Shown piece by piece: positions 1 through 64,000 of a stretch of DNA of 64,000 nt (positions are counted from its first letter, which is position 1; the number at the start of each line of letters is the position of its first letter). Source of the DNA: Intoshia linei (taxonomy: Eukaryota > Animalia > Orthonectida); NCBI GenBank assembly GCA_001642005.1, contig LWCA01000042.1, positions 1 to 64,000 on the forward strand, in the 5' to 3' direction. The notes below the pieces were generated by a model. It made no database searches and had not been told where the DNA came from. It saw only the letters and a program-made list of their open reading frames with translations. Position numbers and translations under genes: made by a program.

Positions 1-4
1 TTAT

Positions 5-951
5 TTTATGATAATGATGTTTCATCAACATCGTTATAATTCCACGTAGCTACGAAGACATTTCGAGCACAAACAGTAATCATATGAATTCTTTCTTTCC
101 TGGTCAGATTACTCTTTGATACAAGGTATTTTGAAGGATTACCTTTTATTATCAGGTTTTAATTTGATATTTTAAATCGATGTCGTTTATAAGAATAAAA
201 AAGCTCAGAAATACTAATATAAAACGCGCAAATCATGTAAAAGTAAATTCTTTGGTATTAAATTAAATTACTTTACATTTGTAAAAACTTATTGGGAAAC
301 CTCCATTATTCTATTTTAGGAGCATCGGTTTTATTTAATTATTTTATTAAAATTTATGACTGAGCCAAGTTTCTATTCATAAAAAAAGCTTTAAATTGAA
401 AATGGGACAAAAAATCAGTCAATATTCATTATTCTATGAGACATCAACCAAGGGATAAATAATATTAATTTTTCAAAGGGATGATAAATAATATAGACTT
501 TTTATTAATCTGATAAAATATGTTGTAAACAATTAATAATGTACTGTAAACAATACTTGAAAAACATGTTTCATTTTGGGAACATTGACGAGTTAAAGAT
601 TAATATTAATAGTTCATCAAGTTTATCACCTATCAAAAATAGAGTACTCCATGTCTTTTGACCATCATTTGTTTCACCCAAATGTAATGATTCATTAAAA
701 ATTGTGATTATTATTAATTTTTTTGGGTCCACAGGTTTTTTTAATATCATCTTAGGGGTCGACAGCGAAATAGGGTTAAGAATGCCTGGTATAAAACATG
801 AATTATGGCTGAACGGAAATGTGTTAATGCGTGGAACTTCGTTAATTGTTCTATATAATAGGTTGAGAATGTCTGTTCTACAAGGTATTTCTCCCTCCAC
901 CCATCGATTATGATTATTTGTAATACACCAATAATAAACTACACGTATCAA
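5..951 (-). CDS. Putative coding exons of unassigned identity (571-951 ORF; terminal-looking exon ~142-5, GNPSKYLVSKSNLTRKERIHMITVCARNVFVATWNYNDVDETSLS*)
   Basis: Open frames with exon-like composition and AG/GT-like boundaries; no family recognised. Relation to the RFC3 3' end is unresolved. Confidence 0.35.
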
Positions 952-1099
952 TAATCACTGGGGTACAATAGTAAATAGTGGTATTTTTAAGTAAAATTTT
1001 ATTGGATTTATTTTTAGGTAGAATTAAAAAAGTTTGCCATCGGCAGTTAGCTGCTGTTTCTCTCAATAATAATGTCAAGCTAGTATCCAATAAAAAAAC

Positions 1100-3023
1100 C
1101 TTGTGGTATTTGCTGCTTCAGCCATTAAAATAGCTTTTCGTAAATTATAATCTGATTCAATCATTAAACTATCTATAAACTCATTATTGTTAAATTTATC
1201 AATGTATTTGATATTTTTCTTTTCTCTAGCAAATATTTCAGTCAAAATTTCTCGAAACTAAATTATATCATCATTATTAAATAAATCCTTACTTATATAA
1301 ACTAGTGATTGTGATTTCCCAGGAAATGACAAAAGTTGAGAACCGGAAAATTTAATTTTTAATTTCCCGGGAAAAATAAAAAAATTTATTCATATATAAT
1401 ATAGAAGCATTAAAAATTTTAGAGACCTTAATTAATTTTAGAAACAAAAAGAAATTTAATTAATAAAATAACACGAATCTAGATTAAAATTTAATTTACA
1501 AATTTAATTAGAAAACAATTTATTTATTTTAGATTGTTGAAAAAGTGTTTTAAAACGCACAAAATATTGATAAATTCGTCTTTTAAAAACGTTCTATGTT
1601 TTGTAACGAAATTAAAAGCAGAAAGAGAAATTTCTTTCATTTTGTGTTGACGTAAATTTAACGGTCATAAGGGTTACCTTTAATTTTAACAATATTAATG
1701 ATAGCGCTTCAGTTCGTAACAACTCATAATATTTTTCAAAATAATATTGGAAAAAAAGGATAATTCCCTTAAGCGTTAGTAATTTGTGGTTGGAATAAGA
1801 GGTTTTTAAAAAAAATATTGGAAAAATGATATTTTTCCATTAAGGGCTGGAAAATTAGATTTTTTATTTGTGGTTTGATGAAGTACATTTTTTTCAGAAG
1901 ATTTCGTAAAATCGGATTTTTGAAATAAATATAGGTGTAAGTCAATTTTTCCATGAGAGCTTGAAATGGTATTTTTGTTTAAATTTTATTAGTGGTGGGA
2001 TTTTTGAAATGGTAAATTTTAAATATAATATAATCATATTTTCATAGTAATAATAAACATAAATCAAATACATGTATGTCTCAATTTTTTTCGGGAAATC
2101 CCGAGAATTTTGTCATGGCACAATCACTAATATAAAGTAAAAAGGATAAAAATGTATGTGAATTTATTTGTTAGAGTTTATTTAAGAAAATAAGGGGACT
2201 CGAGTTTTACAAATTCCATATTTCTATAACAGATTTTCCAGTTATGTTTTATCACAAATTTACAATTTCAGAAATTGAATCCTTCAAAATTAAAAACCCA
2301 ATTGTCCTTTATTTATAAATTATAAAAAATAAATATTCTAATAAAAAGTTTTAAATTCATCAATATTATGATAATTTTCAATTTCAAAATCTTATATCTT
2401 CACGACCAAAACCACAAATTACCCTTTTTTTTAAAAATCAACTAGTATATTAATATTACCTCATCTTGATTTGGCGAAGGAACTCTGACAATAAAACACC
2501 GACTTTGAACAGCAGAAGTAATCATGGTCAAAGAATTTGTAACAAAAAAAATGCGACATGTGCCCATATACCTTTCCATAGTGCGTCGCATAGCATTTTG
2601 TGCTGAAAAAGACAAAGTTTGAGCATCATTAATAACGACAACATTAAATTTTTTAGAATTTCCTATATTCAAAGTTCGAGACTTTGCCATTGTCTTAATC
2701 AATTCTTGAACTACAACTCTATCATGTATACCAGCTTCACTTGGATTGACAACAATATGGTGATTACTTGAAACGGTTTCAATTTCGACAGTTTTATTTG
2801 ACGGAGTTTTAAATTCATGACTATCAATTCTGACCTTTTCCACCTGACTTCCAAATATTTGACGTAATAAACATTTAACTAATGTATGTCTTCCCGAACC
2901 ATTTGCACCATGAAAAAGCAAATGACAATTATCTTGTGCCACAGATTTTAATTTATCATGAATATTTCGATGAAGTATCATTGAATCGAATTTAATCGGT
3001 CTGTGTTGATCTGCCCAAAGCAT
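1100..3023 (-). CDS. RFC3: Replication factor C subunit 3 (38 kDa); exon 1 3023-2460, exon 2 1257-~1100; 3' exons not confidently located
   Basis: MLWADQHRP, degenerate P-loop HLLFHGANGSGRHT, IETVSSNHHIVVNPSEAGIHDRVVVQELIK, AQNAMRRTMERY, SRC motif; exon 2 encodes DYNLRKAILMAEA (RFC3 NLRKALLM). Confidence 0.9.
1303..2129 (-). mobile_element. Non-autonomous hAT element in RFC3 intron 1 retaining a transposase C-terminal (dimerisation) remnant
   Basis: TIRs TAGTGATTGTG / CACAATCACTA; near-perfect 8-bp TSD ATATAAAC/ATATAAAG; minus-strand ~1660-1540 reads TSTQNERNFS.(frameshift)..FVTKHRTFLKDEFINILCVLKHFF. Confidence 0.8.
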
Positions 3024-3147
3024 TTTGTTGAAATTTGAAAAATTTAAACGGAACTGTAGTTCATTTACAAAAATAAAAAAAATTTACAATATAATTTATT
3101 TAGGACTTTACAAGGTAGGATATTAAAAATCAAATGTAAAAAATTCG

Positions 3148-6100
3148 TCATCTAGAACGCGAGTTCAAAACGTCTTCACATAGTGAATTTAAGGAATTCA
3201 ATTTTTGCATCTAAAATAGACATTTTAAATTTTGATAAAAATGTAAACTTTTTGATTAATAGTAATTTTGAGGGATTGTAATTCAATGTCGTGTTTTTTT
3301 AATATGGCTTCAAATCTAGCATTTTCTATATTTGATTTAATCGTGTTTTGTTGGCAATCGTTTTCATATTTTATTTTTAAATTGAATAATTGACTAAGTT
3401 CGTCATTTTTTCTATTATACAAATTAATCATATTCTCATGTTGTATGCTGATAAGATCAAATTTTTCTTGAGCTTCCTAGAAGAATATAATTATTTTTTA
3501 TTCAAAATTCAAAAATAGATATAATTTATTCAAATTTGAATAATTTAAACACATTTAATATTCACCGTCAACACAAATTTTTACCTTTTGGGTGCAATTA
3601 ATATTTTCTCTAAGTTTTATACATCTTTCGTTAAGCATTTTCAAATAATCTTGACCCGTGAGTAATGATTTGACTATACGTTCTCGTTCTTTAATTAAAC
3701 GATCATGTTGATGCTGACATTTGTTAAATTTTTCACTCAGTTCGGTAGAAATTTGTTCAAATTCGTTTACCATCTTTCTAGAAATATAATGCATTCAAAA
3801 TTAACAATTTTCTAAATTACTGCAATTCGTTTGACTGTTTTTGGTTAGATTTAGCTTTTCCAGACACTTCACTCAATTTCTTTTTTGAAATTTTAATTTT
3901 AGCTAGCCATTCTTGGTCAATAATTTCCTTTTCTTTTTCAAAATCACATTTTAATTTTTTTTTTAAATTGTTAAAATCATTCTCAGAGTATTTTAAAACG
4001 GGTGTTATCATTACTCCAGATGATCCATTTTTGCTGGATATTGACTAAATTTGATTCATCAGTAAATAAAATTAAATTTAATCAAATATAATCTAATCAT
4101 TGAGCCACGTATACGTATTGATTTTATTATTCAATGAATTTATAAATCAGTGAATGACAGAAATGAAACTTGCTGGTATTAATTTAATTTTTGCGTTTGC
4201 ACACCCGCCCATGAATAAGCTACAAATTATTAAGGTCAAAAAATATATATTTGTAAAATCACAGTAAGCAGAGTTAAAATTTATCCATCGCTAATATAGT
4301 GTTTTTCAACAGGTGTTGGGAAAATTTTTGTGATTGAAATTTATGGTTCCAACTAAAACTGGTTCGCAATCACTAGTTTAAGATTTTTGCAAAATATTTT
4401 TGTTTGTGCTTCTAATAAAATGTATTTTCTTTAAGGGGTTAGAAAAATAAATATTTACCTAAAATAATTTTTAAAATGGATTTGTCCATAAAAATTTGAT
4501 ATATAGCAAGTATTTCATTAAAACATTAGTTAACGATTGGAGCCGGAACCTCTTGTTGGTTCAAAATCATATTTCTGTAGTTCGTGAGATTTAAATAAAA
4601 TATACAAACTTTTTATCAAATTTTGTTAATATTTATTAGACATTTGTCAGATGTTGGGAATATATCCAAAAGCCTAGAAGTACACTTATACAACACTTAA
4701 TTGGAAAAATCCTTTTTTTCTAATATTTTTTTGAAAAAAAACTTAATTTTTTGATAAATGTTTTATAATGCATGTTTCCTTTTGGGTCCAAAAAAATAAA
4801 TATTTTGAAATGGCGGTATGTACAATATTTAATTGGAAACCACTACATAGAAAGGATGTTCAAAATAGGTTTTTCTCAAATGTTTGCATAACACATTCAT
4901 CAAAGTGGATTTATCTACAAAAATTTTGCTAAAATAAATTTTTTTCTTAAAGAATAGTTAAAAGTGGATATTACTCAAAGAATATGGTAAAAATAAATGT
5001 ATTCCTAAAATAATGCTACAAAATAGATTTATATACAAACATTTGGGAATTTAAACAAAAGGGATTTTCTCACTAAGAAATCACTGCGTTTTCTAAAAAA
5101 ATTTGCTAAAAATAAATTTTTTTTTTATCCTTTAAATAAATTAAATAAAATTGAAGACGTGCGTGTTAACGGTATATTAAAAAAATTAAGTCTTAGAATA
5201 TAAAAAATTCAAAATATACTACAATTTTTTGCAGGTGATGCATATATCTATGTTTTATTTTCGAAGTTGTGTCCTTTATAGTAAAAAACCCAATTTGCCC
5301 TTTTTTTGAGAATAAAATTAGCCCAAAAATTTCCAAAAAAAAGTAAAAATTCAGGGTCGCGTTTAAAACCATTAACATTGTCGTACTCACTTATGGGATA
5401 ACCAAATATTTCATTTTCTCAAATGATTTGCAAAACATACATTACTTCACTAATATCATGATATAAAATAATTAATTTATTTTTTTCAGTCTTAGTATAA
5501 GATCATAAAAAAGTCGATTTTTCTCTCAATCTAAAGGCGGTACAAGTTGATGTACCTATAAATATTTGGTAAAAATAATATTCATAATTTATTCCTTACG
5601 CTATTATCGTATTTTACTCAAAAAATATGGTAAAAACAAATTATTTAATAATTATTTTAAAGTAAATTAATGTTTTTAAATTGATTTATCAGTAATAATT
5701 TGGTAAAAATCAATTTTCTCATAAAAATTATAAATTGAATAGTAGTCAAAAGTGGATTTACTCAAAAATCTGCATTTTCGACGATTCCTCACAACATTCA
5801 TTTTACGTTAAGAAAACATTTAAAAATTATATAGTTTTTTTATTTATATTGATTTAAAATACAGTGCGCGACATAAGTCTTAGGCACCCTACACATTCTC
5901 ATTAAAAACCACTATAAAGTTAATAAGGCGAATTTTAAACTTGAAATTAAATATCAGACTAATTAAAGAATTATCTCACCAATGTATAACCATGCTTATG
6001 TCATAAACTACCTATAAAAACATACATTTTAATACGGTTTTGTTTGCGATATTAAAAATATTGACCACATAAGTCTTAGGCAGCTTGATAATTTCAATTA

Positions 6101-8183
6101 AAATTAATTAAATATCCATAAAAACGAAAAAGGTAATGAATTACTAATGATCTATTAATTAAAAATAACTATTTGTTTAGTAAATGACGCGAATAAGTGA
6201 CAAAAAAGATATAATGCCGTGTCTTAATGCAAGGAAGAAAAAATTCAGGGTTTTATGAGTAAAACCTTTAGTATTTCTCGATGTTCGTTTCAAAATATTA
6301 TTAAAAAATACAAAAAGCGTTTATACATAGATTACTTGCCAAGATCAAATCGAAAACACATGCTAACAGCCAGAGAAGAGACTATTATAATAAAGGAATA
6401 AAAGAAAAACCCTTGCTTGACAGTATTAAAGGTTAAAATACACACCAGCATTACAAAAAAGCCTAGTTTAAAGACGGTGCAACCTGTGTTATATAGATTT
6501 GGATTATATATAAGAATTGCAAGTCGAAAACTGTTTCTTAAAAAATTTCACCGAACAAATCGTTTTAAAAGGTGTAAGTAAAAAGTGATATGGACAAACC
6601 AATGGAAAAATATAAGCTTCACTGATGAAAGTTGATTTGAATTATTTACAAAAGGAAGAGTATACGTTCGAAAACGTAAAAAACAAAATTCTTATCAACG
6701 TACATAAGTAGAAGTATTACAAATACCCAGTAAAATATGATTTGGGTGGTATTAGGGCAAATGCAAAAAGAGTATTAATAAAGTGTATGGGAGAAATAAA
6801 TGCTCAAGAATATCAGAGAATCCTTAGAAAAGCAAACAAATAACATTTTTGGATGAATTGAATAAACATCAAGATTGTGAACCGTGTCAAACAGCAAAGA
6901 CAACCCGTCCATTTATAAGGGGTAATCGTATAAAATAATTAAAAGATTGACCGATACAAAGTCCAGATTTAAACATTATTGAAGACATGTCAAAAATTTG
7001 AAAGAAACCGTTTATAAGCTATACCCAGTCAACTTAGAAGAACTATGGAGATATATACACGACGAATGGGACCGCGTACCTCTAGAAACTATTCAAGGTT
7101 TGTATGCCTCATTGCCCAGAAGAATTGTATCAGTTATACAAAATAAAGGATGAAATACTAAATATTAGTAATTTTATATATATTTATCTAATATTTTCAT
7201 TTAATTAACATAATTAATTGTATTATTTTATAGGTGCCTAAGACTTATGTCGCTTGGAATTTTGCAATTTTAATTAAAAATACCTATATTTCATTAATTA
7301 TTAAATTTTTTTTATAGTTTTTACTTTTTTAAGGTTGTTAAATATTTGTTCTTAATGATACACTAGATATGATATAAGAAAATGTCTTAAATCATGAAAC
7401 AGGAATGTTTAAATTAATTACAGTTGAAATGCCTAAGACTTATGTCGGGCACTGTAGACCATTTGACCGTGTATATTACTGTATATGGGATATTAAACAT
7501 TGCTAAGTACTAAATATACAAGTATGTTATAATAAAAATAAATACATCAGATTCATTTGAAATTTGCCGGGTGTTATTTAACTCAAAAGTAGTATATTGG
7601 TTTTCAACAATATTAGGTATTTTTTCTTGTTGTGTCAAGCTACAATAAAATAATGATACAATTTAAAACAAAAAAACTCATTAATAGAATTATCTAATTT
7701 AGAAGCTTCTAAATCCAAACTAGAATATCTGTCAATAATGCTTGAAGTATTGGCTGAACCATCTTTAATAGAACTGCTAGTTTCTGTTTTATTTTCATCT
7801 ACATACATGGGATCAAATCGAGTCAAAATTGACTGTCTAGGCATATTAGCATTTTTCTAAAACAATTTAAATTCACCAATTTGATCATTTACTTTTTGAA
7901 CACAAAGATTTTTCCATTTACCCGATGTATCATTTACTAAAAAATAAAATTAAACTATTAAACAAACATTTAAAATTTTATTGATTCAAGTTCAATAATT
8001 TCAGTATAATAATTATTACTATTCATTTTAAATGCCATTAAAATTAAAAATCAATAAATTACCTTCTTTAGGCGAAAATGTTTCATTTTGTAATTTTTGA
8101 TAATTTTCATTTTCTTTTTGTGTATAATTTACTGAATCATCAAAATTTATTAAATTTTCTGGTTCCATGTATGAATTTTTCAT
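3148..8183 (-). CDS. TACC: TACC-family (transforming acidic coiled-coil) protein, multi-exon; 5' extent uncertain
   Basis: RQSILTRFDPM (TACC RQSLYLKFDPL motif) at ~7840; coiled-coil exons 4045-3148 from KYSENDF to LKKHDIELQSLKITINQK/MQKLNSLNSLCEDVL match the TACC domain end ([26 protein letters not shown]). Confidence 0.75.
4420..5790. repeat. Degenerate ~30-bp tandem repeat (AAAGTGGATTTACTCAAAAAATATGGTAAA-like) in a TACC intron
   Basis: Consecutive ~30-nt units visible at 4902-5050; further copies near 4473, 5610 and 5748. Confidence 0.5.
5862..7454 (+). mobile_element. Tc1-family transposon, near full length, with pseudogenised transposase (~6184-7168)
   Basis: TA TSDs; termini CAGTGCGCGACATAAGTCTTAGGCA / TGCCTAAGACTTATGTCGGGCACTG; inner repeats at ~6068 and ~7235 (IR/DR layout); FTDES, MIW.GI, HQD, SPDLNIIED motifs with stops and frameshifts. 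Confidence 0.93.
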
Positions 8184-8789
8184 TTCAATGTCTGATATTG
8201 TTATTATAAATGTTACATTTTATTTATAATTTACGAAAATTAATTTATTAGTATCATGGTGTGATACCATGTGTATTTCCAGTTGATGTACAAATTTCGA
8301 TACACTGCATTTAGCGCGAAATGTTATGAAAATATCTTTATTTATTTACATTTTTGATAAAATAATGAAAATAAATAATGTTGATATTTTATTGAAGTGG
8401 ATTTGGCGGTTGAATATATGAGTCTAACTATATAATTTAGTACAAAATGATGAAAATATTATTCAATAACTAATTAATTTTTTTTTATGTTATTCTCGCA
8501 AGTTTATAAATTGTTTGGTTTGACAATGAAGACGTTTACTTTAGTTAAAGTGGCCAGTAAAATACGTACTATCACTTTTAGTTTATTTTGAATAAATTTT
8601 AAGCCCAAAATTTTTATTCGTCATCATAGATAAGTAGTTTTGGCTTTAAATATTTAAATTTCATTAAACAGTTTAAAGTAAAACTTTATTTATATTTTAT
8701 TAATTTATAATAAAATAAAGTTGTGCTCATCTTAATTATATCGTAAAAAAACAATAACCTTGTTATAATTTTTATTTTGATTGGCATAA

Positions 8790-9349
8790 ATGCAGGTTGA
8801 AGGAATAGACAAATTTATACAGGATAATTGTGATTGCAAATACATATTGATCGAATCGACATGTAGATTCACAAAAGAAAAAAAATTGTACGTTAGATTT
8901 AACACGGAGAAATTTTATCACTGTAAATTTAAATTTTATCAATATCGCGATTACGTACACAATTTTCCGGAATTTTTTTTTCCATCTATCATGATAATAA
9001 AAATGTATCAAATTTTCAAGATTCTTAAAAAATTTTTTCAGAATACACCCTAAAAGTGAATCATTTTTAAAAATCACGTGGTGTAAAATAAACTATTTTT
9101 ATTATTAGACGAAATATTTGATGATTTTGATGAAACAAATGACAAGGCTACAAATAAATGTTTAGGAGGTGGATATCTCAAAGGAGACAATGAAAGCAAT
9201 TCGCTACATATTTATGGAATTTCCATAGTAAATTATCCTTATTATATCTAGATTAAATATTGTAGGGATACGGGAAGGCTAATCACAGTGTTACCAGTGA
9301 TTTAATTAAACAATACTATTCTCAGTATACAATAATAATTGATGATTAA
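8790..9349 (+). CDS. PHPT1: Janus/ocnus-family 14-kDa phosphohistidine phosphatase; exons 8790-8922, 9109-9227, 9266-9349
   Basis: Spliced product ...CKYILIE...LYVRFNTEKFYHYEIFD...KCLGGGYL...LHIYGISIGYGKANHSVTSDLIKQYYSQY has the KY.LI, YH, CLGGG, YG.S..YG.A.H family motifs; canonical GT-AG introns. Confidence 0.88.
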
Positions 9350-9472
9350 CAATATTAATGAATTATATACAATTTAATCTCATCTTTGTGTTAACGACAG
9401 TTTGTATCATTTTCAGTTAAAATTAAATATTCTTATCTTACTTTACTTTAAAAAAAATTTTTCTACAAAGCA

Positions 9473-9673
9473 ATGGACATTGATACCACCAACGAAGAAA
9501 TTGCATTAATTATAAATGAAAAGACACCGTTAAGAAAGAAGATATCAAAAAATTGTATTTCAGGAATGTCAACAACTGGTCAAATAATATGCGCAATCTT
9601 TCCCTTTTTGTGTTTTGGTTACTCAATTTTTGTGTTAATTTACATGTACGGTTATAATAAATATATGCTTTAA
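9473..9673 (+). CDS. Putative 66-aa single-pass membrane microprotein
   Basis: ATG ORF with EKTPL motif followed by one hydrophobic segment IICAIFPFLCFGYSIFVLIYMY; no homologue recognised. Confidence 0.35.
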   Translation: MDIDTTNEEIALIINEKTPLRKKISKNCISGMSTTGQIICAIFPFLCFGYSIFVLIYMYGYNKYML

Positions 9674-9677
9674 TTTA

Positions 9678-12600
9678 CCTGGTAGAGTAAACGTAGATTT
9701 ATCGTATGGTACATGATTTGAAAGTAATTGATTAATGTTTTGTGAATATTTTTCTTTGTTTTCAACAATTTCCTGTGCTAAAAGATGATATTCATTTTGT
9801 GAATTATCTTGTAATTTATTTTCTGAATCTGATGCGTAGAAATTACTAATATCGTTTTTTATTTTTTTATTTATACCGTTACTCATATCTTCATCTTGTC
9901 CTCGGTAATTTTCATGAAAATCTTTTTCAAATTGATCATTTATTTTAATTTTTGAATTAATGTTGGTGTCCGAATCCAAAACTAATTTAAAAGATTTATC
10001 TATGACTGACTTGGAATTCATCGTTTCGTCATTACTAGCAATGTCATTTTGATAGTCTTGATAAACACTGCTCTCTGTCAATTCATGAGAGTGAATTCTA
10101 TTTATATCTTTATCAGTATATTCAATATTGGATGCATTTTCAAAATCACTTTTTTTTGAATTTGTCCAAGAGTTATTATTGCTACTTACGATGTAACTTG
10201 CATTTCCTTTGTGTATTGTATAACTACAATTTGAACCATTTTCGTCTTGTCTGTTTACCCAGTCATAATGACTTTCATCAGTTTCCCAATTTATACTTGC
10301 GGGGACTATTTCTTGTGTATTCTCGTAAGGTTCTATAATGTAACTTGCATTACTTTTTTCTTCGCTAGATGTAATTGTATAACTTTTATCATCTCTAGGT
10401 ATTTTTTCTGTTTTATAAAAAAATGTTTTCTTTGAATTATTTTCACAAGCTAAACTGTAGTCTTCGTCTTCCGAATTAGGCATACCTATTTTTGAAATTA
10501 AATATATTAATTTTGTGGAATGGGTTTGTAATAGTGTTCATTTTAATGATTGAAAGATTTACACCTTGAAAAATTATTCAATTAACAGTACACTTGTGTA
10601 TATAAAAAAAATTTTTTACCTCACTTTAAAAATGCTAGAGTAGGTGGATCACTTTTTCCCAGATCCCTTGGGCGCACTTGGAACTAATTAAAAAAAGATA
10701 TGCATACAAAGCAAATAATATATATTAAGCATTTTAAATAAGTTACATATCTATTAAAATACTTTACTAGTGTATAAAATTTTGCAAATCTAAGATAAAA
10801 ATTTGTTATTTCGATACAAACTTAAAAAAATTTGATGGAACAGATCGTAACTGAAGTGGTTTACAGCTCGTTATCAATTTTGATTTGGAATATATTAAAT
10901 TTGATAGGCCCCATTAGTGCGCCCGCCGCAGAGATTGAGAAATATTAAGGTAAGGGAACACTTGCGAAATTTGAATATTTCTAAAACCAAAGTTAGATTT
11001 TCAACGTTAACTTATTTTTTAAGTATAATAAAAATGTGCCCTCGGCAGAGCTAGGTTCTGTTTGTACGTAGTACATAACAGTCCACCTAGTTATTGTATA
11101 TTTCTTGTGAAACACAAATTGTTACAATATTAAAAAATTTAAATTATCATGTAAATTTAAATTAAATTTGAAAATCGATGGAACTTTAAAGTTTAATTTA
11201 AAAACTTTTTAAATCAAGTTTATTAACAAGTTTAATTTATTTTAAATTTTAAACTTGTTTCTCTATATTAATCAAAATCATATGAATTTTACTGTAATGT
11301 ACGATTTAGGTGTATTATTTATAAAACATTTTTATAGATTAACTTAAGATTGATTAACGGGTTAGCCCAGTTGTTCCCAAAGTTTTTCCACCATGGATCA
11401 CTTGTCACACAATAATTTCCTTAATCCTGAACACGTCATTAATTTAATATTTATATTTTATTACATAAATATTCACAATGTATATATTCCTCCTTAAATC
11501 ACAAATTTTACATTACTTTTGACATGGTAGCTTCAATAGCGTAATTAAAAAATTATTAATTCAAACATACTTATGGCGATCTATTAGTCCCGAACCTATT
11601 GTATTCGAGATCCTTCTATTGAGGGATCTCGACGAAATTTTTTTTAAATGGTGTCTTTAATTTGTTAAATTGAGCATTAAAAAAATTCTTGAATATCAAC
11701 CAATTTGTGTGATAAATTTAAAATCTCAACTCAAGATTATAAATTTCATAGATATTAGGATGGTTATATGCATTTAAACATTTATATATGACTGCATATA
11801 TAGTCATTACCAGTTTACACACTTTTGCGTATCTCAAAGCCTTATAAATTATGTATATTTTTAAAAAATCCAAATTTTTCGCCAGGTATACAGGTCGATA
11901 ACTAATGGGTTAAGTTGATATTTGATATAAACGTACCTCGTTTGCTATCACGGTATTTTTTACTACTATTACTTATGACAAATGATGTTTTTTCAGTTTC
12001 TGACTGTAAATCAGATTTAATCGACTTGTAATTCTTTTCATGATTGTATGATGTATCTAAAATATAGTACTAAGTATATTACTGTATTAGTATAGTTGAC
12101 CACAAATTGTTTGAATTTAAATATAATTTTCATTTTTGATGAATATTGAATTTTCCCCTTTCCATTCACACTTATTATAATAATAATAATTATTCGCGTA
12201 TGGATGTGAAAATAATGTAATTTATATACAGTCTAATATCATATCATATGAAGAGTTTCAAATCTGGAGGTTTATAACATTTTGGTGGCAATATAAATTG
12301 AAATAATTTATATTTTTTACGGGGAATGCGTAGATTTCTGGATTACTTTTTTGTCTATATCAAGTTTATATTGTTAACTGGAACAAGCTGCGCCAGAATA
12401 ATCTTTTTTTTAAATTCTAGAATTCAATATTTCAAATTTCTTGTTTTATTATTAATAAAATAGATACCAATAAAAAAATGCATTCCAAAGTGTTTTTTCA
12501 CAGTGAAGGTATCACTCTGTCAGATTGAAATTTTTTATGTGTGTTAACTGGATATCACTGTATCAGTTGTATTTTTTTTAAATTTTAGGACTAATCATTA

Positions 12601-15090
12601 AAAAAAAAGTAATATGGGGTTTTGATAGTGAAAATTATCTTTTGTGAGGTTGCCATTTATGATAATGCTTATGATTTTAAAAAATATCCAGAATTTATGT
12701 TTTATAAAATTATAGGACATTTTTCATTTTTAAAATAAAGAGTAATTTGAGTCTTGATTTAGATCATGAAGGTATGCGTTTCTTATGCTCAGATTTAAGA
12801 AAATGTTAATAATTTTAAAACGCGTCTTTTTAAATTTAAAATCGCAGAATTTATGATTTTTTTAATTTTAAATTGTATTTATCTTTAAAAAAAATGGCAA
12901 ATTAGGTTTTTGACCATGAATGTCTCAATTTCGAAGAATAAAACATAAATATAAACATCATTCGCAAAAAACTGTATTCGAAATTGGGTTTTTATAAATT
13001 TTACAATAGTTAATTTTTCAAATAATAAGTAACAGACAGACACACATTCAATCCTAACTTATATAATATGCTACGCGATTTTTGTTTGTGTGTGTGTGTC
13101 TGTGTGTCCAGCTTTAGTTAAATAACTACCCGTCTTAGAATTTTATAAAGTCCACATTTCAATTACAGTTTTTTCCGGCGGTGTTCGCAAAATAAATTTC
13201 AACCTCCCAAACTCAGATCTTACGGGTCAAAAATTCCAATTATCCCTTTTTTTGAAAATTAAACGTTTTGGAGAATTTAAAAAAATTATATCTTCAGGGC
13301 CAAAACCACAAATTCCCTTCCTTTTTTTTTGGAAAACAGCCCTAGAATTTAAAAAAAATAACAGGTTGTACAGTTGTATCCTGTTAACACACACAGAAAA
13401 TTTCAATTTGAATAAGTGACGCCTTCACGGTCAAAAAAGCATTTTAGTATTCATATATTTTTTCTGGAAATAATATTCCTTCAAAAGATTGATAATAGTG
13501 AATAGTACAATTTTTAAGTTAAATTTTCAACGTGAATTTATATTTTTGGTAGAATAAAAATGTGACCTCAGCAGAGCTAGGTGCTGTTTGTAAGTAGTAT
13601 ATAACAGTCAACCTAGTCTTATATAAAACTTTATTCAACGCTTATTTTTTATTTACCCAGTTTAAGAACGAATTGAAAAAGTGGGATATAATATTTAACT
13701 GGCTGCGAACTCTGCATTTAAACGTACTAAACTATGTGTTCCTGTGAATAAATAAAAGTGTGAGTATTTACACTTATTTTCATCGCTATCAGAGTCCATA
13801 TGCTTAATATTGCTCACATCATCTAGAAGCGACTTTACTATATATAAATTTAATAGTGAAATAAAATAAAATATGCTTATTACTGTTTGATGATCTCTTA
13901 TTTGAAATGTTATTTGTATTTGAATTATTTGTCGTCAATTGGTTAATGTAATCGTCTAGTAATTTCTCTTTGTTTCCAGATTGATTTAATGGTTGTAAAT
14001 TACCTAATTAAACTTTTATGAATATAAATATATAGAATGATATTTCAATTTATGTCATAAAAATAGAACAACATTTAGGAAATCGATACAATAAACTCAT
14101 TAAATTACCTATAAACGTAAGACACCGTGATTTTGCCCTTGATTTATTGTCCCTTTTAGTGTGTCTCTTTTTTATACCTAAAACAAACGTTTATATCATA
14201 ATTGTCTGTCATTACTTTTGTTTGTGTTACCATTTCTTTCACGGTTTATATCTAAATTTCAAATTAATTAAGTTAAAAATTAATATTACTAAAAAATGAT
14301 TCAACTTCATCTTCTTCCCCTAAATTATTTTCATGTAATTTCAATTATAGATTATATACCAGATATTTTTTTGTAACTATACTTAGTTTTTCGCTGCCTT
14401 TTTGTTGCATATTGAGGCCTCATTTCCATATTGTTTTCTAATAACTGCATTGAATCATTTTTTGTTTTTATTGGAATCGGAACCTTTGAATATAAATGAT
14501 AAAGTATCATTGATAATATTTGAAATAATAAAAAATTAATTAAATTTCGTTACAAGTTATAACATTTCGACAATATTTTATCTACAATTGACTGTATAGA
14601 TTTTTTAGTTGGGTAATCCTATTTATCGCTGTAAATTAGATTTTGGAAGAATTAATTTTATTGACAGGGGGACCAAGGTATGAAAACATTTTAATATAAT
14701 TAATCAATTTGTATTATATGCTGTTTTGATGGTTACAGTGTGTCTATATCTTTAAATTTAAAAAAAATTCGAAAATTATGCAAATCCCAACATTGTCAAA
14801 CGAAAGACAACCCTATATGGAAATTAAAATATTCCTTCTTCAATGGGTATCATTATTCTTTTTAATAAAAAATTTATAAAGTACATTATGTAAAGTATAT
14901 TATAAATTTATTCTTTTAAATATTTATGATGTTATTGTATTTTAATTCATTATTTACAAAAAATGGAAAACAATAAATACGTTAAGATACCTGCCCTGGT
15001 GATGCAATGACTAATTTTGAACCAATTTTTTCTTTTAGTAAGTCGAAAGCACTTTTTTGAGTCATTGACTGATTTTATTTAATAAATTCA
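9678..15090 (-). CDS. Uncharacterised multi-exon low-complexity (Ser/Asn/Asp-rich) protein; may start further upstream (~18170) and may continue downstream
   Basis: Large exon 10485-9678 (AG|GTATGCCT...CCAG|GTAAAT) is phase-compatible with exon ~12056-11936 (DTSYNHEKNYKSIK...RDSKR); further small GT/AG-bounded open segments at 13700-15090. Confidence 0.55.
10940..11090 (+). mobile_element. 3' fragment of the Helitron-like family (terminal hairpin + CTAG|T)
   Basis: CTCGGCAGAGCTAGGTTCTGTTTGTACGTAGTACATAACAGTCCACCTAGT; same end as the 13052-13616 copy. Confidence 0.7.
12290..13050 (-). mobile_element. Non-autonomous Helitron-like element, minus-strand copy (second subfamily)
   Basis: Reverse complement of the family modules also seen at 16298-16775, 42380-43030 and 53085-53812; (GTCT/GT)n microsatellite at its 5' end. 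Confidence 0.7.
13052..13616 (+). mobile_element. Complete non-autonomous Helitron-like element (~565 bp)
   Basis: Starts TCCTAACTTATATAA, has a (GT/GTCT)n microsatellite, ends in hairpin + CTAG; flanked by A (13051) and T (13617) with no TSD. Confidence 0.82.
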
Positions 15091-16297
15091 AATTGATTTT
15101 ATTAGTACTGATGTTTATTATACTATTTATTAACAGTGTAAATAAATAAAACATAATGTTGAATATTGTGTATTACATGTAGATATTACATCCATATTCT
15201 TTTTTATTTAAATTATGAGTACATGGTCATTTGTTTCATTTACATTTTTTTTAATATTATTTCCTTCAAATAGAAATTGTATATGATGGATGATTAGCTG
15301 GCATTAAAACACATTATGATTAGCAAATTTAAATATCACATGCATAAGAAATTTTTAAATTAGCTGGTAACAACTGTACATTACTCCTATCTTAATTTAT
15401 GATTGATATTGATTATACCGCAAAAATCATTAATAGTTTCATTATATGTTTGTTTATATTTTCAAAAATTACGAAAATAGTGTCAGATATATCGATAATT
15501 ATAATTAGACTAATATGTCAATCCAATTACTTTTTTTAGAGATTATTTATATGGCTATACCATTATGCAATTAATTTGTAAATGAAATATAGATAATTTA
15601 ATTTATTAGATTTGATCAATGACCAATTATTTTTAATAATGAAAGCAGTCCATTTTTATTATCCATCAATTAATCAAAATTTTAATAAAAATTCCAACTT
15701 ATATAAACTCTTAGTTTGTCTCTGTGTCAATGTGTCATCGTTTATTTAAATGGCTAAGAGTCTTAGAATTTTAATAAACACAAATTCCAAGTCAGTTTTT
15801 TCTGGGGAAGAAGTAATATAAATTTCAACCTCCGAAACTTACATCATACCGGTCTAAAAATCAAATTATCCTTTTTTTTAAATTAATTTTAAAGTGTGAT
15901 TTTAAGGAAATTTTTTTGTACCATATTTTAAACATGGTTCCAGTATTACATTTTAAAATTTAAATAAAATCAAACGAGACCTAAAATTGCTTAAAATTTA
16001 CAACTGGTGAAAAGCAAATGTTTTTACATTAACATTTTAAAAAATTTGGTCTTATATTAATTAAAATGTAATTTAATGAAGGTTTTAAACATTCTATATG
16101 ATGTTTCTTAGTCGTTTATTTCTATAATTATAATTGTAGTTATATAAATTTATTCTTGGTTATTTTTTGTAATGAAAAGATAAACAAAACTCACACAAAT
16201 ACAATGTAATACGATTCAAAACCATTTAGAATCGCATCGGCATCAGAATCGTTGAAAATTTAAGAAATTTTGTGGCATCACTAATTTGATCATGTTA

Positions 16298-17540
16298 ATC
16301 CTTGACTTACATGTATATAAATATGAATGTCTGTGTGTATTTGTGTGTGTAACCATTTATTGAAAAAATAGACTGTCGCATGATTTAAAAAATCCGATTT
16401 TCTAATACCGTTTTATCTATTTTTCACTTTCAGAATTTGAGTCCTTCATGGTTAAAACCACAAATTACCCTTTGTTTTAAAAATAAAACATGTCCTAAAA
16501 TTTTTTTAAACATAAATTCTGGGATAGTTTTTAAAATCATAAACATTATCAAAAATAAAAACCCTTAAAAAAAATATATCTTCAGGGCCAAAACCCCGAA
16601 ATTACCATTTTTTTTTAAAATGAAAACAGCTCTAGAATTTAAACAAAATTACAGGTGGTACAGTTGTTATCTTTTAAAATACACAAACAAATTCAATCTG
16701 AATAAGTGACGCCTCCACGGTCAAAAAAGTACTTTAGTATTCATATATTTTTTTTCGAAATATTTTATTTATAAAATATATACAGTATAACCTCTGTTAT
16801 TCGCTCATTCCGTTATTTTTCCAAAATTTCTCATAAAAAATATCAAATTTTATATGTAATAAATTCAATTTTTTATTTTATAATCGTTTCATATAACTAA
16901 CTAATTAACAAGTAAATAATTATGTGATTAAATAACTAATCTAACCAATATAACCGACTTTGATAATCGACAACATCAATTAAAATTAATTTATTTACTT
17001 AATTTAAAAGAATGAAATACACTCGATTAACTAACGAAGAAAAATGCAGAATCATAAAATATTCACAAGAAAATATATTATGTTCCCATAATCAATTGTC
17101 ACGTATTTTCTCGACCATATTAAAAAAAATTATAAAAAAGAGATCAATAACTGATTATTTAAAAAGCAAGGTAGAAGTGTACATAGGATATCTGAAGGAA
17201 GTGGGGATTTAAAAAGAGATTATACATTAAAATATGATGATGTAGAACGCAAATTATTGATTTGGATTGAAAAATTAGAAATGAAAGAAATGATATTAAC
17301 TGATTTGATATTAGTGGAAAAGACGAAAATTTTGGTACAAGAAAATAACATAACAGACTTAAAATGTTCGCAAGGGTGGCTAGATAAGTTTAAGAGAAAA
17401 AACGCTTTAAACTTTAAATTATTTGAAATAATTAACCGTTCGAAAATTAAAAAAAAAAAAATTATTCTGATAGAGAGTATACCATTTAATATAAATACAA
17501 TATTTCAATCCCAGAAGTCTATGCATTCCCAGTGAAAAAC
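16298..17540 (+). mobile_element. Helitron-like copy interrupted by a truncated pogo/Tigger element
   Basis: Family modules at 16298-16775 resume at ~17430-17540 (ATTATTCTGATAGAG...CCCAGAAGTCTATGCATTCCCAGTGAAAA). Confidence 0.65.
16783..17430 (+). mobile_element. pogo/Tigger transposon 5' half (CENP-B-type HTH transposase pseudogene)
   Basis: TA|CAGTATAACCTC terminus; MKYTRLTNEEKCRII and LKCSQGWLDKFKRKN motifs; catalytic domain and second TIR absent. Confidence 0.8.
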
Positions 17541-18440
17541 CTTTATATTATAATATAAAACTATACAATAATTTTAAATTATGATCAAATTAGTTTCTAT
17601 AAAAAGCCACATAATAGAATGACTAAATTGGAAAAAGAAAATATTAGATTTACCGAAAAGTTTTCCAATTATTACAAAATCTGTACAACAAATTTGCTGC
17701 AACTATCAAAATAGTAATTTTGTTAAACAATATACAAAATCTAAAATTAAAATTTGAATTAACAAAATGACCTCAACCAATAAAAATGAATTTAACGAAA
17801 GCAAGTCAACCATGGAATTAGTAAACAAAACAAATATTACAATTAAACTACAATAAACTTTCAATTGTTATAAATACTTTTGAATTTGTCATATAAACAG
17901 TTGCCTAGAGGTACAAGATATTTGTATTGTATTTATTTGATTGTGCGATTAATTGCTAATGAAACATTGCAACAAAGCTAAAAGAAGACTAATTGTGAAA
18001 TGTCCAAGAAAATTAAATTCAAATTAATACACAATTGCGTCCAGAAGGAAACTATTGGATTAATTTTGTTTGAATGCAACAAAAACATGCCTACAAGTAA
18101 AAGATATTGCAAAAGATATTTGTGTGAATTTTAAAAACCCAAGAAAAATGATGGGTAAAACTGACATTTTAAAATGTAAAATTGATAATTAAATGATGGT
18201 TTCAGCGAAAAATTATATAATTTACAAAATGATGTAAAACAATAACGATAAAATATGACTAAATATAATAACAATAGTATTTTATTGGAATTTTGCAGCT
18301 CATGTTTACAGTTACTTGGTTATACGAACAATAAAAATGGTAATATTAAATAATATGTTTTTGTATCTATAGATTTTTTAATAATAAACTTGTATTCTGA
18401 TATTTTAGAAATAAAATTTTATGAGTTAAAAATTTTATTG

Positions 18441-21400
18441 ATGATGAAAAAGTCTAACATTATTATAAATTACACATTGGGTGCTGTTACTGATCCTGTA
18501 TTTCATACATTGTTTTTTTACATTTGATATTGTTTATAACAAATAATATTTTAATTTTAGAAGGATATGGATGTTCGTTTGAGCAGTTTTCAAAAAAAAA
18601 AAATGCATTCTCGCATTAGAACTTTGGAAGATGCGGAAAAGGATCTTAGAAACGACATTCAGAAATTGGAATTACGACAAACTTCTGATGAGTCAATTAT
18701 GTGCATTCTTAATCAATATTGGAATCGAGTTTGTTTTTGATTTTATTTATTTTATTGTGCTTTGTTTTATTTTTGATATTATATTTTTTAATTTTAATAT
18801 TTTATATAAATTTTTCATTTTTTATGTTTTAAAATTAAATTAAAATATTTTTTATTTAACTGGATATTTAAGGATATAATTATTTATTTATTACTATTAT
18901 CGAAATATACGAATGGTGTATTATATTTTATATTTGACGAGTTACGAGTGAGTCTGATGTAATCTTATTAGATTAACTATATCAGTAATTTAAAGGATTT
19001 ATTGGAATTTAGTGGGAGAAATATTTGTGATAAATATAAATATATCAGAAAAATTTTAATTGATGGAAGCGGTTTGCCGTAAGGCCTAGGTCAGCGGTTC
19101 CCAAACTTTTTTGTTGTGGACTACTTGGCATAATAATGAAAATGACATGGTCTAAAAATTGTTTAACTATAATTAATATGGTTATAATATAATTTTTTTA
19201 ATATTAAAATGTAATTAATATATTACAATTATTATTAGTTACTAATAATTAGTATGAGAATTTATGAGAAGTATGAATTTTTTCACATTTTTTTTGAATT
19301 ATTAACTTATACCTAGTAGTATAATCTGATAATGCACATCTAAGATCTTCCTCAACTTTCAATTTATTTCTGTTTTTGGTTTTTATGCTGCATAAAGCAG
19401 AAAATCCTATTTCACATAAGTATGTACTTGAAAAAGGGATTTAAACTTTTAAAGCAGCATCGTATAGTTTTGAATTTTTTCATGAAATTCAATTCCAGAA
19501 ATATTCAATTGGCTTCGATTTAAATATATCTTCATGATAACTGTTATTCTGTAATTCCAAAGGTTCTTGTAAATTTATATCAACTTCTTTTAAATTACAA
19601 ATAAAAGGGTTGCGACATACCTTCATTAACACATCAATGTCTTCAAATGGGAAATATTTAACAAATTCGGCATGTAATATATCCAAAGGATTAGTGATTT
19701 TATTTTTAACATCATTGAGAATACTGTTTCCATCAAGACAAGAATTCATATTAGGAAACATTATTGTTATGTTCACATTAATGCGATATTTATATAATCG
19801 CAATTTAGCCAAAAAATAATTGGTTAAATCTTTATGCTTCATAAGATTTGATTTTTTTCCTTGCATTTTTCGATTTAAACTATTACACATTTATAAAAGA
19901 TCAACTACATATCCTATATAAACATTGTCAGAATTAAACGTTGATGTTAATGAACTACCTTTTTTATCAAGAAATCCTTTAATTTCTTCTAAAAAAAACG
20001 AGTTCAAAAATTTCCAAGAATTTCATTATTAGAAAAATATCTACAATATGCTAACAATCATGAATTTGAAGAACCATCTTGTGTCTCATCTAATTGTGGA
20101 GAAAATTTTATAAAATTCAAATTAGATATTGTCTGATCATTAATATCATGAGAAATGTCACTAATTCTTCTTTTTACAGTATTATTTGATAATACAATTT
20201 TGTCAACTTTTTGAGCCGACGATTCTCCAAAAAGTATTTCCACAAATTTTTTAGTACATGGAAGAATCAAATTTTTGCCAATGGTATGTTTTTCTTTAGC
20301 TATCATGTATGATACGTTATAAGAAGCTTCGACATATTTTAAATCACTTTGAAAAAAATTAGTAGCAGTTGTTTTTAATCGTTTTTGATTTCTAACAAGG
20401 GCCTCAAAGTAGGAAGGTTCCATATTCATTAATTCAGGATGTATTTTAGTAAGGTGGTTTTGTAATTTTGATGGATTCATTAACGAATTTCTTAATTCTT
20501 TCAAACAAACCAAACATTTTGCAATCTCATATTTATTTAACGTTATATAAGTAAAACCAAATTTGATGTAGTCACAGTTGTATTTCCTCTTTAGGCTACT
20601 ATTTTTAGACATAATTAGTAATTGTTATCGGATAAATCAACAAACGTCGGCAAACAAATTCCGGAGACTCAAGTACCGCTTTAGTCAATACCATATATAA
20701 TATGTTAGCATGTTTGACAATACTCGACAACGTAGTCGGTGTACAATACTTGGTATTCATGGGTGATGATAGTCTCTTTAGGGTTGATGACGAATTCGTT
20801 TCTCAACATGGTGTACGTAAATAAGCGACGTATTATAACTTCTCTGCAAAATTCATTATCATTATTAATTTCTAATACAATTTTTTTCTGTAAATAAGCT
20901 AACCTATCAATCTCTTTACTACCTTGACTATTGTGCAATAATAATTTATTACATTGGTAGAACCTATATGTACCTATATATATCTAATACATCATTATTG
21001 ATGTAATTCAATTACTCAGGACTTTCTACTTTTTCCTTTTCATACATCATGTTTTTAACATATTTTTCCAAAAGTTTTTTTAAGTTTACATATTTTTCGT
21101 TTCCAAACAGACTATTTTTTTAAACCTTTTTAATTCTTCTTGAAAAGACAGTCCTGGAACCTCCAAGAAGGCTGTCTCATCAATTGATACTGTTAAATAG
21201 TAGTAGGCACTGCTCACACGTCCCTTTGAGTGAGGACATGTAAACAATGCGCTAATTAGATCGAACATCTTATCAAGCAACATTAATAATTTATTTGTTT
21301 AATTATTAAGATAATATGTTTCTTTTCCTATTTTAACACATGGAGGGTTCTACACTGAGTTTTTTAAGAGTATACGACATTCCGTCTAAATGTTTATGAA

Positions 21401-24400
21401 CAGTATTTGTTGATACATTTAATTTATCATCAAATTTGTGAACATCTCAAATGGATGAGGAATTGTAGATCCTATTACTGCTTTGCTCCACGACATGTGT
21501 CTTAGATCGTCACAATATGTTGCTGTGAATCTCCAACAATTCCTTCAGTTTGTATTACGACCAGCAGTCAGTCTGTTGCTAGATTCTTCAGAGTTAATGA
21601 TTTTTATATATACGTTTTTTGGAAATTTCCTAGAAAATATTAATTTGATTGTCTTAGAATTTTGGATTAATCCACATATAGTGTCTGAATATCCATACAG
21701 TTTGGATTGAAACAATTCTGATATGAATCTCGGGAAGAAAGGTGTCACATATGACAGGTATTGTACAAAGTTGCTTTGGTCTTTAAATGTAGGGTCCAAA
21801 CTTCCCTGAATTTCCTTGTTTTTTATCGAGGATCTTCTTGCTTCTATGCTTTTCCGAACTTAATCTTTTATAAGATTTAGAGTACTTGGAGCATTTATAA
21901 GATTAAGACCTGATGGATTGTTTATCAATTTTAACATATCGGAGAATCTATACGTCTTTATCCTACATGATCCGGCTGTCAGTGATAGTACCTTACAATA
22001 CTTGCATGTAGTATTTTCATATACAGACTTCCAAAAGAATACTTTCACAGACCGGGTCTGGAAATTGCGTAATTAAAAATCTGGTCAATGCTGCTCTCTC
22101 GGGCTTCCTATACCAGGGTCTAAGAACAAGAAAAAGTTAACTAGTGTAGATATTGTGCCTTGTATTACATCCATATAATTGCGTTTTAATGCTTGGGTAA
22201 ATGTCAGGAACTTGTATATGCTTCTATTACCGTACATTACGTATAGTATTATGCTTTTTAACATGTTCTCGCTGGTTTGACATATTGTTAAGCACGTTGT
22301 ACTAATCGTAGATATTATATTCGCAGCTGTCAAGACTTGATCATTCGGAGTGAGTCCAACTTTTCCAAATCTCGTAGGTTCTGTCCTTAGCATTAATTGT
22401 ATATATAATATTATTTTCTCATATACTAGCAAATTCGTCGATGAATATGTCTCGTCTGCTTTAATCGTCAACCCTAAATAGCTTGCCCATCTTTTAATTG
22501 CGTTAATAAGCGACTTGTATGTCTTGTATGACACATTTGTTTGTTTTATATCACCGTGCTTCTTGTTTCACCTATTAGATTTGGTGGTAAGTGATAAGTA
22601 GGACAGATCACTTGGTTATCACCTAGTGCTAAAACCTGCACTTTGACATTTCTAGTAGCACACTCCTTTTCTTTCATTAACAAGCTGACAATGCTCCATC
22701 CGTTTTGTTGTAAGCCTTTATTTCCACTTAACTGGCTGTTCCATGCCAATCTAAAAGGAATTCTCAAAGAATTCGTGAGTTCTTTTGACAACATTAGTAA
22801 ATCCGAATGATCTGTATTAGACTTTAAATATGATAGCTGTAGAATCGTACCTTTGATGATTGTTCCATTTTTCATAATCCAAATGGTATGCAAAAGTGAT
22901 TAAAATATTATTGGAGTTTCCATGTCCATGTCCATGTCCAGGTACACATTTTATTTTTTTGAATAATCGGTTAAGATTGTCAATGATCCGAATAGTGGTG
23001 CAATGAATAACCAAAATTTACTTTAATTCATTTATTTTTAAATGTGGTTATGGTTGATTTTTTCTATCTGTACAATTTTTGTCATTTGTCAAGAATTTAT
23101 GCAAAATTTTGATGAAAATTATCATAATTATATATGGAAAAATTTAAAATAATTTCATTATCAATGTGAAATGTAAAGTCAAATTAATTTAACAATTGAC
23201 TCCATTGAATTAGAAATTTGCATGAGATTTGAAAATAATTAAATTTTAAGGAGTAGGATTATGATCCAACATGAGATAACTATGTTGATAATATTAATCA
23301 AGTATATTTTAATCTTGCATTAATCTCAAGTTTTATTATAAATATATTTTGGACTTTTTTAACATTGATAGATTAATTTTAATTTTTTTTAATTATACAA
23401 GATAAAATTTTCTTTCATCTAAAAAATTGTATTGCTTTTTATTTAAACTAGTATTATTTATTTAGGTTTACACTGATTTGAACATATTTTTAAAACGCTT
23501 TATCAATAATGAAAATGAACTAATGGATTCTGATACATTCTTAAATCACAATTCAATATCAAACATTTCTGAAGAAGACATTAAAACCATTATGGAGAAT
23601 CGCTATCATAAAGTAAGTACCCTCCTAGACCAACTTACACCTCTATTGGTCAAAAACATGCTCAACAATTCCTTTAAGGGTATGTTCACTATTATTATTA
23701 TTTTAAAATCAATATTTTGTAGGTGATTCTTCTCTCAGTGATACAGACAAGGAAGAAAATGTTACATCATTTTACAACGATCAAAACCAAAATTTACAAA
23801 AGCTGAACAATGAACTACACCAATTGAATAGTCAACTAAGAATAGAAGTATATAATTGTTAAATTTTTATATATTTCATATTATAGAATTCACAATACAT
23901 TTTGGAGAAAAATAAAACGGATAATGAAATTGAGGGTTTAAAAAATAAAATGGAAAGCATGGAAGCAGATTTAGATAGATCCAACGAACTAATATCCAGA
24001 TTAGAATTTTCAGTTAGGCAGTTTTCAGAATCTAATAATTTAAATACTCAAACTACTAATTCAAACGAAAAAAATGTAAACTTGAAATCAAACTCCAAAG
24101 ATTCAGATTCCGCTGTAGGTGACGTACATCATGATTTGGAAGACTTGAAGGAATTGGCTGAATCTCGTCAAAATGACATACAAAATTATCAAAAGAAAAT
24201 CATCAATCTATTGAAAGAACGAGATGAAGCAAACAACAAAGTTTTTATGTATGAATCTCAAATTAGTAAAGATGAAAAATACCAACAATTGTGCCATTCA
24301 TATACTATTCTTCAAAAGGCTTTAATTAAAAAAAATGACGATTTTAATAATTATATGGTAGTAAGCAAAAGAAAACACGATAAAGTGACTAATGACATGT

Positions 24401-26399
24401 TGAACATGGAGAAGAGTCATTTATCATCAATTTTATCCATGTATCATCATTTTATAGAATACGAAGACAACAAAATAGACATGGAGGCTAAATGTAACGA
24501 ATTGACTCGTTTCCTGGAAGCATCGGTTACAAATGCTGCTAAAAATGACGAACTTTTTAAGGAATTGAATATTATACTTAAAGGAACGCGCACCATGATT
24601 AATGTTTACAGAATTGAAAATAAAAAACTTCGTGGTAGATTCTATAATATGAGAGAATTGTATAATAAACAAAATAAAACTATAGAAAAATTAAAATATG
24701 TGCAAATTCAAAATACCCAAAAACCTAATCATATTTCTCAAAACGTAAAACCCAACATTAAGCACATTGCTCAGCCTGTACCTCCAGTAGATGCCAGTAC
24801 TCTTAAAAATTTAGAAGCTGTTCAAAATCACATTTCCAATGATCACCCAGATATTGTAAAAACTGAACATGTAAACCAATCCTCAAACAAACATGCACAT
24901 AAATCTGAATTTACACCTTATATAACAAAAATTCAAAACTATGAACAGGAACTAAGAGAAATTAAGGGTAAATATCGAAAATGCATGGAAAACCTAAACG
25001 AACTAACCAGAGTCCTGAATGATTCAAAATCAACTATACCTGAAAAGGAATTGGCTATGCGGCTTGCTCACGAAGAATCACTCAAAAGAGAAATTGACTA
25101 TCAAAGAGTTGATTTTAAGCAAAAAAAGCGTAGCCTAGAAGAAGAATACCAGAAAAAATTAAAAAAAGAGCAAAATTCCTCCTTCATGAACAAAAATTCC
25201 CACCATCCATTGTACAATAATTTAAATGAAGAACTTATAGCAACATCCGAAGCTCTTGAATGTTTAGAAGTTCAAAATATAGAGTTTGTCAAAAAATTTC
25301 AAGTTGTCAATGAAATGTACACAAAATTAGAATCTGAACAATCCCGAGTCAATCAAAACGAAATTTTAACTCGAGTCGAGAAAGAAAATTCCAAATCAGC
25401 AATCGAAAAACTTCGAAATGAAATTGACAACCAAAATAATACAATTCACGCGTTTCGTACAAATGAAATTAAACTTAACGATAAAGTCAGTACCTATGAA
25501 AAAGTCATTATTGAAAAAAATGATTTAATCGACATGTACACTAGAAAACTTATTGAATATAACCAAGAAATTGAAAATTTAGGAAGGGTAAATCGATCTA
25601 TTTCAGCTGAATTGGCTATTTCACAACATTCTCTTACCTCTAAAACTATTATGCTAGAAAAGCAAATCTTTGAAAATGATAAATTGAGGGTATGTCTATT
25701 TAATATTCATAATTTGTTTTATTTTTTAGTTGACGGTTTAAATTGTAAGCGTGGCATTTTTTGTTTAATGTTATTTTGTTTTATTGCATTTTAAAATGTG
25801 TAAATAAAAAAATTAAGATCCCTGTTAATATTAAAAATAAAAAGTGTGCTAACGTTTACTATTGATTGATAATTGATACAAAATAGGGCATCTAAACATG
25901 AAATTAAGAGAGGTATTTATATTTATGAATACACCCACTGTATCTGAGATGACTGCTTGGTCACTCGAAAACTTTTGGTCAAAATTTTTGATTTGGTGTA
26001 ATTAACTTTTAAATTATGCCAACAATTAAACCCTTTACTTTGTATTGGTAAAAAACTATAATATCTAAATTTAATGAATTCAATTTTAGGAAGAATGTAA
26101 AATAATGAGAAGAAAATTGAGAAGATTCCTAAATGGTGGTATTAACGATAAACAACTGTTAGATGAAGAATTACGTGAATATAAGGTATTTTTAGTAGTG
26201 ATCAATTTAAAAAATAATTTAGGATATTTTAACATGCCCATCGTGCAAAGTTCGTAAAAAAAATTGCATTTTAACCAAATGTTTCCATGTATTTTGCTAC
26301 GAATGTATGAAAATGCGCTACGACTCCAGACAAAGAAAATGTCCGAAATGTAACGCGCCTTTTGGAGCGCATGACTATAATAGAATTTATTTAACTTAA
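18441..26399 (+). CDS. BRE1: E3 ubiquitin ligase BRE1 (RNF20/40); exons ~18441-18497, 18561-18728, 23466-23679, 23723-23847, 23887-25689, 26090-26185, 26223-26399
   Basis: N-terminal [11 protein letters not shown]...[25 protein letters not shown]|[12 protein letters not shown] parallels RNF20 ([36 protein letters not shown]); long coiled coil; C-terminal [50 protein letters not shown]. Start codon uncertain. Confidence 0.93.
19092..20630 (-). mobile_element. hAT Buster/Charlie-group transposon remnant (ZBED5/SCAND3/FAM200-like transposase pseudogene, internally deleted) with only one terminus
   Basis: Terminus CAGCGGTTCCCAAACT at 19092 preceded by GCCTAGGT (NNNTANNN Buster target); BED finger [36 protein letters not shown]; C-terminal [13 protein letters not shown]...[17 protein letters not shown]. 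Confidence 0.92.
20635..23010 (-). pseudogene. L: Endogenous viral element: rhabdovirus (Mononegavirales) L polymerase fragment, frameshifted and internally deleted
   Basis: Colinear L motifs: [10 protein letters not shown], motif [23 protein letters not shown], motif B ([15 protein letters not shown]), motif [12 protein letters not shown], motif [79 protein letters not shown]. Confidence 0.95.
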
Positions 26400-26763
26400 T
26401 TTTGTAAACCAATACTGTACAGTACTATTGTAATATAGATTTTACGAATAAAATTTAATTTGTACAAATTATAATTTAAACTAAATATTTTTATTGATTG
26501 GTTATAAATTTATGTGACAAGTACAAATATAACCGAAATCCCTAATTATCATATAAATGAATGTTAATCAAAATTTGTTCTCACGCTTATACATGAACTT
26601 CATAATGTGTTTACCTTTAGTAGCGACTTGTCCGTATATCAAATCATCTGTCTTATTTATATTATTTAGAAATACATCGTAATTAGCAGTGTTGAGTTAA
26701 TTTGTATTATTCTTTTTAAATTTATTTAAACGAATAATGAACGTTAAATTTGAGTCCAACTAA

Positions 26764-29700
26764 ATGGAAAATTTCAAAAAGATATCTCGGCATTTGGGAT
26801 TTTTAAAAAAAGATCAAGTACCAACTGAAACTAATTTAAATGTGAACGACGACAAAGATCCCAATCCTTCGCAGCTTAAAATGTTGGAAAATACTTGCTT
26901 GAATCCTGAACCAGTACACGAAACTGTAACTAGGGTCACGTGGAGCAAAAAAATTGACTTTTTGTTGTCTGTCATAGGATTTTCAGTGGACCTTGGAAAT
27001 ATTTGGAGATTTCCATACATTTGTTACAGAAATGGAGGAGGTAACATATTTTAACATTTCAATTTTAATTTAATGTATCTGCTTTTGATACTTTTATATT
27101 TAATTAATTTTTTAATTTCGACAGCTGGCATTCAAAGTTTTTTATTAAATTTATTCTTTTGTTTTTCTTTATTCAGTTTTTAGTTTAACTAAATTTATAA
27201 ACATTTGTTCATAGGGTAAGTTTAGAAAATACCATTCAATATACATTGCATTTGATATTTAAATCTTGTATTACATTTATTTACATTTTTTTTAAATTTT
27301 AGTCAATTTCTCATGAATCGTTTAAGATTAATGTTTATATGTCAATGTTAATGCTTATTTGATTTATAATTCATATTGGATAATGGATTTTTTAATATTT
27401 CGATGGATTTATTATTAAATCTATAATTATTATATAATTTTATCATAATTATCGTGATATAATCGGTTAACCTATAATATAAAATTACTCTGTATTAATT
27501 GTAGTTTTGTTTTACTATTTACATTCAAAATTTAATAATACAATAAGAGTTAAAAAATATATAATATACCTTGAGGTATTTTTATGTGTAACGTTTTTAG
27601 AGTTTTTAAAATTACTTTTTAAAATTTTTTTTACTTCTCCAGTAGGTATGGTAACTTTATATCCCATTCTTTTAACAATTTTAAACGTATTATTCAATCC
27701 TTTAAAAATCTCAAAAAAAAATTATCTGTTGAGATTATCCATTGAAAAATGGACACTGTCCATTCGACAGACCCAGTTTTTAGATATTATAATAATAGCA
27801 GTAGATAATGATTCATTATATATTTAATATGTAATGTATATATTATGCATCAAAAATGAATCAATTGTATAAACGTGCTAAATCAACATTTAGGAGCTTT
27901 TTTGGTGGCTTATGTAATAATGCTTATTTTTGGAGGACTGCCTCTATTTTATATGGAGCTTGCATTAGGACAAGTGCAACGTACCGGTTGTATATCTGTA
28001 TGGAAAAAAATTTGTCCCATGATGAAAGGTATTCAAATTAGTTTTAAAATTTAGAGATTTATCAATTTAAGAAAATAAAAGAATAGTGACAAATTCTGTA
28101 GGGATGTCTGACTTCATGAATTTTTTAAAAATGTATTATTATTCAAGTGTAGAGATTTAAGAGACAAAATTAAGTATAAAACTTTTCACAAAATTCTAAT
28201 TTTTATGTCAAGTTTATGCAGTTAAAATTTAGTTCCAATTATGTGCTCTGCATAATTATCATTTTGGGGTATATGATCTTTTAAATTGATTGTTTATAAA
28301 CTAATTATAATTATAAAATAATAATAAATAAAAGGTACTATTTTTTATTATGTTGTGCTTTGAAATATACTAATATTAAGTGTTACCATTATTAGGTATA
28401 TAAATATACATTTTATGAGATTTATATAAGTCAGGATTTCCATTTTTAATACAATTTATTAGTAACGAATTCTTTAAGTTTTTCAGATTTTTATATAAAT
28501 TTACTTTAACCACCATTTACCAAAATCGACAATTCAAAATTTTTGTTTAATAAAATTTTAATAATAATAGAATCTAGTTTCTAAGAAACTGCTAACCGAT
28601 TTAGTATATATCATAATATAGTATTATAATACATTTTACTATACAGTAGTTTAATGAAAATGCTGAAAACAAAATTTTGTTTAAATTTTTATCTAAAATT
28701 AGTTTTGTTGTTCGTGAATTCTCTATTTCGCCATATATTTACATGTTCTCTATATAAATGAATGAATTTCACCACATTGTTCGCAAATCTATTTTTTTTA
28801 TGAAAAATTTTACTTTATTAACCAAGGGGGGATCAAAGCATGATAACATTTTATGGATTTATTTTGCAAAATTGATGGCGAATAACTAAGATTTGTATAA
28901 AAATTATAAGAAATATATTTTTTGAGTGAATAACTTAATTGGTTAATTTTAAGGCTCATATATTGAAGATTGCAGCTAAATATTGTATATAATTATAATA
29001 TTATTTTATATATACACTCGTTGACCGTTATGTATTACATACAAACAGGACCTAGCTCTGCAGAGGGCACATTTTTATTATACCAAAAAAATAAATCATA
29101 TCACATTACTTTTTACTTTAAAGTGAATTATTCCATCTTAATTTTTTTTAACATTTGAGATTGAAAAATTGCGTATCCATAAAAAAAATTTCGAAGGAAT
29201 AAATTATATAGATTTTCACCCAAATTTCTTTATTGGAAATGTGTAGACGTTCAATGCACATCTTTTTTGAAATTGTAGGATCAATATTTACCTTTTCAAT
29301 TTTTATTTTAATCAAAATATTTGAAAAATATTGGTTGATAATATGTTAAAAATTATTTTTCACCGAGAATGCGTAGATTTCAGGGATTGAAATTTTGTAT
29401 GTATATCAACTGGAATAAGCTCTATCAGAATTTTTTTTTTTTTTAATTTTCGGACCTTTAATTATTTCATATTTTTTGTTTTAATAAAACATTTCGAATA
29501 AAAAATTATCAATACTAAAATCCTTTTTTGACCGTGAAGTCATCACTTATTCGGATTGAAATTTTTTGTGTGTATTAACAGGATACAACTGTATCACCTG
29601 TAATTTTTTTGAAATTTTAGGGCTGTTACATAAAAAAAAGGTAATTCGTGATTTTGGCTTTGAAGATATATTTTTTTTAAATTTAAATTTATGATAATGT

Positions 29701-32700
29701 CTATGATTTTAAAATCCGTATCAGCGTATATATTTTTTAAATTCTCCAACTCGTTTGATTTTGAAAAAAAAGGACAATTGGGGTTTTTTACCCGTAAGAT
29801 GTGAGTTTGGGAGGTTGGAATTTATCTTATTATATTTCACGGAAAAAACTGTAATTGAAATGTGGACTTTATAAAATTAACCTTATTAAAGTTATCTCTA
29901 TTAATTATTGACCGATAAAATATGCATATTTAATAGGAATCGGGTTTGGAATATGCTTGATAGCTAGTTATGTAGCCATATATTACAACACAATATTAGC
30001 TTGGTCCATTTATTACTTTATCAATTCATTTCAAAAAATAATACCTTGGAGTAATTGTGATAACGATTGGAATACAGAAAATTGCGTCATTGTTAAAAAT
30101 GCCGACAATATGCAGTCAAATCGAACACTGAACAGTGCAGCCAAGGAATATTATTTGTAAGTTTAATAATTAAATTTTGTGATGAATTATTTTGCAATTA
30201 CGTAATTAATAATTAGCATAATATGTTAATTAAATGAAAGGTTTCCGTATCTGGGAATTAGAAATCTTTTTCATCGATGTAACATTATTATCAAAAAATT
30301 AGTACATCTTGTAAATCTTGCTATATTAAGAAATTTTAGGGGTCCATACAGTGGCAAATCTAAGATTTTCAGCCAGGGGAGCAAAATAAATACTACGGGA
30401 GCCAAACGCGTATAATTTATTTAAATTGGAATTTTTATATTGTTTTTTACAAATTGTAAATATTCCTATCTATAATAATAATTTATATATTTTTTTGTAC
30501 TACATTCATAGTTTTTGTATTCATTCTAGTAAATTTTTCAATATTGAACTGTTGAGTTGCATCAACTGCAGCTGAACTGCATCAAAATCGACATTTTCAG
30601 CAAGTTCTCTTTAAATTATGAACAACGTTAAATCATAAAAATTTAAGTTAAAACGTAAACGATAGGGCGTATAAAAATTTTTTAATTTTTCACATGTTAA
30701 TGATGTTAATACACAAATTAAAATATCTTAGGGCACATTTTTCACGTCATGGAGGCGGCCGAAATTAAGGAATAATACATGTCTAATTGTGGCGCAAATA
30801 TTAATGATAATAATTTTATTCATTTGACTAATAATCATGGTACAGTGCAGAATATTACCTATCTTATTTTGGCACAAATATTAATGATAATAATTTTATT
30901 CATTTGACTAATAATTATGGTACACTGAAGAATATTAGCTGTCTTATTTTGGCGCAAATATAAATGATTATAATTTTATTTATTTGGCTAATAATTAATG
31001 ATAAATTAAAGGATATTACTTGCAACTAATTCCATTATCTACATCTAAAAACAATTTGAGACATTCTTTTCTTTATAGTTTCATGATGTGAAACACCCTA
31101 GTAAGCTTATTACATTTGACGTGGATAGACGGGTAGCGAAATTTTAAAAAAGTAAAAATTAATTTTTATTTTTTAGTTACAAAGTATTAGAAATTCAAAA
31201 ATCGGATGGTTTAAGTAATATTGGTACTATAAAATTATCTTTGGCATTGTGCCTTCTTTTTTGCTTTTCCAGTGTTTATTTTGCACTATGGAAAGGAGTC
31301 AAATCTTCTGGAAAGGTAGATTATATAAATATACAAATTAATGTACGTTACTAAATATATTAATACTAGCTTGACTGTTTTGTACTTGGTAAAAACAGCA
31401 CCTAGCTTTGCCGAGGGTGGAATGTTATAATTTTACCAAAAAAATATATTCTTAAATAAAATTAACACTAGACACTATCACCAATCTTTTAAAGGAATGG
31501 TTGCCAAACGTTTGATTTTTTATTTATATATTCTAGGACGATTAATTATATCAAATTTTTTGTTTTAATGAAATAATTTCCCCAAAATCAAGGTAAACAG
31601 TAAATTCTTTTGTTAAATGAATGTTTAAGTTAACATTGAAAATTTTCATATATTGTAACTGGAAAAAGCTGTAAATTTCTAAGACATTTTTAGTTATTGA
31701 AATAAACGACAACACAAAGAGTTTTAGGAAATCATAATTTAGGATAATTTCCAATATTATATGTATTACAATTTTAGCGTCGCGAAAAACACGTTATAAA
31801 ATGTAAATTTTCCTGGATCACAAAATTTTTGCGTGGTCCCATAGGGCCCACATATTCCACGCTAAGAATGGTTGATTGATGGTTTGATGGATTGATTTTT
31901 TTAAACATCAATTAATATATTATTTAGGCAGTATGGATAACGGCAACATTACCTTATTTTATTCTTATAATATTACTAATACGTGGAGTAACATTACCTG
32001 GTGCTTCAGCTGGAATTCTTTATTATTTAATTCCGCAATGGGAAAAATTACTAGAAACTAAAGTATTTTATACATATGTTTATTTATATATAATTGCGGA
32101 AACTACTAACGGCTTTTCGCGGTAGGACCCCAGGACGGCACGTGTTCTCCATAAATTATGTATGAATTTAAATAATTTAGAATCAGTACCCGCGCAACTT
32201 CTAATATATTACGTTTTTTTACAAAACAATACATTCATTATAACAACTACAAAAAAAATTGATTCCACGACATACTTTACTTTATTTTTACTTAAATCTA
32301 ACCATTTTTACTAAAAATCCACTTTTACCAACCTTTAATGGAAAAATTCGGTTTTATTATCATTATTATTATCGGAAAAAATATTATAGATAAATAAAGT
32401 AAAGTAAATATAAAGTTTTTCACATGTTGCGTACGTTTAAGTAACATTTAAGTGATTTTTTCAATTGTATTTTTTATTTTAAAAATGAATAAGTTAAAAT
32501 TGAAACCACCATCCTTATAGTGCAGGGGTCACCAACTTTTGCATCCCATGAATCGTGGGTCATTTTTTTTATACCAAAAAATTATACGTCCCCGTTTTTA
32601 AATATTTACACCTGATACATTTCAATTTTAACTAAATTGAAACCATTCATACTCAACAAAATAAAATCCAGGGCGATCTGAAAATTTATAAAATGTTAAA

Positions 32701-35700
32701 AATGAAAAGTAGAAAATGTTTACAACGGTTTTTAAAACTTGAAAATTTTAAAAATAAATAAATCAAATATTTACTCAAAGGTCCACCAAAATTAATATGT
32801 GGGTCACTGATTGCCGACCCCTGTTATAATATAAAAGTGTGTATGACGTAAAAAAACCTATCACAACGTTTATAATTTTATATGCTGCTTTTATTCGATA
32901 TTTAGATATGGATAGATGCAGGTTCTCAAATATTTTTCAGTTTGGGACCAGGATTTGGTGTATTATTAGCATTTGCCAGTTACAACCCACCGAAAAATAA
33001 TTGTTACAAGTAATGGCAATAAATTATACATAAAATTTAATAAACAAATGCAGTATCCTCTCTAACATTCTCCAGCTTTGTAGTGGTCAATCCGCTACAT
33101 TACATTATTTTTTGTAAAAAATATATTTTATTAACAGGGGGGACCAAGATATGAAAAAAATTCTAATAAAAATTAATGGTATTATCAACCAAATTTCAGG
33201 GTAACGGAATTCGATTTTAACAGAATTCCTTGTTAATTAAAATATTCTTGATTTATGATTAATTAATTGACTATTTTATAAAATATACTGACTAAAATAA
33301 AGAATATAACGCAAAATTTAAATGTTATAAAAATAAAAATGAATTTCAGTTTTTCTTGATAATTACATTAATAATCTACAAGTAATCAATTGAAAAGCAT
33401 AACATATTAAAAAATAAATCTTCCAATTTGCCATAATTTTAATTAAAAATCAATTTAACAATACTGACTGTACTTGAAGAATTTACAGAAACATGTTTAA
33501 AAATAAACCATTAAATTCATTTTTATTTTAATTAAAATGTAGTTATATAAAATCATGTTAACGAGGAATTAGTCATTATAGGGGTTTATATGATTCAAAT
33601 TCTCTACTAAGTCAGAAATTATATCATTAGAACATATATGTGTAGATGGAGAATACTGTAATAAATATTTTAATTCAAACATCTAGAGATGCATTATTAA
33701 CTTCCTTTATTAATTGTTTTACGAGCTTTTTATCGGGATTTGTTGTCTTTTCTGTCATAGGATACATGGCTCACATTCAAAATACAAAAATAGAAGATAC
33801 TATTGACGAGGGTTTAATTTATTATTGATTATTTAATTATTTTTTTATAAATTTTAAATTTAGAAGCTGGATTAATATTTATAGTTTACCCTGCCGCACT
33901 AACAACGTTAACGGGAAGTTCATTTTTCTCGGCAATATTTTTTCTAATGCTTTATACACTTGGGCTAGATAGTACAGTTGTTTTATTTTAATTTTTTTAT
34001 ATATTGAATATAGTTTGGTGGTCTGGAAGCATTAATAACCGGAATTTGTGATGAATGGCCTAAAACTATTGGAAAACGGCGGGAATTGTTTGTGTTGAGT
34101 CTTATAGTTTATTGTTTCTTGGGATCATTGGTCACAACTACTTATGTATTTTATTTTTATGAATTTTCAGAATTGTTACAATTAGGGTGGAAATTACATT
34201 ATTAAATTGTTGGATTCATATGGTGCTTCAAAATCTATACTATTTATATGTATGTTGGAATGTATTACAGTTAATTGGATATATGGTAAGTATTTTAGTG
34301 TAATAATAAATCGTGGGTTCTTAACCTGGCGTCTCTGGACTGAATTAATTTGAATTTAAAAAAAAAAAAATAATTGGGATTTTTGACCTTGAAGGACTCA
34401 ATTTCTGAAAATGAAATATGTGATTAAACATCACCATCGAATAACGTTAATAGACATATGAATTGTTTCAAATTCAACTCCTCTTACTTTCTTAACTCTT
34501 TGAGGATACAGGGCACGAGTACGTGCGATGGATAATATCAATAAATTATAAAATCGCAAAATCCTGTGCGATAGTTAATTTAATGGTTAATTAATTGGCT
34601 TCTAATTTCTTCTCTAATTTAGCCTTAACACATTAAAGTACCTATAAAACATACATTAGTGTAAAAATGACATCTGGTGTAATAAATACAATGCAATTCC
34701 ACATGGCTTGTTTTAAATTTTACAAATTTTACAAAAAATCTCTATTTAAAATAACGAATATTCCTCAAAGGGTTAAATAAACTAGAACAGACAGACAGAT
34801 AAACAAATAAACACATAGGCCCACAGACATACAATTAACTAAATTATTTTACATGAGTAATAATTTATTTCATTGGTAGAATTAAAAAATTCCTCCCTCG
34901 GCAGAGTTAGGTTCTATTTGTACAAAGTACATAACCGTCAACCAAGTTACCTTATATAGGTAATGATTTAATGATAATATTTATTATATAGGCGTTAAAA
35001 GATTTTCAAAAGATTTGGAAAACATGAATGGCCATAAACCAGCATTATTTTGGAAAATATGTTGGGTTGTTATATCACCAATGTTTTTACTAGTGCGTTT
35101 TACTTATATAATATGAATATTCACCATTACAGTATAACAGCCAAACCTAGCGTACCGAGACCCTTCGGTGAGACCAAATTTTTGTAAAATTAGTAAAAAT
35201 TATATTTTTCAAAACAATAACATTTTGTTTTATTTTCACATTTGAAATGTCTATTCCAAACCGGTAGAAAAGTGACTAGTGGCTATGTGGCATTAGGTAC
35301 CGTTTGGAAACATTTTAAAAGGGTCTGTTTTTGGTCCGTAACTATTTGGGTCTATTGTTGGGTATTATTTTGGGTCCCTAAGCTTAAATAAGAGATTATT
35401 CAAAAAAGTTGCGAAACACTGTTTGATTTTTGAATAGGTTATATTAAAAAATCTTACTAAATTATTATATTTTAGACATTATTTATTTTATCCATGCTAG
35501 ATACAGATACATTAATAGGGCAAGATTATGTTTATCCATATTGGGTTTATTATATAGGATGGGGAATTACGTTTAGTTCATTGGTTCCCATTCCATTGTA
35601 CATAATTTATCGATTTTTCTTTGTTGAAACAGGATCCATTAAAAATGTAATTTTTTATAAATATTTTTAAATTATATAATAATGTTAATTACTTATAACT

Positions 35701-36254
35701 TTTAATCTCATGAGTTATAAGGTAGTCTAATTCCTACTTAGTTAACGGAATTTTTTATGCAAGAATTTTTAATTTAATAATGAAAATTTATGGGGTTTCA
35801 TATTTTTGCTTTTGAATTATTTAGGTTACACCTTCAATGTATTTCGTACATTCCAATTTTTAAAGTCATTTTAAAAAAATAATTTCCTCAAGTACAGTGA
35901 GTATTTTTTTAGCTAATACGATATTTATTTTATATTTAAGTATACATGTTTGAAATTAAAATTAAAAAATTAGCAAAGGGATCATGGACAATATTCCATT
36001 AAAATTTTAATTACACTCCTAGTTTAGGCATTGATTACAATTAACCATTAGATTCATATACTATATTACTTATGTATTTTTGAACATATTTTTTTTGATT
36101 TTATTTTGTGGTTTTATCACAAAAACCACTAAAAATAAACGTAATATTTATAATTCAGAAAATTAAGTAATCCGTAAATATGAACTACAGACTGTATAAG
36201 AATAATTTTATTTTTTAGAGATTAAACAAAATGATTAAACCAGAAATTAATTAA
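26764..36254 (+). CDS. SLC6A4: Sodium-dependent serotonin transporter (SLC6A4/SERT-like), ~13 exons
   Basis: [34 protein letters not shown] with the monoamine-transporter Asp and SERT-type LGN/ICY; [46 protein letters not shown]. Confidence 0.9.
29010..29880 (-). mobile_element. Helitron-like family copy in a SERT intron
   Basis: Reverse-complement hairpin end (TTGACCGTTATGTATTACATACAAACAGGACCTAGCTCTGC) and internal modules shared with 13052-13616. Confidence 0.7.
30350..30640 (-). mobile_element. hAT remnant (one terminus plus transposase C-terminal trace)
   Basis: Terminus CAGTGGCAAATCTAAGATTTT..GGGGAGC; minus-strand [12 protein letters not shown] resembles hAT C-termini. Confidence 0.5.
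30791..31000. repeat. 80-bp tandem repeat, ~2.6 copies
   Basis: Units start at 30791, 30871 and 30951 (GGCGCAAATATTAATGATAATAATTTTATTCATTTGACTAATAAT...). Confidence 0.9.
32523..32823. mobile_element. Buster-type hAT MITE (~300 bp)
   Basis: TIRs CAGGGGTCACCAA / TTGCCGACCCCTG; degenerate NNNTANNN TSD TTATAGTG/TTATAATA. Confidence 0.7.
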
Positions 36255-36349
36255 AAGAAATAAATTTATAAATTTAATTTTGGTCCACATAAAATAAAAT
36301 GTAATGTTAATGTTATTTGCACTTCAGTTACCACAAAGTGAAATTATTC

Positions 36350-39280
36350 ATTTTGCAATATTTACCTGAATAATACACATCGATTCAAATTTTTTTACCA
36401 TTGTTCATTTTGTTCAACTGAAAAATACATTAACAATTAATCCAGTTTAATATGGTATTATTATCTTTTACATCATCGGGATCATTGGTATACCTATTAA
36501 AAATTGATAAATTATTAATGAAAATACTACATGTGCAAATTTATATTCTGTTATTCTATACTTTATTTGATGTCTTGTTATTCTGCTCACAATATAAAAA
36601 ACATAGTATTACAACATACATTAGTAGTATAAGAAAAATACATTTTTTCTATTATCAGTATTTTTAGTAAATTCCTAAAGTGCTGATTCCGTTAATTATT
36701 GATACACAATTGATAATTTTTACTCATCTAAATAAGATACTAAATACGTATCACCACATTTAAAAGGACAAAATTTGTATTTACAATTTTATTTTTTCTA
36801 AAATTTAAGCTATTTATGACAATTTTTAGGATTGTACTGTTTTTACTTTATTTTTAAGATTATACTCACATTCTGTCTAATCTGAAAAAGTTAATTAAGA
36901 ATGTTAGAATATCGAACTATATGTATAAACAGTGTTTATTATTATTTAAATTTATTAAACACATTTTGATAAAATTCAAAAAAAATATTAAACACAAAAA
37001 AAAAAAAGAAAAAAAAGATGTTTTTCTAAGGAATAAAGCTCGATGCGCAAAGTCGTTTCTGCCAAGTTAAATAAGAATATTATTATTAAAAAAAGTAAGT
37101 GTCAACCTAAACAAGCAAAAATTTTGTGAAATAGAACCTTTAATATGTCATAAATTTTGATAATGCCCAAAATTAGATTAAAAATATTTTGATTAATTTT
37201 AGTTATCATTAATAGAGACCTTAATAAATGTTTAGGAGATGGAGATAATCTTTCAAAAATTAAATTTTTATATACTGGGTTGATGGTTAAAAATCCCTGA
37301 TTTATATGATTAAAATTAAAATAGTCAAACTAGTATTTTATATTATGAAAAAAAAGAAATTTCGATTACAAATAAAAGAAATAATTTTTAAATAACTATT
37401 ATTGAACTGACTCGCCGCAAGATTTTTTCTCTTCAAAAAGTGGTCCAAATGACCTAAAAGCTTTACCGGTTGCAAGTACAGATAGTGTCCGTCAAATAAT
37501 TTTATACAAAGCAAAGGGAATATAAATCCATTTTGAAAATGAATGAGAGCCTCTTAAGGCACTTCGTGGATCTAGGCTAAGCAAAGCGTCGGAGGCCCTT
37601 TAAAGTTTTGAGCGAAGCGATAAAAAAAATTAGGTTCCCTTTTTAGAAGATAGGTCATACTGTTGGTTGGAGACTTAGAGTCTTATTTCATTGAGTATTA
37701 ATAAAATCATTAAAAGATATGTAGGTTTATAGTAACTTTTATTACTACTTTACAAGCTATCTATTTTCTTTTTTGAATATTTACTTTATAGAAAGGTTTT
37801 AATGTTTAATATTACCATTTGAAACAGTTTTTATGTCAATATTATATGATGAACATTGTAGAATATATTTTAAATTGAATATTTACCAGAACTTTGATTC
37901 TTTAAACTATTTTCTTTCTAGCTATTTGAATTCCCCACACTTCAAAACTTATAAACTGTTTCTTAAGATATAAATGTAAAGTATATTTTAATAATTGGGG
38001 TCTCTTTTTAAGATATAAATGTAAAATACTTTTATTAATTTGGGGGCATTTTTTAATGAGTAGCCCTGGGCTACAGCCCATATTGCCCATGCCTTAAAAC
38101 GTCTCTAAATAAATGTAATGATAATAAACACTGTAGTGTAAACATAAATTGTATGCAAAATATGTTAATGTCAACTTTGGATGTCTGTTTGTTTAGTAAT
38201 GAATATTTCGTATCTTTTTGTTTAATTTCTTATTTTTATCAGGTTTTATTTTATTTTGAAATTGATAATTTAGTTGTTAATAATAGTATTTCTTTTAATC
38301 ACATAGAAATGAAACTTTGAACATTTTAGACATACGTGCAGTATAAGGTAAATTTAAACTATCAATTCATTATTTTAAAGGTTAAAGGTGTATTCAATTC
38401 ACTTGGTTCCATCATTGACAAAGGCGTATATGGGGATAGGTCTATATGAAGATTCTATCATCACAGCCTGTCATTATAGATTAATAAGTGATGTTGGAAT
38501 ATGATGTTGGAAAAATTTTTCATATGGCGGAGAAAAAATTTAAAAAACGGATGGAAAAACAATATTTTTTCTGCGCCATATCTACACGTACATGTACATA
38601 TAAATGAATAAAATCTTCACCTAACCTGGTTCTACTGTTGCCTCTCTACGATCTAGACCATAGTACAATGTATCAGTATAGTACAGTATTAAATATCAAT
38701 ATATCACCAAGTAAAAGAGTGAATATAGTATATCGATTAATATGTGAAATTGGAATATGAAGGAAATTTTCGTTACGAATGTGTTCAAAGTTCTAAAAAA
38801 ACTTTTAACCATAACTATAAGAATATAAATAAGAAAAATTTGCATCTACAATTTGAATTTCAATAATTTATTCAAATACTTCCCAAACTTGTTTCGGATA
38901 GAACCGTTTATTTACATTACTTTTTACTTTAAAGTCAATTATTCCATCTTAATTTTTTGTTTGTTAACATTTGCGTAAAGAATTTTAAAAAATTTTTTAT
39001 CCCATTTTTTTAATTTATTTTAATTTAATTTATTAGACAGAATGTGTGTATAATATTAAAAATAAAGTAAAAACAGTCCAATCCTAAAAATTGTCATAAA
39101 TAGCATAAATTCCAGCAAAATAAAATTATAAAAACCTATTTTGTCATTTTCAATGTGATGATATATATTCAGACCAATTTAATACTTAATACTTAAAAAT
39201 ACCAATTATTTATCTATAATTAACGGAATCAGCACTTTATAAACATATTTCAGGTGAATTTTCCAATATTGCAAAGCATT
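36350..39280. repeat. Long inverted-repeat pair (36677-36880 vs 39030-39240, extended by 36351-36372 vs 39248-39275); possible long-TIR element
   Basis: AAAGTGCTGATTCCGTTAATTA...CACATTCTGTCTAAT is reverse-complemented as ATTAGACAGAATGTG...TAATTAACGGAATCAGCACTTT. Confidence 0.75.
37545..38106 (-). mobile_element. hAT MITE, copy of 60958-61406 in the opposite orientation
   Basis: Decayed CAGAGCCGTCTTAAGGC-type TIRs; TSD AAATGAAT/AAATAAAT; internal sequence is the reverse complement of 60958-61406. Confidence 0.8.
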
Positions 39281-40376
39281 GTAATAAATATAAAAATGAT
39301 AATAACAAAGTTGTATTACTTTTAATAATTTGTTATTGTAGTTTTAATTTAAATTTTAAACAAAATGATTTGAAAATGAGAATTTAAGAATTAAAAATTG
39401 CGTAGCAATGAAAAAAGTTCATATTGTAAAAATTTGAAAAACGTTGATTGAAACAGTATAGCATCGTTTCTTGCCAAGCACACTGTGGGTGATTTACCTA
39501 ATACACTATGTTTTAATTATAATAATAAGATAAAATAACATAAAAATTTACTATTTATTATTTATTTATATTTAAAACCTGTAATATACAAATACAATAA
39601 AAGCACATAAAAATAAAACTAGTAACGATAAATTATCGATTAACCTTCTAATAACCTTAAAACGGATTTAAATCTACACTAATTATAGGCAATTATTAAT
39701 ATTTTGTAAGTTACATGACAAATATATATATAATTATATATCTAAATATTTATAGAATCTAGTAATTCCTAACGTGGGCGGTAGCGCCCACTTTAGGCAC
39801 TATAGCTATTTGGGACGATAGAAAAAATTTTAATTTTGTAAATGTTAATAAAAAATGTTTCAATAAATAAAACCATAATCAATAACAAATTATACAATTA
39901 AGTGAAAAAATGTAATTATCATAATACATAAATAAATGTATCATTAATACCCTTCAAAATTTTTTTAAATTATCCATAAATAATAATTTATAGCATTAAA
40001 AACTATACATCGTATTTATAAGACGAGGGGCATTATTTTGGTAATGTATAATGCTAAAAGCAATACATGTGACATGTTCCATATTTATAATTTTATATTT
40101 TTTAAGTCTACAATAAATAATATCCAATTGTCATATAACCAACTCGATAAAATAAATGTTATCATTTATTAAAATATTTTGTCCTAGATATAATGGACAA
40201 TTCATGGTTGAGAGATTAATTTAAATAATTGTCCATAATTCAAATCTCTCAACCTTACAATATATTAATATTATATAATAAATTAATTTTATTTTAAATT
40301 GCCATGCAATTAAAAGTTTCATATAAAATTAATAAAATATATTGTAAATTTAGAATATTAATTTTATAAAATAAAA

Positions 40377-43300
40377 ATGAGCAACGAGACAAAAGAATTA
40401 AAAAGAATTATGGGTTTATTGGATGGAATAGCCATAATAATGGGCGTAATTATAGGATCAGGTATTTTCATTTCACCAAAGGGAATTGTTATGAATGTTC
40501 AATCGGTAATTTTAATGTAATAGATTTTGTACATTTATATCTAATATTGACTGTGCGTGAATTATTAATATATATATATTTAGGTGGCATTATCATTAAT
40601 GGTTTGGGCAATGTGTGGAATAAGTACAGTAAATTTAAATTTTACATTGTAAATAATAATAATTTATTTATAAAAATTAAATATTACATTAGATGTTTGG
40701 AGCTCTAAGTTATGCAGAATTGGGCACACAAATAAATAAAAGTGGAGCAGAATACGCCTACATTTTACACATTTTTGGAAATTGTCTATCATTTTTAGTA
40801 TTATGGACTTCTATGCTTATAATTATGCCATCTACCCAAGCAATTATAGCATTAACATTTTCTAAATACATTGTTGAAACAATTTATCATGATTGTACTC
40901 CTCCAAGTCATCTTGTGACAATTTTTTCGATACTTGTTGTTTGTAATCTTAAAATTTAATTTTACTATTTATTCAAGTTTATTTCAGTGTTTTTCAAAAT
41001 GATTGAATTCTGGTACCCAAAAAAAAGGATAAAAAAAAAAAAAATATTTGTTAATAATAATAAATTTATGGGGGGGGATGATTATGATTATAATTGATTA
41101 TAAAATTAAGTTTTCAAATATTTTTCAAGAATATTAATCCATCTTCAACATATTGAAAAATATTGGTGAAAATTATTATTTTAGTCAATTTATTAGTTGA
41201 GTTTATTTTCTATTTTGTATAAATTAGTGTCTTATTGTTTACTATTTCTTATTACTTATTAAATAAAACTAAAAAATTAACATTGATAAAATCCTTAAAC
41301 CCAAATAAAAGTATTTTTAGGTTTCATTGGAGCAATAAACAGTTACAGTGTAAAAATTTCAACAAGTTTACAAAAAATTTTTCTTTTTGCAAAAATATTT
41401 GCACTTATTGCAATTATTTGTCTAGGAATTTATAGTTTAAGTTTGGGTAATGTTAACAATATTCAAAGAGGCTTCGAAAATAGTAGATATGATTTTGGAT
41501 CAATTTCGTTGGCTTTATATTCTGGACTTTTTTCGTTTGGTGGATGGTACGTTTTATTTGTAAATATAAATATTTTTTTAATATACATGTAATCACTATT
41601 TAACCGTTATTCGTTTATGTTTAATAATTTAGGACATATCTGAATTATGTTACAGAAGAATTAAAGGAACCTAAAAAGTAATTTTAAAACATTATTAGAT
41701 TTGTTGTGGTCATTTGTATGGTTCACATGTACAGCACTTCATCCTATATTTGAGAAATCCTGAGTGTATGATTCACTGTATATTTTATTTAACAATTTAA
41801 CAAAATCACAATAAAATGACTCATAAATGATCTCAAAATTATTCATATTTCAATTATTTTTCTAAGCGACTAATAAAAGTCGTCATTTAAATTAGGTTTG
41901 ATAAAATACAATTTTTACATTCAAAATCCTTCCATTCACTAAAACTCATGCAAAGGCCACGTATATAATTATAATAAAATTAGTATATTAATAGTAATAA
42001 ATGTAGAATATTAAATGTAATTATAATTAATATATTTAGAAATTTACCTCGTGCCATAATAATATCAATGTTGGCCGTCACAATTTTATACGTTTTAGTT
42101 AATATTTCATATTTTATTGTATTATCTCCACTTGAAATTATAAATTCTAATGCTGTTGGAGTGGTAATTATATTATTCAAAAATTAATGAAATTAAGTTT
42201 TATATTAACTCAATCTTTAATTTAAAGGTACAACTGTATAACTCTATTTCTAATAATTTCATGCTATAAAATATACACTTTACATGGAAATAACAGGTGT
42301 ATAACAATAATACGAGGTGAAATAACAGTTTTACACATGTTTTATGTTTTTCTGAGGTATAGTGATATATGATGAAGACAAAAAAATCAAATATAGAAAT
42401 TTGGCAGTCTGCATTTTAATAATTATTAAATTCAGTAGAATTGAAAAAACCCAATTTCGAATACAGTTTCGAATTACAATTTTCCTAATACGTGTTTTTA
42501 TCTATTTTTCCGTTTCAGGATTTGAGTTCTTCAGGGTAAAAAACGCAATTTTCCCTTTTGTTTAGAAAAATACATTCTATGACGCGTTTTAAAATCATTA
42601 ACATTGTCGTAAATATCAGCCTCAGAAACACATAATGTCATGGTGAAAACCGCAAATTACCCTTTGTTTAAAAAATTAAATATGAATTAAAATTTCATCA
42701 AACATAAACTTTGGTATAGTTTTTAAAATCATAAGCATTATAATAAATGGCAACCTCAAAAAAGTCAATTTTCACGATCAAAACCACAGATTACCTTTTT
42801 TTTAAAAATAAAAACCGTCATAGAATTTAAAAAAAAATACAGCTGATACAGTTATATCCAGTGAATACACACAAAAATTTTAAACTGAAAACGTGACGCC
42901 ATAACAGTCACAAAAAGTACTTTAATATTCATTTTTTTTGATTTCGAAATTATTTTATCAACAGGCAGTGGATGTGTATTAACAAAAAATTTTAAATAAT
43001 TAATGGTCCTGTTTTTACTAAAATATTAAAAGCAAGATAGGTTAAAATTAGATTTACTAAATTTACTAAATTATATATACAGTCAGACCTCAATTTAACG
43101 AACAGCAACTTAAATGAAAATTTCTTGTTCGTGAAAAAAAAGTTTACCAACAAACAAATTTATTTTTAATTAATTTATTTTTTTATAAAAATCACATATT
43201 GTTTTGTATCTTTTTTTTAATATAGTTTCTTTCACCGCTTGTAATGCAATTAAGCCATTCAAGTTATCAGAAATAAATAATTTTCCTAGTTTATCAATAC

Positions 43301-46300
43301 ATTCTAAAGCCTCCATTCTAGATATAATGTCATCTTCTATGTCGATTTCACTACAGGTAGAATAATCAATGTTGTCTTTATGATTAGTGTCTTCTTCTAT
43401 GGGCGGTATCAAAGAATCGATGAATTCATCGTCACTATAATCGGTTTCATCATACGCAGGGAATTCATCTGTGACTTTTCCATCATTTTCCACAAGATTT
43501 ATCACTATTTGATAAAACATGTTCTATAATTAGAATTTTTGAAAAACAGGCCTGTCGCGTCGCAATTATAAATGTCCATAGGACTATATTTCTCTTTACT
43601 TCTAAAAAAATCTGAAAAAACTTCAAATTCATTTGTATTAACAAGACCTGCCTCACCAGTAATAACACGAGAAAGAATATTATAACGTTTTTGAAAACAG
43701 AAAAAACCATTTGAAGCTCTGAAATTGGGTTTTTTTAGCCGTTTCCCGATTTTAATAGCCATTGTTTGAATCATATTTCCTGAAATAATAAAATTTTTCG
43801 ATCTCTTTCGAAAAAACCGCTCATATACTAGTTTGTCGATTTCAGCGGTTGCAAAATTAACAAACATGCGTTTGTCTTCAATCCCATCTATTTTAATCTG
43901 TTTTAAAGAGTATCTTTTCTTCTAACGTATGCATTTTTCTATTTTCTTTTGGATTGTTACTCTTTAGCATTGTATTAGATTTTTTATTTATTATTAAAAA
44001 AAGATGTAATCGTAAAATATTATTTACCTACAGTAATAGTTATCTCGAAAAATTCAGTTTAAGTCTTAATTTAATTTCAATATAAATCTTAATCTATTAT
44101 TTTGGATTAATTCGCCGGACACCAGTCGATACTAGGATACAATAATATTATGGCATCATTGCAGGTATACATGATGTTTAAAATTGTTCTAAAATAAAAT
44201 AATTTTTTTTTAATTTTTGAAAAAGCTTATTCGCTAAAAAATAATTGCTGTTTACTAATAATAAAAATATATGAATACTAAAATGCTTTTTTAACCGTGA
44301 AGTCGTCACTTATTCGGATTGAAATTTTTTGTGTGTGTTAACAGGATACAACTGTACCACGTGTAAAATTTTTTAAAATCTAGGGCCGTTTTCATTAAAA
44401 AAAGAAGGGTAATTTGGGGTTTTGGCCCTGAAGATATAATTGTTTTAATTTTAAATTTATGACAATGTTTATGATTTTAAAATCCGTATCAGAGTACATA
44501 TTTTTTTAAATTCTCGAACTCATTTGATTTTCAAAAAAAGGACAATTGGGGTTTTTGACCCATAAGATATGAGTTTGGGAGGTTGAAATTTATCTTATTA
44601 TATGTCCCAGAAAAAACTGTAATTGAAAAATGTGGACTTTATAAAATTCTAAGACTGGTAGTTATTTCAATAAAGTGGAACCACACAAACACACAAACAA
44701 ATATTGCGTAGCATATTATATACGTAAGGATAATTTTTTTAGACGTTTATCAATAAATTCAATCCAAAGCTAGCTTGGATAATGACATTATGCGTAGCTT
44801 TGTCCACATTTGGATCCTTAAATGGATGTATATTAGCCTCATCAAGATTATACTTCGTGGCAGCAAGGAATGGTCATATGCCTTCCTTTTTAGCTACAAT
44901 TAATGTTTCTAATCGAACTCCAATCTGTTCTTTGATATTTGTAGTAATATTAATATTATAATTTCTAATTTCTAATTTTTTATAATTGTAATTTATAAAA
45001 ATGAGGATCATTATTTTTAACCTATCACTGTCTAATGCAATTCTACGTAAAATAGTATATACTATCACCACGTCTGGAATTGTTTTTAATTTAAACTTTT
45101 ATTATTTTTAAATTACTTATGTGAAAATGTATGAAAATAAAAGAATAAAGTTTTTCAAAATTATCAGTATATCATAGAATACACAGACGTGTGAAGTGAA
45201 ATTGCTGTGTATACACTCCGTTTACTAATTTTAAAGACAACATGATATTGTGACATAGTTTCCTTATTTGTCAATATATTTTTTGTAAATTGACATGTCA
45301 TATTAGCATGTCAATATGTTGTCATCGTAAAAAAATATTTTTGAAAAAACTAAAATTAAAAAATATACACAAAATATCATTTTGACAGACGAAAAAATAT
45401 TTAATTTGGATGGATTGATTACAGTTGATTACAATTATTATTGGCATGATTTGCGTGAAAAAATTCCTGAAAGAGTGAAGTGAAGGTTCAGTGGAGGAGG
45501 TATTATGATTTGGGGTGCTTTCTCCAGTGGAGGTATTAAGTGTATTGTCAAAGTTGACCGTAATATAAATTCAATCAAATACCAAAGTATTTTAGAGAAA
45601 AACCTCATCCCTATTCTTCCTACTAGCGACGAATTGAAGAAAAATTTAGTGTTTCAACAAGATAATGCCAGTTGTCACACGTCTCGCTTAACATAACGTT
45701 TTTAAATAATCATTTTACTGATATTATGGAGTGGCCTGATCTCCTCTCTCCAGATATCAAACCCATTTAAAATGTATGGGGTATCATGGTTAAACAACTC
45801 TATGCGGGAAATAAACAATATAGTCATCTAGGTGAACTACGAATAGCGCTAATTAGAATATGGCGGACCATCGCTGATACAACGTTTATTAAACTGGCAA
45901 ACTCAATTTAAATCGTGAAATCGAAATATTGAAGGTAGGAGGGTAGCGAATTGACTATAGTTATTGTTATTGAAAACAATCATTATGTAATTTATGTAGT
46001 AATAATAATAATAAAACTTAGTGTTGTTATAATTGTGGACACGTTATTTATTGTGATTTTAACTATTTTATTAATAACTTTTTTTATTTTGGTTTTTTCA
46101 AAAATAATTTTTGACGGTTGTAATGTTGTGACGTGCTTATACTGCATGTCAATTTTCGAAAATATTTATTTATTAATAAGGAAGTTACGTCATAATATCA
46201 TGTTGTCTTTAAAATTTGTGGACGGAGTGTAGTATAGAATACACAGACAGTGAAACGGGGTTAAAAGGAAAAATTATTTTTAAATTTTTTCTATGCAAAA

Positions 46301-47117
46301 CACTATTTGAAATCCTCCAACTTCTCTATTCCAAAATTTTATATTAATTATAAAAATAAAAATTTTAACCACCCCAATCTCTTGGCCCATATAAGATTAC
46401 GGTCAGTCAGAGATTAGAACCACTGCATTATTCCATTTCTAATATAAAAGTATAATATGCAATATTTAGGTGATAACCACATTAATTATGATATTTATTG
46501 GAGATGTTTATACACTGATAAACTATGCATTATTCCCAATGTCTCTTTTCTACGGTACAGCTGTTTTAGGCTTATTCAAATTGCGTAAAAAAATTAAATT
46601 AAAGGTTACTTGATAAAAATAAACATAATTAATATATAAATAATCTTAGGTGCATATATCGATCCCAACCATATTCGTAATTGTATCCTTATTCTTGATA
46701 ATCGTACCATTGATCACAGTGCCTTATGTAACATTTGTTGCCTTGTGTATTATTATCTCTGGACTGCCAATTTATTTTATATCCACAAAAATAAAAAAAG
46801 AATCAACACTGAACAATTATATCGGTATTATATGTTTATCATTGTATATTATCAATGGTTCTCAACTTTTTACGAATTATGCCACGTGGTCCAACAAAAA
46901 AATTTTTTTTGTTTTTATTAAGTAATTTTGTATATAAGACACATGGCATGAATCTGCAATGCAAGAAATGTAAAATTAAAAAAATTTAACAGGTAATTCA
47001 GATAAAATCTGAAAAAACGTTTCATATAATTATTTTATTTTATAATTTAAAAATTTAGATAAAGTCACTATAATTTTCCAAAAATTACTCTACTCTGTAG
47101 AATCAAAAAATAAATAA
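40377..47117 (+). CDS. SLC7 L-type amino acid transporter light chain (LAT/y+LAT/b0,+AT family), ~10 exons
   Basis: GVIIGSGIFISPKGI, FGALSYAELGT, SGAEYAYI, ALYSGLFSFGGW, LNYVTEELKEP, NLPRAI, SSRLYFVAARNGHMP, IISGLPIYF. Confidence 0.92.
42380..43030 (+). mobile_element. Helitron-like family copy (internal modules)
   Basis: Repeated AAAACC(A/G)CAAATTACCCTTT modules shared with other copies. Confidence 0.65.
43080..43980 (-). mobile_element. pogo/Tigger transposon remnant, internally deleted
   Basis: TA|CAGTCAGACCTCAATTTAACGAAC terminus; IISGNMIQTMA, FRASNG, VITGEAG, IYNCDATGLFF (first catalytic Asp) joined directly to the acidic C-terminal tail. Confidence 0.85.
44260..44730 (-). mobile_element. 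Helitron-like family copy (5' part)
   Basis: Ends in reverse-complement TCCTTACGTATATAATGCTACGC + microsatellite, 12 nt before an SLC7 exon. Confidence 0.75.
45214..46229 (+). mobile_element. Tc1/Tc3-like transposon, internally deleted, decayed catalytic domain
   Basis: TA TSDs; TIRs CACTCCGTTTACTAATTTTAAAGACAACATGATATT / AATATCATGTTGTCTTTAAAATTTGTGGACGGAGTG; TDEKIFNLDG, YWHDLR, MIWGAFS, FQQDNASCH, SPDIKPI.NVW. Confidence 0.9.
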
Positions 47118-47544
47118 ATAAAAAAATATTAAATACAAATGTATTTATATAAATTGTTTAAATAATAATTATATACATGTATAATGAAATTAATAAATTT
47201 TATACTAACATACATGTATACCACGTATTAATAAATGAATTATACATAATTGATTAATCGCTTTGTCCATTCATTTTGTGTATTACATTCAATTAATCAT
47301 TAGTAATGATTCATTACAAAAAGTGAAAAACTCAACTTGAAAATATTGAGTAAAATTAAATAATTAATTATCAATTCGTAAAAACTAAAGGATAGTCAAA
47401 ATAAATTATGTAAATCTAATATTTATTGATTATAAATTTTATTTGCAAACATGACAATAGATTTTAGCTAAATTTAAAAATGAAAATGTTTACTTGTTTA
47501 AAATTTATACGCCAGTAATTTGATTAAAAATTGAACCAGAAATA

Positions 47545-50500
47545 ATGGGTTCAAGTTCTTCTAAAAGTGAAGATTTCAAATCTAATGGTACAGATAATGA
47601 TAAAAAAAGTTGCAATCAAAGCGTTAAATCCGATTCAGTCAGTTCTGTAAAAATATTTGAAGATTGCAAGATAAAAAATAAATTAAATCAGTCATCATCC
47701 GATCATGAAAAAACTCCTATAAAATTAATTTCAAATAAAAAACATGGTATATATTATAAAATTATAAATTAATTTTTAATAATTTTTTAGAATGTCCCAT
47801 ATGTTTTAAAAAAGTAAATTATAAAAAAATTAATATACATGTTGAAATGTGTCTGAAATTGAATGCTAGTAAATATAACGGTATTTTTTTAATTTTTAAT
47901 TTTTTAATTACACATATTTAATATTTAATATTAGTTGAAAATCTTAGTGAAAATGCTAATGAAGATTGTGTAGTTTGTTTTGAATCAATGAAAAAAGACG
48001 ATAAAGTTGCTAGATTGCCTTGCTGGTGTATTTATCATCAAAAGTAATAATAATAATAATTTTTATTTTTTTATTATGTATTGTTAATAGTTACGATGTG
48101 GGTTCTTAGTTTAGGTATCATGACATTATATCCATTTGGTTTTGAGATATAATTTTTTTAATAAATGTAATTAAAATAATTATCAAATAAAAAAAAGATC
48201 AATACTATAGTGATTTTTTGACTGGAACGCGTCAAAATGTGAAATTTTTTAAAATTCAAAGACTTCATTTTAAAAAAATGTAATATAAAAAGGGTAATTT
48301 GAGTTTTGATCGTGAAACGTCAAGTTTTTGAGGTTCCGATTTATGATAATGATCATGATTTTAAAAACTACCCAGAATTTATTTTATATAATATTTTGTG
48401 ACTTTTTTATTTAAAAAAAAAGTTAATTAGGGTGTTAACCATGAAGATATAAGTTTTTGTGTTTGAGATGTACGATAATGTTAATTTTAACCTATTTACA
48501 TACAAGTTCTAATATAATTTTTCACAGGAGATGTTTATATCTATTTTTTAGTTTCCGAATTTGAGTACTTTAGGAGCAAAAACCAAATTTGCCCTTTTGT
48601 TTAAAAGAATTAACCCAAAAATTTCATAAATTCTGGGATATGTTTTAAAATTATTAACATTATCGTTAATCTCAGCCTCAGAAACGCATACCTTCATGGT
48701 CAAAACTACAAATTACCCTTTGTTTTAAAAATGAAACGTCTTAAAATTTTATGAAAAATAAATTTTGGAATAGTTTTTAAAATCCTAAGCATTATCATAA
48801 ATTGAAACCTCAAAAAAGATAATTTTCACTATCAAAACCACAGATTACCTTTTTTTAAATGAAAACAGACCTAGAATTTAAAAAAAATATAATTGATAGT
48901 TATATCATTTTAACACACATAAAATATTTGAATCTGATAAAGTCACTCCTTCACGGTCAAAAAAGCAATTTAGTATTCATTTTTTTTATTTCGAAACTAT
49001 TTTATTAACAAAATTAATTATTGTTAACGTAAAACAAAAAATTTGAAATAATTAACGGGCCTACAATTAAAAGAAGAAGATTATTCTGATACAGCCTATT
49101 CCATTTGATATAAATACAAAATTTCAACCCCAGAAATCTACGCATGGTCAGTGAAAAATAATCCTAACTTATATAAAAGGCTAAGCGATTTTTGTATGTG
49201 TGTCTGTCTGTCTGTGCGTGTGACTTTATTGAAATAATTACCACTCTTAGAATTTTTTAAAGACCACATTTCAATTACAGTTTTTTCCAGGACGTATAAT
49301 AAGATAAATTTCAACCTCCCAATTTCACATCTTACGGGTCAAAAACCCATGTTGTCCCTCTTTTTGAAAATCAAACGAGTTAAAGAATTTAAAAAAATAT
49401 ATACGCTGATGCGAATTTTAAAATCGTAAACATTGTCATAAATTTAAATTTAAAAAAATGATGTCTTCAGGGCTAAAACCACAAATTACCCTTCATTTTT
49501 TAATGAAAAAAGCCCTAGAATTTCAACAAATTTACAGGTGATACAGTTTTATCATGTTAACACCCACAAAAAATTTCAATCCGAATAAGTGACGACTTCA
49601 CGGTCAAAAAAGCATTTTAGTATTCATATTTTTTTTTCCGAAATATTTTAATAAAACAAAAAATGTGAAATAATTAAAGGTCCGAAAATTAAAAAAAATA
49701 TTATTCTGATAGAGCTTATTCCAGTTGATATAAATACTGTTTTCATATTTTATTTAAATCTCACGGATCCCAGAAATATATTTTTGGATCTCATTAGGGT
49801 TTAGGGACCCCAATCGGGAACCATTGCTCTAAGATATATCGTTCCAACAATACATGCCTCAAATGAATGTCGCTGTAGATAATAAACGTCCTGAGTTTAC
49901 ATAAAAAGATAATTCTTGAAAAATATTAAATATTGGAACGTAATGAAAAACTAAAAAAAAAACATTAACAAAATGTAAATAAAATTTTTGAATATTGACC
50001 AACTCAAATATTCCCTTTATCTCACGTTGGACGCCCTCGATTACATTTAGAACGAATTATTGTAGAAATGAATATACTAATTTTAACTTTACTAAAACTA
50101 TCAAACAGTTAATTATATTAATAAGTTATGTGTACATTATTATTGTATTTACATTGTTAATTATTATTATTATTGTAATTATTTTAGTTTTGTTTACACT
50201 TTTATCTTTTATTAGTAAATGTGTGATCATTGTTTTATTTTTTCTTCATTTTTAGCTTAAAATATCTAAAAAACAAGTCTAACATAAAACTAAAAAATAA
50301 TACGATATAAACAATTTTGTCTGAAATGATCCAACATATTTGCTTAATTGTAATAAATATTGTAAATTTAACAGCATATCCTCAGGTATAATAGTAATGT
50401 CGACTTATTCAAGACAATGAAATGTTTTTATAAATATATATTTTATTGAAAAATTAGGCAGTGACCTTTATAATTGTTTATTTCATACGATAGCCTTAAA

Positions 50501-50634
50501 ATTTTGATTTTTTATATAAAATTTAAATTAAATTTAGATGTATTGACGAATGGTACATTTACCGACGCGTATGCCCTTCTCATCCTGACACAGACATGAT
50601 TGAAAGAAACTACGCTGAAAACGATTCAAATTAA
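47545..50634 (+). CDS. ZNRF: ZNRF1/ZNRF2-like E3 ubiquitin ligase (4 exons)
   Basis: N-myristoylation-type MGSSSS; zinc finger CPICFKK...IHVEMCL; RING-H2 CVVCFESM...VARLPCWCIYHQKCIDEW...CPSHP. Confidence 0.88.
48200..49740. mobile_element. Cluster of three Helitron-like copies (minus 48200-48480; plus 48550-49160; plus 49162-49740)
   Basis: TCCTAACTTATATAA + (GTCT)n start at ~49162; family modules in both orientations. Confidence 0.72.
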
Positions 50635-51124
50635 TAATTTTACTTGTATCATTCTTTCAATTGTTCAATACATCATTGTACATATTCTTTTGTAAATATA
50701 ATACGTCTCTAATTATAATCTTAATTATAATTGATACAACTTTAATAATTCAAATGTGGCATTTCATTTGTCTATATATTGTCTTAAATTTACATTGTTC
50801 TCAATTAAAATTTATTTATAAATCTGTTGAATATATTTTGCGAACGTTCACAGACTTTTGTCATTTTGATCCAATTTTTAATTATTTCTAATTAATAAAT
50901 TAAATAAATAACAAGTGCGTTTTATTGAATTATAGACGAAAATTCATAATGACGAAAATGTAACAGTTATTTAAACGTTTATTTAAATTACAGATTTACA
51001 CTTATTGTTTGATCATTGCGGTTGTTTGGTAACAACTCATCTGTCTCCACCTATCACTTGTAATTTTGAAAATTCAATTCAATACCTGTTAAAAAATACA
51101 GTTACTCTTCACATTTATTTTGTA

Positions 51125-54100
51125 ATGTCCAGTATAAAAGTTCATGCATCAGAAGACGATATTTGCTTTTCAAACTTTGAATTGGATAATTTAAAAAGGT
51201 TTCAATTTTTAATTTCAATTTTTTAATATCAAATTTTTAGTTTATATAAATTTAAATTAAATTCTGATAATTTAAATGTTGCAAGAACTAAATACGATTC
51301 TAAAAGTCCATCAAAGAGTTCAGATGATTCCATTAAAAGTATATTTTATTTTTAAAATGTAATATTCACTCTACAAGTCCCTACTTGTACTCCACCAATT
51401 TTTTACAATGTAGAGTCTACATGATTTAACCTTTTATGGAAAAATGTATTATATTATCTGGGGGACCAAGGCATAAAATTTAGTAGAATTATATGATTTA
51501 TGTGGTTACGGTTTTACTATACCAAAAATATCAAAGTCCCAATTAGGGCTCCAACTCATTTGTAGAGAGAATACTGAAAATATTCGTCAGCAATTAATTA
51601 ATTCAATTAATTTATTTTTTTAGATAAATGCAAAAATTATATGGTTAAACATGTTTCCACTTTTTGTTTCAGTAAAATGGATGCAGATTTTAATGATTCT
51701 GATACTAAAAATAAATTAAAGACCATTAAGGAAAAAAATGGAATTTTAACTATGGAATGTATTATGAAATTGGAAATTGATTGTATCCAAATTGTTACAA
51801 ATTCTGTAATTTTTAGAATATTTAAAAATTATTTATTTTATACGTCAAAATGTTAACATTAGTTATTGTTACCGTTATGTCTGCATATTATTCAATTGTC
51901 TGGCTCACATGAATAGACCTTTTGTGAACTATTTTTAGAAAATAATTTTAATTTGTTTTATTTGAATCCTAGTGACTTTTTTTTTTTTAAATTAAAAATA
52001 AATTTTGATATGAAAATATGATTGATTAAAAGGTTAAAATGTGTATTTTTCTAATTTTTATTCACATGTTTAAAACTGGAACAATGGTTTTGATATTTCA
52101 CCCTATTAAAGTAATAACACATTTTGAACTTATACAAATTCTTGTAATAAAATAAAAAATCGTAATGGCTGTAAGTAATATTTTAACTATAAAGGTTAGT
52201 ACATGTGTAGTTTGAAACCACTAATCAAAATTTTTTACAAATTATACAATCAATTTATTACTTTTATTTATTTTTGTTAATTTATTATGTATCAAATTTG
52301 TTTTTTCTTTTATTCGGTAAATTGTTAACTTATTTTAAGAGTCCAATTTTATTATTGATATTTCTTGTTTAAATTATTGATACATACCAGAAAATTTATA
52401 ATATAGACACAATTAAAAGGAAAAATCCTTTTAGCGAAAATTATATCAATCGTCTAGGGATTTTAGTATATTGTTTAGTTTTATCTCGATTCTAGATATG
52501 TTGTATATTTTACTACATTTTGTATTATAGTCATTTTTTTAAATTCACAATGTGACATTTTTAATTGAGTTGATGTCTGAATAAAAAATTGATTAAAGTG
52601 TCAAAAATTAAAGAAATTTTTTTTTTGTAATTAAAATGTATGTTGTACATTCAAAGGTGATTATTTAATTACTTTTAAATTGAAGTTTGAATTACTATTT
52701 TAATTATCACACCCGACACCTGATGAATCAAATAAATAAATTAAATTATAATACCGTTAGCAGAAAGTAACGATTGACAAAAATTAAGATGCTAATAAGT
52801 AAGACTAGATTGAAAGATTTCAACAGAGTTTTAGAACTATAAATTTTTCTTTAAATCTAATTTGTATCTAACTATTTTCTAAGCACTGGTGCTCCCGACT
52901 CAAATCTAAATTTAAATCTTCCAGTGAAAAATAAACTTAAATTTTGGATAGTGTTGCAAAATTAAAATACAAGTTGTAATCCAGTTAAGACGAATTTTAA
53001 TTTTTTTTTATACCTTTTTCCGCCCTGTTATAAAATAATAATTTTCAGAAAATGAAAAAAAAATCCAAAATAATCAATTATATAGATTTCCACCAATATT
53101 TCTTTATTGGAAATGTGTAGACGTTCAATGCACATTTTTTTTGAATTGTTAGGATTATTTACATTTTAAATTTTAATCCAACATTTGGAAAATATTGGTT
53201 AATAATATATTAAAAATTATATTTCACCAAGAATGCGTAGATTTCTGGGGTTAAAATTTTGTATTTATATCAACTGGAATAAGCTGTATGAGAATAATTT
53301 TTTTTTTAATTATAGGACCGTTAATTATTTCAAATTTTTTGTTAATAAAATAGTTTCGAAATAAAAAAATGATACTAAATTACTTTTTTGACAGTGAAGG
53401 CATCACTTATTCAGATTGAAATTTTTTGTGTGTGTTAATAAGATACAACTGTACCATCATTTCATTATTTTTTTTTAAATTCTAGGGCTGTTTTCATTTA
53501 AAAAAAAAGGATAATCAGGGTTTTGATCGAGAAAATTATCTTTTTTGAGGTTATCATTGATGATAATGCTCATGGTTTTAAAAAACTATCCAAGAATTTA
53601 TGTTTTATAAAATTTTAGGAAATGTTTCATTTTTAAAACAAAGGGTAATTTGTGGTTTTGACCATGAAGGACTCAAATTCTGAAAGTGAAAAATAGATAT
53701 AAACACGCTCTAGAAAAACTGTATTAGAATTTGGTTTTTTTAAATTATACGATTGTTAATTTGTTAAATCAATGGTAACACACACAGACATTCATTTTTA
53801 TATTAGTAAAGGAAAAAATATCATTTCAAGCCCTTTATTTAAAAATCCCCTTCTTAAAATTTTACAAAAAACTTTTAATCCAACCCTAAAAAAATCTAAT
53901 TTTACCAATCCTTAAGTCTTAAGCCTTCAGTTAAGGTAAAATCTCTTTTCCTACATTTTTTTGAAAACTTAAATTTTACCAAACCTTACGAGAAAATATT
54001 CTTAATCCAACAACAAAATACAAAACTAAAATTTTAGCAAACATGAAGTAAAATTTCCTTTTTCCGAGTACAAGTAAAGTACTTGGTAAATTTTTAAATA

Positions 54101-57100
54101 TCACAAACGTCATTCTACATTCAGTTTCTGTATTCAGTTTACATTTTAAAAGGCTTTGTATTTATCGCGTCAGTATTTTAGATGATTTGTAAGTAGAAAT
54201 ATTGAATTGTCAGTTGATATAATAGATTTTCAGTATTTTAGGTTCCAGTTGACAAAGTGTCATTATAAATAATTGATTGTCAGTATTTAAATTAAAAACT
54301 GACAAAGTACATTTTAATATTTATACTGACAATTTTTGTTGAAAATACTGTTAAAAATAAAATACTTCCCTTTTAAAAATTAGTAAGTTATATATTTCAA
54401 AAAATTTGAAATATATAACCCTGGTTCATAGGTTTTAAAGATGAACATCTTATGTTATCACGGACCGATAATTTCACATTAAATTTTTTGCGGATGACTT
54501 AAAATTTAAATTCTAAGAAAAGTTACTAGTGATGCGACGATTCCTAAATTTTCAACTATGCTGATTCGATTCTTAAAAAAAACGATTTCGATTCCGATGC
54601 CATTCCAAATACTTTTGAATCATACTATTTGTGTGAGTCATATTTGTTTTAATTAGAAAAAAAATAAGAATAAACGAATTTATAAAACTAGAAAATAAAC
54701 GACTAAGAAACATAATAAAAATGCTTAAAATTAATTAAAGTCAGAACCAAATAATTTTAAATTATAATGTTAAAATATTAGCTTTTTACCAGTTTTACCA
54801 AACATTCTATTTGGTTTTGGAGAACAGATAAAACCTCCAACCCTGAAAATTATTAAACTTTCAATTGAAGAAAGAGAAGATAAATATTGTTTTACAAGTA
54901 AACCAATTTCCCGAAAATTTAATTGCGTTATTATATTGAGCGATAATCCATATTTAATTTATTTTAATTAAAAAAAACTCAAAATTAAATGTTTTTTGCA
55001 ACTAATTTTTATTTTTTTTAAAAAAGTCGTAAAAAATTATTCCAACGATTCTTTGGAATCATCGCATCACTAAAGTTTACAAAAACATTAACATTACATT
55101 GCTTTTTGCAGTCTTAGATCAAAATTAAATCTTTTCATTTTTTTCGCGCCGGCAACTACCATATTTACTTTCAATCAATAAAAAATTAAAAACCGCAGTG
55201 TTAATCTTTAAATAAAATCGCCATTTTTGACGGGTCAAAAGATTGATAATTAATTAATTTAATGATTACATCAAAACTAAAAAGGTCAATTTTATATGGG
55301 GTCAGTTTGGTATCAGCATTATCTTGTGACAATAAATATCTAGAGTAAAGGGTTAAAAAGGTACGATACAAATACAAAATTAACCTTTTATTTTAGGAAG
55401 TTTTAAGTACTATATACTATGATCAACTTATTAATACAAAGGTTGTATCAAATACTCGAAAACTCGGATTTTCCTCAGATTTAATTTGCCTCTATGTAGC
55501 AAATGAAGAACAAGTATATTTTTGTTCATATGAAGTTCATGTTTTTGAACCATTATCCATCAAAACGTCCAAAATTATGCGAAAAATAAAAAAATTTAAA
55601 AAAGAATACACGTAAATTATTAAAATATTTATTTTAATGTAACACTACCCTTCTCAATATAATCCATGTTGATCCCATAATACACATAAAAATTTATTTT
55701 AAAAAATAATTTTTCTAATTTTTTTTGTCAAGAATAGGGGGGACCAAAGCATAAAAAATAAGTAAAATTGGAAAATTTTTCTTTTTCCCTGTGCGATAAT
55801 CATCTATATTCATCTATAAAGAACATTTACCAAAAATTTAGTCAAATTTTGGGGTTTCACTAACGTGTGACTAAGACAAAATTTTTTTCTAAAACCATCA
55901 ATTATTTAGTAACATCAATTTACGTAACAAAATTAATGATAATGATCGACACGACATACAAAACACTGGTAATTTAATTTTAAAAGTTAATTTAAATTCA
56001 ATTGATCAATTTGTCAGATATTATTCAATATCAATCTGTAAAAGTAGAAAGTGATTCAGCATTGGACCAATCCAGAAATGTATAAATTAAAAAAGTAAAT
56101 TATAAAAATTATAATTTTTGTAGGTTTTGCTCAATAATTGCTTGCATGATATAGATGTATTTGTTAAACGGATTCAATCATCGATAAATTCATATGGTAA
56201 ACTTTTAGAATATCAAAAATGTGATTACAAAAGATTAACATCCCGAACCGGTAAATTTAATAAAAATGATAAAAAATTAAATTTTTTTTTTTACATAATG
56301 TATAGTATTATACAATATTCTTTAGTATCTGCATTGGCTTTTAATGCAATACCACCAAATATTACTGATTTCACATTTATTTTTCAAAAAATGAAATTGG
56401 CCTTTTTATTATTGGTAATTAACAGTAATTACCAATTTATTTATTTATTAATTAGACTAAACTGTTATGTAAAATAAGAAAACCTAATGTACCAGAAATT
56501 GCAAACTATATGATGAAACCGTTCCAACTAATTGTTCAAGTCAGTAGTCATTTAGGAAAAGGGGAAAATGTATATTCTAAAATCGATTGCCCGTCCTTAA
56601 ATAATGAAACAATCATGCTACTAAACAGGTAAATCTTGTCATAAACCAATCATTTACATTTATTGTAGTTGTTTGCATTCTGATGAGTACAAATTTTGGC
56701 AATCTTTGGATAAAAATTGGACATCAGTCATGTAAAATTTAAAAAATCATTTTTTTGATAAATACATTCAGACCCACTAATAAAAAATATATTCCATTAT
56801 TCTTCAATGGCTACGCGCCAAAATTGGAATTGGTTCAAAATGCTATCGGGAATAGCATAGATACAGTAATTTATTAATTTTACTTTAGTTTAAAAATTAA
56901 AATATTTTAGATTTCTCAACTAGGTTTTACTAAATATGAAGATAAAAACTTTACTTTACCCCTAAATTCATTTTTGTAATATACATTTTTTTAATTTCAT
57001 TAAATTAATAACCTAGTTCTTGCAACAGCTTAACTTCGCTAGAAACCAACTCAAAATATGACTCTAGCTCTAAATCTACCGAAAGCAATGCATCAAATAA

Positions 57101-57405
57101 AAACTTTAAAGAATCTCAACTTAAATTTATATCTAAACTTAGAAAAGATAATTATCGGTATTTTTATTATTAATTTCATTATTAAAAAATTAGTGTTTTT
57201 TACACTGTTTGTTCCTGGATACCTCAAAATAATAAGGAACTTTCTGTCAAAAAAAATGAATCCCTAAAGGTATAATAAATATCCAGTTAAAAATATATAA
57301 ACTTAATTTTAGTTGATTGACAATTCAAGAAATTGGTGGAAAATGGAAAATTATAATGGTGTACCTGGATATTTACCCAAGACTATATTAAAAATTGCAC
57401 ATTAA
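51125..57405 (+). CDS. EPS8: EPS8-family protein (PTB, central helical region, SH3)
   Basis: YMVKHVSTF (PTB), LLNNCLHDIDVFVKRIQ, FQKMKLAFLLL, WQSLDKNW, SH3 PQNNKELSVKKNESLKLIDNSRNWWKMENYNGVPGYLP. Confidence 0.8.
53085..53812 (-). mobile_element. Helitron-like family copy (second subfamily)
   Basis: Reverse-complement 5' end TCCTTTACTAATATAAAAATGAATGTCTGTGTGTG; shared modules. Confidence 0.72.
54527..55072. mobile_element. hAT MITE (~546 bp); related partial copy at ~15960-16283
   Basis: TIRs TAGTGATGCGACGATTCC / GGAATCATCGCATCACTA; subterminal GATTC repeats; degenerate TSD AAAGTTAC/AAGTTTAC. Confidence 0.8.
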
Positions 57406-57430
57406 TTGCAAAATAATAAATACTGTATTA

Positions 57431-59346
57431 TTAATAATTAAATGAACATCTTTTAGAAGTTTTGAGATTTTTTTTTAATGATAAAATATCTTGAATAAGT
57501 TGACCATCTTTGCTGTCAATTATAGATTCAACAAATGATTTATCAATCTAAAAGCTTTAATTAGAAATAAAAATTTAGGTTTTTACCATAGATTCAATTT
57601 TTATTTTATATGAAACGTGTTGTTCATTGATTAATACTTTTACAAGTCGAATAGATCCTCTAATTATATCTTTAGTGTTATTGTCTATATTGAAATTTTA
57701 GTTCATAACATTTTGGGTATTTAAAAAACTTTGCATTAATCGAATTAATAAATCTATAATGTGTTTTTGTTTCGATAAAATTGAATATCCTTGTCCGTGT
57801 AACGAAAAATTAAACAAATATTTTAATATCATGCTAAATTTTTAATTTTTAATCAGTATTATAGGTACATTACTTTTGATAAACTTCTTCGTAATAATTA
57901 CTATTATCTAATATATTTAACAAGGATATCATTCGATTTGTTATGTGATCACAATTTTCGTTATTCAAAATGTAAGCTAAACCATCGGGTACAGCAGAAA
58001 TGTCTAAAAATTTTCTTTTTTTTGTAGAGATTTTTAATTAAGATGGTCACATTATTAGAGAAACTGGGGTATTTTAAAAATTTTGTAAAAAAATTAAAAA
58101 AAAACACTTTTCTAAAATGGTCTGCTTTATATCAACTACTTGTATAGTATTCTGAATCTGATTAACAATTAAACAGTAATTTTTCGTAGAAAATTTATAC
58201 TTACAGGTTTCGCGTTTAAAAAAACTAATGAACAATTTTTTTTGATAGTAAAAAAGGAGTAAATATTTTTCAAAAATTTTCCTCTTTATTTTTTTAACTC
58301 ATCTTTCTACCCCATAAAGTTAACCATTTTGAAGTTAACTAATTTAAAATAAATTAAAACTAGTCAATATTCCCAGGTAATGAGTAGATAAAATTTCATT
58401 TTTTGATTGAATATTTGTTAAAAAATTTGATATGTGGCACATGAAACTAGTCCGAGAATCATTTGTCTAAATTATAGATTATATTAGTTAGAAATGGGCA
58501 ATATGAATGGAGCACATTAGGGTTGTTCCAAATTTTTTTAAATTAAGTACAGGTTCGGAAAAAATTGAGTAATTAATCAAAAATGACAATACAAAAAAAA
58601 ATTTGCAGACGCTGGCCATTTTAAAGGGCGAACATTCACTTGAGCGATACATCTTAAGGCTACATAATTATCGATTTTGTAAATAAATCAGAATATTTAC
58701 TTTTTAATAACAATGGTTAAAGTTTTGTAGTTATTAAAATTATGAATAAAGGAATCTACTAAAATTTCTTGAAAAAATAATGATATGATAAATTAATAAA
58801 TCGATAATTATATCGCTCTTAAATGTATCTCCCAAACGAATCTCGCTCCAGAGAATAAACGTCTTTTAAAGATACCATACGTTAATAATAATAATAGGAA
58901 ATCTATATATGCTTTGAAAATTTATATTTAAAGCTAAATTCAAAAATTACGGTTGACAGTATCGTTTGAACTCCTTCCGGTGTCATTGAAATGTCCCACA
59001 ATAACTTTGCGCTACTTAAAGTTAAATCCTGAAATTTGTAAGGTTCTTTTATCTAAAAGTGTACATGTTACATGGACTCTAAATAAACATACACTAGGTA
59101 CAATCAGTTTGGTATTTGAATCAATTTTAATTGGAGGAAATTTGGAGTCTTTCATTTTGGTACTCAAAATTTCTAATTCATCATTTATATTTGTCGTAAT
59201 ATCCTGCCTGAGTATACCCAATAACTTTAAAAATTGGAATAATTGCTTGTCATGATTATCATTGATATTAACCATTTTATCGTAAACTTGGTTGTAAAGC
59301 ATGTTCCATTCATTCAAACAAATCTTTACATTGTTCATCAGTAATC
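57431..59346 (-). CDS. HSF2BP: HSF2BP/MEILB2-like armadillo-repeat protein (meiotic BRCA2 partner); 5' exon(s) not located
   Basis: Spliced exons give SAKLLWDISMTPEGVQTIL, LGILTNISAVPDGLAYI, YLFNFSLHGQGYSILS, IIRGSIRLVKVLI, colinear with HSF2BP (CTLLWGVSSSEEVVKAIL, AGIVTNVAAIACGREFL, SLYNVSINLKGLKYIS, VCLHVLRLVQSVV). Confidence 0.75.
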
Positions 59347-60957
59347 CTAATAAATTGAGTATTTCCTAAATTTTTCAAACTTAACATTTATACATTAAAC
59401 CAGTGGTTTTCCAATTTAAAACTCTACGGATCTTTTTTCATCTAAAATTTTTCTTTCCCAAAAATTCATAAATCACGTTTCTAATATATCTGTCTTTAGT
59501 ATACTTATATTTGTATAATGACAAAAAGGAAAGAATTCAATTTTTGAGATTGAACCCTGTTAGAATTTTTAAAAAACAATACAAACATTTTTTAAATTTT
59601 TGTGTAAACCTAAAAATTTCTTTATCAGAACAGCTCTGGTAGAGCTTCCCATTTTAATGTGAGTTTCTAACTTTGAAAATATAAATTTCTTAGAAAGAAA
59701 TTTATGATAAAAAATTACTGGAAAAACTAACGTTAACCACGTTAACCGTGCGCTTTACTTAATAATTACACATGTTAAATAATTCGAAATAATAAAGTAT
59801 TAATCATTAGGTCAGGTATTTTCAATAATGTTTTACAAGAGAAGGCGATTTCTCTGTTAATTTTATTAGGACAATTTAAAATCTAATTGCTAAAAAATGT
59901 TACACAAACATATTATCACATTACTTTTTTTGGTTAACGGTTAATTGAGCTAAACCAAATCAAACGCAAACCCACATTGGGTTAACTACCTTAGGTTATT
60001 GTTCGAAAAAATGAGTGGTTAGATTTTTTTGGGTTCACCACGTATTGACTAAGTACACTAGTGACAGAGTAAGAGACGACTTTTTAAAATTTTCAAAAAT
60101 TTCAGTGTTTCTATATAAATCTATTTATATTTACACAAATGTTAAAAAAATATAAAAGAAAATAAAATATTTTATTTTCCTTTTTTGATTGTGAAAACGT
60201 CACTTTTTGAGGTTAATATTGTGATGTGTGTTCATTTGTGGAGATAACTGTATGAACTGTAATTTTTTTATAAAAATCTCGGATTATTTTCATTTTTTAT
60301 ATAAAGAGTCATTTGTGGGTTTTGACCCTAAAGATATGCCTTTTTGAAATTGAAATTTATGATAATGTTCATAAACTTATAATCTGTATCAAAGTACAGT
60401 TAATTCTGTTATATATGAACATTAAGGGACCAGGTTTTCATCATGTTCATACTATACTGTAATATGAACATATATGAATGGCGATAATAATATAATTAAA
60501 AGTTTCAGTTAAAAGATATAAATTTCTAAAATTGAAATTTATCTTATTTTCTCCTCCGGAAAAAACTGACTTGGAATTTGTGCTTGTTAAAATTCTATAA
60601 CTCTTAGTTCTTAAAATAAACGATAACAGACAAACAGACACAATGTGTGATCTTCATAATATTTGTCAATTTGAAGGGTTTACATAAACGCATTTGATAA
60701 AATTTGACTGGCTACTATGAAAAAATATTTATAAACATTTAATTGTATAGTATATAAATGGTTACAATCAAAGCAACGAAGAGCCAACAATGGTTGGCAA
60801 AGATAAAAATTGTAGGCTCCCCTATATACAAAAAAAATTGGGTTTTTCCATACATTACCGAGACCCTCTTACTCAAAAGGTGCTCAACAAAAGTTTTATA
60901 AAATTGGTTTCATTTTACCAAATTTGAAAATAAAAAAATTATATTCTTAAATATCAC

Positions 60958-61406
60958 CAAAGCCATTTTAAGGCATGGGCAATATGGACTATAGCCCAGG
61001 GCCACTCATTAAAAAAGGCCCCCAAATTAATAAAAGTATTTAAACTTATATCTTAAAAATACATCCCCAATTTATTAAAAAATATTTCACATTTATATCT
61101 TAAGAAACAGTTTATAAGTTTTGAAGTGTAAGAATTCAAATAGTTTAAAGAATCATAGTTCTGGTAAATATTCAATTTAAAATATATTCTACAATGTTCA
61201 TCATATAATATTGACATAAAAACTATTTCAAATGATAATATTAAACATTAAAACCCTCTATTAAGTAAATATTCAAAATATAAAGTAGGAAATCTTTGAT
61301 TTTCTCTTAATTTTCTAAAAAGGGGCCCTAAAATTTTTTTATTGCTTCGCTTAAAACTTTAAAGGGCATCCGGCCCTTTGCCACGAAATGGCTTAAGACG
61401 GCTCTG
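60958..61406 (+). mobile_element. hAT MITE (~449 bp)
   Basis: Exact 8-bp TSD AATATCAC; TIRs CAAAGCCATTTTAAGGC / GGCTTAAGACGGCTCTG. Confidence 0.88.
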
Positions 61407-64000
61407 AATATCACATCTATTTTGTATGTAAAATGTAAATTTCAAGTCAAGAGTCTTGGAGAGGTTACTACGGCTGAACGCCACTACACATTGTTTGTCA
61501 AAATTTTTTAGCTGGATAATTTCATTTTTTCGGTGACTTCGATCTGGGTAGGTTCCGCTTTGCTTCTATCCATTATTTGATATAGACGTACATTTTTTTT
61601 AGCGTTACTGTTGGAATAAAAAATTTTCGTTTTACCACACCAACAATTTTTCTAACATCACATTGATTGAGAGTAGTAGACCCCTTCATATAACCCTGAT
61701 TACAATCGTAAAAATGTTTGAATTAAACATACAGTAAGTTTTAAAGTAGTTGCTGAACACGTACCACCTTTTGAAAAAGTGACCCACTTAATGAATCGTT
61801 GTTGTGTATATTTTTGGTTAAGTTAACTAGGGTTACCAACATTAAGTTATCCTCAACAACACAGTATTTATAATTTTCTGACATGTCATATTGAATTTTG
61901 TGTGTAATTCGCTTATTCATCTCATATATATAAATAAAATATGTTTGATTTGATGATTTTGATTGAAATAATTAAATTACCTTGAGAAATATTACTTAAC
62001 CCTGAGCCCTGAGTGTAATTTGAAAACCCGAAGTCTCAGGGGGGAAAATAACGCAGTTGGCAGCCCTAAAGTTAACCCACCATTAACAAAACAAAATGGC
62101 TTCATTTAAAATTTTCAATACATATATTCTAACTTGAAAAACTTTAGTAATTCTGTCAAAACGTTGATCTTTAATGTGTAATTAAATTGTATAATTAATT
62201 TAATCTAAATAAATACGATAATCTATTCAATTTTATTAGATTAAAACTGATTACATTAAAATTGTCCAAATTAAAAATTAAAGAAATACTTAAATCCTTT
62301 AGCTTTACTTTGATATTAAAATAATAAAAAAAACAAAATTTCTCAACCATCATAAAATTAACGTTTTATTTTTCAATTGATTGGTTCCAATCCCTGACCC
62401 AGAGCCGAACCTACCATATCGATGACTCTAGGGGGAGTCTCAATTAAATTTTTTTATAATGGAGATGTCGTTTTTGAACATCATAACCATTTGTCAAATA
62501 TAAACTTTCAAGTCAAGAGTCCATACCCCTGACCATGAAGTGGCGATGAGAAGCTACCTGGCATTAAAATTCAACAGTACACTGCACACCAACCCGTAAT
62601 TTTACATATTAAACAGTTTATTTAATATACCTTTAATTTAATTGAAATCATTTTTCTCAAATTTAAATTGAAAAATTTTAGGAGCGCCTGTGCATATAAT
62701 ATTTATATTATACATGAACAAATTGCGCCAAATACAATATCGATTAAAGGTATCACAGCAATTAAATATTTCATTAAAACGTAATTTTATTTATTGTTAA
62801 TGCAACAAAATAAAATTTACAAAATCGGTGGACCTATTCATTTTTAGACCTCTGATGTATAATGTAATATCATTTGATACATGGAAAAATAATATAAAGT
62901 TTACTAATTATTATAAACTTTTATAATTCAAACAAATTAAAGACAGTGGTATATATTTGGCACACTGCTAACTTGTTAGATGATTTTTGAATAAAAATTT
63001 CTACAACTATGGGCAATTTTATAAATTGTAAAAATCATGAATCATGATTTTCAGAGCTGAAAATAAAATATTAATTTTATATCATCGGAAAATAATTTGT
63101 CCATTTAACATGAAAATCTTGTATAAATTGAAATATTTGAACATAATGATGTAAGTTACATCATGTAACTAAAATTTTGAAATTAAGGTTCTTTTAATAT
63201 TCTTCAAATGAGCTTTCTTTGTTTGCAAGAGATGAAAGTTTCAGACAAGTATTTAATTTAATTATTCATTTCAAGAAATAAATCAAGTTGAATAATTGAA
63301 CTACATTTGAGTTGTCGAATCGAAAAATTAGATATTAAAAAGATAATCAATAAAAGGTAACTTTATGATAAAATAAAAATTGTACAAATAATAATTCTAG
63401 AAAAGAAGTTTTCTTATATACTATACTAAAAATTGCAATATTAAAAGACGTAAATTTAAAATAATATTTTCAGTTTTTTGTCTGAATTATATCCGTTTAT
63501 ATGTTTAGAAATGGAATTTAAATTATGTTTTAATATTGATTAATTTTTGAACAAGAAATGATCCAAATATTGATAAAATGTATTAAATTACTTGAAAAAT
63601 ATTAACTCTACTATAATTAAAAGTGATATTTTTTTGACATAGAATTCATCTTTTAATTTAAATTTTTTTAGAAGTTTAAATGTAGACATGTACTCTAAGG
63701 ACAATTTTACTGCAAAGCTAAGATTGTTGCCATAATGTGCAAAATTGAAAAGAATAATTAACGACTCGTGTTAACAAGTGCACAGTACCTGTCTAGACAC
63801 TGTATGATGTTTGAGCTTCATGTCTAACTTCGATAATATGTAATTGTAAAAAATGATAATTTGGCTTTGTTTGCCATTTGTATTAAAATTTCATTTTATA
63901 AATTGATGAATGACTTATCATCAAGTATTGGCCATCACATTGTAATACATTGCTTTAAATTTTAACTCATTGACAAATTCAATTACTACATAATGCTGCA

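Follow-up and report, generated by a model that had tools for sequence, protein, structure and literature searches.

A decayed rhabdovirus polymerase fragment and a second RNA-virus relic within a BRE1 intron of the orthonectid Intoshia linei

The stretch of DNA analysed here (64,000 nt, hereafter the window) was tentatively linked in an earlier note, made from its letters, to an orthonectid or similar marine parasite, and it derives from the orthonectid Intoshia linei. On the plus strand it carries the host gene BRE1, with one exon at 18561..18728 (matching positions 46-99 of human BRE1B, E 2.2e-6), the next at 23466..23678, as delimited by spliced contigs, and the RING exon, to which the gene runs on, at 26223-26399 (matching BRE1A/B, E 4e-27). 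The first two enclose a GT..AG intron of 4,737 bp (18729..23465, +), defined by spliced contigs and splice letters, which contains a transposon remnant and two viral relics. Host exons on both sides, as the earlier note had claimed, were confirmed by the BRE1 matches on either side, and the locus thus has viral homology in host DNA between two host flanks, as expected of an endogenous viral element (EVE). In record 14 of run X3, 18561-18728 is fused directly to 23466-23678, in runs X2, X5 and X6 the end of the upstream BRE1 exon appears as a loose end at 23466, and the spliced BRE1 contigs and the mRNA omit the whole intron. Five runs were counted as RNA solely from their spliced contigs.

The rhabdovirus-like relic, or L element, occurs in sequencing runs from two studies, one of 2016 and one of 2024, and these runs have identical allele letters of the element in common. 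A single 2,987-nt DNA contig reaches from the transposon through the two viral relics into the right flank. From 23133 to the exon at 23466 no one DNA contig runs across, the pieces either overlapping by 17 bases or leaving a gap at a skipped repeat. The earlier note would have taken the lack of a genomic span over the junctions of intron and virus as a sign of misassembly; that span is at hand for the right flank and is not contained in one contig for 23133-23466. DNA depth was 23.2 over the element versus 14.6 over the BRE1 exon, which fits GC bias and also a second copy. Since two studies both contain the element in their runs, one run has its antisense strand spliced to the BRE1 exon that follows, and spliced contigs skip the intron, misassembly of the locus is unlikely, and both viral relics truly lie within the BRE1 intron. 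Run X4 has no cover at 22948-23455 and runs X5 and X6 leave the element uncovered; neither was given evidential weight.

The L element (21431..22993, minus strand; 1.56 kb, about a quarter of L) comprises RdRp motifs A-D up to the first capping-domain motif in eight pieces, as matched by Pfam, an L profile and the PDB. Mononeg_RNA_pol (PF00946), proposed in the earlier note for a frameshift-aware search, scored above the Pfam cut-off in four of the five L-frame ORFs tested (E 7e-7 to 3e-17), and the last L piece matched Mononeg_mRNAcap at positions 3-32 of 241. A profile built from 80 natural L proteins was matched by 8 of the 161 stop-to-stop pieces (iE 2.5e-5 to 4e-30); these lie in collinear order along its positions 574-1115 of 2114, and there was no other match in the window. 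All named L motifs are present in the correct order on the minus strand, the series ending with GSTIPHP; catalytic GDNQ is intact and motif B is present but worn, so that the domain, motifs A-D and GDN triad of a Mononegavirales L protein are all found. Among all solved L proteins in the PDB, only those of rabies virus and VSV matched, rabies L best. The source is a rhabdovirus L: Pfam, the L profile, the PDB and the named matches agree with the identity first suggested. The earlier description of ordered, frameshifted minus-strand fragments running from motif A through the post-D region to the start of the capping domain also held, with corrections: eight pieces were counted instead of six, and L is confined to 21431-22993, the left end of the interval given then (20635..23010) belonging to the other relic.

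Complete capping, connector, methyltransferase and C-terminal domains are lacking, the match stopping at 1115 of 2114, and with some 570 residues missing ahead of it and 1000 after it, the element cannot make a polymerase. No N/P/M/G-like rhabdovirus pieces were found in the window, where one of 319 other ORFs matched, itself partial L. The minus-strand ORF 20705-20983 was rejected as L; it is the strand complementary to the positive-strand relic and scored 3.3 bits against the L profile. Protein searches with a length ceiling of 2000, a range that leaves out full-length L, returned the locus's own model or no match, and of the three loci that a metagenome scan gave, one was an L-like contig and the other two were chance matches on a GH repeat.

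Decay of the L element is evident from four frame changes (near 22760, 22550, 22100 and 22037) and three in-frame stops (about 22817-22819, 21860-21862 and 21545-21547), all on the minus strand, and roughly 17-20 residues are lost behind RTHEFFE. Of the invariant L columns covered, 53 of 66 are kept, and each natural protein, when left out in turn, keeps at least 0.915. GC by codon position is flat (0.33/0.36/0.33) versus 0.41/0.23/0.26 in the BRE1 exon. The inactivating mutations looked for in an EVE are therefore present, and the element is likely a dead fossil. The idea of a fossil of a divergent rhabdovirus, put forward in the earlier note, is supported, with insertion into germline DNA likely. 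RNA is made from the element, so "dead" is unproven for a role as RNA.

The best named matches of the element were trematode Betaplatrhavirus and a frog lyssa-like virus, at about 42%. Identity over 461 columns was 42.3% and 41.6% to psilorhabdovirus 2 and sphaeridiorhabdovirus 2, respectively; it was 42.2% to frog lyssa-like virus 1 and 38.5-39.4% to Lyssavirus. Membership of Rhabdoviridae is judged by a position within the family in L-protein phylogeny (ICTV profile, PMC13249128). The phylogeny of the reconstructed peptide, suggested in the earlier note as a check, placed the element inside the family, within the DYEKWN group (100/100) with the rabies, VSV-like and Betaplatrhavirus rows. A weak sister grouping with Betaplatrhavirus appeared in three IQ-TREE runs (92/59, 86/77 and SH-aLRT 77), with only two platrhaviruses in the tree (2 of 12 Betaplatrhavirus species) and with a branch of the element that is lengthened by decay. 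As to Alpharhabdovirinae, the element fell in all trees outside the lyssaviruses plus the crown, a node with values of only 89/79 and 84/75. Topology tests rejected a clade with lyssaviruses/Amplylivirus (p-AU 0.027), with the arthropod/vertebrate crown (p 0.014), within the inner crown (p 5e-6) and with the plant/insect outgroup (p 5e-5); a position as sister to everything was not rejected (p 0.21). The trees thus place the element, on present sampling, at the probable base of the alpharhabdovirus/Betaplatrhavirus group.

The two Betaplatrhavirus members compared are trematode rhabdoviruses of unassigned subfamily, as described in the excerpted text of PMC12451637. They resemble the element in being its best named matches and weak sister group and in having parasitic worms as hosts, and differ in being 76.8% alike when the element is only about 42% identical to them; the element is moreover an integrated, broken quarter of L from another host phylum. 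A genus threshold of about 50% L identity is quoted in an excerpt of PMC9241645, and the 42% over the conserved core lies below it, a figure depressed by post-insertion decay, which makes the comparison not a strict one. Frog lyssa-like virus 1 (Amplylivirus) and Lyssavirus have the same motif A as the element, although a clade with it was rejected.

Beside the L element lies a second viral relic (20636..20857, +), with motifs B-C-D of a positive-strand-type RdRp (SGD..T...NT, GDD) and one in-frame stop. It matched Pfam RdRP_2 above cut-off (E 2.2e-8, 33.9 bits versus 27), which together with the motif B pattern SG..T...NT and GDD marks an alpha-like positive-strand RdRp, and Atlas features gave Kitrinoviricota RdRp (0.94). 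It is from an RNA virus unrelated to the rhabdovirus. Among 1.84 billion representative proteins it has a single relative, a further I. linei gene model (P0002) with 57% identity; it had no PDB match and no viral contig match, and six pattern matches were all due to chance. In P0002 the viral part is fused to another stretch. The ten predicted structures nearest to that stretch all belong to Gag or LTR-retrotransposon proteins (TM 0.78-0.88), with each below the tool's naming bar, and Pfam does not recognise it. The spacer between the relics (20858..21430) gave no Pfam match in six frames with X at stops, and a 5.2-kb contig from run X2 matches it at two short, collinear sites. On the other side is a decayed hAT-type DNA transposon (19092..20612, -) with one terminal repeat at 19092, an end of possibly Buster-like look, a broken transposase with a BED/Spin-doc-like finger (weak Pfam zf-C2H2_12 and zf-BED, below cut-off), and the other end missing. 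A terminal-repeat-like site at 21436 had 4 mismatches in 13 and was dismissed as chance. Both the positive-strand relic and the DNA transposon had escaped the earlier note.

We consider it very probable that the intron holds an EVE consisting of a broken middle piece of L and a second RNA-virus relic, likely copied by the reverse transcriptase of a retrotransposon and likely dead. Such integration of viral fragments is a known type, the non-retroviral EVE, and a decayed EVE as such is ordinary. The reverse transcriptase of a host retrotransposon would have copied cytoplasmic viral RNA, with template switching, and the viral DNA would then have inserted beside or into the hAT copy in germline DNA; the far end of that copy would have been lost, and neutral decay would have followed. 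The retroelement link comes from the Gag/LTR-like structural neighbours of P0002, at another locus, and the present locus itself yielded neither a retrotransposon nor poly(A) nor a target duplication, so the mechanism rests on that other locus and on established EVE biology. We propose that the fossil survives because it is spliced out with the intron. The source virus may represent a new genus-level lineage at the base of Betaplatrhavirus, the lyssaviruses and the other DYEKWN-type rhabdoviruses.

Low-level plus-strand RNA is made from the element. Within it, a six-base repeat (one unit fewer in runs X1 and X3) followed by a cryptic donor (22919..22943, +; CAG|GT, GT at 22942) is joined in a contig of one run, X2, to the acceptor at 23464-23465 (GT..AG), and thereby to the BRE1 exon that follows. 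This joint shows the RNA to be the plus strand, antisense to L; a joint of run X3 at 22175-22394 (side 24, depth 4) was not trusted. This antisense direction, the cover of parts of the element in RNA-like runs X2, X3 and X4, and the two viruses side by side would suit a working antiviral archive, transcribed from the BRE1 promoter and yielding piRNA-like small RNAs against related rhabdoviruses. In the dog whelk, a probable EVE of rhabdovirus origin is reported to yield negative-sense 5'U small RNAs (PMC6085071). Against this stands that every intronic insert is transcribed one way or the other, that contig depth, a poor measure, was 10.7 for the element versus 1373 for the exon, that the second relic is read in sense, and that heavy decay would spoil pairing with a virus; we regard such an archive as improbable. 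A domesticated protein-coding gene has next to nothing to recommend it: a 395-residue NCBI model (P0001) exists and retains GDNQ, but it skips the breaks with predicted introns when a 1,975-nt X2 contig crosses them unspliced, omits the in-frame motif A, opens in a frame that is not homologous and has its end on the opposite strand of the positive-strand relic.

Orthonectids live inside host tissue, and I. linei was isolated from another animal. Contamination by live virus or by that animal, or an assembly chimera, might be suspected from this, from the DNA bridge to the right exon, which is not one contig, and from the higher depth over the element. A live virus would not have seven breaks, however, the runs of two studies agree in allele letters, and in an RNA contig from the second of them the element is spliced to the BRE1 exon, so that this reading is largely refuted and very improbable. 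It is rather less far-fetched, though still unlikely, that the integration is real and the virus's usual host is the parasitised animal, the worm having met it by spill-over within host tissue; flatworm rhabdoviruses are reported, in the excerpted PMC9241645, to pass between parasite and host. Germline integration nevertheless requires that viral RNA be present in germ cells of the worm itself, and other parasitic worms are hosts to some of the nearest named relatives. There is also a slim chance that the hAT transposon took up the viral pieces and brought them into the intron as cargo, since the start of the second relic and the start codon of the transposase are about 25 bases apart and the family has further, diverged copies in run X1. 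DNA transposons cannot themselves turn RNA into DNA, however, and the window has no second terminal repeat at up to 3 mismatches, nor was a partner of the 8-base flank (a target duplication) found between 18700 and 26000. Returning to the EVE, a bolder version, to which we give little credence, would make the intron a compound archive: a rhabdovirus sister to all alpharhabdoviruses and Betaplatrhavirus together, from a second parasitic-worm phylum, next to an unknown positive-strand family, with the BRE1 promoter and the virus-derived donor keeping antisense L RNA, either as a small-RNA source or as the first step of a two-step removal of an unusually long intron.

In arthropods, fragments of several RNA viruses are clustered with transposons, frameshifted and transcribed, and the same features are seen at the I. 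linei locus. Non-retroviral EVEs of arthropods beside LTR retrotransposons are cited in an excerpt of PMC11097642. By contrast, no LTR element was identified at the I. linei locus, which occupies an intron in a conserved housekeeping gene and has a cryptic donor that is joined by splicing to a host exon. The dog whelk EVE, as far as the excerpt of PMC6085071 describes it, is likewise a marine-spiralian rhabdovirus relic, placed between lyssaviruses and other rhabdoviruses and expressed in negative sense; it is a nucleoprotein with small-RNA evidence, whereas the present element is L in a known intron.

The locus gives Orthonectida two virus records at once. The earlier note had thought the virus-host association perhaps undescribed; the locus already carries an automatic NCBI/UniRef gene model labelled RdRp, and a 2019 paper (PMC6396948, excerpt) has one sentence on viral-family RdRP genes in I. 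linei, inferring, as we do, transfer from viruses. Beyond that sentence, the literature searches gave no virus or virus family linked with Orthonectida and, as far as the excerpted sources go, no family, locus, accession or virus link for these genes. The filter of that paper wanted near-complete domains, so its I. linei RdRP may be another locus. Lyssaviruses and other vertebrate rhabdoviruses are proposed, in the excerpted PMC9241645, to have arisen from viruses of parasitic flatworms. A basal lineage in an unrelated marine parasite suggests that basal rhabdovirus diversity is spread wider among spiralian invertebrates; an ortholog, were one found in another orthonectid, would give the lineage a minimum age.

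In a six-frame reading of positions 20400-23200, all rhabdovirus L polymerase motifs that the earlier note had described were found on the minus strand, in the claimed order. Four of the five ORFs in L frames matched Pfam Mononeg_RNA_pol above cut-off, and the beginning of the capping domain was matched by the final L piece. When a 160-residue piece was compared with solved proteins, the L proteins of rabies virus (E 4e-17) and VSV were the only two matches. Using a profile built from 80 natural L proteins (2114 positions), 8 of 161 stop-to-stop pieces matched, collinearly, from profile position 574 to 1115, and these pieces run from window position 22993 down to 21431. All 80 proteins match this stretch and nowhere else in the window, and of 319 other ORFs from the genomes of the L-protein set, the single one matching the window was itself a partial L. 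The interval originally assigned to L (20635-23010) holds for 21431-22993, its left 800 bases not being L.

Four frame changes and three in-frame stops break up the L piece, which also lacks ~17-20 residues behind RTHEFFE. Its decay since insertion shows in the retention of 53 of 66 invariant columns, where every one of 34 natural proteins keeps a fraction of at least 0.915, and in a GC content without codon-position pattern. A six-base repeat of variable length at 22919-22943, which reads GHGHGHG in the L frame, lies directly before a cryptic splice donor and, being pyrimidine-rich, could serve an acceptor too.

A named search returned 7 of 37 candidates, topped by sphaeridiorhabdovirus 2, psilorhabdovirus 2 and frog lyssa-like virus 1, the first two being trematode Betaplatrhavirus (PMC12451637). 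Over ~460 columns, these three are 42.3, 41.6 and 42.2% identical to the element, compared to 38.5-39.4% for lyssaviruses, 31.6-38.1% for other rows with a DYEKWN-type L and 20.6-24.8% for outgroups. For the tree, 99 natural cores were reduced to 59 at 78% identity, two lyssavirus rows and seven named proteins were added, and 24 rows were dropped for speed, giving 45 including the element (L017 being rabies-like and L047 VSV-like); these rows included no identified Alpha- or Gammaplatrhavirus. The mixture-model tree and the approximately unbiased (AU) tests used 23 and 18 of the 45. In this phylogeny, which the earlier note had proposed as a check, the element falls inside the rhabdovirus DYEKWN group with support 100/100, and its grouping with the two trematode viruses received 92/59 (LG+G4) and 86/77 (mixture model); its long branch is due in part to decay. 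AU tests, on groups picked after viewing a first tree, rejected placement with lyssaviruses (p 0.027), the arthropod/vertebrate crown (p 0.014), the inner crown (p 5e-6) and the plant/insect outgroup (p 5e-5), but did not reject the element as sister to the whole DYEKWN group (p 0.21). Flatworm rhabdoviruses have been placed basal to lyssaviruses (PMC9241645).

The presumed orthonectid host was borne out, as the gene model at the L locus is named for Intoshia linei, and the host exons noted on both sides are those of BRE1. The stretch is present in six sequencing runs from two studies (X1-X6). A single X3 contig joins the exon end at 18728 directly to 23466, and the same upstream exon end was found at 23466 in X2, X5 and X6, so the intron measures 4,737 bases, while the three introns observed near it have 63, 43 and 39. 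From left to right it holds the remains of a hAT-type transposon that keeps a single end and may be Buster-like, a second viral relic ~25 bases from the transposase start, a spacer (20858-21430) and the L piece. Positions 19452-19720 are replaced by 27 letters in another hAT-family copy in X1 and X2, and at 23092-23220, right of the L piece, X1 and X5 show loose ends and a diverged second version that point to a short repeat.

One 2,987-base DNA contig spans 20151-23133, with 11 letter differences and two small indels relative to the window, and the second-study runs carry the same variant letters where they cover them; no single DNA contig bridges the 23133 region to the right BRE1 exon. DNA depth was 23.2 for the element, 14.6 for the exon and 5.6 for the AT-rich flank. 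The differences track GC content (0.33, 0.30 and 0.19, respectively), but the higher element depth could also reflect a second copy.

In X2, a 1,975-base contig covers 20991-22933 and then joins cleanly to 23464. Once a repeat unit that this allele lacks is taken into account, the joint is a GT..AG splice: its donor GT lies within viral sequence at 22942, and its acceptor is the normal one. The joint links the element with BRE1 in the second study and represents plus-strand RNA, antisense to L. The splice was seen in one of five spliced runs, and an X3 contig reads past the donor unspliced to 22995. RNA depth, a poor measure, was small for the element (10.7 versus 1373 for the exon). The splice product is unlikely to yield a protein, since the ATG codons immediately upstream of the donor do not share the BRE1 reading frame. 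The letters preceding the exon after splicing end in CAG again, so the product could, at a guess, be the first step of a two-step intron removal. The 395-residue NCBI model at the L locus (P0001) skips the breaks via predicted introns, which the X2 contig crosses unspliced, and is best seen as an annotation artefact.

The insert is tolerated because it is spliced out of the BRE1 mRNA, and we consider the element very probably a dead fossil. An antisense small-RNA role, for which a probable dog whelk rhabdovirus endogenous viral element (EVE) offers a precedent (PMC6085071), seems improbable in our assessment.

The second relic, at 20636-20857 on the plus strand, comprises polymerase motifs B to D of positive-strand type and matches Pfam RdRP_2 (33.9 bits) across one stop; in the Atlas, RdRp fragments of Kitrinoviricota are its neighbours. 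When 1.84 billion proteins were searched exhaustively, P0002 (57% identical over 46 residues) was the only match, and no relative outside I. linei appeared. P0002 is an I. linei gene model (A3Q56_06446) on another contig (contig 11,959), so at least two relics in this genome derive from the same virus group. Its first 66 residues resemble LTR-retroelement Gag in 10 of 10 structure rows, each below the naming bar, and found no confirmation from Pfam; this relic is apparently fused to a retrotransposon piece. Sequence comparison gave no explanation for the spacer. Short collinear matches to one 5,169-base X2 contig (depth 159) occur at 20946-20967 and at 21419-21436, the latter touching the end of the L piece, and may be due to chance or to a degenerate relative of a mobile element that is expressed.

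A DNA copy of rhabdovirus RNA requires a host reverse transcriptase. This follows from the RNA-based, generally cytoplasmic replication of these viruses (PMC13249128). The viral RNA was likely copied by a retrotransposon enzyme; template switches during copying could have joined unrelated RNAs, and the copied DNA would then have been inserted at the hAT copy. No retroelement was identified at the L locus.

The papers retrieved in our literature searches, which did not include those on the I. linei genome, contained none about orthonectids with a rhabdovirus or named EVE. A single sentence in PMC6396948 credits I. linei with RdRP genes that belong to viral families and were probably acquired from viruses; the searched part of its supplements gave no match. 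That screen required near-complete RdRp domains, which P0001 and P0002 seem to lack; a longer viral polymerase may exist elsewhere in I. linei. Orthonectida were sampled in PMC11097642, the accessible text of which names no virus for that phylum, and Orthonectida genomes were included in the retrotransposon screen of PMC13524379, with nothing specific in its accessible part. The observation is real, well supported and richer than first reported, although of a known kind; its value lies in a host phylum for which the retrieved papers record no virus family, and further in the basal placement, the additional virus and the antisense splice.

Elsewhere in the window, decayed pogo/Tigger-like transposase remnants lie at 17003-17535 (plus strand; HTH_Tnp_Tc5, E 3.9e-9) and, judged by eye, at 43170-43921 (minus strand). 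Host genes, also judged by eye, are RFC3-like (2442-3083, minus strand), SLC6 transporter-like (26764-27054, plus strand) and amino-acid transporter-like (40370-46925, plus strand). Copies of a dispersed repeat family, 60-91% alike and sharing an internal unit of ~133 bases, occur in both orientations at 12466-13617, 15707-16782, 29294-29896, 42461-44619, 48284-49778, 53158-53765 and 60295-60613. The inverted pair at 37795-38123 and 60942-61255, up to 95% alike over 125 bases, is a younger repeat.

What the first reader, a model, noticed from the sequence alone, without database searches (positions are those of the whole stretch)
19084..23010. Virus-transposon chimera: rhabdoviral sequence replaces the 5' end of a Buster hAT element
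Seen: the virus-like sequence ends (VSGICLPTF, resembling L just before the methyltransferase domain) only ~25-30 nt upstream of the transposase ATG at 20612, on the same strand. Only the 3' TIR (19092) and one target copy (GCCTAGGT) are present; no second TIR or TSD is visible up to the next BRE1 exon. Known: non-retroviral EVEs are usually associated with LTR/LINE retroelements. Inference: direct fusion to a cut-and-paste DNA transposon suggests viral cDNA captured during repair of a transposase-made break, or a transposon that mobilised viral cargo. A later deletion juxtaposing two independent insertions is the alternative.
Basis: partly seen in the sequence, partly recalled or inferred. 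Interest (0 to 1): 0.8.

Follow-up and report, generated by a model that had tools for sequence, protein, structure and literature searches.

The report
Rhabdovirus fossil fused to dead transposon
In an intron of a tiny parasitic worm's gene, broken rhabdovirus polymerase sequence sits where the front end of a dead cut-and-paste transposon should be, likely a one-off DNA-repair scar rather than a mobile virus-transposon hybrid.

Summary
A 4.7-kb BRE1 intron (gene model named Intoshia linei) holds a one-ended, internally deleted Buster hAT. It has a TIR at 19092, an nnnTAnnn target 8-mer, and a transposase remnant at 20612-19300. On the same strand lies a decayed rhabdovirus L fragment related to flatworm-parasite rhabdoviruses. 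Firm L homology (aa ~585-1125) stops at ~21430, 820 nt before the ATG. The gap has no match to the cap/methyltransferase region; part of it (21145-20744) weakly matches the L N-terminus, so the insert is probably scrambled. The junction lies somewhere in 20613-20744. Contigs from two studies span it, so it is not an assembly error. I found no second TIR, no second target copy and no diverged second viral copy, so mobilised cargo is unlikely. Best reading (0.5): viral cDNA pieces patched a break that removed the Buster 5' end. Independent inserts joined by a later deletion remain close (0.35). Viral RdRP genes in this species are already noted in print. Interest 0.4.

The parts
18729..23465 (+). 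BRE1 intron (4,737 nt, GT..AG) that holds the whole composite; three neighbouring introns are 39-63 nt
   Evidence: tables 5 and 8 (X3 record 14 joins 18728 to 23466)
19084..19091 (.). single target-site 8-mer GCCTAGGT (nnnTAnnn, Buster type)
   Evidence: consensus as stated in PMC3517528
19092..19108 (+). only terminal inverted repeat (3' end of the element)
19300..20612 (-). dead Buster transposase: ~437 codons, BED-like N-terminus, ~150 codons of the catalytic core missing near 20005-20037 with a frame change, 5 in-frame stops
20613..20744 (-). unresolved junction zone (decayed transposase start, filler or viral)
20744..21145 (-). probable displaced N-terminal piece of rhabdovirus L (aa ~120-265); weak match
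   Evidence: for; not above null
21145..21430 (-). unassigned stretch, ~30% GC, no match to L, to other rhabdovirus genes or to Pfam
21430..23007 (-). decayed rhabdovirus L polymerase core, aa ~585-1125 (motifs A-C to the start of the capping domain), several frameshifts, stops and a ~24-codon deletion near 22753
23092..23220 (.). short AT-rich dispersed repeat at the far end of the insert
   Evidence: diverged contigs with loose ends on both sides

Best explanation
A dead, one-ended Buster transposon and a decayed rhabdovirus L fragment lie joined on one strand in a BRE1 intron, and the viral DNA was likely pasted in during repair of a break that removed the transposon's 5' end. Shown: the anatomy, the decay of both parts, the missing 5' end, the reality of the joint in two studies, and splicing-out of the whole intron. 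Inferred order: (1) Buster transposed into GCCTAGGT in a short intron; (2) a host reverse transcriptase copied rhabdoviral L RNA into DNA; (3) a break at the element's 5' end, possibly from a failed excision or abortive gap repair, took away the 5' TIR, the leader and the second target copy; (4) end-joining filled it with probably two same-sense, out-of-order pieces of L (aa ~585-1125, then aa ~120-265); (5) the composite, unable to move with one end, decayed and is tolerated because it is spliced out.
For: No host-like AT-rich spacer lies between the parts: the gap is 30% GC against 18% in the native intron arms. Two relatives with both ends have a 1.2-1.55 kb leader that is wholly absent here. 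The gap's only match is to the L N-terminus, in one frame and register: 11.7 bits with the 11 closest L proteins, above all 1200 tile frames and 1000 shuffles; 9.2 bits with 8 clade members, 0 of 1200 and 0 of 1000; 22.6 bits against 23-57 for held-out real L proteins. That makes the insert non-collinear, as expected of patch repair or template switching (established knowledge, recalled). Another copy of this Buster family has a 267-nt deletion replaced by 27 filler bases that hold a 12-mer copied from the adjacent sequence, so templated filler repair occurs in this family. 36 of 66 nt of the junction zone are covered by inverted 7-mers of the 160 nt beside the target site, reached by 0 of 6312 other targets (chosen after the fact).
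Against: No footprint ties the break to the transposase. The 7-mer signal vanishes at k=8 and weakens at k=6 or with wider zones, and the zone may instead be the decayed transposase start. The N-terminal match is not above null with a 132-sequence profile, with hhalign or with an averaged-BLOSUM alignment, and 2 of 200 tiles beat it. Both parts have suffered later deletions, 7 of 28 related loci lack a second TIR, and a third repeat sits in the same intron, so nested inserts plus deletion need no special mechanism. No empty or intermediate allele was seen with which to order the events.
Confidence: 0.5

Rival explanations
1. Two independent insertions piled up in one tolerant intron: a retroelement- or repair-made viral insert and a Buster. 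A later deletion removed the Buster 5' end and the spacer and brought them together.
For: Internal deletions in both parts. One-ended Buster remnants are common, 7 of 28 (elements longer than the DNA held would count as misses). A third repeat lies at 23092-23220. In ticks hAT fragments occur near such inserts, 0.97% of flanks against 0.42% genome-wide, with no overall DNA-transposon enrichment (PMC6580184 passages).
Against: It needs two rare inserts side by side on one strand and a deletion ending within ~130 nt of the ORF start. No target repeat or poly(A) tail of a LINE-type insertion was seen at the viral ends.
Confidence: 0.35
2. Buster jumped into an existing viral insert, so viral sequence would continue beyond the TIR and target site (18930-19083); the 5' end was deleted later.
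For: That flank is 27% GC against 8-16% further left. One frame of it ranks 2nd to 4th at the predicted L register and is best placed there in 1 of 11 close L proteins.
Against: No match in free searches. Anchored at the predicted register it scores 7.7 bits, reached by 118 of 800 tiles and 73 of 300 shuffles. Held-out L proteins score 36-70 bits there, the flank 8.7.
Confidence: 0.08
3. A composite Buster carried the viral piece as cargo, and near-identical copies are collapsed elsewhere in the genome.
For: The contig over 20151-23133 has depth 23.2 in run X1 against 5.4-14.6 for the seven other listed pieces (8 of 40 pieces shown).
Against: It also has the highest GC of the pieces checked, and contig depth is no copy number. 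There is no second TIR or target copy. No extra contig at 80% identity or more lies on the L core or on 20435-20721. The TIR side shows depth 5-8 only. The other viral fragment in this species is 60% identical over 111 columns, about the same as an exogenous virus at 59%.
Confidence: 0.06
4. Assembly chimera of unrelated contigs.
For: No single listed contig spans the whole intron.
Against: Contigs of 3 of 4 runs from two studies cross 20600-20750 and 21430. An X1 contig crosses the target-site/TIR joint. An X2 contig joins viral sequence to the next BRE1 exon.
Confidence: 0.01

Closest known systems
Non-retroviral endogenous viral elements from rhabdoviruses (e.g. in ticks, mosquitoes, midges; PMC6580184, PMC11907880, passages seen)
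   Same: Decayed fragment of a mononegavirus gene in host DNA, with frameshifts and stops, lying among transposon remnants.
   Different: From L rather than the usual N or G; the neighbour is a hAT, not an LTR or LINE element; the host is an orthonectid; the insert is probably scrambled.
[quoted passage not shown]
   Same: Short CAG-starting TIR, nnnTAnnn target, BED-type transposase 27-42% identical to Buster-type proteins.
   Different: One end only; ~437 codons against 597-677; catalytic core partly deleted; leader replaced by foreign DNA.
Teratorn (piggyBac-herpesvirus fusion; PMC6431247 passages, PMC5822658 listing only)
   Same: Virus sequence joined to a cut-and-paste transposon.
   Different: Teratorn is a two-ended, active, multi-copy element with intact DNA-virus genes; this is a dead, apparently single RNA-virus fragment.
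Ds elements made by abortive gap repair with filler DNA, and cDNA capture at double-strand breaks (recalled, not read here)
   Same: Loss of part of a hAT with foreign or templated filler at the joint.
   Different: Ds elements keep both ends; here one terminus is gone and the filler would be RNA-virus cDNA.
Rhabdoviruses of parasitic flatworms (PMC9241645 passages; Himastelon, Psilo-, Sphaeridio-, Triaenorhabdovirus by database name)
   Same: Top sequence matches; one tree group, SH-aLRT 85.
   Different: Only 33-38% identical over the core; long branch (1.76); that paper reports its viruses as absent from host genomes.

Membership tests
rhabdovirus-derived non-retroviral EVE | homology to a rhabdovirus gene | tested here: met
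   PF00946 E 1.5e-48; rabies and VSV L E 2e-70 and 1e-66; 75 database hits, those with names all rhabdoviral; tree
rhabdovirus-derived non-retroviral EVE | joined to host DNA, not contamination | tested here: met
   lies inside a BRE1 intron; X1 contigs overlap from virus into the intron; an X2 contig joins it to the BRE1 exon
rhabdovirus-derived non-retroviral EVE | pseudogene decay | tested here: met
   frameshifts, stops and a deletion
rhabdovirus-derived non-retroviral EVE | source of antiviral piRNAs | not testable with these tools
   no small-RNA data; only an antisense-spliced contig in X2
Buster hAT | Buster-type transposase | tested here: met
   38-42% identity to 3 database proteins; 28-42% to transposases beside the same TIR in 5 metagenome loci; no transposase tree built
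Buster hAT | 8-bp nnnTAnnn target duplication | tested here: inconclusive
   one copy fits the consensus; the second copy is absent
Buster hAT | TIRs at both ends | tested here: not met
   it is a remnant of a Buster, not a complete member
composite virus-transposon (Teratorn-like or Pack-type cargo) | cargo enclosed by two TIRs and a target duplication | tested here: not met
composite virus-transposon (Teratorn-like or Pack-type cargo) | several genomic copies with the same junction | tested here: inconclusive
   no genome held; no diverged copy in X1, depth high but confounded by GC
LINE-primed (TPRT) viral insert | poly(A) tail and flanking direct repeats | tested here: not met
   longest direct repeat between the two ends is 8 nt, at chance level; no A-run over 7; decay could have erased them

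The most novel reading that the evidence does not exclude
A Buster hAT captured rhabdoviral cDNA at its own cut end and moved it as cargo, leaving near-identical collapsed copies: a cut-and-paste route for spreading RNA-virus sequence without a retroelement neighbour. The milder form, capture at a transposase-made break with no later movement, has a probability of about 0.3.
Probability: 0.06. Interest if true: 0.8.

Novelty: new member of a known kind. Interest (0 to 1): 0.4.

Why it matters
It is a fossil of rhabdovirus infection in an orthonectid. It groups with viruses of parasitic flatworms, which would extend that lineage to another phylum of invertebrate endoparasites. If the repair reading holds, it is a natural case of RNA-virus cDNA entering a genome at a DNA-transposon break rather than beside a retroelement, and one intron PCR across isolates can test that. 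As it stands it is one dead locus whose order of events is unknown.

Tried and rejected
Whole-genome search for other copies: no genome is held. Gap as L cap/methyltransferase region: rejected. Gap as another rhabdovirus gene: no tblastn hit under E 1.4 in 80 rhabdovirus loci, none in Pfam, only the window's own gene model among proteins of 30-455 aa, no usable Atlas hit; the single-sequence fold had pLDDT 36 and was not searched. Gap as Buster leader: no DNA similarity to the leaders of 4 relatives, but those relatives are too distant to decide. A TIR-like word at 21448-21432, at the end of the L core (12 of 17), is one of 9 equal minus-strand sites in the window and overlaps codons that match L; treated as chance. 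Viral continuation beyond the target site: not supported. No RNA holder was listed by record; intron arms without cover in X2-X4 were not used as evidence. The careful tree did not finish and the quick tree is cited; a second tree of the two viral fragments was not obtained (one search stopped after the identities). Earlier scan findings: none.

Full report
Setting. The window is AT-rich animal DNA with short introns. A database gene model read from this locus is named Intoshia linei A3Q56_00654; I. linei is an orthonectid parasite (recalled). The flanking gene ends in a BRE1-type RING (E 5.6e-27). Runs X2-X4 show spliced GT..AG joints, so I read them as RNA although their kind is not on record. 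One X3 contig joins 18728 to 23466, so the 4,737-nt intron is removed whole; three other introns are 39-63 nt.

The transposon. CAGCGGTTCCCAAAC occurs exactly once, at 19092. The two other matches within 3 mismatches are far off and on the same strand, and none is on the minus strand. GCCTAGGT occurs exactly once. The same TIR 18-mer is preceded by nnnTAnnn in 90 of 115 metagenome loci, 18 of them show a partner end with a matching 8-mer, and 5 carry a related transposase. That is the Buster target consensus as stated in PMC3517528 (passages). The transposase runs 20612-19300, about 437 codons against 597-677 for intact Busters (PMC12637253 passages). About 150 codons of the core are missing near 20005-20037, and there are 5 in-frame stops. 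Of four relatives examined, two had a 5' TIR, 1,224 and 1,552 nt upstream of the conserved N-terminal motif. Two had a start codon, about 30 codons before that motif; here it is 7. So the leader and perhaps the first codons are gone.

The virus. 23007-21430 matches rhabdovirus L aa ~585-1125 with several frameshifts, stops and a ~24-codon deletion. The best matches are 33-38% identical. In a quick tree of 50 rows it falls with Himastelon, Psilo-, Sphaeridio-, Triaenorhabdovirus and Beihai dimarhabdovirus 1 (SH-aLRT 85, long branch). PMC9241645 (passages) names Beihai dimarhabdovirus 1 as flatworm-virus-like; the flatworm hosts of the other names are recalled. A second I. linei fragment lies on another contig (A3Q56_04282). 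It is 60% identical over 111 columns, against 59% for Himastelon virus, so it is not evidently a copy of this insert.

The 820-nt gap. No profile or pairwise search matches it to L aa 1100-2120. The one recurring signal is to the L N-terminus, same frame, 21145-20744 against aa ~120-265. The scores were 7.0 bits with 73 proteins, 11.7 with the 11 closest (0 of 1200 tiles, 0 of 1000 shuffles), 5.9 with 31 (inside the null), 9.2 with 8 clade members (0 of 1200, 0 of 1000), 4.4 with 5, and -0.2 with a lyssavirus-like set. With 132 proteins it scored 2.8, inside the null, and hhalign found nothing. Held-out real L proteins score 23-57 bits in that region and the gap 22.6. I put about 0.75 on its being a displaced N-terminal piece. 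21430-21145 stays unassigned. The junction with the transposon lies in 20613-20744.

Is it real, and is it single? Contigs of X1, X2 and X3 cross both 20600-20750 and 21430, and X4 crosses the ATG; the runs belong to two studies. The X1 contig over 20151-23133 differs from the window at 11 letters and 2 gaps, much as three downstream contigs do (10 letters and 1 gap in 4,084 nt), which reads as allelic variation. Its depth is 23.2 against 5.4-14.6 for the seven other listed pieces (8 of 40 shown), but it is the most GC-rich of those checked and contig depth is no copy number. No further contig at 80% identity or more lies on the L core. Diverged Buster copies do lie on 19129-20300, but none on 20435-20721, so the family's 5' end could not be read.

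Mechanism. The TIR and the target 8-mer show that Buster arrived by transposition, not as part of a retro-copied chimera (inference). The viral DNA needs a reverse transcriptase from a retroelement (established; PMC6580184 passages). For capture at a break: no AT-rich host spacer (30% GC against 18%), the probable scrambling, filler with a copied 12-mer at a deletion in a sister Buster copy, and an after-the-fact excess of inverted 7-mers from the target-site flank in 20625-20690 (36 of 66 nt; 0 of 6312 other targets; not significant at k=8). For independent inserts and later deletion: deletions in both parts, a third repeat at 23092-23220, and 7 of 28 related loci with one end only. Buster landing inside the viral insert was tested and not supported. 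I give 0.5, 0.35, 0.08, 0.06 for cargo and 0.01 for artefact.

What is in print. PMC6396948 (passages) already says that I. linei has RdRP genes of viral families, probably acquired from viruses. [quoted passage not shown] Searches for Intoshia with 'endogenous viral element' or 'rhabdovir' found 0 papers, as did 'platrhavirus' with 'endogenous'. Searches for RNA-virus inserts fused to DNA transposons returned tick, midge and planthopper EVE papers and Teratorn (PMC11907880, PMC6580184 and PMC6431247 as passages, the rest as listings). Searches added nothing on this locus (listings only, apart from PMC6396948). The library lacks most subscription papers, and the genome paper was not seen.

Verdict. 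A genuine, decayed rhabdoviral insert abuts a one-ended Buster remnant in an orthonectid intron. It is a new member of a known kind in an unusual host and neighbourhood; the fusion mechanism is undecided and mobilisation is unlikely. Interest 0.4.

Noticed in passing
window 22933/22941 to 23466 (run X2): An X2 contig joins about 1.9 kb of the viral region to the next BRE1 exon, consistent with a cryptic GT donor at 22942. That would be a minor spliced transcript antisense to L (depth 10.7 against 1373 for the exon contig).
   Followed up: partly
protein P0191 (OAF67982.1), another contig: Second rhabdovirus L fragment in the same species, aa ~550-745, 60% identical to this one; its DNA context was not available.
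   Followed up: partly
window 19452-19720 (runs X1, X2): A sister Buster copy has 267 nt replaced by 27 filler bases that include a 12-mer of the adjacent sequence: templated repair.
   Followed up: partly
window 23092-23220: Short AT-rich dispersed repeat; weak similarity (76% over 50 nt) to 2349-2393, beside repeat family D2.
   Followed up: partly
window 17155-17535 and 43505-43921: Two pogo/Tc5-type transposase DNA-binding fragments (PF03221).
   Followed up: no
window 12466-16782, 29294-29878, 42461-44628, 48284-49778, 53158-53705, 60266-60568: Abundant dispersed repeat family with internal units of about 133 nt, in both orientations.
   Followed up: no
window 9635-10537: 300-codon open frame on the minus strand with only a weak Pfam hint (E 0.013).
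   Followed up: no
window 11368 and 43843: TIR-like words (3 mismatches of 15) on the plus strand; possible ends of other hAT remnants.
   Followed up: no
window 2442-3083 and 26764-27039: Host genes: a clamp-loader-like AAA+ exon (PF13177) and a sodium:neurotransmitter symporter exon (PF00209).
   Followed up: no
window 30770-31009: Three tandem copies of an 80-nt unit.
   Followed up: no
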